Assembly: GCA_038087875.1 (NCBI GenBank)
Contig: CM075989.1
Coordinates: forward strand, 248,001 to 312,000
Direction of reading: 5' to 3'
DNA: 64,000 bases
Source: Malacoraja senta
Taxonomy: Eukaryota
Under the pieces are notes generated by a model. That model was given only the letters and a program-made list of their open reading frames with translations, did not search any database and was not told the DNA's origin. Of the stretch, positions 1 through 64,000 are shown piece after piece. Position 1 is the stretch's first letter, and each line of letters starts with the position of its first letter. The position numbers and the translations under genes were made by a program.

Positions 1-885
1 AGTTTGGCAAAAGAATAAATCAGGGAAGGTAGCGCATCCGTGGATAACAAGGGAAATCAGGGATAGTATCAAAACAAAACATGAAGCGTACAAATTAGCC
101 AGAAAAAGCAGCCTACCAGAGTACTGGGAGAAATTCAGAGTCCAGCAGAGGAGGGACAAAGGGCTTAATTAGGAAAGGGAAACTAGATTATGAAAGAAAA
201 CTGGCAGGGAACATAAAAACTGACTGCAAAAGTTTTTATAGATATGTGAAGAGAAAGAGATTAGTTAAAACAAATGTAGGTCCCTTGCAATCAGAAACAG
301 GTGAATTAATCATGGAGAACAAGGACATGGCAGACCAATTGAATAACTGCTTTGGTTCTGTTTTTACTCGGGAAGACATAAATAATCTGCCGGAAATAGC
401 AGGGGACCGCGGGTCAAATGAGATGGAGGAACTGAGTGAAATCCAGGTTAGCCGGGAAGTGGTGTTAGGTAAATTGAATGGATTAAAGGCCGATAAATCC
501 CCAGGGCCAGATAGGCTGCATCCCAGATTACTTAAGGAAGTAGCCCCAAAAGTAGTGGATGCATTAGTGATCATTTTTCAAAACTCCTTAGATTCTGGAG
601 TAGTTCCTGAGGATTGGAGGGTAGCTAATGTAACCCCACTTTTTAAAAAGGGAGGGAGAGAGAAAACGGGGATTACAGACAGTTAGTCTAACATCGGTAG
701 TGGGGAAACTGCTAGAGTCAGTTATTAAAGTTGGGATAGCAGCACATTTGGAAAGTGGTGAAATCATTGGTAAAGGTAAATCATGTCTGACGACTCTTAT
801 AGAATTTTTCGTGGATGTAACTAGTAGAGTGGATAAGGGAGAACCAGTGGATGTGTTATATCTGGACTTTCAGAAGGCTTTCGAC
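1..885 (+). mobile_element. CR1 LINE family A, ORF2 fragment (part 1 of a copy interrupted several times and ending at 20390)
   Basis: Encodes KSPGPDRLHP..DWRVANVTPLFKKG..YLDFQKAFD and is near-identical to 24347-25250; degraded. Confidence 0.92.
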
Positions 886-3800
886 TCAGCGCACTAAACT
901 CTACCTTATACTTGAACCTCAGGTAGATGAATTCTAAGTCTTGTCGGTTTTTCATCCGGACATATCTCCCTAAATAAAACATATAATTCCATTCCAAATA
1001 CAAAATATAATATAACATAAGATAGAAAAAGTAATAAAATGTTGTATTAGTAACGTGTAAAAAGTAGAAAAAGAAGTAAACTACAACTATGATTAGTGCA
1101 GTTAGTGATAGCCACCCAAGTGTGGCTAAACATCTAAAGACTTCCGTAGCTTCCATCTGCTCCAACATAGACCACTTTAATCACAAGATGCAAGACGTCA
1201 ATATGAAAATTGGGGGTGAAGGAATTAAATTCTGTAGCTGGAATGTTAAGGGAATTAATGAACCAATCAAGAGAGGTAAAGTATTAGCCTATTTAAAATC
1301 ACTTAAAGCAGATGTAATATTTCTCCAGGAAACACATCTTAAAAAGGAAGCACAACATAGATTGAAAGCCAAATGGATTGCTAAAATGTATCATTCTTCA
1401 TTCTCACATAAATCTAGAGGGTTTGCAATATTAATTCGTAAAGGTATACCCTTTAAACATATATCAACGACAGAAGATATATTGTATTAGTAGGGGAGTT
1501 ATACTCAAAAAAAGTGACTCTCCTTAATGTGTATGGACCAAATTTTGATAGCCCCATGTTCTTTAAGAGAATACTTAACATTATCCCGGAATGTACACAA
1601 CATAACTTAATTATCGGTGGAGACTTAAATTGTACACTGGATGCTTACTTGGATAGATCATCAAGTCAAAGAAAATTAAAATCTCAGTCAAGTGAATTTC
1701 TAAATTCATATATTAATACTACCAATATTAAGGATGTTTGGAGAATTGAAAACCCATCTGGTCGAGAATACTCATTTTACTCACCCGTGCATAAAACTTA
1801 CTCAAGGATAGACTATTTCTTAGTAGACTCTAAACTTATCCCATTTACCTATAATTCGCAATATCATAATATTATAATATCGGACCATGCTCCACTAACA
1901 TTTATGATTAAACTAAACGGAATGACCGAGACAAAGACACAATGGAGACTTAACCCCCAAATCATGAAAGAAAAGCTATGTAATGAATACCTCGTAAAAC
2001 AGATTAATATGTTTTTCGAGGCTAATGACAGCCCTGGAATCTCTGCCTCCCTTCTTTGGGAAACATTTAAAGCATTTGTGCGAGGAGCATTAATGTCCTC
2101 CCAATCATTTATTAACAAAGAGAATAAGGCCAAACAACAGTCTTTGGAAATGGAAATAAGGCAATTAGACATAGAAAATGCAATAGCACCATCTATGGTA
2201 AAACGCAATAAAATTGCAGTACTGAAATATAAGTTAAACAAGATATACTCAGACCAAGTAATAAAACTATATCAACGTACAAAACAATTACATTTTGAAT
2301 TTGGAGATAAACCACAAAAACTATTGGCACGTCAACTTCGTAAACAGGACGGGAAAAAAACAATTTACAAAATTAGATCAGATAAGGGAGAAACATTAAC
2401 ACTACCTAAAGATATTAATGATAGATTTTTACAATATTAACAAAAATTGTAATCATCTAAAACGACAGAACAACCAGTAGGAATGGAAACATTTCTACAG
2501 AAATGTAATCTTACAGGTCTAGATCAGAAAGAGAGAGAATCACTAGATGTAGAAATTACGGTAAAAGACATCGAAGAGTCAATTAGATCTTTAAAAAATG
2601 GAAAGGCCGCAGGTCCTGATGGTCTAAGCTCTGAATTTTATAAAAAAAATTACGATCTGATTTCTCCACGTCTACAGAGACTTTACAAACAAGCTTATAC
2701 TCAACAGAAACTTCCAGAAACTCTAAATGAATCTACAATCATACTTATACCGAAACCGGATAAGGACCCTGAAGACCCAGGTTCATATAGAGCAATAGCT
2801 CTCTTAAGTACTGATCAGAAAATATTAACCAAAATCCTATCTCATAGATTGAGCTTAGTGATTAACAAATTAATACACCCGGACCAAACAGGTTTTATTC
2901 CAAAACGTTACTCATTTTATAATTCGAGAAGACTATTCAATATTATATATACAAATAGAATTCCAAATGCAGATCTAGGAATTATTTCGTTAGATGCTGA
3001 AAAGGCATTTGACCAGGTAGAATGGACATATTTATTTTCGGTAATGAAAAAATTTCAATTGGGAGAGAAGTACTGTACATGGGTTAAATTGTTATACTCT
3101 AATCCAACAGCTAGAATATTAACAAATCAAATGTTATCAGCCAAATTTAATCTTTCTAGAGGTTGTAGACAAGGATGTTCACTATCCGCACTATTATTTG
3201 CTCTTGCAATTGAACCATTAGCAGAAAGCGTTAGAAACCATCCAGGAATACATGGATACAACACTAGAGATACAAGGAATACAATTTCCTTATATGCAGA
3301 TTATGTATTAATATATATTACAAAGTTAGAAACTAGTATTCCAAATCTATTAAATCTAATAACACAATTTGGTCAGTTGTCAGGATATAGGATTAATTGG
3401 AATAAAAGTGAAATTATGCCAATAACAAAATTCAACTTAAAGACAATACAACAATCCCCTTTTAAAATAGTTAAAGATAAACTTAAATATTTAGGAATCT
3501 ATGTAACTAAGACATATACCTCTTTATTTAAACAAAATTTTCCATCCTTACTCAATAAATTACACAAACATATTCAGTACTGGAAAACACTTCCTATTTC
3601 AATGCTTGGTAGAATGAATGCTATAAAAATGATTTTCTTACCGCAACTACTATATTTATTTCAATTAATTCCGATATATATTCCAAAAAACTTTTTCAAA
3701 AAAGTCGACTCCATTGTTACAAGCTCTATTTGGGATTATAAGAATCATAGAATAAGTAAAACACATTTATGTAAGTCAAAGAGCAACGGAGGTTTGGCCT

Positions 3801-5289
3801 TGCCAAATTTCTTATTTTATTTTTGGGCAGTCCATATTAAAAACATGAATTTCTGGCTGGAAGAAATGGACCAACAACCAGAATGGTTAAGGATAGAAAA
3901 GGAAGACTGTTTACCTTTTGAAATAGGTTCGATTATATTTGCTACCACAAAATTGCATAAAAAAACCTATAAGGAAAACCCTATAATACATAGTGGAATA
4001 CGAATTTGGAAACAATTAAAAAAGGCTTTAAAACTGAATAATATACCACTATGTCTTCCCATTGTAAATAATCCTCTATTCAAGCCATCCATATTGGATA
4101 GAGGTTTTATACAATGGAAAAATTATGGAATTAAAAGGATTGGACATCTTTATAGGGAAGGCATCTTTCTGTCATTTCAAGAGTTACAACAGAATCATGG
4201 ACTACACTCAAATAACTTTTTCAGATATTTACAAATTAGAGATTATGTTAAATCCAATACACAAGTTTATAGGACTAGGGAACCAGAAATTCTTGATGAA
4301 TGTTTGAATAAGAATCCTAACACTGAAAAATTAATAGCTTATATTTATAACATTCTCCTAAATAACGAGGTACCACCGATGGAACTATATAGACATAAAT
4401 GGGAAAATTAGTTAGGTTATCCTATTACGAAAGATATTTGGGACGAAAGTTTACAACATATACATCAATGTTCGTTAAATGCCAGACATGCTTTAATACA
4501 ATTTAAAGTCTTACACAGATTTCATTACTCCAAAATAAAACTAAATAGAATTTTCCCACATATATCTCTCCTATATGTGATAAATGCCTGCATCTAGAGG
4601 CCAATTTAACACATACCTTTGCAAATTGTATAAAAATTAAAAATTACTGGACTGAAATTTTTCAAATAATTTCTGAAGTTGTTAATACCAAATTGGCTCC
4701 AGACTCAAAATTAATAATACTTGGGATATCAGAACAAAGTTTAACACTCACAACAAGCCAAAGAAACTTCCTTGACTACAGTATAATAACTGGGAAAAAA
4801 TTAATATTAAAATTCTGGAAAGGCCCTACAACCCCCACAATTAAAATGTGGATTGTGGAAATGTCGGAGACCCTACATCTAGAAAGAATTAGACTTGTCT
4901 TAATGGACAAGCAAGACATTTTTGTTAAAATATGGGCTCCATTCATTGCCTATTTGAAGGGATAGAGTGGCCCAGCGCGAAAGCCCGACTGAAGCTTGAA
5001 CTCAGGATTAGATGTAATTATATTTCATAACCTACGAACTTATCTCCTATGACGTATTATAAGTAATTCATTCCACCTCTTTTTCTTTTTTGATATTGTA
5101 ATTCTTCTTTCTCTCTATTTTTCTTTTTCTATCTATATAAAAAAAAACACTAGAAGCAGAATTAACTGACAATTGACAAATTTAATAATGTATGAGTGAT
5201 TGATGTATATGAAAAGTTTTTTCTTCTCCTATTATAATATGTTACTCTACATTATAATATGTTTGCTTCTAATAAAAATGTATATCACT
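886..5289 (+). mobile_element. L1-clade LINE family A, 5'-truncated, with 5' inversion (886-1152)
   Basis: 13-bp TSD GAAGGCTTTCGAC at 873-885 and 5290-5302; AATAAA at 5271; ORF2 remnants; homologous to the minus copy at 40168-43260. Confidence 0.93.
1188..4965 (+). pseudogene. Disrupted L1 ORF2 (APE endonuclease, RT, Cys-rich C-terminus)
   Basis: SWNVKG..LQETH, YSRIDY, SDHAP, LDAEKAFD, RQGCSLS and YADY (from YADD); split by stops and frameshifts into ORFs 1089-1490, 1514-2440, 2483-4411 and 4693-4965. Confidence 0.92.
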
Positions 5290-5662
5290 GAAGGCTTTCG
5301 ACAAGGTCCCACATAAGAGATTAGTATGCAAACTTAAAGCACACGGTATTGGGGGTTCAGTATTGATGTGGATAGAGAACTGGCTGGCAAACAGGAAGCA
5401 CAGAGTAGGAGTAAACGGGTCCATTTCAGAATGGCAGGCAGTGACTAGCGGGGTACCGCAAGGCTCAGTGCTGGGACCACAGCTATTGACAATATATTTT
5501 AATGATTTGGACGAGGGAATTGAATGCAACATCTCCAAGTTTGCGGATGACACGAAGCTGGGGGGCAGTGTTAGCTGTTAGGAGGATGCTAGGAGGCTGC
5601 AAGGTGACTTGGATAGGCTGGGTGAGTGGGCAAATGCATGGCAGATGCAGTATAATGTGGAT
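5290..5662 (+). mobile_element. CR1 family A RT fragment (part 2 of host copy)
   Basis: [18 protein letters not shown]; resumes exactly after the L1 TSD. Confidence 0.9.
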
Positions 5663-5855
5663 TGATTGATTGATATATTTTTATACTTTTTATTTCGAAC
5701 AATTAAAAAAAAAGAAAAGAAAAGATGAAAATGAATAATAAATAAATGAAAATTATATATATACATATATATATACATAAGTACATACACACATACATAC
5801 TTATACATGTACATATATACATACATACATATACACACATACACATATACATAAT
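5663..5855 (-). mobile_element. 3' tail/UTR of Crack-like (L2/CR1 group) LINE
   Basis: (TGAT)n tail, AATAAA on the minus strand and AT/AC-rich UTR; TGGAT is duplicated at ~5658-5662 and ~18507-18511 around the reassembled element. Confidence 0.6.
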
Positions 5856-6873
5856 ATGTCAGATGTGGGAGGTCATGGAGTTTGATAGCCCTCCAGACGT
5901 TCACATCTGTGTCAGGTGCGTAGAGATGGGGTTCCTAAGGGACCGTGTTAGGAACCTGGAGCAGCAGCTCGATGACCTCTGTCTGATCAGGGAGAGTGAG
6001 GAGGTCATAGAAAAGAGTTATAGGGAGGTGGCCACTCCAAGACCACGGGAGGCAGACAAGTGGGTCACGGTTAGGAAGGGCAAGGGGCAGAGGCAGGGAC
6101 TAGTGAGTACCCCGGTGGCTGTACACCTTGAAAATAAGTACTCCTGTTTGAGTACTGTTGAGGGAGACAGCCTTCCTGCGGGTAGCAACAGCGGCCGGGC
6201 CTCCGGCACAGAGACCAGCCCTATTGCTCAGAAGGGTAGGGAAAGGAAGAGGAGGGCAATAGTAATAGGGGACTCCAGTCTGAAGAAGGGTTTCGGCCCG
6301 AAACGTTAGCTATTTCCTTCGCTCCATAGATGCTGCTGCACCTGCTGAGTTTCTCCAGCATTTTTGTGTACCTGTAATAGGGGACTCTATGGTTAGGGGG
6401 TCAGATAGGCGATTCTGTGGACGCAGTCAGGAGACCCGAATGGTAGTTTGCCTCCCTGGTGCCAGGGTCAGGGATGTGTCTGAACGCGTCCAAGATATCC
6501 TGAAATCGGAGGGAGAGGAGCCTGAGGTTGTGGTACATATAGGTACCAATGACCATAGGTAGAAAAAGAGAAGAGGTCTTGAAAGGAGAATTTAGGGAGT
6601 TGGGAGGAGAGTTAAGGAGATGGTCTACAAAGGTAACAATCTCAGGATTACTGCCTGTGCCACGTGACGGTGAGAGTAGGAATGGTGAGGTGGAGGATAA
6701 ATGCGTGGCTGAGGAACTGGTGCAGCGGGCAGGGATTCAAATTTCTGGATCATTGGGATTTCTTTTGGGGAAGGAGTGACCTGTACAGAAAGGACGGGTT
6801 GCACTTGAACCCGAGGGGGACCAATATCCTGGCGGGGAGATTTGCAAAGGCTACTGGGGAGACTTTAAACTAG
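5856..6873 (+). pseudogene. CR1-B ORF1 (CxxC zinc finger/coiled coil plus SGNH/GDSL esterase), disrupted
   Basis: HICVRC..LEQQLDDL, VIGDS, VHIGTND and DGLH motifs; interrupted by the insertion at 6276-6373 and a frameshift. Confidence 0.85.
6276..6373 (+). mobile_element. 98-bp Penelope-derived insertion with minimal hammerhead ribozyme core
   Basis: 14-bp TSD GTAATAGGGGACTC at 6262-6275 and 6374-6387; CTGAAGA-A-GGG-TTTCGG-CCC-GAAAC at 6280-6304; absent from the paralogue at ~17190-17210. Confidence 0.8.
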
Positions 6874-6878
6874 AACGG

Positions 6879-9575
6879 TTGGGGGTTGGGACTCAAATAG
6901 AGAAAGCTAGTGAAAAATGTGGGAGGCAGGAGGCAGAGAAGGGAAGCACTCGGACCCAAAATGTAGGGGAGAAAGAAGAAAAAGATAATAAACAGAGAAT
7001 AAGTGGTGGTGGGTTTCTTAAATGTGTATATTTTAATGCTAGGAGCATTGTAAGAAAGGTGGATGAGCTTAGAGCCTGGATTGACACCTGGAAGTATGAT
7101 GTTGTGGCGATCAGTGAAACATGGTTGCAGGAGGGCTGTGATTGTCAAATAAATATTCCTGGATTTCGTTACTTCAGGGGTGATAGAATTGGAGGGGCAA
7201 GAGATGGGGGTGTTGCATTGCTTGTCAAGGAAGATATTACAGCAGTGCTTTGGCAGGATAGATTAGAGGGCTCGTCTAGGGAGGCTATTTGGGTGGAACT
7301 GAGAAATGGGAAAGGTGTAGCAACACTTATAGGGGTGTATTATAGACCGCCAAATGGGGAGCGAGAATTGGAAGAGCAAATATGTAAGGAGATAGCAGAT
7401 ATTAGTAGTAAGCACAAGGTAGTGATTGTGGGAGATTTCAATTTTCCACACATAGACTGGGAAACACATTCTGTAAAAGGGCTGGATGGTTTGGAGTTTG
7501 TAAAATGTGTGCAAGATAGTTTTTTGCAGCAATACATAGAGGTACCTACAAGAGAAGGGGCAGTGCTGGACCTCCTGTTAGGAAATGAGACAGGGCAGGT
7601 GGCGGAGGTATGCGTCGGGGAGCACTTCGTGTCCAGTGATCACAATACCATTAGTTTCAATATAATTATGGAGAGGGTCAGAACTGGACCTAGGGTTGAG
7701 ATTTTTGTTTGGAGAAAGGCTAACTTTGAGGAGATGCGAAAGGATTTAAAAGGAGTGAATTGGGACATGTTGTTTTATGGGAAGGATGTAGAAGAAAAAT
7801 GGAGGACATTTAAGGGTGAAATTTTAAGAGTACAGAATCTTTATGTCCCTGTTCGGTTGAAAGGAAATAGTAAAAAATGGAAAGAGCCATGGTTTTCAAG
7901 GGAAATTGGACACTTGGTTCCGAAAAAGAGAGAGATCTACAATAATTATAGGCAGCATGGAGTAAATGAGATGCTTGAGGAGTATAAAGAATGTAAAAAG
8001 AATATTAAGAAAGAAATTAGAAAAGCTAAAAGAAGATATGAGGTTGCTTTGGCAGGTAAGGTGAAAGTAAATCCAAAGGGTTTCTACAGCTATATTAATA
8101 GCAAAAGGATAACAAGGAATAAAATTGGTCCATTAGAGAGTCAGAGTGGACAGCTATCTGCAGAGCGAAAAGAGATGGGGGAGATATTGAACAATTTCTT
8201 TTCTTCGATATTCACGAAGGAGAAGGATATGGAATTATGTGAGGTAAGGGAAACGAGCAGAGTAGCAATGGAAACTGTGAGATTCAAAGAAGAAGAGGTG
8301 CGGACACTTTTGAAAAATATGAAAACGGATAAGTCTCCAGGTCCTGACAGGATATTCCCTGGGACATTGTGGGAAGTTAGTGTAGAAATAGCAGGGGCTA
8401 TGACAGAAATATTTCAAATGTCATTAGAAACGGGAATAGTGCCGGAGGATTGGCGTACTGCGCATGTTGTTCCGTTGTTTAAAAAGGGTTTGAAGAGTAA
8501 ACCTAGCAATTATAGACCTGTTAGTTTGACGTCAGTGGTGGGCAAATTAATGGAAAGGATATTTAAAGATAATATATATAAGCATCTGGATAAGCAGGGT
8601 CTGATTAGGAACAGTCAACATGGATTTGTGCCTGGAAGGTCATGCTTGACTAATCTTCTTGAATTTTTCGAAGAGGTTACTAGGGAAATTGATGAGGGTA
8701 AAGCAGTGGATGTTGTCTATATGGACTTCAGTAAGGCCTTTGACAAGGTTCCTCATGGAAGGTTGGTTAAGAAGATTCAATTGTTGGGTATTAATGGTGG
8801 AGTAGCAAGATGGATTCAACAGTGGCTGAATGGGAGATGCCAGAGAGTAATGGTGGATGGCTGTTTGTCAGGTTGGAGGCCGGTGACTAGTGGGGTACCA
8901 CAGGGGTCTGTGTTGGGTCCACTGTTGTTTGTCATGTACATCAATGATCTGGATGAAGGTGTGGAAAATTGGATTAGTAAGTATGCAGATGATACTAAGA
9001 TAGGTGGTGTTGTGGATAATGAAGTAGATTTTCAAAGTCTACAGAGAGATTTAGGCCATTTGGAAGAGTGGGCTGAAAGATGGCAGATGGAGTTTAATGC
9101 TGACAAATGTGAGGTGCTACATCTCGGCAGGACAAATCAAAATAGGACGTACACGGTAAATGGTAGCGAATTGAGGAATGCAGTTGAACAGAGGGATCTA
9201 GGAATAACTGTGCATAGTTCCCTGAAGGTGGAATCTCATGTAGATAGGGTGGTAAAGAAAGCTTTTGGTGTGCTGGCCTTTATAAATCAGAGCATTGAAT
9301 ATAGAAGTTGGGATGTAATGTTAAAATTGTACAAGGCATTGGTGAGGCCAATTCTGAAGTATGGAGTACAATTTTGGTCGCCTAATTATAGGAAGGATGT
9401 CAACAAAATAGAGAGAGTACAGAGGAGATTTACTAGAATGTTGCCTGGGTTTCAGCAACTAAGTTACAGAGAAAGGTTGAACAAGTTAGGTCTTTATTCT
9501 TTGGAGCGCAGAAGGTTAAGAGGGGACTTGATAGAGGTCTTTAAAATTATGAGCGGGTTAGACAGAGTGGGTTAG
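6879..9575 (+). CDS. CR1-B ORF2, endonuclease/reverse transcriptase (no in-frame AUG before the EN domain; C-terminus continues to 9829 after a small indel)
   Basis: [42 protein letters not shown] and YADD in one 898-aa ORF. Confidence 0.92.
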   Translation: MGVGTQIEKASEKCGRQEAEKGSTRTQNVGEKEEKDNKQRISGGGFLKCVYFNARSIVRKVDELRAWIDTWKYDVVAISETWLQEGCDCQINIPGFRYFRGDRIGGARDGGVALLVKEDITAVLWQDRLEGSSREAIWVELRNGKGVATLIGVYYRPPNGERELEEQICKEIADISSKHKVVIVGDFNFPHIDWETHSVKGLDGLEFVKCVQDSFLQQYIEVPTREGAVLDLLLGNETGQVAEVCVGEHFVSSDHNTISFNIIMERVRTGPRVEIFVWRKANFEEMRKDLKGVNWDMLFYGKDVEEKWRTFKGEILRVQNLYVPVRLKGNSKKWKEPWFSREIGHLVPKKREIYNNYRQHGVNEMLEEYKECKKNIKKEIRKAKRRYEVALAGKVKVNPKGFYSYINSKRITRNKIGPLESQSGQLSAERKEMGEILNNFFSSIFTKEKDMELCEVRETSRVAMETVRFKEEEVRTLLKNMKTDKSPGPDRIFPGTLWEVSVEIAGAMTEIFQMSLETGIVPEDWRTAHVVPLFKKGLKSKPSNYRPVSLTSVVGKLMERIFKDNIYKHLDKQGLIRNSQHGFVPGRSCLTNLLEFFEEVTREIDEGKAVDVVYMDFSKAFDKVPHGRLVKKIQLLGINGGVARWIQQWLNGRCQRVMVDGCLSGWRPVTSGVPQGSVLGPLLFVMYINDLDEGVENWISKYADDTKIGGVVDNEVDFQSLQRDLGHLEEWAERWQMEFNADKCEVLHLGRTNQNRTYTVNGSELRNAVEQRDLGITVHSSLKVESHVDRVVKKAFGVLAFINQSIEYRSWDVMLKLYKALVRPILKYGVQFWSPNYRKDVNKIERVQRRFTRMLPGFQQLSYRERLNKLGLYSLERRRLRGDLIEVFKIMSGLDRVG

Positions 9576-9950
9576 ACGTGGATAAGCTTTTCCCATTGAG
9601 AGTAGGGAAGATTCAAACAAGGGGACATGACTTGAGAATTAAGGGACAGAAGTTTAGGGGGAACATTAAGGGGAACTTCTTTACTCAGAGAGTGGTAGCT
9701 GTGTGGAATGAGCTTCCAGTGGAAGTGGTGGAGGCAGGTTCGATGTTATCCTTTAAAAATAGATTGGATGGGTATATGGACGGGAAAGGAATGGAGGGTT
9801 ATGGTCTGAGTGCAGGTAGATGGGACTAGGGGGAAGTATTTATTTTTAATTAAAAAAAAATTTAAAATTTTTTTTAAAATGTTCGGCACGGACTTGAAGG
9901 GCCGAGATGGCCTGTTTCCGTGCTGTTATGGTTATATGGTTATATGGTTA

Positions 9951-10690
9951 TAACATATATGTACATACATAAATTAAAAAATCAAAAGCCAATTTCAACA
10001 TAATACACATTAGACTCGTTCAAAAAGGGATAGGAAGAAGCCTATGCTTGTCGTCCTACCCCCATTCTTCACCATTAACAAATGCAAAATTCAATAAAAT
10101 AAACTAAACAGACAATTCAAATAAAACTACTCCAATCAAGCTATTAAGAAAAAAAGAACAAAAAAATAAAAGAACAAAAAGAACAAGCACCATTAACATC
10201 TGTGAGATTTACATTCTCCTTCCTCATTACTGTACTTTTCAAAGATATATCTTTTGTACATTTTTTTAAATTGCATTATATTCATACTTTGTTTAATCGT
10301 TTCATCAAGACCATTCCACAAAACCACCCCACAAATGGAAATACACATACTTTTTAAATTGGTCCAAGCATAATGCTGTTTCAAATTTAGTTTCCCTCTA
10401 AAGTTATAACCCCCCTCTCTGTCTCTGAACAGTTTTTGTATGTTTACAGGTAGCAGTTTATTTTTTGCTTTATAAATTATTTGTGCAGTCTTAAATTCTA
10501 CCAGATCCTTAATCGTTAAGGTGTGTAATTTTAAATACAGTATATTGGTGTGTTCATGATATCCTACATTGTTTATTATATGAATAGCTCTTTTTTGTAG
10601 TGTGCTTAGTGATTGTAAGGTGGTTTTGTAGGTGTTGCCCCATACTTCCACACAGTAATTTAAATACGGTAACACAAGTGAGCTGTACAG
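9951..10690 (-). mobile_element. Crack-like LINE, C-terminal RT region and 3' UTR
   Basis: LYSSLVLPYLNYCVEVWGNTY..LQKRAI..GVVLWN (ORF 10193-10768); joins in frame to ARHVLNERAVYI ending at ~12281. Confidence 0.8.
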
Positions 10691-10696
10691 AATATA

Positions 10697-12261
10697 ACCA
10701 TATAACCATATATAACCATAACGGCACGGAAACAGGCCATCTCGGCCCTTCAAGTCCGTGCCGAACATTTTTTTTAAAATTAAATTAAAAATAAATACTT
10801 CCCCCTAGTCCCATCTACCTGCACTCAGACCATAACCCTCCATTCCTTTCCCATCCATATACCCATCCAATCTATTTTTAAAGGATAAAATCGAACCAGC
10901 CTCCACCACTTCCACTGGAAGCTCATTCCACACAGCTACCACTCTCTGAGTAAAGAAGTTCCCCCTAATGTTCCCCCTAAACTTCTGTCCCTTAATTCTC
11001 AAGTCATGTCCCCTTGTTTGAATCTTCCCTACTCTCAATGGGAAAAGCTTATCCACGTCCACTCTGTCTAACCCGCTCATAATTTTAAAGACCTCTATCA
11101 AGTCCCCTCTTAACCTTCTGCGCTCCAAAGAATAAAGACCTAACTTGTTCAACCTTTCTCTGTAACTTAGTTGCTGAAACCCAGGCAACATTCTAGTAAA
11201 TCTCCTCTGTACTCTCTCTATTTTGTTGACATCCTTCCTATAATTAGGCGACCAAAATTGTACTCCATACTCCAGAATTGGCCTCACCAATGCCTTGTAC
11301 AATTTTAACATTACATCCCAACTTCTATATTCAATGCTCTGATTTATAAAGGCCAGCACACCAATAGCTTTCTTTACCACCCTATCTACATGAGATTCCA
11401 CCTTCAGGGAACTATGCACAGTTATTCCTAGATCCCTCTGTTCAACTGCATTCCTCAATTCGCTACCATTTACCGTGTACGTCCTATTTTGATTTGTCCT
11501 GCCGAGATGTAGCACCTCACATTTGTCAGCATTAAACTCCATCTGCCATCTTTCAGCCCACTCTTCCAAATGGCCTAAATCTCTCTGTAGACTTTGAAAA
11601 TCTACTTCATTATCCACAACACCACCTATCTTAGAATCATCTGCATACTTACTAATCCAATTTTCCAGACCTCCATCCAGATCATTGATGTACATGACAA
11701 ACAACAGTGGACCCAACACAGACCCCTGAGGCACCCCACTAGTCACCGGCCTCCAACCTGACAAACAGCCATCCACCATTACTCTCTGGCATCTCCCATT
11801 CAGCCACTGTTGAATCCATCTTGCTACTCCACCATTAATACCCAACAATTGAATCTTCTTAACCAACCTTCCATGAGGAACCTTGTCAAAGGCCTTACTG
11901 AAGTCCATATAGACAACATCCACTGCTTTACCCTCATCAATTTCCCTAGTAACCTCTTCAAAAAATTCAAGAAGATTAGTCAAGCATGACCTTCCAGGCA
12001 CAAATCCATGTTGACTGTTCCTAATCAGACCCTGCTTATCCAGATGCTTATATATATTATCTTTAAGTATCCTTTCCATTAATTTGCCCACCACTGACGT
12101 CAAACTAACAGGTCTATAATTGCTAAGTTTACTCTTCGAACCCTTTTTAAACAACGGAACAACATGCGCAGTATGCCAATCCTCCGGCACTATTCCCGTT
12201 TCTAATGACATTTGAAATATTTCTGTCATAGCCCCTGCTATTTCTACACTAACTTCCCTCA
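10697..12261 (-). mobile_element. CR1-B, 5'-truncated copy with open RT frame (10805-12262)
   Basis: Near-identical to 8371-9950; (TAACCATA)n tail; AATATA duplicated at 10691 and 12279. Confidence 0.95.
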
Positions 12262-12280
12262 CAGTGCTCTCTCATTCAAA

Positions 12281-13645
12281 TATACACTGCTCTCTCATTC
12301 AAAACATGCCTTGCTTTCCCCATCACTCCAATACTCCGTGCTACTTTTGCTCTCACATGTTTTATATGGGGTTTCCAGCAGATTTTGTGATCAAGAATCA
12401 CACCCAGAAATTTATTTTCATACCCTCTTTCTATTGCAACATTATTTATCATTACTTTTACTTGTGTATTTATTTTGCGTTTTCCAAACAGCATAAGTTT
12501 GGTTTTATTTAAATTTAATGATAATTTATTCAAATCAAACCATGTTTTTAGCTTACTCATTTCTGCTGTGAGCACCTCCAAAAGCTGCTGCAAATTGTCC
12601 CCATCACAGAAAATATTAGTGTCATCTGCAAATAACACAAATTTCAAGAGGTTTGACACCCTACATATATCATTAAAATACAAAATAAATAATTTGGGGC
12701 CCAAAACCGACCCCTGTGGAACTCCACAAGTTATTTCTAAGCATGTTGATTTGCAGTCCCCTATTTGCACAAACTGATGTCTTTTACTTCTCATCCACTC
12801 TAGTACAACCCTCTGATTCCATACTTTTCCAGTTTTTTGATTAGCAAATGATGATCAATTGTATCGAATGCTTTTTTCAAATCTATAAATACACCCACTG
12901 CATATTTCTTGTTATCTATAGAACTGGTAATGTCTTCAATTAACTCCATTAATGCCATGGATGTCGATCTGTTTGACCTGAATCCATATTGACTATCAAC
13001 TAGCAATTCGTGCTTCTCGATAAAGTTATCTAATCTACTTACATACAGTTTTTCTAATATTTTTGAGAACTGAGAGAGTAACGACACCGGCCTGTAATTT
13101 GTAAATTGATTTCTGTCTCCAGCTTTGTATAGTGCGATGACTTTGGCAGTTTTCATTTTACATGGAAATACACCAGTTTTGAAAGATAAATTGCAAATAT
13201 AAGTTAAGGGTTTTACAATTACACCAATGACTACCTTGATTAAAGCCATATCAATGTCATTCCAGTCTGTAGACCTTTTATTCTTACAATTACTAACAAT
13301 GTCAATAATCTCCTTTTCATCAGCTGCTTTCAAAAACATTGGGTTTGGGTTGCTGTCCAACAAATCCACAACCTTCCCCTATCTTTCTTCTGACTGTGGA
13401 TTATCGATTTCTTCTGCCAGTTTTGGTCCCACACTTACAAAAAAATTGTTAAACCCATTAACCACATCATTCATATCGCTTACAGTTGTATCATTGTCTT
13501 CAAAATACTGAGGGTAGTTTATTGTCCATTGATCCATTCCTGATAATATTATTTAACACATTCCATATGCCCTTGATATTATTTTTATTATCGTTTAATA
13601 TTTTATTATAATAATCTTTCTTACATGTCCTCATAATACTAGTCA
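12281..13645 (-). mobile_element. Crack-like LINE RT core
   Basis: [52 protein letters not shown] and NKLSLNLNKT. Confidence 0.85.
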
Positions 13646-13761
13646 TATAACCATATAACCATATAACCATAACAGCATGGAAACAGGCCATCTCGGCCCT
13701 TCAAGTCCGTGCCGAACATTAATTTTTTTTTTTTTTTTAAATTAAAAATAAATACTTCCCC

Positions 13762-16710
13762 CTAGTCCCATCTACCTGCACTCAGACCATAACCCTCCAT
13801 TCCTTTCCCGTCCATATACCCATCCAATCTATTTGTAAAGGATAACATCGAACCTGCCTCCACCACTTCCACTGGAAGCTCATTCCACACAGCTACCACT
13901 CTCTGAGTAAAGAAGTTCCCCCTAATGTTCCCCCTAAACTTCTGTCCCTTAATTCTCAAGTCATGTCCCCTTGTTTGAATCTTCCCTACTCTCAATGGGA
14001 AAAGCTTATCCACGTCCACTCTGTCTAACCCGCTCATAATTTTAAAGACCTCTATCAAGTCCCCTCTTAACCTTCTGCGCTCCAAAGAATAAAGACCTAA
14101 CTTGTTCAACCTTTCACTGTAACTTAGTTGCTGAAACCCAGGCAACATTCTAGTAAATCTCCTCTGTACTCTCTCTACTTTGTTGACATCCTTCCTATAA
14201 TTAGGCGACCAAAATTGTACTCCATACTCCAGAATTGGCCTCACCAATGCCTTGTACAATTTTAACATCACATCCCAACTTCTATATTCAATGCTCTGAT
14301 TTATAAAGGCCAGCACACCAAAAGCTTTCTTTACCACCCTATCTACATGAGATTCCACCTTCAGGGAACTATGCACAGTTATTCCTAGATCCCTCTGTTC
14401 AACTGCATTCCTCAATTCGCTACCATTTACCGTGTACGTCCTATTTTGATTTGTCCTGCCGAGATGTAGCACCTCACATTTGTCAGCATTAAACTCCATC
14501 TGCCATCTTTCAGCTCACTCTTCCAAATGGCCTAAATCTCTCTGTAGACTTTGAAAATCTACTTCATTATCCACAACACCACCTATCTTAGTATCATCTG
14601 CATACTTACTAATCCAATTTTCCACACCATCATCCAGATCATTGATGTACATGACAAACAACAGTGGACCCAACACAGACCCCTGAGGCACCCCACTAGT
14701 CACCGGCCTCCAACCTGACAAACAGCCATCCACCATTACTCTCTGGCATCTCCCATTCAGCCACTGTTGAATCCATCTTGCTACTCCACCATTAATACCC
14801 AACAGTTGAATCTTCTTAACCAACCTTCCATGAGGAACCTTGTCAAAGGCCTTACTGAAGTCCATATAGACAACATCCACTGCTTTACCCTCATCAATTT
14901 CCCTAGTAACCTCTTCGAAAAATTCAAGAAGATTAGTCAAGCATGACCTTCCAGGCACAAATCCATGTTGACTGTTCCTAATCAGACCCTGCTTATCCAG
15001 ATGCTTATATATATTATCTTTAAGTATCCTTTCCATTAATTTGCCCACCACTGACGTCAAACTAACAGGTCTATAATTGCTAGGTTTACTCTTCGAACCC
15101 TTTTTAAACAACGGAACAACATGCGCAGTACGCCAATCCTCCGGCACTATTCCCGTTTCTAATGACATTTGAAATATTTCTGTCATAGCCCCTGCTATTT
15201 CTACACTAACTTCCCTCAATGTCCTAGGGAATATCCTGTCAGGACCTGGAGACTTATCCGTTTTCATATTTTTCAAAAGTGTCCGCACCTCCTCTTCTTT
15301 GAATCTCATAGTTTCCATTGCTACTCTGCTTGTTTCCCTTACCTCACATAATTCCATATCCTTCTCCTTCGTGAATACCGAAGAAAATAAATTGTTCAAT
15401 ATCTCCCCCATCTCTTTTGGCTCTGCAGATAGCTGTCCACTCTGACTCTCTAATGGACCAATTTTATTCCTTGTTATCCTTTTGCTATTAATATAGCTGT
15501 AGAAACCCTTTGGATTTACTTTCACCTTACTTGCCAAAGCAACCTCATATCTTCTTTTAGCTTTTCTAATTTCTTTCTTAATATTCTTTTTACATTCTTT
15601 ATACTCCTCAAGCACCTCATTTACTCCATGCTGCCTATAATTATTGTAGATCTATCTCTTTTTCCGAACCAAGTGTCAAATTTCCCTTGAAAACCATGGA
15701 TCTTTCCATTTTTTACTATTTCCTTTCAACCGAACAGGGACATAAAGATTCTGTACTCTTAAAATTTCACCCTTAAATGTCGTCCATTTTTCTTCTACAT
15801 CCTTCCCATAAAACAACATGTCCTAATTCACTCCTTTTAAATCCTTTCGCATCTCCTCAAAGTTAGCCTTTCTCCAAACAAAAATCTCAATCCTAGGTCC
15901 AGTTCTGACCCTCTCCATAATTACATTGAAACTAATGGTATTGTGATCACTGGACCCGAAGTGCTCCCCGACGCATACCTCCGCCACCTGCCCTGTCTCA
16001 TTTCCTAACAGGAGGTCCAGCACTGCCCCTTCTCTTGTAGGTACCTCTATGTATTGCTGCAAAAAACTATCTTGCACACATTTTACAAACTCCAAACCAT
16101 CCAGCCCTTTTACAGAATGTGTTTCCCAGTCTATGTGTGGAAAATTGAAATCTCCCACAATCACTACCTTGTGCTTACTACTAATATCTGCTATCTCCTT
16201 ACATATTTGCTCTTCCAATTCTCGCTCCCCATTTGTGTTGCTACACCCCTATAAGTGTTGCTACACCTTTCCCATTTCTCAGTTCCACCCAAATAGCCTC
16301 CCTGGACGAGCCCTCTAATCTATCCTGCCAAAGCACTGCTGTAATATCTTCCTTGACAAGCAATGCAACACCCCCACCTCTTGCCCCTCCAATTCTATCA
16401 CCCCTGAAGCAACGAAATCCTGGAATATTTATTTGACAATCACAGCCCTCCTGCAACCATGTTTCACTGATCGCCACAACATCATACTTCCAGGTGTCAA
16501 TCCAGGCTCTAAGCTCATCCACCTTTCTTACAATGCTCCTAGCATTAAAATATACACATTTAAGAAACCCACCACCACTTATTCTCTGTTTATTATCTTT
16601 TTCTTCTTTCTCCCCTACATTTTGGGTCCGAGTGCTTCCCTTCTCTGCCTCCTGCCTCCCACATTTTCCACTAGCTTTCTCTATTTGAGTCCCTCCCCCC
16701 AACCGTTCTA
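13762..16710 (-). pseudogene. CR1-B ORF2 with several stops and one indel
   Basis: ORFs 16241-16702, 15823-16218, 14515-15615 and 13762-14499 are collinear with the 898-aa ORF2. Confidence 0.9.
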
Positions 16711-17643
16711 GTTTAAAGTCTCCCCAGTAGCCTTTGCAAATCTCCCCGCCAGGATATTGGTCCCCCTCTTGCTCAAGTGCAACCCGTCCTTTCTGTACAG
16801 GTCACACCTTCCCCAAAAGAGGTCCCAATGATCCAGAAATTTGAATCCCTGCCCGCTGCACCAGTTCCTCAGCCACGCATTTATCCTCCACCTCACTCCA
16901 TTCCTACTCTCACCGTCGCGTGGCACAGGTAGTAATCCTGAGATTGTTACCTTTGTAGTCCTTCTCCTTAACTCTCCTCCCAACTCCCTAAATTCTCCTT
17001 TCAAGACCTCTTCTCTTTTTCTACCTATGTCATTGGTACCTATGTGTACCACAACCTCAGGCTCCTCTCGCTCCGATTACAGGATATCTTGGACGCGTTC
17101 AGACACATCCCTGACCCTGGCACCAGGGAGGCAAACTACCATCCGGGTCTCCTGACTGCATCCACAGAATCGCCTATCCGACCCCCTAACCATAGAGTCC
17201 CCTATTACTATTGCCCTCCTCTTCTTTTCCCTACCCTTCTGAGCAATAGGGCTGGTCTCTGTGCCGGAGGCCCGGCCGCTGTTGCTACCCGCAGGAAGGC
17301 TGTCCCCCTCAACAGTACTCAAACAGGAGTACTTATTTTCAAGGTGTACAGCCACCGGGGTACTCACTAGTCCCTGCCTCTGCCCCTTGCCCTTCCTAAC
17401 CATGACCCACTTGTCTGCCTCCCGTGGTCTTGGAGTGGCCACCTCCCTATAACTCTTTTCTATGACCTCCTCACTCTCCCTGATCAGACAGAGGTCATCG
17501 AGCTGCTGCTCCAGGTTCCTAACACGGTCCCTTAGGAACCCCATCTCTACGCACCTGACACAGATGTGAACGTCTGGAGGGGTATCAGACTCCATGACCT
17601 CCCACATCTGACATCCAGAACAGTAAACTGCCCTGGCCCTCAT
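16708..17643 (-). pseudogene. CR1-B ORF1, complete length with one premature stop (17077-17079)
   Basis: MRARAVYCSGC..HICVRC, coiled coil, GDS, GTND and DGLH. Confidence 0.88.
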
Positions 17644-17792
17644 ACTCCCCCCTTACCCTGGATACAATACAAAACTGGTGAAGGAAATCAGCAGGGATCT
17701 GACTCCCAATCAGCTGCTTTCTCTTTGTCCTCTTCCACCAATCAGTGGCTTCCTCACTTATAGGAAACTTGAATGGAACGTTTGAGTTTTGG

Positions 17793-17922
17793 TCCTTCCG
17801 CAACGGTCCCTGGGCGTCTGGAAAGCAAAGCCCCGCGCCGTTTATCTACTCACCACCCGGACGCTGCTCCTCCTTCTGCAACGGTCCCTGGGCGTCTGGA
17901 AAGCAAAGCCCCGCGCCGTTTA
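17793..17922 (-). repeat. Tandem 52-bp CpG-rich repeat (78-bp period) in the CR1-B 5' UTR
   Basis: TCCTTCYGCAACGGTCCCTGGGCGTCTGGAAAGCAAAGCCCCGCGCCGTTTA at 17793 and 17871. Confidence 0.9.
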
Positions 17923-17926
17923 GTCA

Positions 17927-18506
17927 ATTTGTTTTTATATCTTTTGTATTTACTTTCTGCTTCTATAGTTCTGAATTTTATGAATTCTTTATACAAGATA
18001 TTCTTTTTTTTGCATGCATTTTGTAGTCCTTTTTGTCATCCATGGCCCAGCTATATATTTTTGCTTCTTGTTATGTTGTTTCAAAGGCCAGTGTTCATCA
18101 TATAATGATTTAAATATTATCAGGAATGTTTCATACGCTTTGTTGGTATCAGTCTCTTTAAACACCTGTTTCCAATTTTGGGTCAGTAATACATTTCTAA
18201 ATTTATTTATAGATTCTTCTGTTCTTACTCTCCTGTATCTAATCTTATTAACATCCTTACACTTAACATAATCACAAACAAACATTATAAAAACCGGCAG
18301 ATGGTCACTGATGTCATTTAGTAGTAACCCACTCTTTATGCTGTTGTCCATACTGTTTGTAAATATGTTGTCTATTAGAGTTGCACAGTGAGATGTTATT
18401 CTACTTGGTTTGGTGATAAGTGGAAAAAAACTCATACTGAACAATACATCAATAAATTCATCAGTCTGTTTGTGCTTGTTGGGATTTAAGAGATTTAAGA
18501 GATCTA
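17927..18506 (-). mobile_element. Crack-like LINE endonuclease C-terminal part (5' truncation point)
   Basis: IDLL..ITKPSRIT..TLIDNIFTN..ISDHLPVF..PWMT. Confidence 0.82.
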
Positions 18507-18772
18507 TGGATAAATGTGAGGTTATCCACTTTGGGGGCAAAAACAGGAAATTAGACTATTAGCTAATTGGTGGCCGATTAGGAAAAGGGGAGATGCAACG
18601 AGACCTGGGTGTCATGGTACACCAGTCATTGAAAGTAGGCATGCAGGTAGTGAAGAAAGCGAATGGTATGTTAGCATTCATAGCGAAAGGATTTGAGTAT
18701 AGGAGCAGGGAGGTTCTACTGCAGTTGTACAGGGTCTTGGTGAGACCACACCTGGAATATTGCGTACAGTTT
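18507..18772 (+). mobile_element. CR1-A host copy, part 3
   Basis: Resumes DKCEVIHFG..RDLGV..PHLEYCVQF from 5662. Confidence 0.9.
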
Positions 18773-19850
18773 TACATAGATACATAGATACATAGAAAAT
18801 AGGTGCAGGAGTAGGCCATTCGGCCCTTTGAGCCTGCACCGCCATTCAATCTGATCATGGCTGATCATCCAACTCAGTATCCCGTACCTGCCTTCTCTCC
18901 ATACCCCCTGATCCCTTTAGCCACAAGGGCCACATCTAACTCCCTCTTAAATATAGCCAATGAACTGGCCTCAACTACCCTCTGTGGCAGAGAGTTCCAG
19001 AGATTCACCACTCTCTGTGTGAAAACGTTTTTTCTCATCTCGGTCTTAAAGGATTTCCCCCTTATCCTTAAGCTGTGACCCCTTGTCCTGGACTTCCCCA
19101 ACATCGGGAACAATCTTCCTGCATCTAGCCTGTCCAACCCCATAAGAATTTTGTAAGTTTCTATAAGATCCCCTCTCAATCTCCTAAATTCTAGCGAGTA
19201 TAAGCCAAGTCTATCCTGTCTTTCTTCATATGAAAGTCCTGACATCCCAGGAATCAGTCTGGTGAACCTTCTCTGCACTCCCTCTATGGCTATAATGTCC
19301 TTCCTCAGATTTGGAGACCAAAACTGTACGCAATACTCCAGGTGTAGTCTCACCAAGACCCTGTACAACTGCAGTAGAACCTCCCTGCTCCTATACTCAA
19401 ATCCTTTTGGTATGAAAGCTAACATACCATTCGCTTTCTTCACTGCCTGCTGCACCTGCATGCCTACTTTCAATGACTGGTGTACCATGACACCCAGGTC
19501 TCCCTGCATCTCCCCTTTTCCTAATCTGCCACCATTTAGTTAATAGTCTGCTTTCCTGTTTTTGCCACCAAAGTGGATAACCTCACATTTATCCACATTA
19601 TACTGCATCTGCCAAACATTAGCCCACTCACCCAGCCTATCCAAGTCACCTTGCAGTCTCCTAGCATCCTCCTCACAGCTAACACTGCCCCCCAGCTTAG
19701 TGTCATCCGCAAACTTAGAGATGTTGCCTTCAATTCCCTCATCCAGCTCATTAATATAAATTGTAAATAGCTGGGGTCCCAGCACTGAGCCTTGCGGTAC
19801 CCCACTAGTCACTGCCTGCCATTGTGAAAAGGACCCGTTTACTCCTACTC
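18773..19850 (-). mobile_element. CR1-A 5'-truncated copy inserted antisense into its own family
   Basis: (TCTATGTA)n tail at 18773-18795, GGCCGAATGGCC hairpin, RT ORFs 18874-19509 and 19540-19850. Confidence 0.92.
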
Positions 19851-20390
19851 TTTGGTCTCCAAATCTGAGGAAAGACATTCTTGCCATAGAGGGAGTACAG
19901 AGAAGGTTCACCAGACTGATTCCTGGGATGTCAGGACTTTCATATGAAGAAAGACTGGATAGACTTGGCTTGTACTCGCTAGAATTTAGAAGATTGAGGG
20001 GGGATCTTATAGAAACTTACAAAATTCTTAAGGGGTTGGACAGGCTAGATACAGGAAGATTGTTCCCGATGTTGGGGAAGTCCAGGACAAGGGGTCACAG
20101 TTTAAGGATAAAGGGGAAATCCTTTAGGACCGAGATGAGAAAAACATTTTTCACACAGAGTGGTGAATCTCTGGAACTCTCTGCCACAGAAGGTAGTTGA
20201 GGCCAGTTCATTGGCTATATTTAAGAGGGAGTTAGATGTGGCCCTTGTGGCTAAAGGGATCAGGGGGTATGGAGAGAAGGCAGGTACCGGATACTGAGTT
20301 GGATGATCAGCCATGATCATATTGAATGGCGGTGCAGGCTCAAAGGGCCGAATGGCCTACTCCTGCACCTATTTTCTATGTTTCTATGTT
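19851..20390 (+). mobile_element. CR1-A host copy, part 4 (3' end)
   Basis: WSPNLRKD.. through the 3' hairpin and (TTTCTATG)n tail. Confidence 0.92.
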
Positions 20391-20873
20391 TATATGAGGA
20401 AAAGCTTTGTCACCCAGTTGTGAATTTGTGGAATTCTCTGCAACGGAAAGCAGTTGAGGCCAATTCACTGGATCTTTTCAAGAGAGTTAGTTCAAGTTCT
20501 TTTTTTTTTATTTTAATTTTTTTATTAATATGTTTATTAGAAGCAGTGTACAGTAGTATAAACCGTGGCATATAACAAAATACATTTATTGTACATCTTC
20601 CATTTTAAATTTAACAAAAAAGAAATAGAACAAGAGAGAAAGAGCAAAAACGGAAGAATGAAAGAAATAGTGAATGTGTGAACCCCAAAGCTACCAAATA
20701 GTGCAGTCCAGGAGTGAATAAGTAAAAGCCTAAAAAAGAATAAAAAGACAAAAACTAACAATAAAGAGAAAAAAAAGGGACCATTACGTATTGATATACC
20801 TGCTTCATTTCTCACCACACCCATCACCCTGTCTGTGAATCGGTTTAATTCCAAAATTGTGTTGCACCATACT

Positions 20874-21796
20874 ATAATAATATTAATAATAATAATATCT
20901 TTTATTGTCATTGCACGTCAGTGCAACGAGATTTACTATGCAGCTCCACCGATGTACAAGAAAAGTAAAATAAATAAATAAGCAAGCTGAGTGACGTGAC
21001 CATCCGAGGGAGACTGTCCAGGGGGGGTGGGTGGGGGGGGGGGGGGCACTCAGCAGGGCCGGTTCAGAGCCGCTATAGCTCTTGGAATAAAGCTGTTTTT
21101 GAGTCTGGAGGTTCGGGCGTAGAAGGCCTTGTAACGTCTGCCGGAGGGAAGTAGTTCAAACAGTCCGTTACAAGGGTGTGATGAGTCCTTATGGATGCTG
21201 ACGGCCTTCCTGAGGCACCGTGTGTGGTAGATGCCCTCCAAGGCTGGTAGCTCTGTCCCAATGATCCTCTGCGCTCTGTGGACGATGCGCTGAAGAGCTC
21301 TCCTCTCCGCCTCCGTGCAGCTGAGATACCACAGAGATGCCATACGTTAATATGCTCTCTGTGGTGCAGCGGTAGAACGTTGTCAGCAGCTGTTGGGGCA
21401 GACCAGTCTTTTTTAATGTCCTCAGGAAGAACAGTCGTTGCTGTGCCTTCTTGACCAGCGCAGCGATGTTGTTGGACCATGTGAGGTCCTCTGAAATGTG
21501 AGTGCCCAGAAACTTAAAGCTGGACACTCTCTCCACACTTTCCCTGTAAATGGAGATTGGGGCGTATTCTCCATTATGGGACCTCCTGAAGTCAATAATC
21601 AGCTCCTTGGTCTTGGAGGTGTTTAGTGACAAGTTGTTATGAGCGCACCAGTCCGCCAGGTTCTGCACCTCCACTCTGTATTTTGTTTCATCACCGTTGG
21701 TGGTCAGCCCAATCACTGTTGTGTCGTCTGCAAACTTCACGATGGTGTTGGTGTCGAATGCAGAGACACAGTTATGAGTGAAGAGGGAGTAGAGCA
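20874..21796 (-). mobile_element. Rex1/Babar-type LINE, 3' portion
   Basis: KFADDTTVIGL, LNTSKTKELIIDFR, KKAQQRLFFLR and LLPSGRRY..RTSRLKNSF; (TAT)n tail; ATAATAA at both ends. Confidence 0.88.
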
Positions 21797-21992
21797 TAAT
21801 AATAAGTAGAATCAATAAAAGGAGACCATATCTTTAAAAATTGCTCTGATTTTCCTGCAAAGACGAGTCTCATATCTTAAAGATGTAGCTTCAAAGACAT
21901 GTTTGTAATCCACATTTTGAGAGTTGGGGTAGAAGCATTTTTCCAAAATTTAAGTATACGTTTTTTGCCATTATCAGTGCGATGCTTGCAGT

Positions 21993-22883
21993 ATGTGGGA
22001 GGTCAAGGACACCGCTGGTGCCTCTGGCTGCTACAAATGCAAGAAGTGCATCCAGGTAGAGCTCCTGAAGGGCCGTGTTGGGGAACTGGAGAAGCAAGTG
22101 GATGACCTCCGCTTCGTCCGAGAAACGGAGTCGTTCCTCGACAAGTCCTACAGTACGATTGTTACACCTAAGGTACTGGAAGAGAGAAGGTGGGAGACGG
22201 TGAGAAAGGGAGGGAAGCATGGAATGCCAACGTCCCCGGGTGTTGTACCTCTTGTGAACAGGTTCACCCGCTTAGAAGCTGTTGGGACAGAAGACGTGTT
22301 TACACTGAGCGGCGGACTGGCTTGCGATGCGAATAGGGCTGTTGAGTCAAAACCAAAAAGGCCTAAGGCAGGCAACGCCATTGTAGTGGGAGACTTGATT
22401 GTGAGAGGTACGGACAGGAGTTTCTGTGGCAACAGACGGGATGCGAGGATGGTGTGCTGCCTTCCTGGTGCCAGGATCCAGAATGTCACGGACAGAGTGC
22501 AGAAAATCCTCAAGGGCGAAGGTGAACAGCCGGAAGTGGTAGTGCATGTCGGCACAAACGATGTCGGAAAGAAGAGGATGAATATTCTGCAGCGTGACTT
22601 TAGAGAGCTCGGAAAAATGCTGAAAAGCAGGACCTCCAGGGTTGTTATCTCCGGTTTGCTTCCAGTTCCTCGTGCTGGCGAGAGCAGGAACAGGGAGATA
22701 CGGGACCTGAACGTGTGGCTCAGGAACTGGTGCACGGGGCAGGGATTTAGATTCTTAGATCACTGGGATCTGTTTTGGGGTAAGGGGGAACTGTACAAAA
22801 GGGACGGATTGCATCTTAACAGGTGTGGGACCAGCATTCTGGCAGGCAGGTTTGCCACTGCTACACGGGTGGTTTTAAACTGA
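21993..22883 (+). CDS. CR1 ORF1 (zinc finger/leucine zipper plus SGNH esterase; catalytic GDS reads GDL)
   Basis: CDAC just upstream, then CKKC, coiled coil, VVGDL, HVGTND and DGLH; 296-aa open frame. Confidence 0.85.
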   Translation: MWEVKDTAGASGCYKCKKCIQVELLKGRVGELEKQVDDLRFVRETESFLDKSYSTIVTPKVLEERRWETVRKGGKHGMPTSPGVVPLVNRFTRLEAVGTEDVFTLSGGLACDANRAVESKPKRPKAGNAIVVGDLIVRGTDRSFCGNRRDARMVCCLPGARIQNVTDRVQKILKGEGEQPEVVVHVGTNDVGKKRMNILQRDFRELGKMLKSRTSRVVISGLLPVPRAGESRNREIRDLNVWLRNWCTGQGFRFLDHWDLFWGKGELYKRDGLHLNRCGTSILAGRFATATRVVLN

Positions 22884-23311
22884 ATAAGGGGGGTGGGGTT
22901 TCAAATGGGATAGTCGAGGACGGAGTTAAAGGGAAAGAGAGTAAAGGGATGATTAATGACCCCAGAATTAACGGGAAAGGAAGCTCACAAAGGGATAGGA
23001 GAGTATGGCCAAGTGTAATTGGGATCGATGTGAAAGGTGAGATGCATAAGGAATTAAAAGTATTGTATATGAATGCGCAAAATATAAGAGGTAAAGTAGA
23101 TGAGCTTGAGGCTCAGTTAGATGTTGGTAGTTATGATATTGTGGCGATTACTGTGACGTGGCTGAAGGAGGATCGGGCCCCTGAGAACTTAATATTCAGG
23201 GTTCTACATCCTATAGAAAGGACAGGCAGGTGGGCAGAGGAGGGGGGTAGCTCTGCTGGTGAGGGATGGAATTCAGTCCCTTGCGAGGGAAGACATAGGG
23301 ACTGACGAGGG

Positions 23312-26300
23312 GTGTCGAATGGGATAGTGGAGGATGGAGTTAAAGGGAAAGGGTTTCTTAAATGTGTGAGCGTAGAGACAGAGGAGTGTAAAATGAGGGT
23401 AGAAGCAATAGGTAGCAAGGTGAAAAGTAAAAGTGGAAGACAGACAAAACCAGGGCAAAAATCAAAAAGGGCCACTTTTCAACATAATTGTATAAGGGGT
23501 AAGAGTGTTGTAAAAACAAGCCTGAAGGCTTTGTGTCTCAATGCAAGGAGCATTCGTAATAAGGTGGATGAGTTGAATGTGCAGATAGCTATTAATGACT
23601 ATGATATAGTTGGGATCACGGAGACATGGCTCCAGGGTGACCAAGGCTGGGAGCTGAACATCCAGGGATATTCAATATTCAGGAGGGATAGAGAGAAAGG
23701 AAAAGGAGGTGGGGTAGCATTGATGATTAGAGAGGAGATTAACGCAATGGAAAGGAAGGACATTAGGTTCGAGGATGTGGAATCGGTATGGGTAGAGCTG
23801 CGAAACACTAAGGGGCAGAAAACGCTGGTGGGTGTTGTGTACAGGCCACCTAACAGTAGTAGTGAAGTTGGAGATGGTATCAAACAGGAAATTAGAAATG
23901 CGTGCGACAAAGTCAAAACAGTTATAATGGGTGACTTCAATCTACATATAGATTGGGTGAATCAAATTGGCAGGGGTGCTGAGGAAGAGGATTTTTTGGA
24001 ATGTATGCAGGATAGTTATCTAAATCAACATGTAGAGGAACCAACGAGAGAGCAGGCTATTTTAGACTGGGTATTGAGTAATGAGGAAGGATTAGTTAGC
24101 AGTCTTGTTGTACGTGCCCCCTTGGGCAAGAGTGACCATAATATGGTTGAGTTCTTCATTAGGATGGAGAGTGACATTGTTAATTCAGAAACAATGGTTC
24201 TGAACTTAAAGAAAGGTAACTTTGAGGGTATGAGATATAAATTTGCCATGATTGACTGGCAATTAATTCTAAAAGGGTTGACGGTGGACATGCAATGGAA
24301 GACATTTAAAGACTGCATGGATGAACTACAAAAATTGTTCATCCCAGTTTGGCAAAAGAATAAATCAGGGAAGGTAGTGCATCCGTGGATAACAAGGGAA
24401 ATCAGGGATGGTATCAAAGCGAAAGATGATGCGTACAAATTAGCCAGACAAAGCAGCATACCAGAGGACTGGGAGAAATTCAGAGACCAGCAGAGGAGGA
24501 CAAAGGGCTTAATTAGGAAAGGAAAAATAGATTATGAAAGAAAACTGGCAGGGAACATAAAAACTGACTGCAAAAGTTTTTAAAATATGTAAAAAGAAAG
24601 AGATTAGTTAAAACAAATGTAGGTCCCTTGCAGTCAGAAACAGGTGAGTTGATCATGGGGAACAAGGATATGGCGGACCAATTGAATAACTACTTTGGTT
24701 CCGTCTTCACTAAGGAAGACATAAATAATCTGCCGGAAATAGCAGGGGACCGCGGGTCAAAGGAGTTGGAGGAATTGAGTGAAATCCAGGTTAGTCGGGA
24801 AGTGGTTTTGGGTAAATTGAATGGATTAAAGGCCGATAAATCCCCAGGGCCAGATAGGCTGCATCCCAGAGTACTCAAGGAAGTAGCTCCAGAAATAGTG
24901 GATGCATTAGTAATAATCTTTCAAAATTCTTTAGATTCTGGAGTAGTTCCTGAGGATTGGCGGGTAGCAAACGTAACCCCACTTTTTAAGAAGGGAGGGA
25001 GAGAGAAAACGGGGAATTACAGACCAGTTAGCCTAACATCGGTAGTGGGGAAACTGCTAGAGTCAGTTATTAAAGATGGGATAGCAGCACATTTGGAAAG
25101 TGGTGAAATCATTGGACAAAGTCAGCATGGATTTACGAAAGGTAAATCATGTCTGACGAATCTTATAGAATTTTTCGAGGATGTAACTAGTAGCGTGGAT
25201 AGGGGAGAACCAGTGGATGTGGTGTATCTGGACTTCCAGAAGGCTTTCGACAAGGTCCCACATAAGCGATTAGTATACAAACTTAAAGCACATGGCATTG
25301 GGGGTTCAGTATTGATGTGGATAGAGAACTGGCTGGCAAACAGGAAGCAAAGAGTAGGAGTAAACGGGTCCTTTTCACAATGGCAGGCAGTGACTAGTGG
25401 GGTACCGCAAGGCTCAGTGCTGGGACCCCAGCTATTTACAATATATATTAATGACCTGGATGAGAGAATTGAAGGCAATATCTCCAAGTTTGCGGATGAC
25501 ACTAAGCTGGGGGGCAGTGTTAGCTGTGAGGAGGATGCTAGGAGACTGCAAGGTGACTTGGATAGGCTGGGTGAGTGGGCAAATGTTTGGCAGATGCAGT
25601 ATAATGTGGATAAATGTGAGGTTATCCATTTTGGTGGCAAAAACAGGAAAGCAGACTATTTTCTAAATGGTGGCCGACTAGGAAAAGGGGAGATGCAGCG
25701 AGACCTGGGTGTCATGGTACACCAGTCATTGAAAGTAGGCATGCAGGTGCAGCAGGCAGTGAAGAAAGCGAATGGTATGTTAGCTTTCATAGCAAAAGGA
25801 TTTGAGTATAGGAGCAGGGAGGTTCTACTGCAGTTGTACAGGGTCTTGGTGAGACCACACCTGGAGTATTGCGTACAGTTTTGGTCTCCAAATCTGAGGA
25901 AGGACATTATTGCCACAGAGGGAGTGCAGAGAAGGTTCACCAGACTGATTCCTGGGATGTCAGGACTGTCTTATGAAGAAAGACTGGATAGACTTGGTTT
26001 ATACTCTCTAGAATTTAAGAGATTGAGAGGGGATCTTATAGAAACTTACAAAATTCTTAAGGGGATGGACAGGCTAGATGCAGGAAGATTGCTCCCGATG
26101 TTGGGGAAGTCCAGGACAAGGGGTCACAGCTTAAGGATAAGGGGGAAATCCTTTAAAACCGAGATGAGAAGAACTTTTTTCACACAGAGGGTGGTGAATC
26201 TCTGGAACTCTCTGCCACAGAGGGTAGTCGAGGCCAGTTCATTGGCTATATTTAAGAGGGAGCTAGATGTGGCCCTTGTGGCTAAAGGGATCAGAGGGTA

Positions 26301-26328
26301 TGGAGAGAAGGCAGGTACGGGATACTGA
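23312..26328 (+). pseudogene. CR1-A ORF2 (EN plus RT) with one frameshift near 24583
   Basis: 423-aa EN ORF (LNARSI, TETWL, SDH) plus 566-aa RT ORF ([16 protein letters not shown]). Confidence 0.92.
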
Positions 26329-26678
26329 GTTGGATGATCAGCCATGATCATATTGAATGGCGGTGCAGGCTCGAAGGGCCGAATGGCCTACTCCTGCACC
26401 TAATTTCTATGTTTCTATGTTTCAGGCCATAATTAAGGAAACGTCTTTGAAATATTGATAGCTCAGCGCAGACTCCTGTTACTCCAAAAATAATCAATTC
26501 TGTGTGGGGGTCCAGTTTTGTTTTTAATAATTTTGAGAAGATTTCAAAGATTCCTTTCCAAAATTTATGAAGTTTTATACAAGAGGCAAATGAGTGTGTT
26601 ATAGTTGCTTCTTGAGATAAGCATTTGTCGCAGATGGGAGTTAGTTCAAGTTCATATTTATTGTCACATGCACCAATT

Positions 26679-26841
26679 CTTCTTTTTGTCGAATCCACAC
26701 ACAAGATTAGAAGTTATTCAGCCAGAGCTGGAAACTCTTCTCGGCATCTGCATGCAATGGTGGCTGTCTTGCCCTTCTTGTTCTTCTTGTGCGTGGTGGT
26801 GGAAACAGGGTCGCAACGTGAATGCTCTTTCCTTGACCCCA
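26679..26841 (-). mobile_element. 163-bp TSD-flanked insertion, probable non-LTR 3' end with GAA-like tail; family unresolved
   Basis: 11-bp TSD ATGCACCAATT at 26668-26678 and 26842-26852. Confidence 0.6.
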
Positions 26842-27883
26842 ATGCACCAATTAGGGTACAGTGATATTTGAGTTACCATACAGCCATACTAAGTGAAAAA
26901 CAAAAATACACACAGCACATAAAATAAAGTGTAACATAAGCATCCACCACAGAAGAATCAACATTCCTCACTGTGATGGAAGGCAATAAAGTTCAATCAT
27001 CCTCCTCCTTTGGGTCACCCGTGATCGGGGCTGTTGAACCCTCCGCAGTCGCCGCTGCCGACAGTCCGCTGTTCGAGCCCTCTCTTCAGGTTGATGGAAA
27101 CTCCAGCATCGGGATGCAGCGGAACACTCCTCAGCATGGAGCTCCCAAGTCGGCCTCTTCTTACCGGAGACCACAGGCTTCACGGTGTTAAAGTCCACAG
27201 GCCCCGCGCGGTCGGAGCTCCTTCACTGGCGATTCTCGGCAAAGGATCCCAGGCTCCGCGATGGCAAGTTCGCACCACGCCCGTGGCTTGAAGCTCCAGG
27301 AGGGAGGAGACCTGAGGTAAATCGCCACACAAACTACATGTCTGGGGGAAAACTGGGGGAAATAATATAAAGTCACCGTCTAGAGCAGCGTGCTGAGATA
27401 AAACATGTTATAAACATCTCCCCCTCTGTAAATAATCAATAAATCATCAAATAAACTACACGTCTGGGGGGAGTAAACCCAGTCTGGTGGGAGACCTGAG
27501 GTCAATAATGTTTTAAACCCACAGGTGAGCAAAATAAATATCGTACGTAAAACATCCGATTCCGACCCCTAGGTATAATTCTAAATCTGCTGTGATGACA
27601 TTACACAAGATGGCACTTCATAAGATCCACATGATTCATCAGGCTGCCTTTTAAACCCATGTCCTTGAAGTTTTGAGTCTCATGGTTGTAGCTATGCTAT
27701 TGTGGCTTTGAAAAAAAAAAACATAATTCATTTGCTTAAAGAAATTACACAAAGGACTATGATAAAATTAAAATTACATTGAATTAAATAAAAATCATAA
27801 AAGCATCACTCCAAAATTTATTAAAATAAGGGCACAGGTATGAGCTGAATGGCTAAATTATGACAAAAAAACTCAAGTGTTAT

Positions 27884-28734
27884 AGGGTACGTAAGGTCAT
27901 CAGGTCAAAGGGCGTGACGCACGGAATAGCTCAATCCTTCTGGAGTACAAGGCAGCTTCCGGTATACACTAGTAACACTCAACACATACTTTCATACCTT
28001 CTAAAAACCGCCAAAATGGTCAATTTTTGTGCTGTAAAAAATTGTGGAAATAGGGGAACCGTGTGAAAACTGCCAAAATCACTGTTGCTCACTGACTTGC
28101 GAAAGAGCAGCGTGCCGGCGGATTGAGGGCAAGTCCCGGCCCACGTCAGCCCGGGGCTGGAGGGTGACTGAGCGCTCTGAACCAAATGCTCCAGTATCTT
28201 TTCTCTGAACCCGAGCACCAAGGTGTAAGCGGCCGAAGGAGCGCATCCCTTGGGACAGCCCCCACTCTCTCCCCGGGGGGAGCGCTGTCCGGCCAGGGCC
28301 GCCCTCCGCCCCGTCTCCCCTGTGCGGCTGCACTGTCACGGGCTGTGGGTCGGCAGCACACACACACACATGGAACCGGGTGGAGCGGGGCTGCGGCTGC
28401 GGCTCCGGGCAGCGGACACACGGGCACGAAAACCCGGCAACGTCCCCGTCAGGTGCAGCAGAGTTGGGGACAGTCTGGTCCCTCCGCCCACCAAGAGTCA
28501 CTGGCCGTGCTGCACCGGCACCCCACACAAGGTGATTCACCCCCCCCCGGCTGCGGGGACAGACGGCCCAGGGTCCGCGAGTGTGGAACCAGTCAACGTG
28601 AAGACCGGATGCTGGGACAGATCTGTACTTGCAGCCAAGTGCTTACCTGATGTTCATCGCTTGAACTCCAGAAGGTGTTGCCTGGCAGCAGTACGGGTCA
28701 TGGGTCGTGACCTCGACTGCCGTGCAACCTCCCT
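27884..28734 (+). mobile_element. Non-autonomous TIR element (ISL2EU/Harbinger-like) with THAP start and GC-rich interior
   Basis: AT|AGGG..CGTGCAACCTCCCT|AT termini; MVNFCAVKNCGNRG begins at 28016. Confidence 0.7.
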
Positions 28735-28881
28735 ATAGAAATTAAAAGTAAATGCATAGGTAGTTAAGTTTCCTGCAAAAGTACATACCAAAATGTATTA
28801 ATAACTTGTCCTTAGGAACATAATTGCTTCTGCCAGATCCTCTTTCATTGAAGCCCTTAAATCTGATTATTTTTTTGCTAT

Positions 28882-29757
28882 AGGGAGGTTTCACGGCAGT
28901 CCGGTCACGACCCATGACCCGTACTGTTGCTACGCTACGCCAAGTGGAGTACACGCGATGAACTGCAGGTAGGCACTAACCATTGTTTCCAGCGTAGCGG
29001 GCCCGTTAAAACCCGCCGAAATTGTCAATTTTTGCTCTGTAAATAATTATGGAAATCGGGATAAGCGTGAGAGACATTTAGCCTACTTCAGAATTCAAAA
29101 AGTGAGGAGAAATGACGGTAGATTGAAGCGAGAACTGAAAGGAACAACAACAGCCAGAGTGCTTGTCGAACATTGGCCGTTTGCTCACTGCATTTCATCA
29201 ACTAAGGCATTATTTGTGTTTTTTCTTGATTCCTTTGGCATCTAAAAAGTTTCAGAAGGGATAATCGCCCCTGGTTCTCGTGGGTTTTTACATACAAAAA
29301 TAAAACGCCTCTGAAGCAAAATTTACAACCAGATTTACCACTTCTGAGACTTTTTAGATACCAAAGAAATAAAACAAAAAACAAATAATGCCTTACCGTT
29401 AATGAAATGCAGAGAACAAACGCGATAAATCCCGATATTTTCAATTCCGATATCTGCACGGCCAATGTTCGACAAGTATTTTAGCTGTTGTTGTCCCTTC
29501 AGCTCTCGCTTCTCTTTAGCTTCATTTCGTTTCACTTTTGGAATTCTGAAGTTGGGTACATGTCTCTCACACTTACCCCGACTTCCACAATTTTTTACAG
29601 CGAAAAAATTCAACATTTTTGCGTTTTTTAACAGGTAGGAAAGTACGCGTTTCTTGTATTAATAACATATACCGGAAGTTACGGATGTCTTCCAGATGGA
29701 TTGAGCGGCTCCGTGCGCCAAGCCCTATGATCCGGTGACCTTACGTGCAACCCCCCT
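28882..29757. mobile_element. Palindromic non-autonomous TIR element with two inverted THAP remnants
   Basis: TIRs AGGGAGGTTTCACG / CGTGCAACCCCCCT with AT flanks; THAP-like ORF 29335-29616 (NC..FRIP..RVCSLHF). Confidence 0.8.
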
Positions 29758-30015
29758 ATAGCAAGAATGTCCTTCCGCAAATTACGAGACCAAAACTGCA
29801 CACAAAACTCCATATGTGGTCTCACCAGGGACCTGTACAGCTACAGTAGGACCTCCTTGCTCCTAAACTCAAATCCTCTCGCAATGAAGGCCAACATGCC
29901 ATTAGCTTTCTTCACTGCCTGATGTACCTGCATGCTTACTTTCAGTGACTGATGTACAAGCACACCCAGGTCTCTTTGTACTTCCCTTTTTCCTAACTTG
30001 ACACCATTCAGATAC
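29758..30015 (-). mobile_element. CR1 RT fragment
   Basis: YLNGVKLGKREVQRDLGVLVHQSLK..KKANGML; duplicated at 36083-36340. Confidence 0.8.
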
Positions 30016-30029
30016 TGGAGTAACATCTT

Positions 30030-31310
30030 ACACTTTCTTATCTCTGTGGCTGCCTCTCCTGTCACTCTCAGTCTGAAGGTTTCTTCTCTCCAGAGATACC
30101 GCCTGGCTCGCTGAGTTACGCCAGCATTTTGTGTCTGTCTGTGGAGAACATGGATAGGGGTTGTTTTTTGGGTCACGACCCGAAACATCGCCTACCCAAG
30201 TTGACTAGAAATGCTACCTGACCCGCTGAATTACTCTAACACTCTGTGAAACTTCACCTATCCATGTTCTCCACAGAAGCTGCCTCCAGCATTTTGTGTA
30301 TGAACCAGCATCTGCAGTTCCTTGTGATAGGGCAATGTTTCAGGCCTACTTGGCTACTTGTCAAATTTTGTTCGAGTTGAGAAATGTCATTCTCTAATTT
30401 TAGTTAAGTATCCAACAACCTACCTTCCACTCATTGATTGCGGAATGAATATTGATTTCTCTAACTTCAAGTAACCCTTACATCCCATCTCTCTCCATCC
30501 CTCCCTCCCCCGTCATACCAGCTTCAAAGTCGTCCTGTTGAGTCTCACTGTCTGTAACTCGATAACCTTAGCATCTGCTTTGTCCTGTCATTTTCACATC
30601 TCGCCCTTCCATATCTCCACTCCCTCTTCCCTGACTCAGTCTGAACAAGGGTCTTGACCCAGAACGTCACCCATTCCTTTTCTCCAGAGATGCTGTCTGT
30701 CTTGCTGACTTATTCCAGCTTTTTGTTTCTCTCTCTCTCGTCCCTATGCTTAACATGAACGGGACCCGTTTCCTCTTTTTCCCCTTTCACCAATATCACT
30801 TTCTCTGGCTTCCCATTCTGCCCATCTTCTCTCACAGCCTTTCTTGTTCTTCCCATCTATGCCCTTTGTCCACCCATCGGCCAATCGGCCCGCCTCACCT
30901 GTATCTATCAATTACTTAAAGATGGATACAAAAAGCTGGAGTAACTCAGTGGAACAGGCAGCATCTCTGGAGAGAAGGAATGGGTGACATTTCAGGTCGA
31001 GACTCTTTTTCAGAATGGTTAGGGATAAGGGAAGTGAGAGATATAGATGGTGCTGTGGAGAGATAAAGAACAATGAATGAAAGATATGCAAAGTGTAGTC
31101 AAGATAGCTATGGGAGTCAGTAGGTTTGTTGTAGATGTTGGTGATTAGTCTTTCCTGTGATGGAGACGGTGAGATCTAGAAACGGTAAGATGTCAGGGAT
31201 GGTTCACTTGAATTTGAGTGCAGAAGGGAAATTAGTGGTGAAGTTGATGAAGTCAGTATGTTCTGCATGGGTGGAGGAGGTAGCACCAATGCAGTTGTCG
31301 CTTGTAGTTT
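30030..31310. mobile_element. Cluster of Penelope-like element fragments on both strands
   Basis: GMNIDFSNFK* ORF end at ~30441-30474 (+); PFLDLTVS..NIYNKPTDSHSYLDY RT piece at 31095-31300 (-); degenerate hammerhead/pLTR units at 30070, 30170, 30641 and 30985. Confidence 0.75.
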
Positions 31311-31344
31311 GTGTGGAGATTCACCTCATGCGTATAGTTTGTGT

Positions 31345-32345
31345 GGACAATAGACAATAGGTGCAGGTATAGGCCATTCGGCTCTTCGACCCAGCACCGC
31401 CTGTGATCATGGCTGGTCATCCACAATCAGTAAACAGTTGCGGCCCCAACACCGATCCTTCCGGCACTCCACTCACCACTGCCTGCCATTCTGAAAAGGA
31501 CCCGTTCACTCCTACTCTTTGCTTCCTGTCTGCCAAACAATTTTCTATCCATGTCAACACCCTACCCCCAATACCTTGTGCTTTAATTTTAGTCACCAGT
31601 CTCCCGTGCGGGACCTTATCAAAGGCTTTCTGAAAGTCTTGATACACTACATCCACTGCCTCCCCTTAATCCATTTTACTTGTCACATTCTCAAAAAATT
31701 CTAGATTAGTCAAGCATGATTTCCCTGTCATAAATCCATGTTGACTTGGACTAATCCTTTTACTGCCATCCAAATGCCCCATTATTACCTCTTTAATAAT
31801 TGACTCCAACATCTTTCCCACCACCGAAGTCAGGCTAACTAGTCTGTATTGGCCGTTTTGTTTCCTTCTGTTGTCCTATGAAAGTTTCCCAATCCTCTGG
31901 CTTCCAGCTACTCTTTGCTGTGTTATACGTTTTCTTTTAGTTTTATTCTATCCCTAACTTCTCTTGTCAGCCACGGTTGCCTCCTACTCCCCTTAGAATC
32001 TTTCTTCCTTTTTAGAATGAAATGATCCTGGCGTCTTCCGGATTATGCCCAGAAATTCCTGCCATTGCTGTTCCACCGTCATTCCTGCTAGAATCCCTTT
32101 CCAGTCTACCTTGGCCAGCTCCTCTCTCATGTCTTCATATTCCCCTTTGTTCAACTGCATCACTGACACTTCCGATTTAACCTTCTTCTCAAATTGCAGA
32201 TTAAAACTAATCATATTATGATCATTACCTCACAGCGATTCTTTTACCTCGAGTTCTCTTATCAAATCTGGTTCATTGGACAACACTAAATCCAGAATTG
32301 CGTTTTCTCTGGTCGGCTCCATTACAAGCTTCTCTAAGACTCCAT
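31345..32345 (-). mobile_element. Old, internally deleted CR1 fragments
   Basis: CAATAGA-repeat tail, [21 protein letters not shown], and an EN remnant at 31993-32214. Confidence 0.8.
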
Positions 32346-32454
32346 CTCTGATGCCATTTTCAGAATCTTGCCATCAATATGCTATCTTTTCTTATATTTG
32401 TTGTTGATTCTATGTTAGTCATGAACCCAACAAATATAAGAAAAGATAGCATAT

Positions 32455-33670
32455 CCGAACGGCATGCGCGTGAACTCAAAACGTCCGAATGGCGTGATGA
32501 TCGCCGTCTTGGGTACGTCATCCGGATGAACCAGGATCTGGTTATAACCCCGTACCAGATCCACTTTCGAAAATATTGTGGCCCCAGCCAAATGGGCGGT
32601 GAAGTTCTGGATGTGGGGTATGGGGTATCGATCCGCTGTTGTTGCGGCGTTCAGCCGTCGGTAATCCCCGCAAGGTCGCCAGCCCCCGCTTGACTTAGGG
32701 ACCATGTGGAGTGGGGACGCCCAAGGACTGCTCGAAGAACGGACGATCCCCAAGGTCTCTATTATGCGGAATTCCCGCCGTGCCAGATGCAGTTTATCCG
32801 GCGGCAGTCGGCACGCTCGTGCGTGGAGAGGTGGGCCGGTAGTCTGAATAAAATGTACCACTCCGTGGCTGGGGGTTGATGATCGAAACTGCGGGGTCAT
32901 AATGTCTGGGAACGCGGCCAAGATACGTGCGAAGCGGGAGTCCACGGACGACATGGGGCCGTCCCACCGGTTGAGACAAACGCAACGTGATCGGCTCCAT
33001 CGTAGAGGCGTTGACCAAGCGCTGACGCCTGACGTCCACCATGAGGGAATGCGCCGGAGGGAAATCGGCCCCGAGCAATGGCTGGGAGATGTCGGCAATG
33101 GTGAACTGCCACGAGAAATGGCAGGAGCCGAACACGATTGGAACATGCGCACTCCATATGCGCGGATGGGGCTGCCATTCGCCGCGGTGAGGACGCCCCT
33201 GCTTACCGGAATGAATGTCGGCCTGCGAAGGGGGAAGGACGCTGAGCTCCGCTCCAGTATCAACGAGGAAGCGGGTCCCGGAGCGCCGATCCCAGGCGAA
33301 GAGGCGGTGAATTGGCCGGCCGCGCGGGTACTATTGGCAGCCGGCCCAGGCATTTCCTGGGAACGTGCACGGCTGGCGGCATAGTCGTGCTGCAGCACCC
33401 CAGCGCTGGTAGTAGTAGCACCAGCGCCTCATGTTGGTCTTGAAGCTTGCTGGCTCTGTTGGTGGTGCCTGCAGCTTGCTGCCGCTGGACTGCAGGTGCA
33501 GTACCCCTCACGGCCGCGGGGGGGGGGGGCGATCTGACGGCCCCGTCGGGCTGGAGCTATCACTCACCTTCCACAGCTCCCCCGCCCCACCGGAAGAAAT
33601 CGGGAGCTGCCGGGGTGACGTCATCGGCACGCCTGCCGACGGCCAGCGCGTTGACGTCATCAGGGCGCGT
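32455..33670 (-). mobile_element. Gypsy (CsRn1 clade) internal fragment: gag end, protease, RT N-terminus
   Basis: [53 protein letters not shown]; homologous to 38462-39364. Confidence 0.9.
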
Positions 33671-34010
33671 CTCCCCCTGTGCGGCTCCGGGCAGCGGACA
33701 CACGGGGACGAAAACCCGGCAACGTCCCCGTCAGGTGCAGACAGAGTTGGGGACAGTCTGGTCCCTCCGCCCACCAAGAGTCACTGGCCGTGCTGCACCG
33801 GCACCCCACACAAGGTGATTCACCCCCCGGGGACAGACGGCCCAGGGTCCGCGAGTGTGGAACCAGTCAACGTGAAGACCGGATGCTGGGACAGATCTGT
33901 ACCTTGCAGCCAAGTGCTTACCTGATGTTCATCGCTTGAACTCCAGAAGGTGTTGCCTGGCAGCAGTACGGGTCCATGGGTCGTGACCTCGACTGCCGTG
34001 CAACCTCCCT
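33669..34010 (+). mobile_element. Right part of the 27884-28734 element (duplicated copy)
   Basis: Matches 28312-28734 with internal deletions. Confidence 0.8.
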
Positions 34011-34157
34011 ATAGAAATTAAAAGTAAATGCATAGCTAGTTAAGTTTGCTGCAAAAGTACATACCAAAATGTATTAATAACTTGTCCTTAGGAACATAAT
34101 TGCTTCTGCCAGATCCTCTTTCATTAAAGCCCTTAAATCTGATTTTTTTTTTGCTAT

Positions 34158-35057
34158 AGGGAGGTTTCACGGCAGTCGGGTCACGACCATGACCCGTACT
34201 GTTGCTACGCTACGCCCAAGTGGAGTACACGCGATGAACTGCAGGTAGGCACTTACCATTGTTTCCAGCGTAGCGGGCCCGTTAAAACCCGCGAAATTGT
34301 CAATTTTTGCGCTGTAAATAATTATGGAAATCGGGATAAGCGTGAGAGACATTTAGCCAACCTTCAGAATTCAAAAAGTGATGAGAAATGACGGTAGATT
34401 GAAGCGTGAGCTGAAAGGAACAACAACAGCCAGAGTGCTTGGCGAACATTGGCCGTTTGCTCACTGCATTCATCAACTAAGGCATTATTTGTGTTTTTTC
34501 TTGATTCCTTTGGCATCTAAAAAGTTTCAGAAGGGATAAATCTGGCTGTAAAATTTTAAAATCGCCCCTGGTTCTCAAGTGGGTTTTTACATACAAAAAG
34601 AAAACGCCTCTGAAGCAAAATTTACAACCAGATTTACCACTTCTGAGACTTTTTAGATACCAAAGAAATCAAGAAAAAAAACAAATAATGCCTTACTGTT
34701 GATGAAATGCAGTGAGCAAACGCGATAAATCCCGATATTTTCAATTCCGATATCTGCACGGCCAATGTTCGCCAAGCACTTTAACTGTTGTTGTCCCTTC
34801 AGCTCTCGCTTCTCTTTCCCTTCATTTCGCTTCACTTTTGGAATTCTGAAGTTGGGTACATGTCTCTCACACTTACCCCGATTTCCACAATTTTTTACAG
34901 CGAAAAAAATCAACATTTTGGCGTTTTTTAACAGGTAGGAAAGTACGTGTTTCTAGCATTAATAACATATACCGGAAGTGACGGATGTCCTCCATATGGA
35001 TTGAGCGGCTCCGTGCGTCAAGCCCTATGACCCGGTGACCTTGCGTGCAACCCCCCT
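34158..35057. mobile_element. Palindromic THAP-remnant TIR element, copy 2
   Basis: Same TIRs and AT flanks; THAP-like ORF 34653-34916. Confidence 0.8.
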
Positions 35058-35205
35058 ATACTAGCCTGTCCAATCACTTAAGTATTTAATTTGTTTCTAT
35101 AAGATTCCCACTCTTCTAAATTCCGGTGAATACAAACCCAGTCGACCCATTCTTTCATCATCCGTCAGTTCCGCCATCCCAGAAATTACACTGCACTCCC
35201 TCGAT

Positions 35206-36082
35206 AGGGAGGTTTCACGGCAGTCGGGTCACGACCCCATGACCCGTACTGTTGCTACGCTACGCCAAGTGGATTACACGCGATGAACTGCAGGCAGGCA
35301 CTTACCATTGTTTCCAGCGTAGCGGGCCCGTTAAAACCCGCCGAAATTGTCCATTTTTGCGCTGTAAATAATTATGGAAATCGTGATAAGCGTGAGAGAC
35401 ATTTAGCCAACTTCTGAATTCAAAAAGTGATGAGAAATGACGGTAGATTGAAGCGAGAGCTGAAAGGAAACAACAACAGCCAGAGTGCTTGGCGAACATT
35501 GGCCGTTTGCTCACTGCATTTCATCAACTAAGGCATTATTTGTGTTTTTTCTTGATTCCTTTGGCATCTAAAAAGTTTCAGAAGGGATAATCGCCCCTGG
35601 TTCTCGTGGGTTTTTACATACAAAATTAAAACGCCTCTGAAGCAAAAATTTACAACCAGATTTACCACTTCTGACACTTTTTAGATACCAAAGAAATAAA
35701 TCAAAAACAAATAATGCCTTACCGTTAATGAAATGCAGAGAACAAACGCGATAAATCCCGATATTTTCAATTCCGATATCTGCACGGCCAATGTTCGACA
35801 AGTATTTTAGCTGTTGTTGTCCCTTCAGCTCTCGCTTCTCTTCCCTTCATTTCGCTTCACTTTTGGAATTCTGAAGTTGGGTACATGTCTCTCACACTTA
35901 CCCCGACTTCCACAATTTTTTACAGCGAAAAAATTCAACATTTTGGTGGTTTTTAACAGGTAGGAAAGTACGCATTTCTTGTATTAATAACATATACCGG
36001 AAGTTACGGATGTCTTCCAGATGGATTGAGCGGCTCCGCGCGTCAAGCCCTATGACCCGGTGACCTTACGTGCAACCCCCCT
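35206..36082. mobile_element. Palindromic THAP-remnant TIR element, copy 3, inserted in a CR1
   Basis: CR1 reads CACTCCCTCG-AT[element]AT-AGCAAGAATGTCC; the uninterrupted CR1 at ~19276-19300 has a single AT, supporting an AT TSD. Confidence 0.85.
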
Positions 36083-36466
36083 ATAGCAAGAATGTCCTTC
36101 CGCAAATTACGAGACCAAAACTGCACACAAAACTCCATATGTGGTCTCACCAGGGACCTGTACAGCTACAGTAAGACCTCCTTGCTCCTAAACTCAAATC
36201 CTCTCGCAATGAAGGCCAACATGCCATTAGCTTTCTTCACTGCCTGATGTACCTGCATGCTTACTTTCAGTGACTGATGTACAAGCACACCCAGGTCTCT
36301 TTGTACGTCCCTTTTCCCTAACTTGACACCATTCAGATACTGGAGTAACATCTTACACTTTCTTATCTCTGTGGCTGCCTCTCCTGTCACTCTCAGTCTG
36401 AAGGTTTCTTCTCTCCAGAGATACTGCCTGGCTCGCTGAGTTACGCCAGCATTTTGTGTCTGTGTC

Positions 36467-38131
36467 TTTTTTAATTTTTTTTTAATTTTTACATTATTTT
36501 TATTAGAAGTACGGTAAATTACAATAATACACAACACTTATATCTTAATACATTTTTTATACCGCTTCATTTTTTTGAGCTTTAAGAGAAAGATAGAAGT
36601 AAGAAAAGTAAAGAAAGTGCGCAAGAGTCGTGAAGTGCAAGAGAGTGTTGTGAAAAGAAAGCCCCTTAGAAAAGAAGTTAGAGAAGGAAGTAAAGTAAGA
36701 AAGTAGACCCTAGAAAAGAAAGAAAAAGAAAGTAGGAACAATCGCAGAAAGGGGACCACCAACCAAGTCTGTTTTTATTGTTTTACCTCCCATTACCAGG
36801 TCCTGATACCATTTCTTTATTTATTTATTTTTTAAATTACTATTGCACCTCATGCTTGTAATAGGTCCAGAAACGTAGACCACGTCTTTTGGAATTGGTC
36901 TGCTTTACCTGCTAAGAGAAATCTCATCTCTTCCAGATGTAATGTTTCAAACATATTTGATGTCCACATTTTTATTGTTGGTGTGGGCGCATTTTTCCAG
37001 AATTTAAGTATGAGGTTTTTTCCCATTATTAGCCCGTAATTGAATAAGTTCTTCTAATACACGTTTAATTCAGGGATACCTTCCGATATTCCAAAAATGA
37101 TCCATTCTGGTTTTGGTACCAGTTTTATTTTAATTAATTTTGAAAAAATATCAAATATTTCATACCAGAATTTTGGGATTTTTGTACAAAAAACAAAAGA
37201 ATGCGCTATGGTAGCTTCTTGACATAGACATTTATCACAGATTGGTGAAACATTAGGAAAGATTTTATTTAATTTAGTTTTTGAATAATATAGTCTATGT
37301 AATGTTTTGAATTGGATGAGCGTATGTCATACGTTGATCGAACATTTATGCACCTGTAGTAAATGGTTATCCCAGCTCTCTTTTGAAATTTTTATAGCTA
37401 ATTCTTGTTCCCAGTCTCTTCTAATTCCATCTGTTGTGGGTATTTCTATTTTTAAAATGATATTATATAAGTACGATATTAGATTAGCTTATTCCGCCTT
37501 TGTCTTCATTGCTTCATCTAGTAAGTCGGGAGGCATATTATGATAGTCTTTTGTGTATATTTTCAGGTAATCACGAATTTGTAGATATTTAAAATATTGG
37601 TTATTTTTCAAATTATATTTCAGTTGTAGTTGTTGAAATGATAGTAATTTTCCCAATTCGTACAGATCTTCGAGCGTTTTGATTCCCATTCATTCCCATT
37701 GTATAAATGATTTGTCTATGGTTGAAGGTTTAAACGATGGGTTATTAACTATTGGTATTGAGAGAGATAGGTTTCTTAATTTTAGATTCTGTTTTATTTG
37801 TTTCCATGTTCTAATTGTGCTATTTATAATTGGATTTTTATTATAATTTTTATTATTCAAATTTATTGGAGAGAGAATAATCGCTCCTATATTACTCGGG
37901 GAGCAGTCCCCTTTTTCCATTACAATCCAGTCCGCCTGCTGGGCAGAATTGTCCAGCAGGTGAATCATATTTTTAATATTTACTGCCCAATTATAATACA
38001 TAAAGTTAGGGAGCGCGAGACCCCCCAACTCTTTTCGTTTATTAAGGTGAGCTCTTTGTATTCTATGGGATTTATAATCCCATATAAAATTTGTAATGTC
38101 TGAGTCCAATTTTTTGAAAAACTTTTTTGGG
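36467..38131 (-). mobile_element. L1 3' fragment (related to the 53-59 kb family)
   Basis: LPKKFFKKLDSDITNFIWDYK..GGLALPNF..YLQIRDY; A-rich tail at 36467-36500. Confidence 0.88.
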
Positions 38132-38461
38132 AGATTTTGTGTATGAACCAGCATCTGCAGTTCCTTGTGATAGGGCAACGTTTCAGGCCTACTTGGCTAC
38201 TTGTCAAACTTTGTTCGAGTTGAGAAATGTCATTCTCTAATTTTAGTTAAGCATCCAACAACCTACCTTCCACTCGTTGATTGCGGAATGAATATTGATT
38301 TCTCTAACTTCAAGTAACCCTTACATACCATCTCTCTCCATCCCTCCCTCCCCCGTCATACCAGCTTCAAAGTCGTCCTGTTGAGTCTCACTGTCTGTAA
38401 CTCGATAACCTTAGCATCTGCTTTGTTCTGTCATTTTCACATCTCGCCCTTCCATATCTCC
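38132..38461 (+). mobile_element. Penelope fragment (duplicate of 30291-30618)
   Basis: Near-identical to 30291-30618, including GMNIDFSNFK*. Confidence 0.7.
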
Positions 38462-39950
38462 AATTCCCGCCGTGCCAGATGCAGTTTATCCGGCGGCAGT
38501 CGGCACGCTCGTGTGTGCAGAGGTGGGCCGGTAGTCTGAATAAAATGTACCACTCCGTGGCTGGGGGTTGGTGATCGAAACTGCGGGGTCATAATGTCTG
38601 GGAACGCGGCCAAGATACGTGCGAAGCGGGAGTCCACGGACGACAGGGGCCGTCCCACCGGTTGAGACGAACGCAACGTGATCGGCTCCATCGTAGCGGC
38701 GTTGACCAAGCGCTGACGCCTGACGTCCACTATGAGGGAATGTGCCCGGAGGAAATCGGCCCCGAGCAATGGCTGGGAGACGTCGGCAATGGTGAACTGC
38801 CACGAGAAATGGCAGGAGCCGAACACGATTGGAACCATGCGCACTCCATATGTGCGGATGGGGCTGCCATTCGCCGCGGTGAGGACGGGCCCCTGCTTAC
38901 CGGAACGAATGTCGGCCAGCGAAGGGGGCAGGACGCTGAGCTCCGCTCCAGTATCAACGAGGAAGCGGGTCCCGGAGCGCCGATCCCAGGCGAAGAGGCG
39001 GTGAATTTGGCCGGCCGCCGCGGGAACTATTGGCAGCCGGACCAGGCATTTCCTGGGAACGTGCATGGCTGGCGGCATAGTCGTGCTGCAGCACCCCAGC
39101 GCTGGTGGTAGTAGCACCAGCGCCTCATGTTGGTGTTACTTGAAGCTTGCTGGCTCCTGTTGGTGGTGCCTGCAGCTTGCTGCCGCTGGACTGCAGGTGC
39201 AGTACCCCTCACGGAGGGGGGGGGCGATCTGACGGCCCGTCGGGCTGGAGCTATCACTCCTTCCACAGCTCCCCCGCCCCACCGGAGGAAATCGGGAGCT
39301 GCCGGGGTGACGTCATCGGCACGCCTGCCGACGGCCAGCGCGTTGCCGTCATCAGGGCGCGTCGGCCTCAGCACGTCCCCGTCTCTGCTGACGGCCAGCG
39401 CGCTGACGTCATCAGGGCGCGCCATCCACAGCGCGTCGGCGCGCCTCCCGAAGTCCCTGATGTCGGCGAAGGAGACGTCTGTGAGCTGCAGACGAATGCA
39501 GGCCGGCAGTAGATGCAGGTAAGTGTATTCGAATAGCGGCGTGTGCCCGTCCAGTAGAGCCACCATCTCCTTTAGGAGGCTTGATGGCCGTCGGTCGCCT
39601 AGGCCCTCGATATGCAGGATCCTTGCAGCACGCTCCATCCTACTTAGACCATAAATCTGGAGCAGGAGCTCCTAAGGCCGAGATATTTATCAGTGTCCGG
39701 GGGGGCTGCGAGGAAGTCCGTGACCTCCTCAACCGTGTCCTGGTCGAGAGCCCCCACCAGGCAATAGAAGCGGGTGGCATCGACCGTGATGCCCCGCAGG
39801 TTGAACTGGGCCTCCGCCTGCTGGAACCAGATAAGCGGCCGGGTGGTCCAGAAGGTAGGCAGATTCACCGAGACCGCGTCCAGAGACAGGGCCGGGCCGG
39901 CCTGTGAGGAGGTAGGGCTTTGTCTTCCCTCCATCATGACGCCAATGGAG

Positions 39951-39964
39951 CGTCGGGGTCACCA
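39951..39964 (-). promoter_or_regulatory. Primer-binding site complementary to tRNA-Trp
   Basis: TGGTGACCCCGACG one base downstream of the LTR; same start as the ASLV tRNA-Trp PBS. Confidence 0.88.
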
Positions 39965-39965
39965 A

Positions 39966-40167
39966 TGTGGTGCGTGTTTCTCGAAAGTAAGCACGAAGTC
40001 CAGTGTTTTGAGAAGCACCTTTTATTACGTCCTCCCAGCTGTAGGGAAGACCAAACAAGAGAAAGATGGCACCCAAACACTCTAGCTAAGGGCCGCCTCC
40101 GGACTGAACCACTCCCGTGCCGAGGGGTTCGACAGGTATAATGGCACGACCCTTGGGAGCCGCCACA
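39966..40167 (-). repeat. Gypsy 5' LTR (202 bp)
   Basis: TGTGG...CCACA termini, internal AATAAA and adjacent PBS. Confidence 0.88.
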
Positions 40168-43100
40168 GTGGTATATTATTCAGTTTTAAAGCTTTTTTTA
40201 ATTGTTTCCAAATTCGTATTCCACTATGTATTATAGGGTTTTCCTTATAGTTTTTTTAATGCAGTTTTGTGGGAGCAAATATAATCGAACCTATTTCAAA
40301 AGGTAAACAGTCTTCCTTTTCCATCCTTAACCATTCTGGTTGTTGATCCATTTATTCCAGCCAGTAATTCATGTTTTTAATATGGCCTGCCCAAAAATAA
40401 AATAAGGAATTTGGCAAGGCCAACCCTCCGTTGCTCTTTGACTTACATAAATGTTTTTTACTTATTCTATGATTCTTATATTCCCAAATAAAGCTTGTAA
40501 CAATGGAATCAACTTTTTTGAAAATGTTTTTTGGGATATATATCGGAATTAATTGAAATAAGTATAGTAGTTGCGGTAAGAAAATCATTTTTATAGCATT
40601 AATTCTACCAAGCATTGAAATGGGAAATGTTTTCCAGTACTGAATATGCTTGTGTTAGGGATGGAAAATTTAGTTTAAATAAAGAGGTATATGTCTTAGT
40701 TACGTAGATTCCTAAATATTTAAGTTTATCTTTAACTATTTTAAAAGGGGATTGTTGTATTGTATTTAAATTGAATTTTGTTATTGGCATGATTTCACTT
40801 TTATTCTAGTTAATTCTATATCCTGAGAACTGACCAAATTGTGTTATTAGATTTAATAGATTTGGAATACTAGTTTCTAACTTTGTAATATATATTAGTA
40901 CATCATCTGCATAAAAGGAAATGTTATTCCTTGTATCTCTAGTGTTGTATCCATGTATTCCTGGATGGTTTCTAACGCTTTCTGCTAATGGTTCAATTGC
41001 AAGAGCAAATAATAGTGGGGATAGTGAACATCCTTGTCTACAACCTCTAGAAAGATTAAATTTAGCTGATAACATTTGGTTTGTTAATATTCTAGCTGTT
41101 GGATTAGAGTATAACAATTTAACCCATGTACAGTACTTCTCTCCCAATTGAAATTTTTTTCATTACCGAAAATAAATATGTCCATTCTACCTGGTCAAAT
41201 GCCTTTTCAGCATCTAACGAAATAATTGCTAGATCTGCATTAGGAATTCTATTTGTATATATAATATTGAATAGTCTTCTCAAATTATAAAAGGAGTAAC
41301 GTTTTGAAATAAACCTGTTTGGTCGGGGTGTATTAATTTGTTAATCACTAAGCTCAATCTATGAGATAGGATTTTGGTTAATATTTTCTGATCAGTATTT
41401 AAGAGAGCTATTGCTCTATATGAACCTGGGTCTTCAGGGTCCTTATCCGGTTTCGGTATAAGTATGATTGTAGATTCAAATAGAGTTTCTGGGAATTTCT
41501 GTTGAGTGTAAGCTTGTTTGTAAAGTGTCTGTAGGCGTGGAGAAATCAGATCGTAAAATGTTTAATAAAATTCAGAGCTTAGACCACCAGGACCTGCGGC
41601 CTTTCCGTTTTTTTAAAGATCTGATTGACTCTTCGATGTCTTTTACCATAATTTCTACATCTAGTGATTCTCTCTCTTTCTTATCTAAACCTGTAAGATT
41701 ACATTTCTGTAGATTGGATGGGTATATGGACGGGAAAGGAATGGAGGGTTATGGTCTGAGTGCAGGTAGATGGGACTAGTGGGAAGTATTTATTAAAAAA
41801 AAAAAAAATAATAATAATAATAATAATAATAATTATAATAATGTTCGGCACGGACTTGAAGGGCCGAGATGGCCTGTTTCCGTGCTGTAATGGTTATATG
41901 GTTATATAGAAATGTTTCCATTCCTGCTGATTGTTCTGTTGTTTTAGATGAATACAGTTTTTGATAATATTGTAAAAATCTATCATTAATATCTAATTTT
42001 GTAAATTGTTTTTTCCCTGTCCTGTTTACGAAGTTGACGCGCTAATAGTTTTTGTGGTTTATCTCCAAATTCAAGGTTTAATTGCTTTGTATGTTGATAT
42101 AGTTTTATAACTTGGTCTGAGTATATCTTGTTTAACTTATATTTCAGTACTGCAATTTTATTGTGTTTTGCCATAGATGGTGCTATTGCATTTTCTATGT
42201 CTAATTGCCTTATTTCCATTTCCAAAGTCTGTTGTTTGGCCCTATTCTCTATGTTAAGAAATGATTGGGAAGAGATTAATGCTCCTCGCACAAATGCTTT
42301 AAATGTTTCCCAAAGAAGGGAGGCAGAGATTCCAGGGCTGTCATTAGCCTCAAAAAACATATTAATCCAGTGTACAATTTAAGTCTCCACCGATAATTAA
42401 GTTATGTTGTGTACATTCCGGGATAATGTTAAGTATTCTCTTAAAAAACAGGGGGCTATCAAAATTTGGTCCATACACATTAAGGAGAGTCACTTTTTTT
42501 GAGTATAACTCCCCTACTAATACAATATATCTGCCTTCAATATCTTCTGTCGTTGATATACGTTTAAAGGGTATACCTTTACGAATTAATATTGCAACAC
42601 CTCTAGATTTATGTGAGAATGAAGAGTGATACGTTTTAGCAATCCATTTGGCTTTCAATCTATGTTGTGCTTCCTTTTTAAGATGCGTTTCCTGGAGAAA
42701 TATTACATCTGCTTTAAGTGATTTAAAGCAGATGTAACGTAAGCTAATACTTTACCTCTCTTGATTGGTTCATTAATTCCCTTAACATTCCAGCTACAGA
42801 ATTTAATTCCTTCACCCCCAATTTTCATATTAACGTCTTGCATCTTGTGATTAAAGTGGTCTATGTTGGAGCAGATGGCTCAGCACATTAAACCCTACCT
42901 TATACCCGAACCTCAGGTAGATGAATTTTAGGTCTTGTCGGTTTTCCATCCGGACATATCTCCCTAAATAAAATATATAATTCCATTCCAAATACAAAAT
43001 ATAATATAACATAAGAATGAAAAGGTTAAAAAATGTTGCATTAGTAACGTGTAAAGAGTAGAAAAAGAAGAAAACTACAACTATGATTAGTGCAGTTAGT

Positions 43101-43260
43101 GATAGCCACTTGGTGGCTAAACATCTAAAGACTTCCGTAGCTTTTGTTAAAAAATATATATATATTACTAGCTCCGTAATTTCCTTAAAAGAAAGTTTCA
43201 ATTACAATGAAAACAATTTATGAGGGGGAGGGAAACAATAGTTTTATTCCATAATTGAAA
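40168..43260 (-). mobile_element. L1 family A copy 2, degraded, with internal deletions
   Basis: Reverse-complement homologue of 886-4050; ORF2 ATG at 42841-42843. Confidence 0.9.
41710..41906 (+). mobile_element. CR1-B 3' stub inserted in L1
   Basis: RLDGYMDGKGMEGYGLSAGRWD, 3' hairpin and tail; TAGA duplicated at both ends. Confidence 0.9.
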
Positions 43261-43296
43261 TAATTGTTAGTCTCCAATTGAAATGTTAGTATCGTA

Positions 43297-44343
43297 TAGT
43301 AGGTATGTTACAAAACTTACCTTCAATGGCGCTGTAATTCTGCCACTGACCGTGTGCGCGATTTTGGCGGCCTTTAAGGGGGGGGCGGGCTTAAAACGCG
43401 GGTTTCTCCTACCTTGTCCTGAATTATATTTCGTTGGAGTACAAGCGTTTGCTGAAAAATCGTTCCTAGGGGCGTTTTGTGAATTTTTTATTTTTATTAA
43501 ATCGACAATGTCAGCCCTGGAGTCATTTTAAAAGCAGCTCCTGAAGCCATCAACGCCGATAACGGGGACGGATTTCACACACGGGACAGGTAAACGAAAG
43601 TGGTTTCTTTTAATGTATAAAAGTGCTTCTTAAGAAGCCTTTAATTCACATTTTTTCATGCGAAATGGTGATTTTATTCCCCGAACTAACGGCAGTATTT
43701 TTCATGCCAATACGGGGTTAAATTCACCGCAAATGAACGTTCCAAATGATCGCGTTCCAGAAATCCTCACTCACAAGATGATTTAAAAGCCCATTAATTT
43801 ACAGGTATTAAACATTCAATTCCTTCCATTTGGCCTGTAAATTCATGACAATGAGATAAAAAAATTATGTTATATTGTGAATTCTTGTGTGAATGTTATT
43901 TGGCCACAGGCTATTTAAAAATGTTAATCTATTCTTAAGAAATTGATAGATGTTTAGATCTAGTAATTGAATTTTGCAATTAGCTACAATTAGGTAACTA
44001 ACTAATTATATGCTTTAATTTCATGTCTTCCAAGTAAGATTGTTTCATAATTTGTTTCAGAATGCATCAATCTATAATAACTGAAAATGTCTTTCAGTTC
44101 TCTTAATTTTTAAGAAAGTTATGGGCTTTTAACTGTCCTCGATCACAGCTTTTGTATTAAGTCAATGGAAAAGCAATAGGGAACAAGATGCTAATTTCCA
44201 AGTATGAAAATGGCCATAACGTTTTTAATACTGAAGATATGAAAGTGAATTAGGTGTCAAATTAAACTTCTTTTTATGCTTTCTGATGGGATCAATTGCA
44301 GACTTTATTTTTAAAATCTCAAAATTTTGTAACATTGCTACTA
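43297..44343. mobile_element. Non-autonomous DNA transposon, superfamily uncertain
   Basis: 19-bp TIR TAGTAGGTATGTTACAAAA / TTTTGTAACATTGCTACTA with 2 mismatches; no coding capacity. Confidence 0.65.
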
Positions 44344-44685
44344 GATGCAGGAAACATGTTCTCCATGTGGGAAGTCCAAAACCAGTGGCCACAGTTTAAG
44401 AATATGGGGTAGGCCATTTAGGACTGAGATGAGGAAAAACTTTACACCCAGAGAGTTGTGATTCTGTGGAATTATCTGCCACAGAAGGTAGTGGAGGCCA
44501 ATTCACTGGAGGTTTTCAAGAGAGAGTTAGATTTAGCTCTTCCGGCTAATGAAATCAAGGGATATGGGGAGAAAGCAGGAACGGGGACTGATTGTGGATG
44601 ATCAGTCGTGATCATACATCATATTGAATGGCGGTGCTGGCTCAAAGGGCCAAATGGCCTACTCCTGCACTTATTGCCTATGTAA
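44344..44685 (+). mobile_element. Old CR1 3' fragment
   Basis: Degenerate match to the CR1-A 3' end, including GGCCAAATGGCC. Confidence 0.75.
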
Positions 44686-44752
44686 AAGCTTTTCACTCCA
44701 CATCACCGTCTATATCTTTTCTGCGACTCACAGTCTGAGGAAGGGTCTCAAC

Positions 44753-47700
44753 ATTTCTGGATCATTGGGACCTCTTTTGTGGAAGGTGCGACCTGTACAA
44801 AATGGATGGGTTGCACTTGAACCTGAGGGGGACCGATATCCTGGCGGGGAGATCTGCAAAGGCTACTGGGGAGACTTTAAACTAGAATGGTTGGGGAGAG
44901 GGACTCAAATAGAGAATGCTATTAGACAGTGTGTGAGGCAGGAGGCATAGAAGGAAAGCACTCAGACCCAACATGTAGGGGGGAAAGAAGAAAACAATAA
45001 TAAACAGAGAATAAGAGGTGGTGGATTCTTAAATGGGTGAGCAGAGAAACAGAGAGGTGTAAAATGCGGGCGGAAGCAACAGGTAGCAAGGTGAAAAGTA
45101 AAAGTGGCAGGCAGACAAATCCAGGGCAAAAATCAAAACGGGCCACTTTTCAACATAATTGTATAAGGGGTAAGAGCATTGTAAAACAAGCCTGAAGACT
45201 TTGTGTCTCAATGCAATCAGCATTCGTAATAAGGTGGATGAGTTGAACGTGCAGATAGCAATTAATGATTATGATATAGTTGGGATCACGGAGACATGGC
45301 TCCAGGGTGACCAAGGCTGGGAGCTGAACATCCAGGGATATTCAATATTCAGGAGGGATAGAGAGAAAGGAAAAGGAGGTGGGGTAGCGTTGCTGTTTAG
45401 AGAGGAGATTAACGCAGTGGAAAGGAAGGACATTAGCTTGGAGGATGTGGAATCGGTATGGGTAGAGCTGCGAAACACTAAGGGGCAGAAAACGCTGGTG
45501 GGTGTTGTGTACAGGCCACCTAGCAGTAGTAGTGAAGTTGGGGATGGCATCAAACAGGAAATTAGAAATGCGTGCAACAAAGGCAAAACAGTTATAATGG
45601 GTGACTTCAATCTACATATAGATTGGGTGAATCAAATTGGCAGGGGTGCTGAGGAAGAGGATTTCTTGGAATGTATGCGGGATAGTTATCTAAACCAACA
45701 TGTAGAGGAACCAACGAGAGAGCAGGCTATTCTAGACTGGGTATTGAGTAATGAGGAAGGGTTAGTTAGCAGTCTTGTTGTGCGTGCCCCCTTGGGCAAG
45801 AGTGACCATAATATGGTTGAGTTCTTCATTAGGATGGAGAGTGACATTGTTAATTCAGAAACAACGGTTCTGAACTTAAAGAAAGGTAACTTTGAGGGTA
45901 TGAGACGTGAATTGGCCAAGATTGACTGGCAATTAGTTCTAAAAGGGTTGACGGTGGATATGCAATGGAAGGCATTTAAAGACTGCATGGATGAACTACA
46001 AAAATTGTTCATCCCAGTTTGGCAAAAGAATAAATCAGGAAAGGTAGTGCATCCGTGGATAACAAGCGAAATCAGGGATAGTATCAAAGCAAAAGATGAT
46101 GCGTACAAATTAGCCAGAAAAGCAGCATACCAGAGGACTGGGAGAAATTCAGAGACCAGCAGAGGAGGACAAAGGGCTTATTTAGGAAAGGGAAAATAGA
46201 TTATGAAAGAAAACTGGCAGGGAACATAAAAACTGACTGCAAACGTTTTTATAGATATGTGAAGAGAAAGAGATTAGTTAAAACAAATGTAGGTCCCTTG
46301 CAGTCAGAAACAGGTGAATTGATCATGGGGAACAAGGATATGGCGGACCAATTGAATAACTACTTTGGTTCCGTCTTCACTAAGGAAGACATAAATAATC
46401 TGCCGGAAATAGCAGGGGGCCGCGGGTCAAAGGAGATGGAGGAACTGAGTGAAATCCAGGTTAGTCGGGAAGTGGTGTTGGGTAAATTGAATGGATTAAA
46501 GGCCGATAAATCACCAGGGCCAGATAGGCTGCATCCCAGAGTACTTAAGGAAGTAGCTCCAAAAATAGTGGAAGCATTAGTGATAATATTTCAAAACTCT
46601 TTAGATTCTGGAGTAGTTCCTGAGGATTGGAGGGTAGCAAACGTAACCCCACTTTTTAAGAAGGGAGGGAGAGAGAAAACGGGGAATTACAGACCAGTTA
46701 GTCTAACATCGGTAGTGGGGAAACTGCTAGAGTCAGTTATTAAAGATGGGATAGCAGCACATTTGGAAAGTGGTGAAATCATTGGACAAAGTCAGCATTG
46801 ATTTATGAAAGGTAAATCGTGTCTGACGAATCTTATAGAATTTTTCGAGGATGTAACTAGTAGAGTGGATAGGGGATAACCAGTGGATGTGTTGTATCTG
46901 GACTTTCAGAAGGCTTTCGACAAGGTACCACATAAGAGATTAGTATACAAACTTAAAGCACACGGTATTGGGGGTTCAGTATTGATGTGGATAGAGAACT
47001 GGCTGGCAAACAGGAAGCAAAGAGTAGGAGTAAACGGGTCCTTTTCACAATGGCAGGCAGTGAACAGTGGGGTACCGCAAGGCTCAGTGCTGGGACCCCA
47101 GCTATTTACAATTTATATTAATGAACTGGATGAGGGAATTGAAGGCAACATCTCCAAGTTTGCAGATGACACTAAGCTGGGGGGCAGTGTTAGCTGTGAG
47201 GAGGATACTAGGAGACTGCAAGGTGACTTGGATAGGCTGGGTGAGTGGGCAAATGTTTGGCAGATGCAGTATAATGTGGATAAATGTGAGGTTATCCACT
47301 TTGGTAGCAAAAACAGGAAAGCAGACTAATATCTAAATGGTGGCCGATTAGGAAATGGGGAGATGCAGCGAGACCTGGGTGTCGTGGTACACCAGTCATT
47401 GAAAGTAGGCATGCAGGTGCAGCAGCAGTGAAGAAAGCGAATGGTATGTTAGCTTTCATAGCAAAAGGATTTGAGTATAGGAGCAGGGAGGTTCTACTGC
47501 AGTTGTACAGGGTCTTGGTGAGACCACACCTGGAGTATTGCGTACAGTTTTGGTCTACAAATCTGAGGAAGGACATTATAGCCATAGAGGGAGTGCAGAG
47601 AGGGTTCACCAGACTGATTCCTGGGATGTCAGGACTTTCATATGAAGAAAGACTGGATAGACTTGGCTTATACTCGCTAGAATTTAGGAGATTGAGAGGG

Positions 47701-48073
47701 TATCTTATAGAAACGTACAAAATTCTTATGAGGTTGGACAGGCTAGATGCAGGAAGATTGTTCCCGATGTTGGGGAAGTCCAGGAGAAGGGGTCACAGCT
47801 TAAGGATAAGACCGAGATGAGGAAAAACTTTTTCACACAGAGAGTGGTGAATCTCTGGAACTCTCTGCCACAGAGGGTAGTTGAGGCCAGTTCATTGGCT
47901 ATATTTAAGAGGGAGTTAGATGTGGCCCTTGTGGCTAAAGGGATCAGGGGGTATGGAGAGAAGGCAGGTACGGGATACTGAGTTGAATGGCAGTGCAGGC
48001 TCGAAGGGCCGAATGGCCTACTCCTGAAGGGCCGAATGGCCTACTCCTGCACCTATTTTCTATGTATCTATGT
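44753..48073 (+). mobile_element. Chimeric CR1 (family-B ORF1 end and linker plus family-A ORF2), inserted into a Penelope hammerhead
   Basis: 44753-45034 matches 6740-7024; 45035 onward matches 23365 onward; flanks rejoin as CTGAGGAAGGGTCTCAACCTTGAAACGTC with AAC duplicated. Confidence 0.88.
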
Positions 48074-48149
48074 AACCTTGAAACGTCGCCCATTCCTTCT
48101 CTCCAGAGACGCTGCCCATCCCGCTGCGTTACTGCAGCATTAGGTTTGC

Positions 48150-48680
48150 AGCCTCTGCTGTGATTGTTTCCCCTCCCCCCACCCAACCCCAGGTGGTGTA
48201 GGAGCTACGGGGTCGGTTGGCCAAGCCGTGGACGGGGACGGCGATGGGCGGCTCCAATAGGCGGAGGGCGCTGTCTGTCTGTCCGAGTGGCGGGGCTACG
48301 GCTCGACCTATAGGAAGCAATCACCTGCAGCGGGGGGCAGGGACACGGCTCTGATGGGTTGGATGCACGGTCCTTTGTGATGTCAGTGATGGGGAGGCAG
48401 GGGCCTGTTCCCATTGGCCGTTGGCGTGAGGCGGGCCGATGCGTAGTGGACGTCGATGGGAGGAGGCAGCCGCCGCAGCTCATCCCCGCGTCCTTTCCCA
48501 AACCCCACTTCCCTTCCCGAGGGCGATCCTGCGGCCGGCGACCCGAGGCTTGCGGGCGGGGATGTCAGGTCTCAGCGCCCTCTGACTGTAGCTCCTACCT
48601 GACGGCGGAGGGTGTGGTGTAACGTCTCTGGTCCTCCAACTGCAGCATTAAGCGGGCGGCGGAGACCGCGGCGCACCGTC
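48150..48680. promoter_or_regulatory. CpG island, probable ZNF promoter/first exon
   Basis: GC- and CpG-rich; CCAAT at ~48255, ATTGG at ~48413 and GGCGGG boxes; upstream of the splice acceptor at 49221-49222. Confidence 0.6.
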
Positions 48681-49351
48681 TATGTTTGTCTGTCTGCAGC
48701 ACCCCCTGTCTATTGAAGAGCTCAGTACAGTGCCTCTTGACCTCCAACTGTAGTGCCTGCTGGCACCTATCCATGTTCCCTACAGATGCTGCCCGACCCG
48801 CTGAGTTACTCCAGCACTCTGTGACCTTCTTCCCATGATGCATGCCGCCCCCATGTGACTCAGCGGCAATCACAGGCAAGGCGGTGCCAGTAGAGCACCG
48901 GTCGTACATGTGGCAGTCGTCACAGCGCAGGGCGGGGGTACATCATGGCACAGGGCGGCTGGCTGGCGGGCAGCTCGACGCTGATCTCGGATTCTGGGCG
49001 CCCCGAGGTCTCCCACTTGCTTCCTCACCCCCCTTCTCCCCTCTCCCCCTCCGTTCTCCCCATCTCCTCACTTCCACCATCCTCATCCCACTTCCCCCCT
49101 TGCCTCCTCACCATCTCTCTCCTTCCCCCCTCATCTATCCCCCCTTCAAGCACTAGTAATGTTTACGCGTTAGTAATGTCCTGTTTTTCAGCTTGTTGAC
49201 CCTCTGTGTTCCCCTCTTGCAGGGTTTAGGAGCCATTGCTGTGGACGGAGAGAAGGGGTACGTGAGCGGCAATAGACGGCGGCCAGGGTGCCGGTGAGCC
49301 CCCCCTCCATCTGCTCAGTATGCGCTCTGAGCTTTGAGGGGCTGAGCTTCG

Positions 49352-50575
49352 ATGGAGGACAACATGACGGGGCACAAAAAGGAGAAGCGTTACGAGTGTG
49401 ACGTGTGTGGCAAGGCCTGGCAGTACCCAAGCCGGCTGGAGATCCACCGACGGGTGCACACGGGAGAACGCCCCTTCAACTGCTCTGACTGCGGCAAGAG
49501 CTTCAAGACGACGCAGGAACTGAAGCTCCATCGGCGAGTGCACACGGGCGAAAAGCCCTATGGCTGCTCCACGTGTGGCAAGAAATTTGCCAAGTTGTCT
49601 GGGCTGCAGGTGCACGGGCGGGTGCACACGGGTGAGAAGCCCTATGACTGCTCCACCTGCGGCAAGAGCTTTGCCCGGTTGTCGGGGCTGCGGGAGCACC
49701 GGCGGGTGCATAGCAGTGAGCGGCCCTTCACCTGCTACGACTGCGGCAAAGGCTTCAAGTGGTCCATGCACCTGAAGGTGCACAGGCGCCTGCACACTGG
49801 GGAGCGGCCCTACACCTGCAGTGACTGCGGCATGGGCTTCACCTGCTCCAACAGCCTTCTGGAGCACCAGCGCACCCACACCGGCGAGCGCCCCTACACC
49901 TGCGCCCAGTGCGGCCAGGGCTTCATCCGCTCCACCAAACTGCTGGAGCATCAGCGCACCCACACTGGCGAGCGCCCCTTCACCTGCGCCCAGTGCGGCA
50001 AGGGCTTCACCCGCTCCAACAACCTGCTGGAGCACCAGCGTATCCACACCGGCGAGCGCCCCTATACCTGCACCCAGTGCGGCAAGGGCTTCACCCGCTC
50101 CCACCGCCTGCTGGAGCACCAGCGCACCCACACCGGTGAGCGCCCCTTCACCTGCGCTCAGTGCGGCAAGGGCTTCACCCGCTCCACCTATCTGCTGTCC
50201 CATCAGCGGGTGCACGCTGGCGACTGTCCCTTCCCCAGCCCGGTGTGTGGAGAGCACTTTGCCATGGCCTCCCATTCCCTGTCTCTCCAGCGCGTGCACA
50301 CAAGTGGCCAGCCATACGACTGCCCGTATTGCGGTGAGGCGTTTGACTGCTCGCGGGCGTTGCGGCTGCACCGGCGGGACCACGCCGGCGATCTACTGCT
50401 CCCATCGCGGCAAGCATTTCAAGAGGGCACGGGGACTGCGGGAGCACCAGCGGATACACAGACCATGATGGAGAAGGTGAGAAGAGACTACGATGGCAGT
50501 ATAAAACTGGCCCATCATTGCGTGTGGATGTACAATGATGCCGCTGGAAGTGCATCCTCTGTTGGGCCTTTTTGA
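49352..50575 (+). CDS. C2H2 Kruppel-type zinc-finger protein; 11 intact fingers, 1 degenerate and 1 frameshifted; no effector domain
   Basis: Tandem CxxC..HxxxH fingers with TGE(R/K)P linkers; pyrimidine tract plus TGCAG acceptor ending at 49222; the second ATG (49364) is the one conserved in the paralogue. Confidence 0.9.
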   Translation: MEDNMTGHKKEKRYECDVCGKAWQYPSRLEIHRRVHTGERPFNCSDCGKSFKTTQELKLHRRVHTGEKPYGCSTCGKKFAKLSGLQVHGRVHTGEKPYDCSTCGKSFARLSGLREHRRVHSSERPFTCYDCGKGFKWSMHLKVHRRLHTGERPYTCSDCGMGFTCSNSLLEHQRTHTGERPYTCAQCGQGFIRSTKLLEHQRTHTGERPFTCAQCGKGFTRSNNLLEHQRIHTGERPYTCTQCGKGFTRSHRLLEHQRTHTGERPFTCAQCGKGFTRSTYLLSHQRVHAGDCPFPSPVCGEHFAMASHSLSLQRVHTSGQPYDCPYCGEAFDCSRALRLHRRDHAGDLLLPSRQAFQEGTGTAGAPADTQTMMEKVRRDYDGSIKLAHHCVWMYNDAAGSASSVGPF

Positions 50576-50789
50576 CAGTGGAGTCGATGGTGTCCTCCCG
50601 TTGATCTGTTCAACATTGATCTATCCTACATTTTTATTGAACTCCATTCCCTTTGTCCTGTTTTCACTCCTTACGCTTCCTTTTCTCTGCACCTCCCATC
50701 TGACTGAAGAAGCGTCTCGACCCGAAATATCGCGCTGTGTGACCATCTTCCCATGATGCTTGCCGCCACCTCCCCATTGACTCTGCGCA

Positions 50790-50900
50790 ATGGCAGGGGG
50801 CGGGGCCGACAGTCCCCCTCGGATTGGCGGCGACGTCAGGGCGGCAGTCGTACGTGCCATCCGTGAGTGCGCTGACGTCACAACGCAGGGCGGGCGGATG
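50790..50900 (+). promoter_or_regulatory. Promoter-like motif cluster of second ZNF unit
   Basis: GC box GGGGCGGGGC at ~50797, ATTGG at ~50823 and CRE TGACGTCA at 50873-50880. Confidence 0.55.
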
Positions 50901-51279
50901 TGCGGGCAGGCCACTCGCCTTTGTTCCCTGCTGCTCGGTGCTCATCCCGTTCCCCACTTCCACCCCTCACCCCTCTAACCCCCTCACCCCCACCCTCTCC
51001 CAATCCCTCACTTCCCACATGACCCTCTCCTCCCGCCACCCCCCATGACTCCCACACCCTCTTCAAGCATTAGTAATGTTCATGCTTTAGCAATGTCCTG
51101 TTTGCCAGCTTGTTGACCCTCTGTGTTCCCCTCCTGCAGGGTTTAGGAGCGGTTGCGGTGGTCAGAGAGACGGGGACGTGAGCGGCCATTGAGGGTGGCC
51201 AGGGTGCCGGTGTGTCCTCTCCCCATCTGCTTCGTGTGTGGGCTGAGATTTGAGGGGCTGAGCTTCGAAGGAGGAAAAC

Positions 51280-51957
51280 ATGGCGGGGCACAACAAGGAG
51301 AAGTATTATGAGTATGACGTGTGTGGCAAGGCCTGGCAGCTCCTCAGCCAGTTGGATATCCACCGGCGGGTGCACACAGGAGAACGCCCCGTCGACTGCT
51401 CAGAGTGCAGGAAGAACTTCACCCGCTACGACAACCTGCTGCGGCACAACCGCATGCACTCCGGCGAGAGGCCCTTCACATGCTCCGAATGCGGCAAGAG
51501 CTTCAAGACGACGCATGAGCTGAAGATGCACCGGCGGGTGCGCAGGCGCGAGAAACCCATTCGGCTGCTCCACCTGTGTAAAGGGCTTTGCCCGGTTATC
51601 GGGATTGCGGGAGCACAGCAGTGAGTGGCCCTTCACCTGCTCCGACAGGTGAAGGGCTTCAAGTCGTCGCAGGAACTGAAGGTGTACAGGTGCCTGCACA
51701 CCGGCGAGCGCCCCTACACCTGTGCCCAGTGCGGCAAGGGCTACACCCGATCCTCCAAGCTGCTGTCCCACCAGCGGGTGCACACCGGCGACCGTCCCTT
51801 CACCAGGCCCTTCGGCTGCTCCGACTGCGGCAAGAACTTCAAGACAGCGTATGACCTGAAGGTCCACCGGCGAGTGCACACGGGAGAGAAGCCCTTTGGC
51901 TGCTCCACCTGCGGCAGGAGCTTTGCCTGGTTGTTGGGGCTGCGGGTGCACCGGCGG
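51280..51957 (+). pseudogene. Paralogous C2H2 zinc-finger pseudogene
   Basis: Same intron, acceptor (51138-51139) and MAGHNKEK start; lost cysteines, frameshifts and truncation at 51958. Confidence 0.85.
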
Positions 51958-53015
51958 TGTGGAAGAAAACTTAATATCCTTCGTTACTTAATTTTGATTG
52001 GAATTGAACAAGAGACTAGATAGTTACAAGAAACAGGAGGAAGGTAGAAATTGGAGTATGAAATCCAACAAACAACTTTCGCACAGAACACAGTGAACTC
52101 GCCGCTGTAAGTAAGTTCCTTATCTGATTAGAATGTTGTGTTTGTGCCCTTCTCATGCACAAGGAGGTATCTCTTTGCTTGCTCAAGGGCGAGTTCCAAA
52201 CAAAATTATAATCGGACATATATGGCTCCATTTTTGCAACTGATTAATGAGAGAAAATCTTAATATCTTTTGTTACTCTAAGTGTTGATCATAAAGATCA
52301 ACTAGGAGGGAACGGTGGAAGAAAAATTAATATCCTTCCTTATTTAATTTTGATTAGATTTGAATAAGGTAACGAAAGAGTGTATTGGATGTGACAATTG
52401 GCAGCTCTCGCTTGACCAGGTGCAGACGTGGTTGTGGGAATCGGCAAAGTAAGATTAGACGTATTACCTCGTGTCTGGAAATGTGTTGAAGGGTGGATGG
52501 TAAATGTAAATATGAAATAGCAGAGCAAGATAACAAAGCTTGTTTACTCTTCTGTGAGGAGTTACAGTAGATCACCCGCGCCCCCTACCGCTAGTAGCGT
52601 AGATATGTTGCAGTAAATGGGAGGCTTACGATTGGCTTGGAGAGGGGATGGTGGCTTGCACCGCTTGAAAGATGACATAGAATAATGTCAAAATGCCCTT
52701 GTATTGTGTTTGACTTGTATTCACCATCTGTTGTTGAATAAGATCAACTCAAGTGAAAAGTATGTTATGACTAGTGAAATAATTGGTACCAATGTAGTAG
52801 ATAGTATATTTTCATATAGTTGTACCTAACAAAAAAAAATATTGTTTACTGCACAGAATAACTGTCGGCTAATTCTGCTGTGAAGTCAGAGAACTGGTGA
52901 GCAGTTTCCTGCCGCCATCTCTCCATGATATCATGCAATAAAATCTCAAAGAAAATCTGCAAAGTCTCCGCTTTTCATTTTCCTTGAACTTCCCTCTAAA
53001 TTAAATTCTCCCACA
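51958..53015 (+). mobile_element. Probable solo LTR (~1.06 kb)
   Basis: TGTGG...CCACA termini, AATAAA at ~52937 and internal repeats of the 5' end at ~52252 and ~52317; no matching TSD seen. Confidence 0.55.
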
Positions 53016-53057
53016 AAAAGAGACATTTATTTCATTTGAATACAACTTGGCTCCAGC

Positions 53058-53257
53058 NNNNNNNNNNNNNNNNNNNNNNNNNNNNNNNNNNNNNNNNNNN
53101 NNNNNNNNNNNNNNNNNNNNNNNNNNNNNNNNNNNNNNNNNNNNNNNNNNNNNNNNNNNNNNNNNNNNNNNNNNNNNNNNNNNNNNNNNNNNNNNNNNNN
53201 NNNNNNNNNNNNNNNNNNNNNNNNNNNNNNNNNNNNNNNNNNNNNNNNNNNNNNNNN
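53058..53257. other. Assembly gap (200 N)
   Basis: Run of N bases. Confidence 1.
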
Positions 53258-53299
53258 ACCCGACCTCAATTTTTTATTTTTTTTAAGTACTTTTGCACC

Positions 53300-56200
53300 C
53301 TATGTTTGTAATAATTCTATAAATGCAGACCACGTCAGGTCGAAGTGATCTGGTTTACCTGCTAGGAGGAGTCTTATCTCTTCAAGGTGTAGTGTTTCAA
53401 ACATATTTGAAATCCACATATTTATAGTTGGTATTGGAGCCTTCTTCCAAAATTTTAGAATTAGCTTTTTTCCAGTTATTAACCCATAATCCATTAATTT
53501 CTTTTGAAACACATTTAGTTCTGGATCATCTTCCGTTATTCCGAAGATAATCCATTCTGCTTTGGGTATCAGTCTTGTTTTAAATAACTTTGTAAAGATT
53601 TCAAAAATTTCATTCCAAAATTTTTGAATTTTTGTACAGAAGACAAATGAGTGCGCTATAGTTGCTTCTTGGGATTGACATTTATCACAAATAGATGATA
53701 CGTTTGGGAAAATTTTATGAATTTTAGTTTTCGAATAATATAATCTATGTAAAATTTTAAATTGTATTAAAGTGTGTCTTACATTAATCGAGCATTTATG
53801 TACTTTTAATAAGTATTCATTCCAACTTTCCTTTGAAATTTTAATAGCTAACTCTTGTTCCCAGTCTCTTCTGATACCCTCCGTAGATGGTATTTGTACA
53901 TTTAAGATAATATTGTACAAATATGATATTAAGTTTGCTGATTCCGCTTTTGTCTGCATTGCCTCGTCCAGTACATCTGCTGGGTTATTATGATGATCTT
54001 TTATATATTTTTTCAAATAGTCGCATATTTGAAAATATTTAAAATATTGATTATTTCCGAGTTTATATTTTATTTGTAATTGTTGAAATGAAAGTAATTT
54101 TCCAGTTTCATACAAGTCACCAAGCGTTTTAATTCCTAGTCTATCCCATTGTGTATAAGCTTTATCTATAATAGAAGGACTAAACGAAGGGTTATTGACT
54201 ATAGGTAATAAAAGTGATAAGTTTCTTAATTTTAAATTTTGTTTTATTTGTTTCCAAATACGGATTGTACTATGAATAATTGGGTTCTTATTATAGTTTA
54301 TGTTATTCAATTTCATTGGAGAGAGGAGGATCGCTCCAATGTTTCTAGAGGAGCAATCCTCTTTCTCCATTACAATCCAGTCTACTTGCTGGGCGGAGTT
54401 ATCCATCAGTTGAATCATGTTTTTAATATTTACTGACCAATAATAATACATAAAATTGGGTAGTGCTAGACCCCCCAATACTTTAGATTTATTCAGATGG
54501 GTTTTTTGTATTCTATGTGATTTATAGTCCCATATAAAATTAGTGATATCTGAGTCGAGTTTTTTAAAAAACTTCTTAGGTAAGTATATAGGAATTGATT
54601 GAAATAGGTATAAAATTTGTGGTAAAAAGATCATTTTTATTGCGTTTATTCGGCCTATTAAAGACATCGGAAGCGTTTTCCAGAATTTAATTAATGTATT
54701 CAGTTTATTAAGTAGGGGGTCAAAATTTGCCCTGAGCATACCTTGATATGTTCTGGTAATTTCGATTCCCAAATATTTAAATTTTTCTGTAGCTATTTTA
54801 AAAGGGAATTTTAAAAGATGTGTTGAATCTTTCGGTTTTATTGACATAATTTCACTTTTATTCCAATTTATTCTATATCCAGAAAAAGATCCGAAGTCTT
54901 CAATTAAATTTAATATATTTGGTATAGTGATTTGAGGTTTTGTAATATACAATAATATATCATCCGCGTATAAAGATATTTTATTATATGAGTCTTTAGT
55001 ATTATATCCATGAATATCAGGGTGTATTCTAATTTTTTCTGCTAGCGGTTCAATAATGAGAGCAAACAGCTGTGGTGATAATGAGCATCCTTGTCTATTT
55101 CCCCTTGATAGTTGAAATTTCGAGGATAATATGTTATTAGTAAGTATTCTAGCTGTAGGTTTGTTATATAGTAACTTAATCCATAAAATAAAATTCTCTC
55201 CCAGTTGAAATTTTTGTAATACTTTATCCATATAATTCCATTCTACTTGATCAAATGCTTTTTCAGCATCCAGCGAAATAATTGATAATTCTTGATCTTC
55301 AGATTTGTGTGAGTGCATTATGTTGAGTAGACGTCTCATATTATTAGAAGAGTATCTCTTAGGGATAAACCCTGTCTGATCTGGGTTTATTAATTTACTA
55401 ATGTATTTACTTAATCTTCTGGCTAATGTTTTCGCTAATATTTTTTGATCTGTGTTTAACAATGCTATAGCTCTATATGAGCCAGGTTCTTCTAAATCCT
55501 TATTTTTCTTAGGTATTAATGTAATCGTTGATTCCGCTAATGTATCAGGTAGTATTCGTTTTTTAAAAGCGTATTGGTACATTTTTTGTAATCTTGGTAT
55601 TATTTTATCATAAAAGTTTTTATAAAATTCATTAGTAAATCCATCAGGGCCTGGTGTTTTTCCATTTTTTAGTGAGTTTATTGTATCTTCTAATTCCTTA
55701 ATTGAGATTTGTGCACCCAGTTCCTCTTGTTCCTTCAGCTCTAACTTTGGAAGATTACAGGTATCCAAGAACTTTGTGATATTATTGGAATCAATTATCG
55801 TTTTAGATGTATACAAATTCTCGTAAAATTGCGCAAATCTTTTATTAATATCCTTCGGTGTTGTTAATAATTCCCCTTTATCTGATTTGATCTTTGGTAT
55901 AGTATGTTCCTTTTCTCGTTTTTTTAGCTGGCGAGCCAAAAGTTTATGCGGTTTATCCCCAAATTCAAAGTGCTCTTGTTTTGTAATTTGAAAAAGTCTT
56001 ATAAGTTTGGCAGATAATAATTTATTTAATTTAAATTTTAAAATTATTATTTTATTATGTTTATCTATTGTTGGATCTTTAGCATTATCTATATCCATTT
56101 GTCTAATAAGTTCTTCTAACTGTCTTTGTTCATTCTTATTCTTTTTATTTTGAAAAGCTTGATATGAAATTATAATACCCCTAATGTATGCTTTAAAAGA

Positions 56201-57091
56201 TTCCCAAAGTAAAGTAGGCGATATATCTGAAGTATCATTTGTTTGAAAAAAGACCTCCATTTGTTCTTTTAAATATATACTCGCTTGTGGATCTTTTAAA
56301 ATTTGAGAGTTAAATCTCCAGAATGAATTATTCTTAGACAATCCTTCCAGTTTTAAAAAGAAAGTTAGTGGAGAATGGTCTGAAATTGAATTTGTATGAT
56401 ATATTGCATTAGATGTTTGGGGGATTAATTTTGTATCCAGCAGAAAGTAGTCTATACGTGAGTATGTCTTATGTACCATTGAGTAAAACGAATATTCCCT
56501 GCCAGTTGGATTCACAATTCTCCAAACATCTGCTATATTAGTGTTGTTTATGTAGGTATTGAGGAGTTCCCCAGTTTTCGATTTCATATTCCCTCTCTGT
56601 TTTTGACTTGATTTATCTAAGTACGGGTCTAAAACACAATTAAAGTCTCCGCCTATTATAACATTTTGATAGTTTGACTCTGCAATTATATTGAAGATTT
56701 TATTGAAAAAGTGGGGGTTATCAAAGTTAGGGGCATATATATTTACCAAAGTAAGTGGAGTGTCATGGATTTCTCCATTAACTATTAGGTATCTCCCTTC
56801 TATATCTGTTATAATATTCTTTGCTTTAAATGGTATACCTTTTCTTATGATAATTGACGTGCCTCTAGATTTTGAAGTGAATGAAGAGTGGTATGTTTGA
56901 CCTATCCATTTCGCCCTCAGCCTAACTTGGTCCTGAGGTTTTAGGTGTGTTTCTTGTAGGAAGGTAATGTCAGAATTATACATTTTTAGCTGAGCTAATA
57001 TCTTACCCCTTTTGATAGGTTCATTAATACCTCTTATATTCCAACTACAAAATAAGACTCCTCCTAGGTTCTTTTGTGTGGTGTCATGCAT
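53300..57091 (-). CDS. L1 ORF2p (APE endonuclease, reverse transcriptase, CCHC domain)
   Basis: SWNIRG, LQETH, YSRIDY, SDHSP, LDAEKAFD, RQGCSLSP, YADD and CDKC..H...C in one uninterrupted frame. Confidence 0.96.
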   Translation of the reverse strand: MHDTTQKNLGGVLFCSWNIRGINEPIKRGKILAQLKMYNSDITFLQETHLKPQDQVRLRAKWIGQTYHSSFTSKSRGTSIIIRKGIPFKAKNIITDIEGRYLIVNGEIHDTPLTLVNIYAPNFDNPHFFNKIFNIIAESNYQNVIIGGDFNCVLDPYLDKSSQKQRGNMKSKTGELLNTYINNTNIADVWRIVNPTGREYSFYSMVHKTYSRIDYFLLDTKLIPQTSNAIYHTNSISDHSPLTFFLKLEGLSKNNSFWRFNSQILKDPQASIYLKEQMEVFFQTNDTSDISPTLLWESFKAYIRGIIISYQAFQNKKNKNEQRQLEELIRQMDIDNAKDPTIDKHNKIIILKFKLNKLLSAKLIRLFQITKQEHFEFGDKPHKLLARQLKKREKEHTIPKIKSDKGELLTTPKDINKRFAQFYENLYTSKTIIDSNNITKFLDTCNLPKLELKEQEELGAQISIKELEDTINSLKNGKTPGPDGFTNEFYKNFYDKIIPRLQKMYQYAFKKRILPDTLAESTITLIPKKNKDLEEPGSYRAIALLNTDQKILAKTLARRLSKYISKLINPDQTGFIPKRYSSNNMRRLLNIMHSHKSEDQELSIISLDAEKAFDQVEWNYMDKVLQKFQLGENFILWIKLLYNKPTARILTNNILSSKFQLSRGNRQGCSLSPQLFALIIEPLAEKIRIHPDIHGYNTKDSYNKISLYADDILLYITKPQITIPNILNLIEDFGSFSGYRINWNKSEIMSIKPKDSTHLLKFPFKIATEKFKYLGIEITRTYQGMLRANFDPLLNKLNTLIKFWKTLPMSLIGRINAIKMIFLPQILYLFQSIPIYLPKKFFKKLDSDITNFIWDYKSHRIQKTHLNKSKVLGGLALPNFMYYYWSVNIKNMIQLMDNSAQQVDWIVMEKEDCSSRNIGAILLSPMKLNNINYNKNPIIHSTIRIWKQIKQNLKLRNLSLLLPIVNNPSFSPSIIDKAYTQWDRLGIKTLGDLYETGKLLSFQQLQIKYKLGNNQYFKYFQICDYLKKYIKDHHNNPADVLDEAMQTKAESANLISYLYNIILNVQIPSTEGIRRDWEQELAIKISKESWNEYLLKVHKCSINVRHTLIQFKILHRLYYSKTKIHKIFPNVSSICDKCQSQEATIAHSFVFCTKIQKFWNEIFEIFTKLFKTRLIPKAEWIIFGITEDDPELNVFQKKLMDYGLITGKKLILKFWKKAPIPTINMWISNMFETLHLEEIRLLLAGKPDHFDLTWSAFIELLQT

Positions 57092-57894
57092 TTTGAATAA
57101 TTATAGTACCTTTGAATCTTGTGGTGCGTCCATATCCCAGGTCTTTAGGTATTGGGGGAGTTTTTGAATTATTAACTTTTGTTGGTATGTCCATATTATT
57201 CTTATCACTAAACACAAAACACAAACAAGTGATTTTATGTAATAAAAAAAAAACTAAAAAAGTGAGGCTACAGTGTCTATAGTCGGCACTGTAGCGAGTG
57301 ACCCACCTGTAGGTGGGAAAAAACCTTATTTGACTTCCATTGCGTTGTTGCTCAACTCGCTCCGCTCTCTTAGTTAATCATAACATATTAAAATATTAAA
57401 ACGAGGCCTCACATTCATATATATAATACAATTTTACCCTGATATTTCCTTATAACATATATATATATCAGAGTTTAATTATTAAACCAATATTTTTGAT
57501 TTCAATAAGTATCAGCTGTTGGTTGAAGGGGTTAACGAGACGTGCTCCTGGACATAAGCCAGGAGCTCGTTTCTCATCCCCTCCTCCCGCTTATAGACAA
57601 GGTTACAATTTATAAAAATTCATATTAGTATGTTAGTTCATTATTTTTTTGTTTTTTTTGTTAGTATTCTAATCTAACCTGCATAACTTTTAAAGTTGTT
57701 AATAGGATAAGTTCTTACAATTGGTTATAACATTTTAATCAATAAGCAATTATTTTCTAATTCATATCCCGTTATAAAGTTGTTTACACGTTTTGAACAG
57801 AAAATGTCCTTGCTTCAACATTCCGGAGATAACAGTGTAACTATCCCCAGACAAAACATAGCTGAGAATTATTCGGATCTGCCAAAGCTCCCTT

Positions 57895-58965
57895 TTATTT
57901 CTGTCTTTCAACAATCGTTTGGGCATATTTGAAAGCGTCTTCAGGCTTAACAAATGACTTTTCAAGACCATTAAAAGAAATACGCATTTTAGCGGGATAA
58001 AAAACCCCGAATCTGACCCCTTCTCTCCCTCTTAAAAGATCTTTAACCTTATCAAATTTGTTTCTTTTTTGCACAATTTCATGTGGGTAGTCCCTGAATA
58101 TCTTAATAGTGTCTTTGTCCAGCCGTAATTGTACACCATATTTGATATGGGTCATAACATATTCCAGTTCTGCAGTGTCTCGAAATTTCACTATAATATG
58201 TCGTGGATAAGCTTTTCCCGCATCAAATCTTTTTCCAAATCTTGGGACACGATGAGCCACTTCGATTTTCGGTTCCTTGGGAAGATTCAACAGTTGTTTC
58301 AACAAGCCCATGGCAAATTCACGTACCTGTTCCCCTTCTGCCCCCTCTGAAACACCAAGAATCCTCAGATTCTGGCGTCTAGAACGAGCTTCCAGGTCCA
58401 GGCATTTGAATGAGACTTTCTCTAATTGAGTCCCCATTTGTAGTGATGCTTGTTCGTTTTCTCGCCTCATTTGCTCATGTTCTTGCCTCAATTTCGCCAT
58501 GTCTTCAACCAGTCGTGCCGTATTTTTCTCCAATTCCGTGATTGTCTGCATACTTGCAGCTACTGTTTCAAGTACAGCCGTGAACTTATCCGTAGTAATT
58601 ACATCCATCTTATCCATTTTCTCTGATAGTCCATCTTTCACCTCATCAATTCGTTTATTCATAGTGTCCAGTAAATCCGTCATATTCTTCTGGTTACCAG
58701 CATTTAAATCCTTCATCATCTTCTGCAGTCCTTCCATCATTTTTGCCGAATTTTCCTTCATTTCCTTCTTATCTTCCACCCTATTATCCGAGATCTCATC
58801 TTTCAAATTTTTCATTGATTTTTTCAAGTCATCAAAGTCTTTCTTAGATCTTGTATCCATTTCTGCAGCCACTTCAGAGACTTCAGAGGTAACTTCAGTT
58901 TCGAACTGTTTCGACAGTTTATTCACAGCTCTCTGAGGGCTCACAGCTGGAGTCAATTTACTCAT
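57895..58965 (-). CDS. L1 ORF1p (coiled coil, RRM, CTD)
   Basis: Long heptad region, DLEARSRRQNLRILGVSEG, IEVAHR, PRHIIVKF and FYPAKMRI. Confidence 0.94.
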   Translation of the reverse strand: MSKLTPAVSPQRAVNKLSKQFETEVTSEVSEVAAEMDTRSKKDFDDLKKSMKNLKDEISDNRVEDKKEMKENSAKMMEGLQKMMKDLNAGNQKNMTDLLDTMNKRIDEVKDGLSEKMDKMDVITTDKFTAVLETVAASMQTITELEKNTARLVEDMAKLRQEHEQMRRENEQASLQMGTQLEKVSFKCLDLEARSRRQNLRILGVSEGAEGEQVREFAMGLLKQLLNLPKEPKIEVAHRVPRFGKRFDAGKAYPRHIIVKFRDTAELEYVMTHIKYGVQLRLDKDTIKIFRDYPHEIVQKRNKFDKVKDLLRGREGVRFGVFYPAKMRISFNGLEKSFVKPEDAFKYAQTIVERQK

Positions 58966-59159
58966 TTAAAGGGCTTCAAACCACCGTTTAAAACATCGCG
59001 TTTAACGATGACGTCATCAGCGCGGTAACCAGAAGCTCCGGTAAGGTTTTTAAAAACAATCCCGATTTTCGGACCCGTTTTACACGATAAATCGTGAAGT
59101 TTTTCGGGAGAGGAGCTGGGTGCACGTCTGTTAGTCTAACATGACGCCACCGGAAGTCT

Positions 59160-59610
59160 TATTGATTATTGATTATTTAAAGGGTCAGAATGGTTCAGCA
59201 CAGGAACCTGACTAACACTCGGGGCTAAAGAATGGATGAAATGCTATACTCTGAAATGTACGAATATATCTCGAATGAAGTTTTTTATTTTAATACATTT
59301 TTCCATTCTTCTTTAACTATCTTTTTCTTTTCTGTTTTTTTTTTTTTTTTGTGGTTGTTTTTTTTGGGGGTTTTTTTTTCTTTCTTTCTCTCTCTTTTCT
59401 TCTCTCTCTTTTCTTTCTTTACTTCATCTATCTTTTTAGTTCTATCTAGTTTAAAAAAGCAAAAAAGGCAAAAGGTATTGGAGACAATGTAATAATAATT
59501 GACAATATTATCAATTCAAAAATGTAAGACTGTTAATGATGTTAATAGGTTGTGTACTTATCACCAATAAAAAAATATTTTCAAAAAAAATAAATAATAA
59601 TAATAATAAT
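59160..59610 (+). mobile_element. 3' UTR and tail of another L1
   Basis: IDYLKG resembles the IAYLKG end of the L1-A ORF2; T-rich UTR, AATAAA at ~59566 and A/TAA tail. Confidence 0.55.
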
Positions 59611-60242
59611 GTAACAAGATAGGCAGTAAAATATCAGGAACGCAAACTTTGCCAGTCGAAGTAACCCAAAGAGAGGCGGAAGGTCTTTGATGGCAATTCG
59701 CCTGGCGCCACAGGACCGGTCCTAGGCCGATTGGACCGATTTTTCCAAATTTGACCCCGCGTTAATTTTCCGTATTTCATATGGAAATACAAATTCGCTA
59801 TGTTAAATAAAGATTTTAAAAAAACATACGGATTTTTACAAAACGAACAAGGGTAACAAACGATGTGTTAACTGCTACTTGCTAACAGCCAGTAGTTATA
59901 CAATGCATCGATCCACATTCCTCAGTAAATGCGTTAAATTGTGTCACTCGCTGCCGCCGGAGCAGACCCGGGGGGGGGGGGGGGTGTGTGGTAAGTACCG
60001 GGCTCTGGGGGGGAGTCTACAGGGCAGCAAGCCCCAGCACCGCAGCAAACGCAGCCGTGAGTATTCAATGCCAAATGCCGGGTGCGGGCAGACGGGTCGT
60101 GTGTGCGTGTGGTGGGGTGGGTGGGTTGTGTTAACTCGTTCGGTGCCGTACAACAGCAGACCTGGTTGGAGGTTTGAGTCTGTGTTAACATTGGTGTCGG
60201 GGTTAATGTCCGGGTCGGGGTACGGGTGGGATTTAACCCTGC

Positions 60243-60281
60243 GTGTGTGTGTCTGTCTGTGTGTGTCTGTCTCTCTCTGTG

Positions 60282-60321
<40 letters not shown>

Positions 60322-60420
60322 TCTGTGGCTGTGTGTGTCTGTGTTTCTGTGGCTGTGTGTGTGTGGGTGTGTCTCTCTATCTGCGTGTGTGTCTGGGTGT
60401 GTCTCTGTTTGTGTGTGTGG
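60243..60420. repeat. Imperfect (TG)n/(TC)n microsatellite
   Basis: Directly visible. Confidence 0.95.
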
Positions 60421-60616
60421 GGGGGACAGTGGAGAGACAGAGAGAGGGGGGATTTTCAGTTTGCAAACCACTCGTTTTCAGTTGGACACGATTACTGTCA
60501 TTACGAGCAGCTCACGGAGCAGAGTCTCGGCTCGGATCTCATACTGCTCAGCTCTCACACACACACTCGTGTGGGGGACTTCAGATATAAACGTGGCTGG
60601 GGGAAGAGGAGTGGGG

Positions 60617-60617
<1 letters not shown>

Positions 60618-60662
<45 letters not shown>
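60618..60662. repeat. (GA)n microsatellite
   Basis: Directly visible. Confidence 0.97.
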
Positions 60663-60665
<3 letters not shown>

Positions 60666-60894
60666 GGAGAGAGAGTTCACCCTTCTGCCTCACCACCCCT
60701 GTTGGCTGCCCTTTGTGAGGTGATTGGAGACCAAAACCAGATACCCTTTAGATCTCCCTCTCACTACCTCCCTCCCCCTCCCTCTGCCTCCTTTAGAGAG
60801 GGGTGGAGCATGAAGGAAGGGGGCATAGGGGAGAGAGGAGTGTGACCTTCTCTGACCCCCCCCCCTCCTCTATGGAGCGAAGGAAATATGCATT

Positions 60895-60921
60895 GTTTCG
60901 GGTCGAAACCCTTCTTCAGAC
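60895..60921 (-). mobile_element. Penelope-derived hammerhead-like motif
   Basis: Minus strand reads GTCTGAAGAAGGGTTTCGACCCGAAAC. Confidence 0.65.
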
Positions 60922-61013
60922 CCGGCCCGACACTTAGGCTAATTCCTTCACTCCATAGATGCTGCCTCAAGCCCTGTCCCACTGTGTGTTCACCCAAGAC
61001 CTCTTCCGAGTTT

Positions 61014-61689
61014 AAAATCTCTGTGTAGCATCTCTGTCCCTATCTTCAAATTCCCACTTTGAAATGAAATACAATTTTCGACTTAAAAACTACGCAGCAG
61101 GATCGCGATTAGTCGATTCCCACGCATTTTCAATCATCGTTCGATTCAGTGTAATTTTCACACCTGGTTGATATAGGTTGTTTTTTAAAGATACAGTACA
61201 TTACAATAAATAGTTTCAAGCATACCTGGTACTAAACACACGAACATTAAGGTGGTTACTGATGTTACAAACGGTTATAAATGAATATAATTTCAAAGTG
61301 AAATAGGAGATTTCCGTGGAAAGAATATTTAACCAGAATATGGTGAGGTCGCTGCAAAATGCTCACTTAAAACAATACGCCGTCAACTTAGGGTTGTTTC
61401 TTAGCCCTCTGACTGGTGTTTCAATCTCACCTCATAGCTCGCAGTTAATCGATTCGTAGCTATTAATTTTCATTCCTGGTCCATATCGAACTTCTCCAAA
61501 TGCAAACGCTTCAAGTTATGCTTCTTGTGAGGTGGTAAGGGGGGTGGGGGGGGGGGGGGAGAATGCTAGGCTAAAATACCATATATTTGCATTTATATAG
61601 CGACCCTGCGAAATTTTTAAATCACAAGTTGCATTTTATTTCAAAGTGGGAATTGGAAGATAGGGACAAAGATGCTACACAGAGATTTT
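61014..61689. mobile_element. MITE with ~75-bp terminal inverted repeats
   Basis: 61014-61089 is the reverse complement of 61614-61689 with few mismatches. Confidence 0.75.
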
Positions 61690-61980
61690 GATAGGAAGGA
61701 AACGTTACAGCAGCTGAGTAAAAGATCGGTCAAATGGTAGGTTCAATGAAGATCGGGTGAAGGGGATTGGGGGTGGGGGGAAAGTATCTATAGCTTGGGA
61801 CTTGCCTAAATGAGTACTGAGATGGATTACCATTCCACACCAAATTTCTTAAACAATAATACCTTTTATGCAATTATCACAATAGTTTGTTGGATTATGG
61901 ATCGTACTCTGTATGGTACATGCTCGTAAATTAGTAAAACAAATGTAAACGGACAGCGCTGCTGGGGGGGGGGGGGGGGA

Positions 61981-62540
61981 GGGGAGAGTTCCTTTCACAG
62001 CGTGTGGGTAGTCTGTCCAGGGGTAAAGTTGCGGGGAGGTTGAGAAAGAGGGGGTCGGCCGGGGATCATCCAGCTCAAGAGCGGGTCAGCGGGCGATGGA
62101 TAACAGGACAGCGGGCGGTGGAGCTTACTCCATATGTCAGTGCTAGTAACCTCAATTGATCCCTTGTTCGCGCTGACACAGGAGTAAGCTCCACCGCCCG
62201 CTGTGATGTTATCCATCACCTGCTGACCCACTCCGCTCTATGATCTTTGCTCTTGAGCTGGTCCCCTCACTGTTCAGACGGAGAGCACTGCCAAAGGTGA
62301 GCGGGCCGGCAGAAGGCACTGAGATGGCAGTCCGTTCCGCTGTCCGGTGATGGCGGCCGCTCGTAGCCACACGAGCTGCTTCTCTCCCTGGCCACAATGC
62401 GGTGGCGCCCGGAGCTCCGCGGCAGCGGTGAGTGAGTGTTACTGGCATGAACACCGACCCCCTCCTTCTCAACGCTCCTTCCCTCCTCGCAACTTTACCC
62501 CTGGGTAGACTCCCCACACGCTGTGAAAGGAACTCTCCCC
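61981..62540. mobile_element. Foldback element with outer TIRs and inner long hairpin
   Basis: GGGGAGAGTTCCTTTCACAGCGTGTGGG at the left end and its exact complement at the right end; inner arms at ~62071-62140 and ~62170-62260. Confidence 0.75.
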
Positions 62541-62596
62541 CGAATTGTCATGTTACTCACGACACGTGACTCATTTATAATTATTTATTTATATTT

Positions 62597-64000
62597 CTAC
62601 GAAAATATTTCCCAATTGGGCCCCGCAATTGGGAAATATTTGTGGCGCCATTTGGCAATTTCCTTTGCTGGGGCGTCCCCCTGCAGTTGCAAGATTTCCT
62701 GCATGTCTGCACGAATCTCCCAAAGGTACCATAAGGGTCTGGGCAGTTGCTGCATCGTGAGCAGCGCGATCGGCAGTGCGGTTGCCGCAGGAAATTGGAT
62801 CCTAAAGAATTTGTATGTGCAGCACAACTTTATTATGGCTGGCATCTCCGGTAAGGTAATAGCATATAACAAATATGAGACAAACAGGGCATTTTTAATG
62901 GGAGACCCTGTTGCAGTTAGAAAACCTCGGTGCTGCCAAAGGGAATCAAAATCATGGGCCACTCCAAAGGCATATCGTGAATCAGTGTAAATATTAGTAA
63001 TCTGTCCAGTCACGAAAATACAGGCACAGGTTAATGCAAAAAGCTCTGCTTGCTGCACAGATAGGGGCTGTTGAAAAGCTGCACTATCAAGGACATCTAG
63101 GTCTTTAGTTACTGCATAACCCGCACATCGGTGGCCCATATGGTCAATATAGGAAGACACATCAACAAAAATATCAGGTGTGTCAGGTAGGGGAGCGTCA
63201 ATAAGGTCTGTACGAGACTGAGTAAAAGCGTCATTATAGGCCAAACAGTCGTGAGGCATATCAATCATGTGTGTAGGTACGTCTTGTAAAAAGGTAGCGG
63301 GGTTAATAACTGAACAGTGGTAGAAATGCAAGTTTGTATTAGTCAGTAGAGCAAGTTCATAACGATCATGTCGTGCTTGGGACATCTGCTGGGATCGCCG
63401 TGAGTTCAGCAACGCCACAATAGCGTGTTCAGTATAGACGGAAATGGGCTGGTGTAAGGTAATGTTGGCAACAGCTACCATGGCATGTAAGGCTGGAAGG
63501 ATCTGTGTACATGGTGGGTAGCCGCGGGCAACGGCGTCTAATTTAGAGGAATAGTATTGTACCGGTCGTCGGAGAATCCCGTGGTACTGTGTCAGCACTG
63601 CCGTAGCACAGCCTACGGTAACATAGAGTTGAAATGGTTGGTCATAAAGAGGTCTACCTATCGCTGGGGCTGCTTTTAGCCAGGACATCTTTTAATTCAT
63701 CAAATGCCTGCAGTTGTTCCACTGTCATAGAGAATTTCTGTGGTGCTTTAACGGAAGATAACGGCGAGAGGTGTTGAGAAAACAGAGCCACGTTTGGAAT
63801 CCATTGTCGGCAAAAGTTCATCAGTCCCAGGAAAGGTCTTATGCCTTTAGGTGTTGCAGGAGGTTCAAATTTCAGAATTGAAGTCAGGCGAGTCTAAGTG
63901 AGTGATCTCTCCGTAGCACTGATAGTGACACCTAGAAAAAGGACTGAAGACTGATTAGATTTCACTTTCCGCGTAGGTATCACATAACCTAAAGAATGCA
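62597..64000 (-). pseudogene. Class I (gamma/epsilon-like) endogenous retrovirus pol remnant: RT thumb, connection, RNase H
   Basis: FLGLMNFCRQWIP, PFQLYV, RPVQYYSSKLDAVARGYPPC, QQAELFAL, NIYTDSRYAFGVAH and RGFLT..G.PIKN. Confidence 0.9.

Follow-up and report, generated by a model that had tools for sequence, protein, structure and literature searches.

The window analyzed here, a stretch of 64,000 nucleotides from Malacoraja senta, carries on its forward strand a family-A copy of a CR1 element: tblastn placed its ORF1, which comprises an N-terminal Cys-rich/coiled part and an SGNH/GDSL esterase, at positions 5857-6870. The query was the uninterrupted family-A ORF1 of locus L003 (311 aa, C-terminus GETLN). 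The ORF1 of the window copy is broken over three frames and was matched in pieces at 5857-6285, 6374-6553, 6555-6686 and 6685-6870. The gene ends with the slippery heptamer T_TTA_AAC (U_UUA_AAC in the RNA; 6864-6870), read in the phase of ORF1 and directly abutted by the ORF1 stop codon TAG (6871-6873). A G tract, which reads GGGGGTTGGG here and GGGGGGAGGG in most copies of the family, starts 11 nt past the heptamer and occupies 6881-6890. The T3A3 stretch is the sole repetitive feature of the site.

ORF2 lies in the -1 frame relative to ORF1, at 6864-9575, in a reading frame open from 6780. It consists of a linker (6864-7016), an endonuclease domain (approximately 7032-7643) and a reverse transcriptase (approximately 8496-9140). 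Pfam analysis of the ORF 6780-9575 matched Exo_endo_phos with E = 1.6e-15 and RVT_1 with E = 9e-36. An earlier note on this DNA had described the -1 frame as open through ORF2 with no ATG until after the endonuclease domain, and this was confirmed: the frame stays open up to 9575, and its first in-frame ATG, at 7668, is codon 268, as it is in 22 of 30 family-A loci; none precedes the endonuclease in this family. The 3' end of ORF2 is displaced to another frame (9545-9829), and the C-terminal stretch FFTQRVV..WN.LP is one which we take to resemble chicken CR1. Gene finders give odd models around the junction (P0037).

By domain content, the elements of the window are classed as copies of CR1-type LINE retrotransposons. 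Their ORF2 codes for an apurinic-type endonuclease followed by a reverse transcriptase, and their ORF1 for a protein with an SGNH/GDSL esterase domain, both recognized by Pfam; the esterase match came from the ORF1 of family B, to which that of family A is homologous. Named relatives of ORF1 include the 'SGNH hydrolase-type esterase domain-containing' proteins of turtle and swallow. Among the families, A is the youngest, its 40 scored copies showing 99-100% identity.

A second family-A ORF1, with one internal stop, was found by tblastn on the reverse strand (16711-17643). Its end carries the heptamer (16717-16711), followed by the stop codon (16710-16708), a G tract (approximately 16700-16691) and ORF2 onward to approximately 14017. 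The third copy, on the forward strand, had been assigned to a divergent family with a different stop codon, and its ORF1 indeed shows only about 50% protein identity to that of the copy at 6864. This family-B ORF1 (21954-22880; ORF, Pfam and tblastn) is open over 309 codons, codes for a GDSL esterase (Lipase_GDSL_2 and OSK were matched on 21954-22883) and has the C-terminus VVLN. The heptamer T_TTA_AAC with the stop TGA occupies 22874-22883, and a G tract follows at 22888-22898; 26 of 30 family-B loci retain an intact heptamer. As proposed, the -1 frame at 22880 runs into the N-terminal part of an endonuclease, but a TGA at 23303-23305 ends it (22874-23305). This copy is rearranged: the same frame then holds a second junction-like relic and a complete endonuclease/reverse transcriptase ORF (23306-24583, then 24568-26328). 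In other family-B copies (L035, L055, L058 and L060) the -1 frame is open for 1194-1689 nt.

The fourth copy, of family C, is decayed and 5'-truncated near 44738. What remains on the forward strand, according to tblastn and the sequence, is an ORF1 tail (44738-44885) with the heptamer at 44876-44882, the stop TAG at 44883-44885 and a G tract at approximately 44893-44902; the -1 frame contains stops. Fuller copies of this family are found at L186-L191. All four window copies are damaged; their families also have better-preserved members at other genomic loci, and in these the frames are open.

The earlier note had stated that every ORF1/ORF2 junction of the window has TTTAAAC in the ORF1 phase directly before the stop. 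When the window was searched by tblastn with the ORF1 proteins, exactly four esterase-ORF1 3' ends were obtained (6870, 16711, 22880 and 44882), and at each of them the ORF1 ended on the last base of the heptamer. Reading of the sequence gave the same phase, N-N-T / TTA / AAC / stop, at all four junctions, with the stops TAG, TAG, TGA and TAG. TTTAAAC as such is not enriched over the whole window: it occurs 19 times versus 17.4 expected, and at least 19 occurrences were reached by 41 of 100 shuffles. What marks the heptamer out is therefore where it lies and in which phase, not how often it occurs.

Five CR1 families (A, B, C, D and F) of the 1.9-Gb genome share T_TTA_AAC followed by a stop codon: TAG, TGA, TAG, TAA and TAA, respectively. 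Heptamer and stop were found in 30 of 30 family-A loci, 6 of 6 family-C loci and 5 of 5 family-F loci, and in a sample of 20 ORF1 ends from this genome they were present in all 19 that were readable, nine of which belonged to family D with TAA. Ten CR1-type metagenome loci were retrieved by an ORF1 profile, not by the heptamer, and their ORF1 products show 26-39% identity to the query and only some 30-35% to those of the window; their ORF1 ends in TTTAAAC in nine cases and in GTTAAAC in one (L064). As a negative control, about 26 bacterial SGNH-hydrolase ORFs retrieved by the same profile were inspected, and none ended in TTA AAC. The motif was absent from the esterase-bearing LINE-like loci L068 and L075 and from many protein tails; it is therefore not universal to esterase LINEs.

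Alignment of CR1 junctions had been suggested as a check for constraint at the synonymous positions of the heptamer. Twelve junctions were aligned gap-free; the synonymous positions proved conserved and free variation was not seen. In the 75 nt upstream the mean pairwise identity is 45%; at third codon positions the most frequent base accounts for 53% on average. Conservation reaches 100% at heptamer bases 2-7 and at the first stop base. Base 1 varies, with 11 T and one G: 11 junctions have the in-phase heptamer T_TTA_AAC, of the X_XXY_YYZ type, and the twelfth has G_TTA_AAC. The stop abuts the heptamer in 11 of the 12, L085 having TGC there. Leucine is coded by TTA in 12/12 junctions, a codon used for 12.9% of the leucines in the same ORF1s, and asparagine by AAC in 12/12, versus 50.6%; the preceding codon ends in T in 11/12, whatever its amino acid, versus 23.6% of third positions. 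The in-phase heptamer and the adjacent stop thus appear near-invariant among CR1 lineages that have diverged to saturation in the flanking codons.

This conservation at synonymous sites across diverged relatives is seen in the nucleotides and also in the protein tails, including the residue at -3. The set of 130 distinct ORF1 C-termini contains 77 with a final LN, preceded in the alignment by a dozen variable residues; skates, sharks, coelacanth, a teleost, turtles, a snake and a swallow are among the hosts. An NNU codon could specify the amino acid that precedes LN in 76 of these 77 tails; the residues for which this is impossible (K, E, Q, M and W) account for 16% of nearby positions. A further nine tails have GN as their last two residues, always after Q, and two have KN, in both cases after S. 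The QGN tails would fit CAG GGA AAC, which contains the heptamer G_GGA_AAC, and the SKN tails would fit UCA AAA AAC.

The -1 frame holds endonuclease or reverse transcriptase in 7 of 10 metagenome loci where both genes were seen and in all five families of the 1.9-Gb genome. Counted from the heptamer up to the first in-frame ATG or the start of the endonuclease, 303 codons of 11 lineages contain no stop in the -1 frame, a count for which copies of families A-D were chosen for open frames and L084, with a stop in the -1 frame, was left out; over the same stretch the other two frames contain 30 and 35 stops. Apart from L084, the frame of the downstream gene, -1, runs without a stop through the slip site; in L074 it opens only two codons before the heptamer.

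G-runs follow the heptamer in every window copy, as the earlier note had also seen. A run of at least five G starting at +8 to +11 after the heptamer is found in 12/13 junctions, compared with 5.4% for a random 9-nt window; the conserved run comprises 5-7 G. The central glycine codon of the tract is GGG in 12/13 junctions, versus 33% of the glycine codons elsewhere in ORF2, and the run spans codon borders and is flanked by different amino acids. The 13 junctions represent, by estimate, some 9-10 separate lineages and are not independent, so that probabilities are only rough. In -1 frameshift sites the stimulatory element, an RNA structure or a factor-bound motif, begins about 5-9 nt downstream. 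The G tract is a candidate stimulator, located roughly where such elements usually begin.

No stable downstream hairpin was predicted in stretches of 60 and 100 nt (MFE z-scores -2.7 to +1.6, mostly near 0), and no pairing partner of the G tract was found in the next 300 nt (duplex z -1.4 to +1.25; C content 9-23%). A two-tetrad G-quadruplex was predicted in only 4 of 11 junctions, and a search of Rfam gave no match to a frameshift-element family. With no predicted hairpin, no partner found and so few predicted G-quadruplexes, the efficiency of slippage could be very low.

Taken together, the comparison across CR1 lineages supports the proposal of the earlier note: -1 programmed ribosomal frameshifting probably joins ORF1 and ORF2 of CR1 into a fusion. 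Ribosomes translating ORF1, the esterase protein, would arrive at the last two sense codons, UUA-AAC, where tRNA-Leu in the P site and tRNA-Asn in the A site would re-pair one base back, on UUU-AAA. The next codon would be CUA or CUG (leucine), formed by the C together with the first two stop-codon bases, and reading would go on through a variable linker of 29-106 codons to the endonuclease and reverse transcriptase. Slippage would be the exception: most ribosomes would terminate at the adjacent stop, releasing ORF1 protein alone; a minority would produce the ORF1-linker-endonuclease-reverse transcriptase fusion. The outcome would be a high ORF1:ORF2 ratio, like that of gag and gag-pol in retroviruses. 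We infer from these comparisons the slippage itself, its frequency, the fusion as the functional form of ORF2 and the stimulation by the G tract. No description of frameshifting in CR1 was found in the literature searched.

The ORF2 protein could instead be made on its own, by termination-reinitiation or initiation beside the stop: the small subunit would remain bound to the RNA, where the G tract might hold it, and restart in the -1 frame at an AUG or near-cognate codon. This occurs in SART1 at UAAUG and in human L1, where no AUG is needed. An AUG of the -1 frame lies at most four codons from the heptamer in 4 of 13 lineages: in family D it overlaps the stop as UAAUG, and in L066, L071 and L063 it is the fifth codon of the frame. 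UUG, GUG or CUG occurs near the stop in several others, so that initiation or re-initiation beside the stop would be possible. The stop adjoins the heptamer, as this route would have it, and the open -1 frame fits equally well if entry occurs within a few codons of the stop; the SART1 case, which depends on the stop-start overlap and on downstream RNA structure according to Odon et al. 2013 (PMC3708506), would offer a parallel. However, an AUG on or near the upstream stop is absent in families A, B, C and F and in L061, L064, L067, L074 and L084, and the start-like codon varies in kind and position. L061, like family A, has no AUG before the endonuclease, and in the remaining lineages the first AUG is at codons 3 to 63, a position that is not conserved. 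Reinitiation also leaves without reason the invariance of U_UUA_AAC at synonymous sites and at the preceding base, and the QGN and SKN tails, which would fit other canonical heptamers. We consider it unlikely as the sole route; independent initiation of ORF2 may coexist with frameshifting, some lineages having an AUG right after the stop.

A constraint on the protein only, in which the esterase or assembly requires a C-terminal Leu-Asn, the heptamer is a by-product and ORF2 is expressed by an unrelated route, seems very improbable. It would agree with the frequency of LN among the distinct tails and with the length of the tail after the DGLHL block, which is 26 residues in 63 of the 77 LN tails. 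However, the residues directly before LN are highly variable, the invariant TTA and AAC codons and the preceding T go far beyond codon usage in the same genes, and neither the fixed G run past the stop nor the open -1 frame is explained. A frame change at the RNA level, with polymerase slippage on T3A3, editing or splicing uniting the two frames in some transcripts, seems extremely improbable: it would not require phasing with the ORF1 codons, yet the phase is invariant, and runs of three are far shorter than those known for transcriptional slippage.

The CR1 site is probably a -1 frameshift site of the tandem-slippage type. With the gag-pol junctions of retroviruses and LTR retrotransposons it shares an X_XXY_YYZ heptamer that closes the upstream structural gene, a polymerase gene read in the -1 frame and the logic of much first protein and little fusion; the slip site of Rous sarcoma virus directly abuts the gag stop. 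In contrast, CR1 is a non-LTR LINE whose upstream protein is an esterase-type ORF1 product and not Gag, and it has no protease to cut the fusion and no predicted pseudoknot or hairpin. The CR1 heptamer is identical to that of the coronavirus ORF1a/1b site, and the variant G_UUA_AAC of L064 matches the arterivirus form, being the slip site of equine arteritis virus. Those viruses need a pseudoknot a few bases downstream and the 0-frame stop is not always adjacent, whereas CR1 has a G tract with no predicted partner. At the nsp2TF site of PRRSV, an arterivirus, the stimulator of frameshifting is a linear C-rich motif to which proteins bind. By analogy, a short motif without structure some 10 nt past the slip site may have this role in CR1, although the CR1 motif is G-rich and a candidate stimulator with no known binding factor.

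Among non-LTR retrotransposons, TRE5-A and TRE3-A of Dictyostelium belong to another clade and host, and their ORF1 has no esterase. Human L1 and Bombyx SART1, like CR1, have a bicistronic LINE RNA; they make ORF2 from it rarely, as CR1 would, and family D shares the UAAUG of SART1. Neither L1 nor SART1 is known to use a slippery heptamer, whereas in CR1 the heptamer, not the AUG, is the invariant feature.

The frameshifting interpretation can be extended, tentatively and with considerable doubt. CR1 LINEs would make endonuclease and reverse transcriptase only as an ORF1-ORF2 fusion, through a -1 frameshift conserved over several hundred million years; a new kind of stimulator would be at work, a short unpaired G tract acting via a G-quadruplex, a bound protein (possibly the ORF1 protein) or ribosome contact; and related lineages, as the QGN and SKN tails might indicate, would have swapped the slip site for G_GGA_AAC or A_AAA_AAC.

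In birds, reptiles and many fishes, no retrotransposons are commoner than CR1-group LINEs. To our knowledge, translation of the second gene from a bicistronic LINE RNA is a long-standing question that has been worked out for few elements (human L1 and SART1). The mechanism for LINE second genes is termed 'not clear' by Odon et al. 2013 (PMC3708506). For annotation, the present junctions mean that ORF2 of CR1 elements need not begin at an AUG. If frameshifting is the correct reading, a covalent esterase-endonuclease-reverse transcriptase fusion is predicted, which would have implications for cis-preference and for the role of the ORF1 esterase; a large class of frameshift sites in cellular genomes would join a list dominated by viruses, with a natural example of a G-tract element at the stimulator position. 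Confirmation would explain how the second protein of CR1 is made and would provide a testable answer for a very abundant group of vertebrate elements.

Retroelements are abundant in the window, the DNA of which is eukaryotic. Domain matches identified an ORF for an apurinic-type endonuclease (EN) and a reverse transcriptase (RT) at 6780-9575 and a GDSL/SGNH esterase ORF at 21954-22883. With both esterase ORF1 proteins and the protein of ORF2 as tblastn queries, ORF1 was found to end at four places: 6870, 16711 (minus strand), 22880 and 44882. At all four, ORF1 closes exactly with a TTTAAAC heptamer, read as T|TTA|AAC in the ORF1 frame, and a stop codon comes directly after it (TAG, TAG, TGA and TAG, respectively). 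In the copy with the heptamer at 6864 the ORF2 frame, which is the -1 frame, is open from 6780 and has its first in-frame ATG at 7668, past the endonuclease domain. An in-phase heptamer and stop at all four ORF1 ends, with ORF2 in the -1 frame, had been described in the earlier note, and this observation proved correct. TTTAAAC occurs 19 times in the window against 17.4 expected, which is no excess; what is remarkable about these heptamers is their position and phase, not their number. All four copies carry damage of some kind, and the case therefore rests on the families to which they belong rather than on single window copies.

Several other elements share the window. An L1-like LINE at 53300-58965 (minus strand) has an ORF2 of 1266 codons, in which endonuclease and RT are accompanied by a weak match to zf-RVT, and an upstream ORF of 356 codons with only a weak coiled-coil-like match; about 800 nt separate the two stop-to-stop frames, and their junction has no heptamer. 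A C2H2 zinc-finger array at 49346-50575 (plus strand) is open for 409 codons, with an antisense open frame of 388 codons at 49226-50392 (minus strand). LTR-type retroelement fragments at 38437-39135 and 62597-63691 (both minus strand) encode, respectively, an aspartyl protease and an RNase H with an RT-RNaseH domain. On its 5' side the family-A copy begins with a TA/TG-rich low-complexity stretch at 5700-5860 (plus strand), translated as YIHIYIHK..., shortly before ORF1 begins.

Five CR1 families were found in the 1.94-Gb skate genome. In every one of them T_TTA_AAC is directly followed by a stop, which may be TAG, TGA or TAA, and the -1 frame carries ORF2. Family A (window copies at 6864 and 16711) is 99-100% identical among 40 scored copies; heptamer and TAG were present in 30 of 30 fetched loci, several of which have an unbroken ORF1 of 311 codons with the tail GETLN. 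The ORF1 protein of family B (22874) is about 50% identical to that of family A, and 26 of 30 loci retain an intact heptamer. In four family-B loci (L035, L055, L058 and L060) the -1 frame is open for 1194-1689 nt, through to the endonuclease and beyond. In the window copy, and in near-duplicates that share its contig, the frame is cut at +429 (TGA at 23303-23305), and these copies are rearranged. Family D (tail GEDLN, stop TAA) accounted for 9 of 20 sampled ORF1 ends, with the -1 frame open as far as the endonuclease in five of the nine. The module was present in all five sampled copies of family F (tail ERSLN, stop TAA), and in each the -1 frame stays open over the 61 codons up to where the endonuclease begins; in L196 a stop lies farther on.

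The window copy of family C (44876) is a 5'-truncated, decayed member, and 38 of 40 matches in the search for this family begin at query positions 39-56. The idea that family C lacks an ORF1 was rejected: fuller copies carry one, whose tail and junction resemble those of family A, and their -1 frame runs open for 106 codons and enters a different type of endonuclease; the window copy is simply 5'-truncated.

The CR1 families are mosaic (loci L186-L191 and L152; window 22880-23360 and 44738-45200). Family C consists of an A-like ORF1 tail, the junction and about 50 linker codons joined to a family-D ORF2 N-terminus (…GCKMRVEAIGSK…), and in locus L152 a B-type ORF1 and junction are joined to the same D-type ORF2; the -1 frame runs uninterrupted from the heptamer in each of these recombinants. 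In the window B copy part of an endonuclease is followed by a second junction-like relic at about 23306-23360. Both the B and C copies of the window have 97-100% identical counterparts on its contig, C13, of which the window spans 248001-312000 (C13:191540, 156524, 70339; C13:470935), and this near-identity suggests local segmental duplication that included damaged elements.

Metagenome DNA was fetched with a profile of 25 ORF1 proteins, using search patterns inside the esterase domain, so that the junction was excluded. Ten metagenome loci encode a CR1-type ORF1 end, with an ORF1 26-39% identical to the query. TTTAAAC stands at the ORF1 end in nine of them (L061, L063, L065, L066, L067, L071, L074, L084 and L085) and GTTAAAC in L064; the next codon is a stop in all of the ten but L085, where it is TGC. 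EN or RT was in the -1 frame in seven of ten metagenome loci with both genes visible, the exceptions being L063 and L078, in which the ORF1 frame is broken, and L075. In L075 there is no heptamer, the ORF1 tail is ...SSQ, the spacer is about 300 nt long and ORF2 lies in the same frame. Four esterase-bearing LINE-like metagenome loci without the heptamer (L075, L068, L078 and L137) probably represent a different, perhaps L2-like, group in which ORF2 is expressed another way. As a control, none of about 26 bacterial SGNH-hydrolase genes fetched by the same profile ends in TTA AAC. The viral contigs yielded no further CR1 DNA, and the genome contigs yielded bacterial SGNH hydrolases only.

Twelve junctions could be aligned without gaps, the tail after the DGLHL block being 26 codons long. 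In the 75 nt upstream of the heptamer mean pairwise identity is 45% (range 17-80%), and at upstream third codon positions the commonest base has a mean share of 53%. Synonymous constraint at the heptamer, which the earlier note had put forward as a check, was evident: bases 2-7 and the first base of the stop are 100% conserved, and base 1 is T in 11 junctions and G in one. In these ORF1s TTA makes up 12.9% of Leu codons, AAC 50.6% of Asn codons, and T occupies 23.6% of third codon positions. The junctions are partly non-independent, an estimated 9-10 separate lineages with approximate counts, and for this reason no formal probability is given.

Stops were counted in 11 lineages over the stretch between the heptamer and the first ATG in frame or, if there was no ATG, the point where the endonuclease begins; copies of families A-D had been picked for open frames, and L084, which has a stop in the -1 frame, was left out. 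Over 303 codons the -1 frame contained no stop, and the other two frames contained 30 and 35. The first -1-frame ATG lies at codon 3-4 in family D, L066, L071 and L063 and at codon 22-63 in L074, L064 and families F, B and C; in family A and L061 there is none before the endonuclease. In L074, L064 and L061 the opening of the -1 frame precedes the end of the ORF1 stop by just 16-25 nt, a stretch without an ATG, so that entry into the ORF2 frame must occur at the heptamer or within a few codons of it.

Fused gene models were rejected as evidence of a natural fusion: P0062 and P0210 are deletion or intron models, and P0103 and P0130 are host-gene chimeras. The stingray gene model P0037 crosses the junction in the -1 frame (...REG-FKL...) and continues into the endonuclease, which shows that in stingray, too, this frame is open at the junction. 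As a gene model, P0037 is probably artefactual, produced by an indel or by frame correction.

Judged from the sequences, -1 programmed frameshifting at U_UUA_AAC is likely in these CR1s and is the simplest account of all these features together. The main rival is that ORF2 is reached by reinitiation alone, either after termination or by initiation at a codon beside the stop. An AUG does lie near the stop in four lineages, and family D has UAAUG; this explanation nevertheless leaves the invariance of the heptamer, of its phase and of the preceding base unaccounted for, and we consider it unlikely. Frameshifting and reinitiation could also operate side by side.

The ORF1 protein tails bear on a second alternative, that Leu-Asn is needed by the protein itself. 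An ORF1 sequence search and a profile search of 1.84 billion representatives gave 207 proteins, in 139 of which the last esterase block is present and the tail measures 15-45 residues, giving 130 distinct tails. Of these, 77 end in LN and 94 in N; the named proteins with LN belong to skates, rays, sharks, coelacanth, a mormyrid fish, turtles, a snake and a swallow. The residue before Leu-Asn varies among the junctions (T, V, D, H, S, A), and before LN it is encodable by an NNU codon in 76 of the 77 tails; at the ten positions ahead of it, the share of residues without an NNU codon (K, E, Q, M, W) is 16%. A need for Leu-Asn would not fix the codons TTA and AAC, nor would it fix the final base of the codon in front, which encodes varying amino acids; a purely protein-level constraint is very improbable. 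A change at the RNA level is given next to no weight.

Among more distant esterase-ORF1 proteins, nine tails end in GN, all with Q before it (P0110-P0121, P0180, P0189), and two in KN, both with S before it (P0141, P0194). These QGN and SKN tails would fit the classical heptamers G_GGA_AAC and A_AAA_AAC, which are predicted for their genes. DNA of these classes was found neither in the skate genome (best match 43% identity, to families A, B and D) nor in the genome and viral contigs searched.

A run of at least five G starts 8-11 nt past the heptamer in 12 of 13 junctions, and the thirteenth has GGGAGGTGGGGGG from +11 instead; for a random 9-nt window in these loci the chance is 0.054. In the -1 frame a Gly codon falls within the run; this codon is GGG in 12 of 13 junctions compared with 33% of Gly codons elsewhere, and the run reaches into neighbouring codons of differing amino acids. 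This points to constraint on the G tract at the RNA level, although a conserved glycine may also play a part. A hairpin or pseudoknot stimulator was rejected, z-scores for 60- and 100-nt downstream folds of 11 junctions being mostly near 0. A duplex search of the C-poor next 300 nt gave no pairing partner for the G tract above shuffled controls, a two-tetrad quadruplex was predicted in only 4 of 11 junctions, and an Rfam search returned no matching family, with three chance-level matches only (E >= 1.1). The G-rich stimulator of the earlier note is thus supported as a conserved element at the right place, which makes the tract a candidate stimulator.

U_UUA_AAC is the heptamer of coronaviruses and arteriviruses, and in Rous sarcoma virus the slip site lies directly against the upstream stop, as the heptamer does in these CR1s. 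Among non-LTR elements, TRE5-A and TRE3-A of Dictyostelium require a -1 frameshift for ORF2, according to a legend in a review (PMC5911963), and HeT-A and TART alone are named in the accessible text of a recoding review (PMC5009743). Odon et al. (2013) called the mechanism of ORF2 translation 'not clear', and 'frameshift' is absent from that paper (PMC3708506). Neither 'frameshift' nor 'overlap' occurs in a 2026 CR1-group survey (PMC13343379), a 2014 ORF1-module study (PMC4120745) or a 2014 amniote CR1 paper (PMC4316615). No description of CR1 frameshifting was found in the full-text literature searched; an earlier remark may exist in the original CR1-structure papers.

If -1 frameshifting operates as proposed, the majority of ribosomes would terminate at the adjacent ORF1 stop, and a slip at U_UUA_AAC would yield an ORF1-linker-EN-RT fusion.
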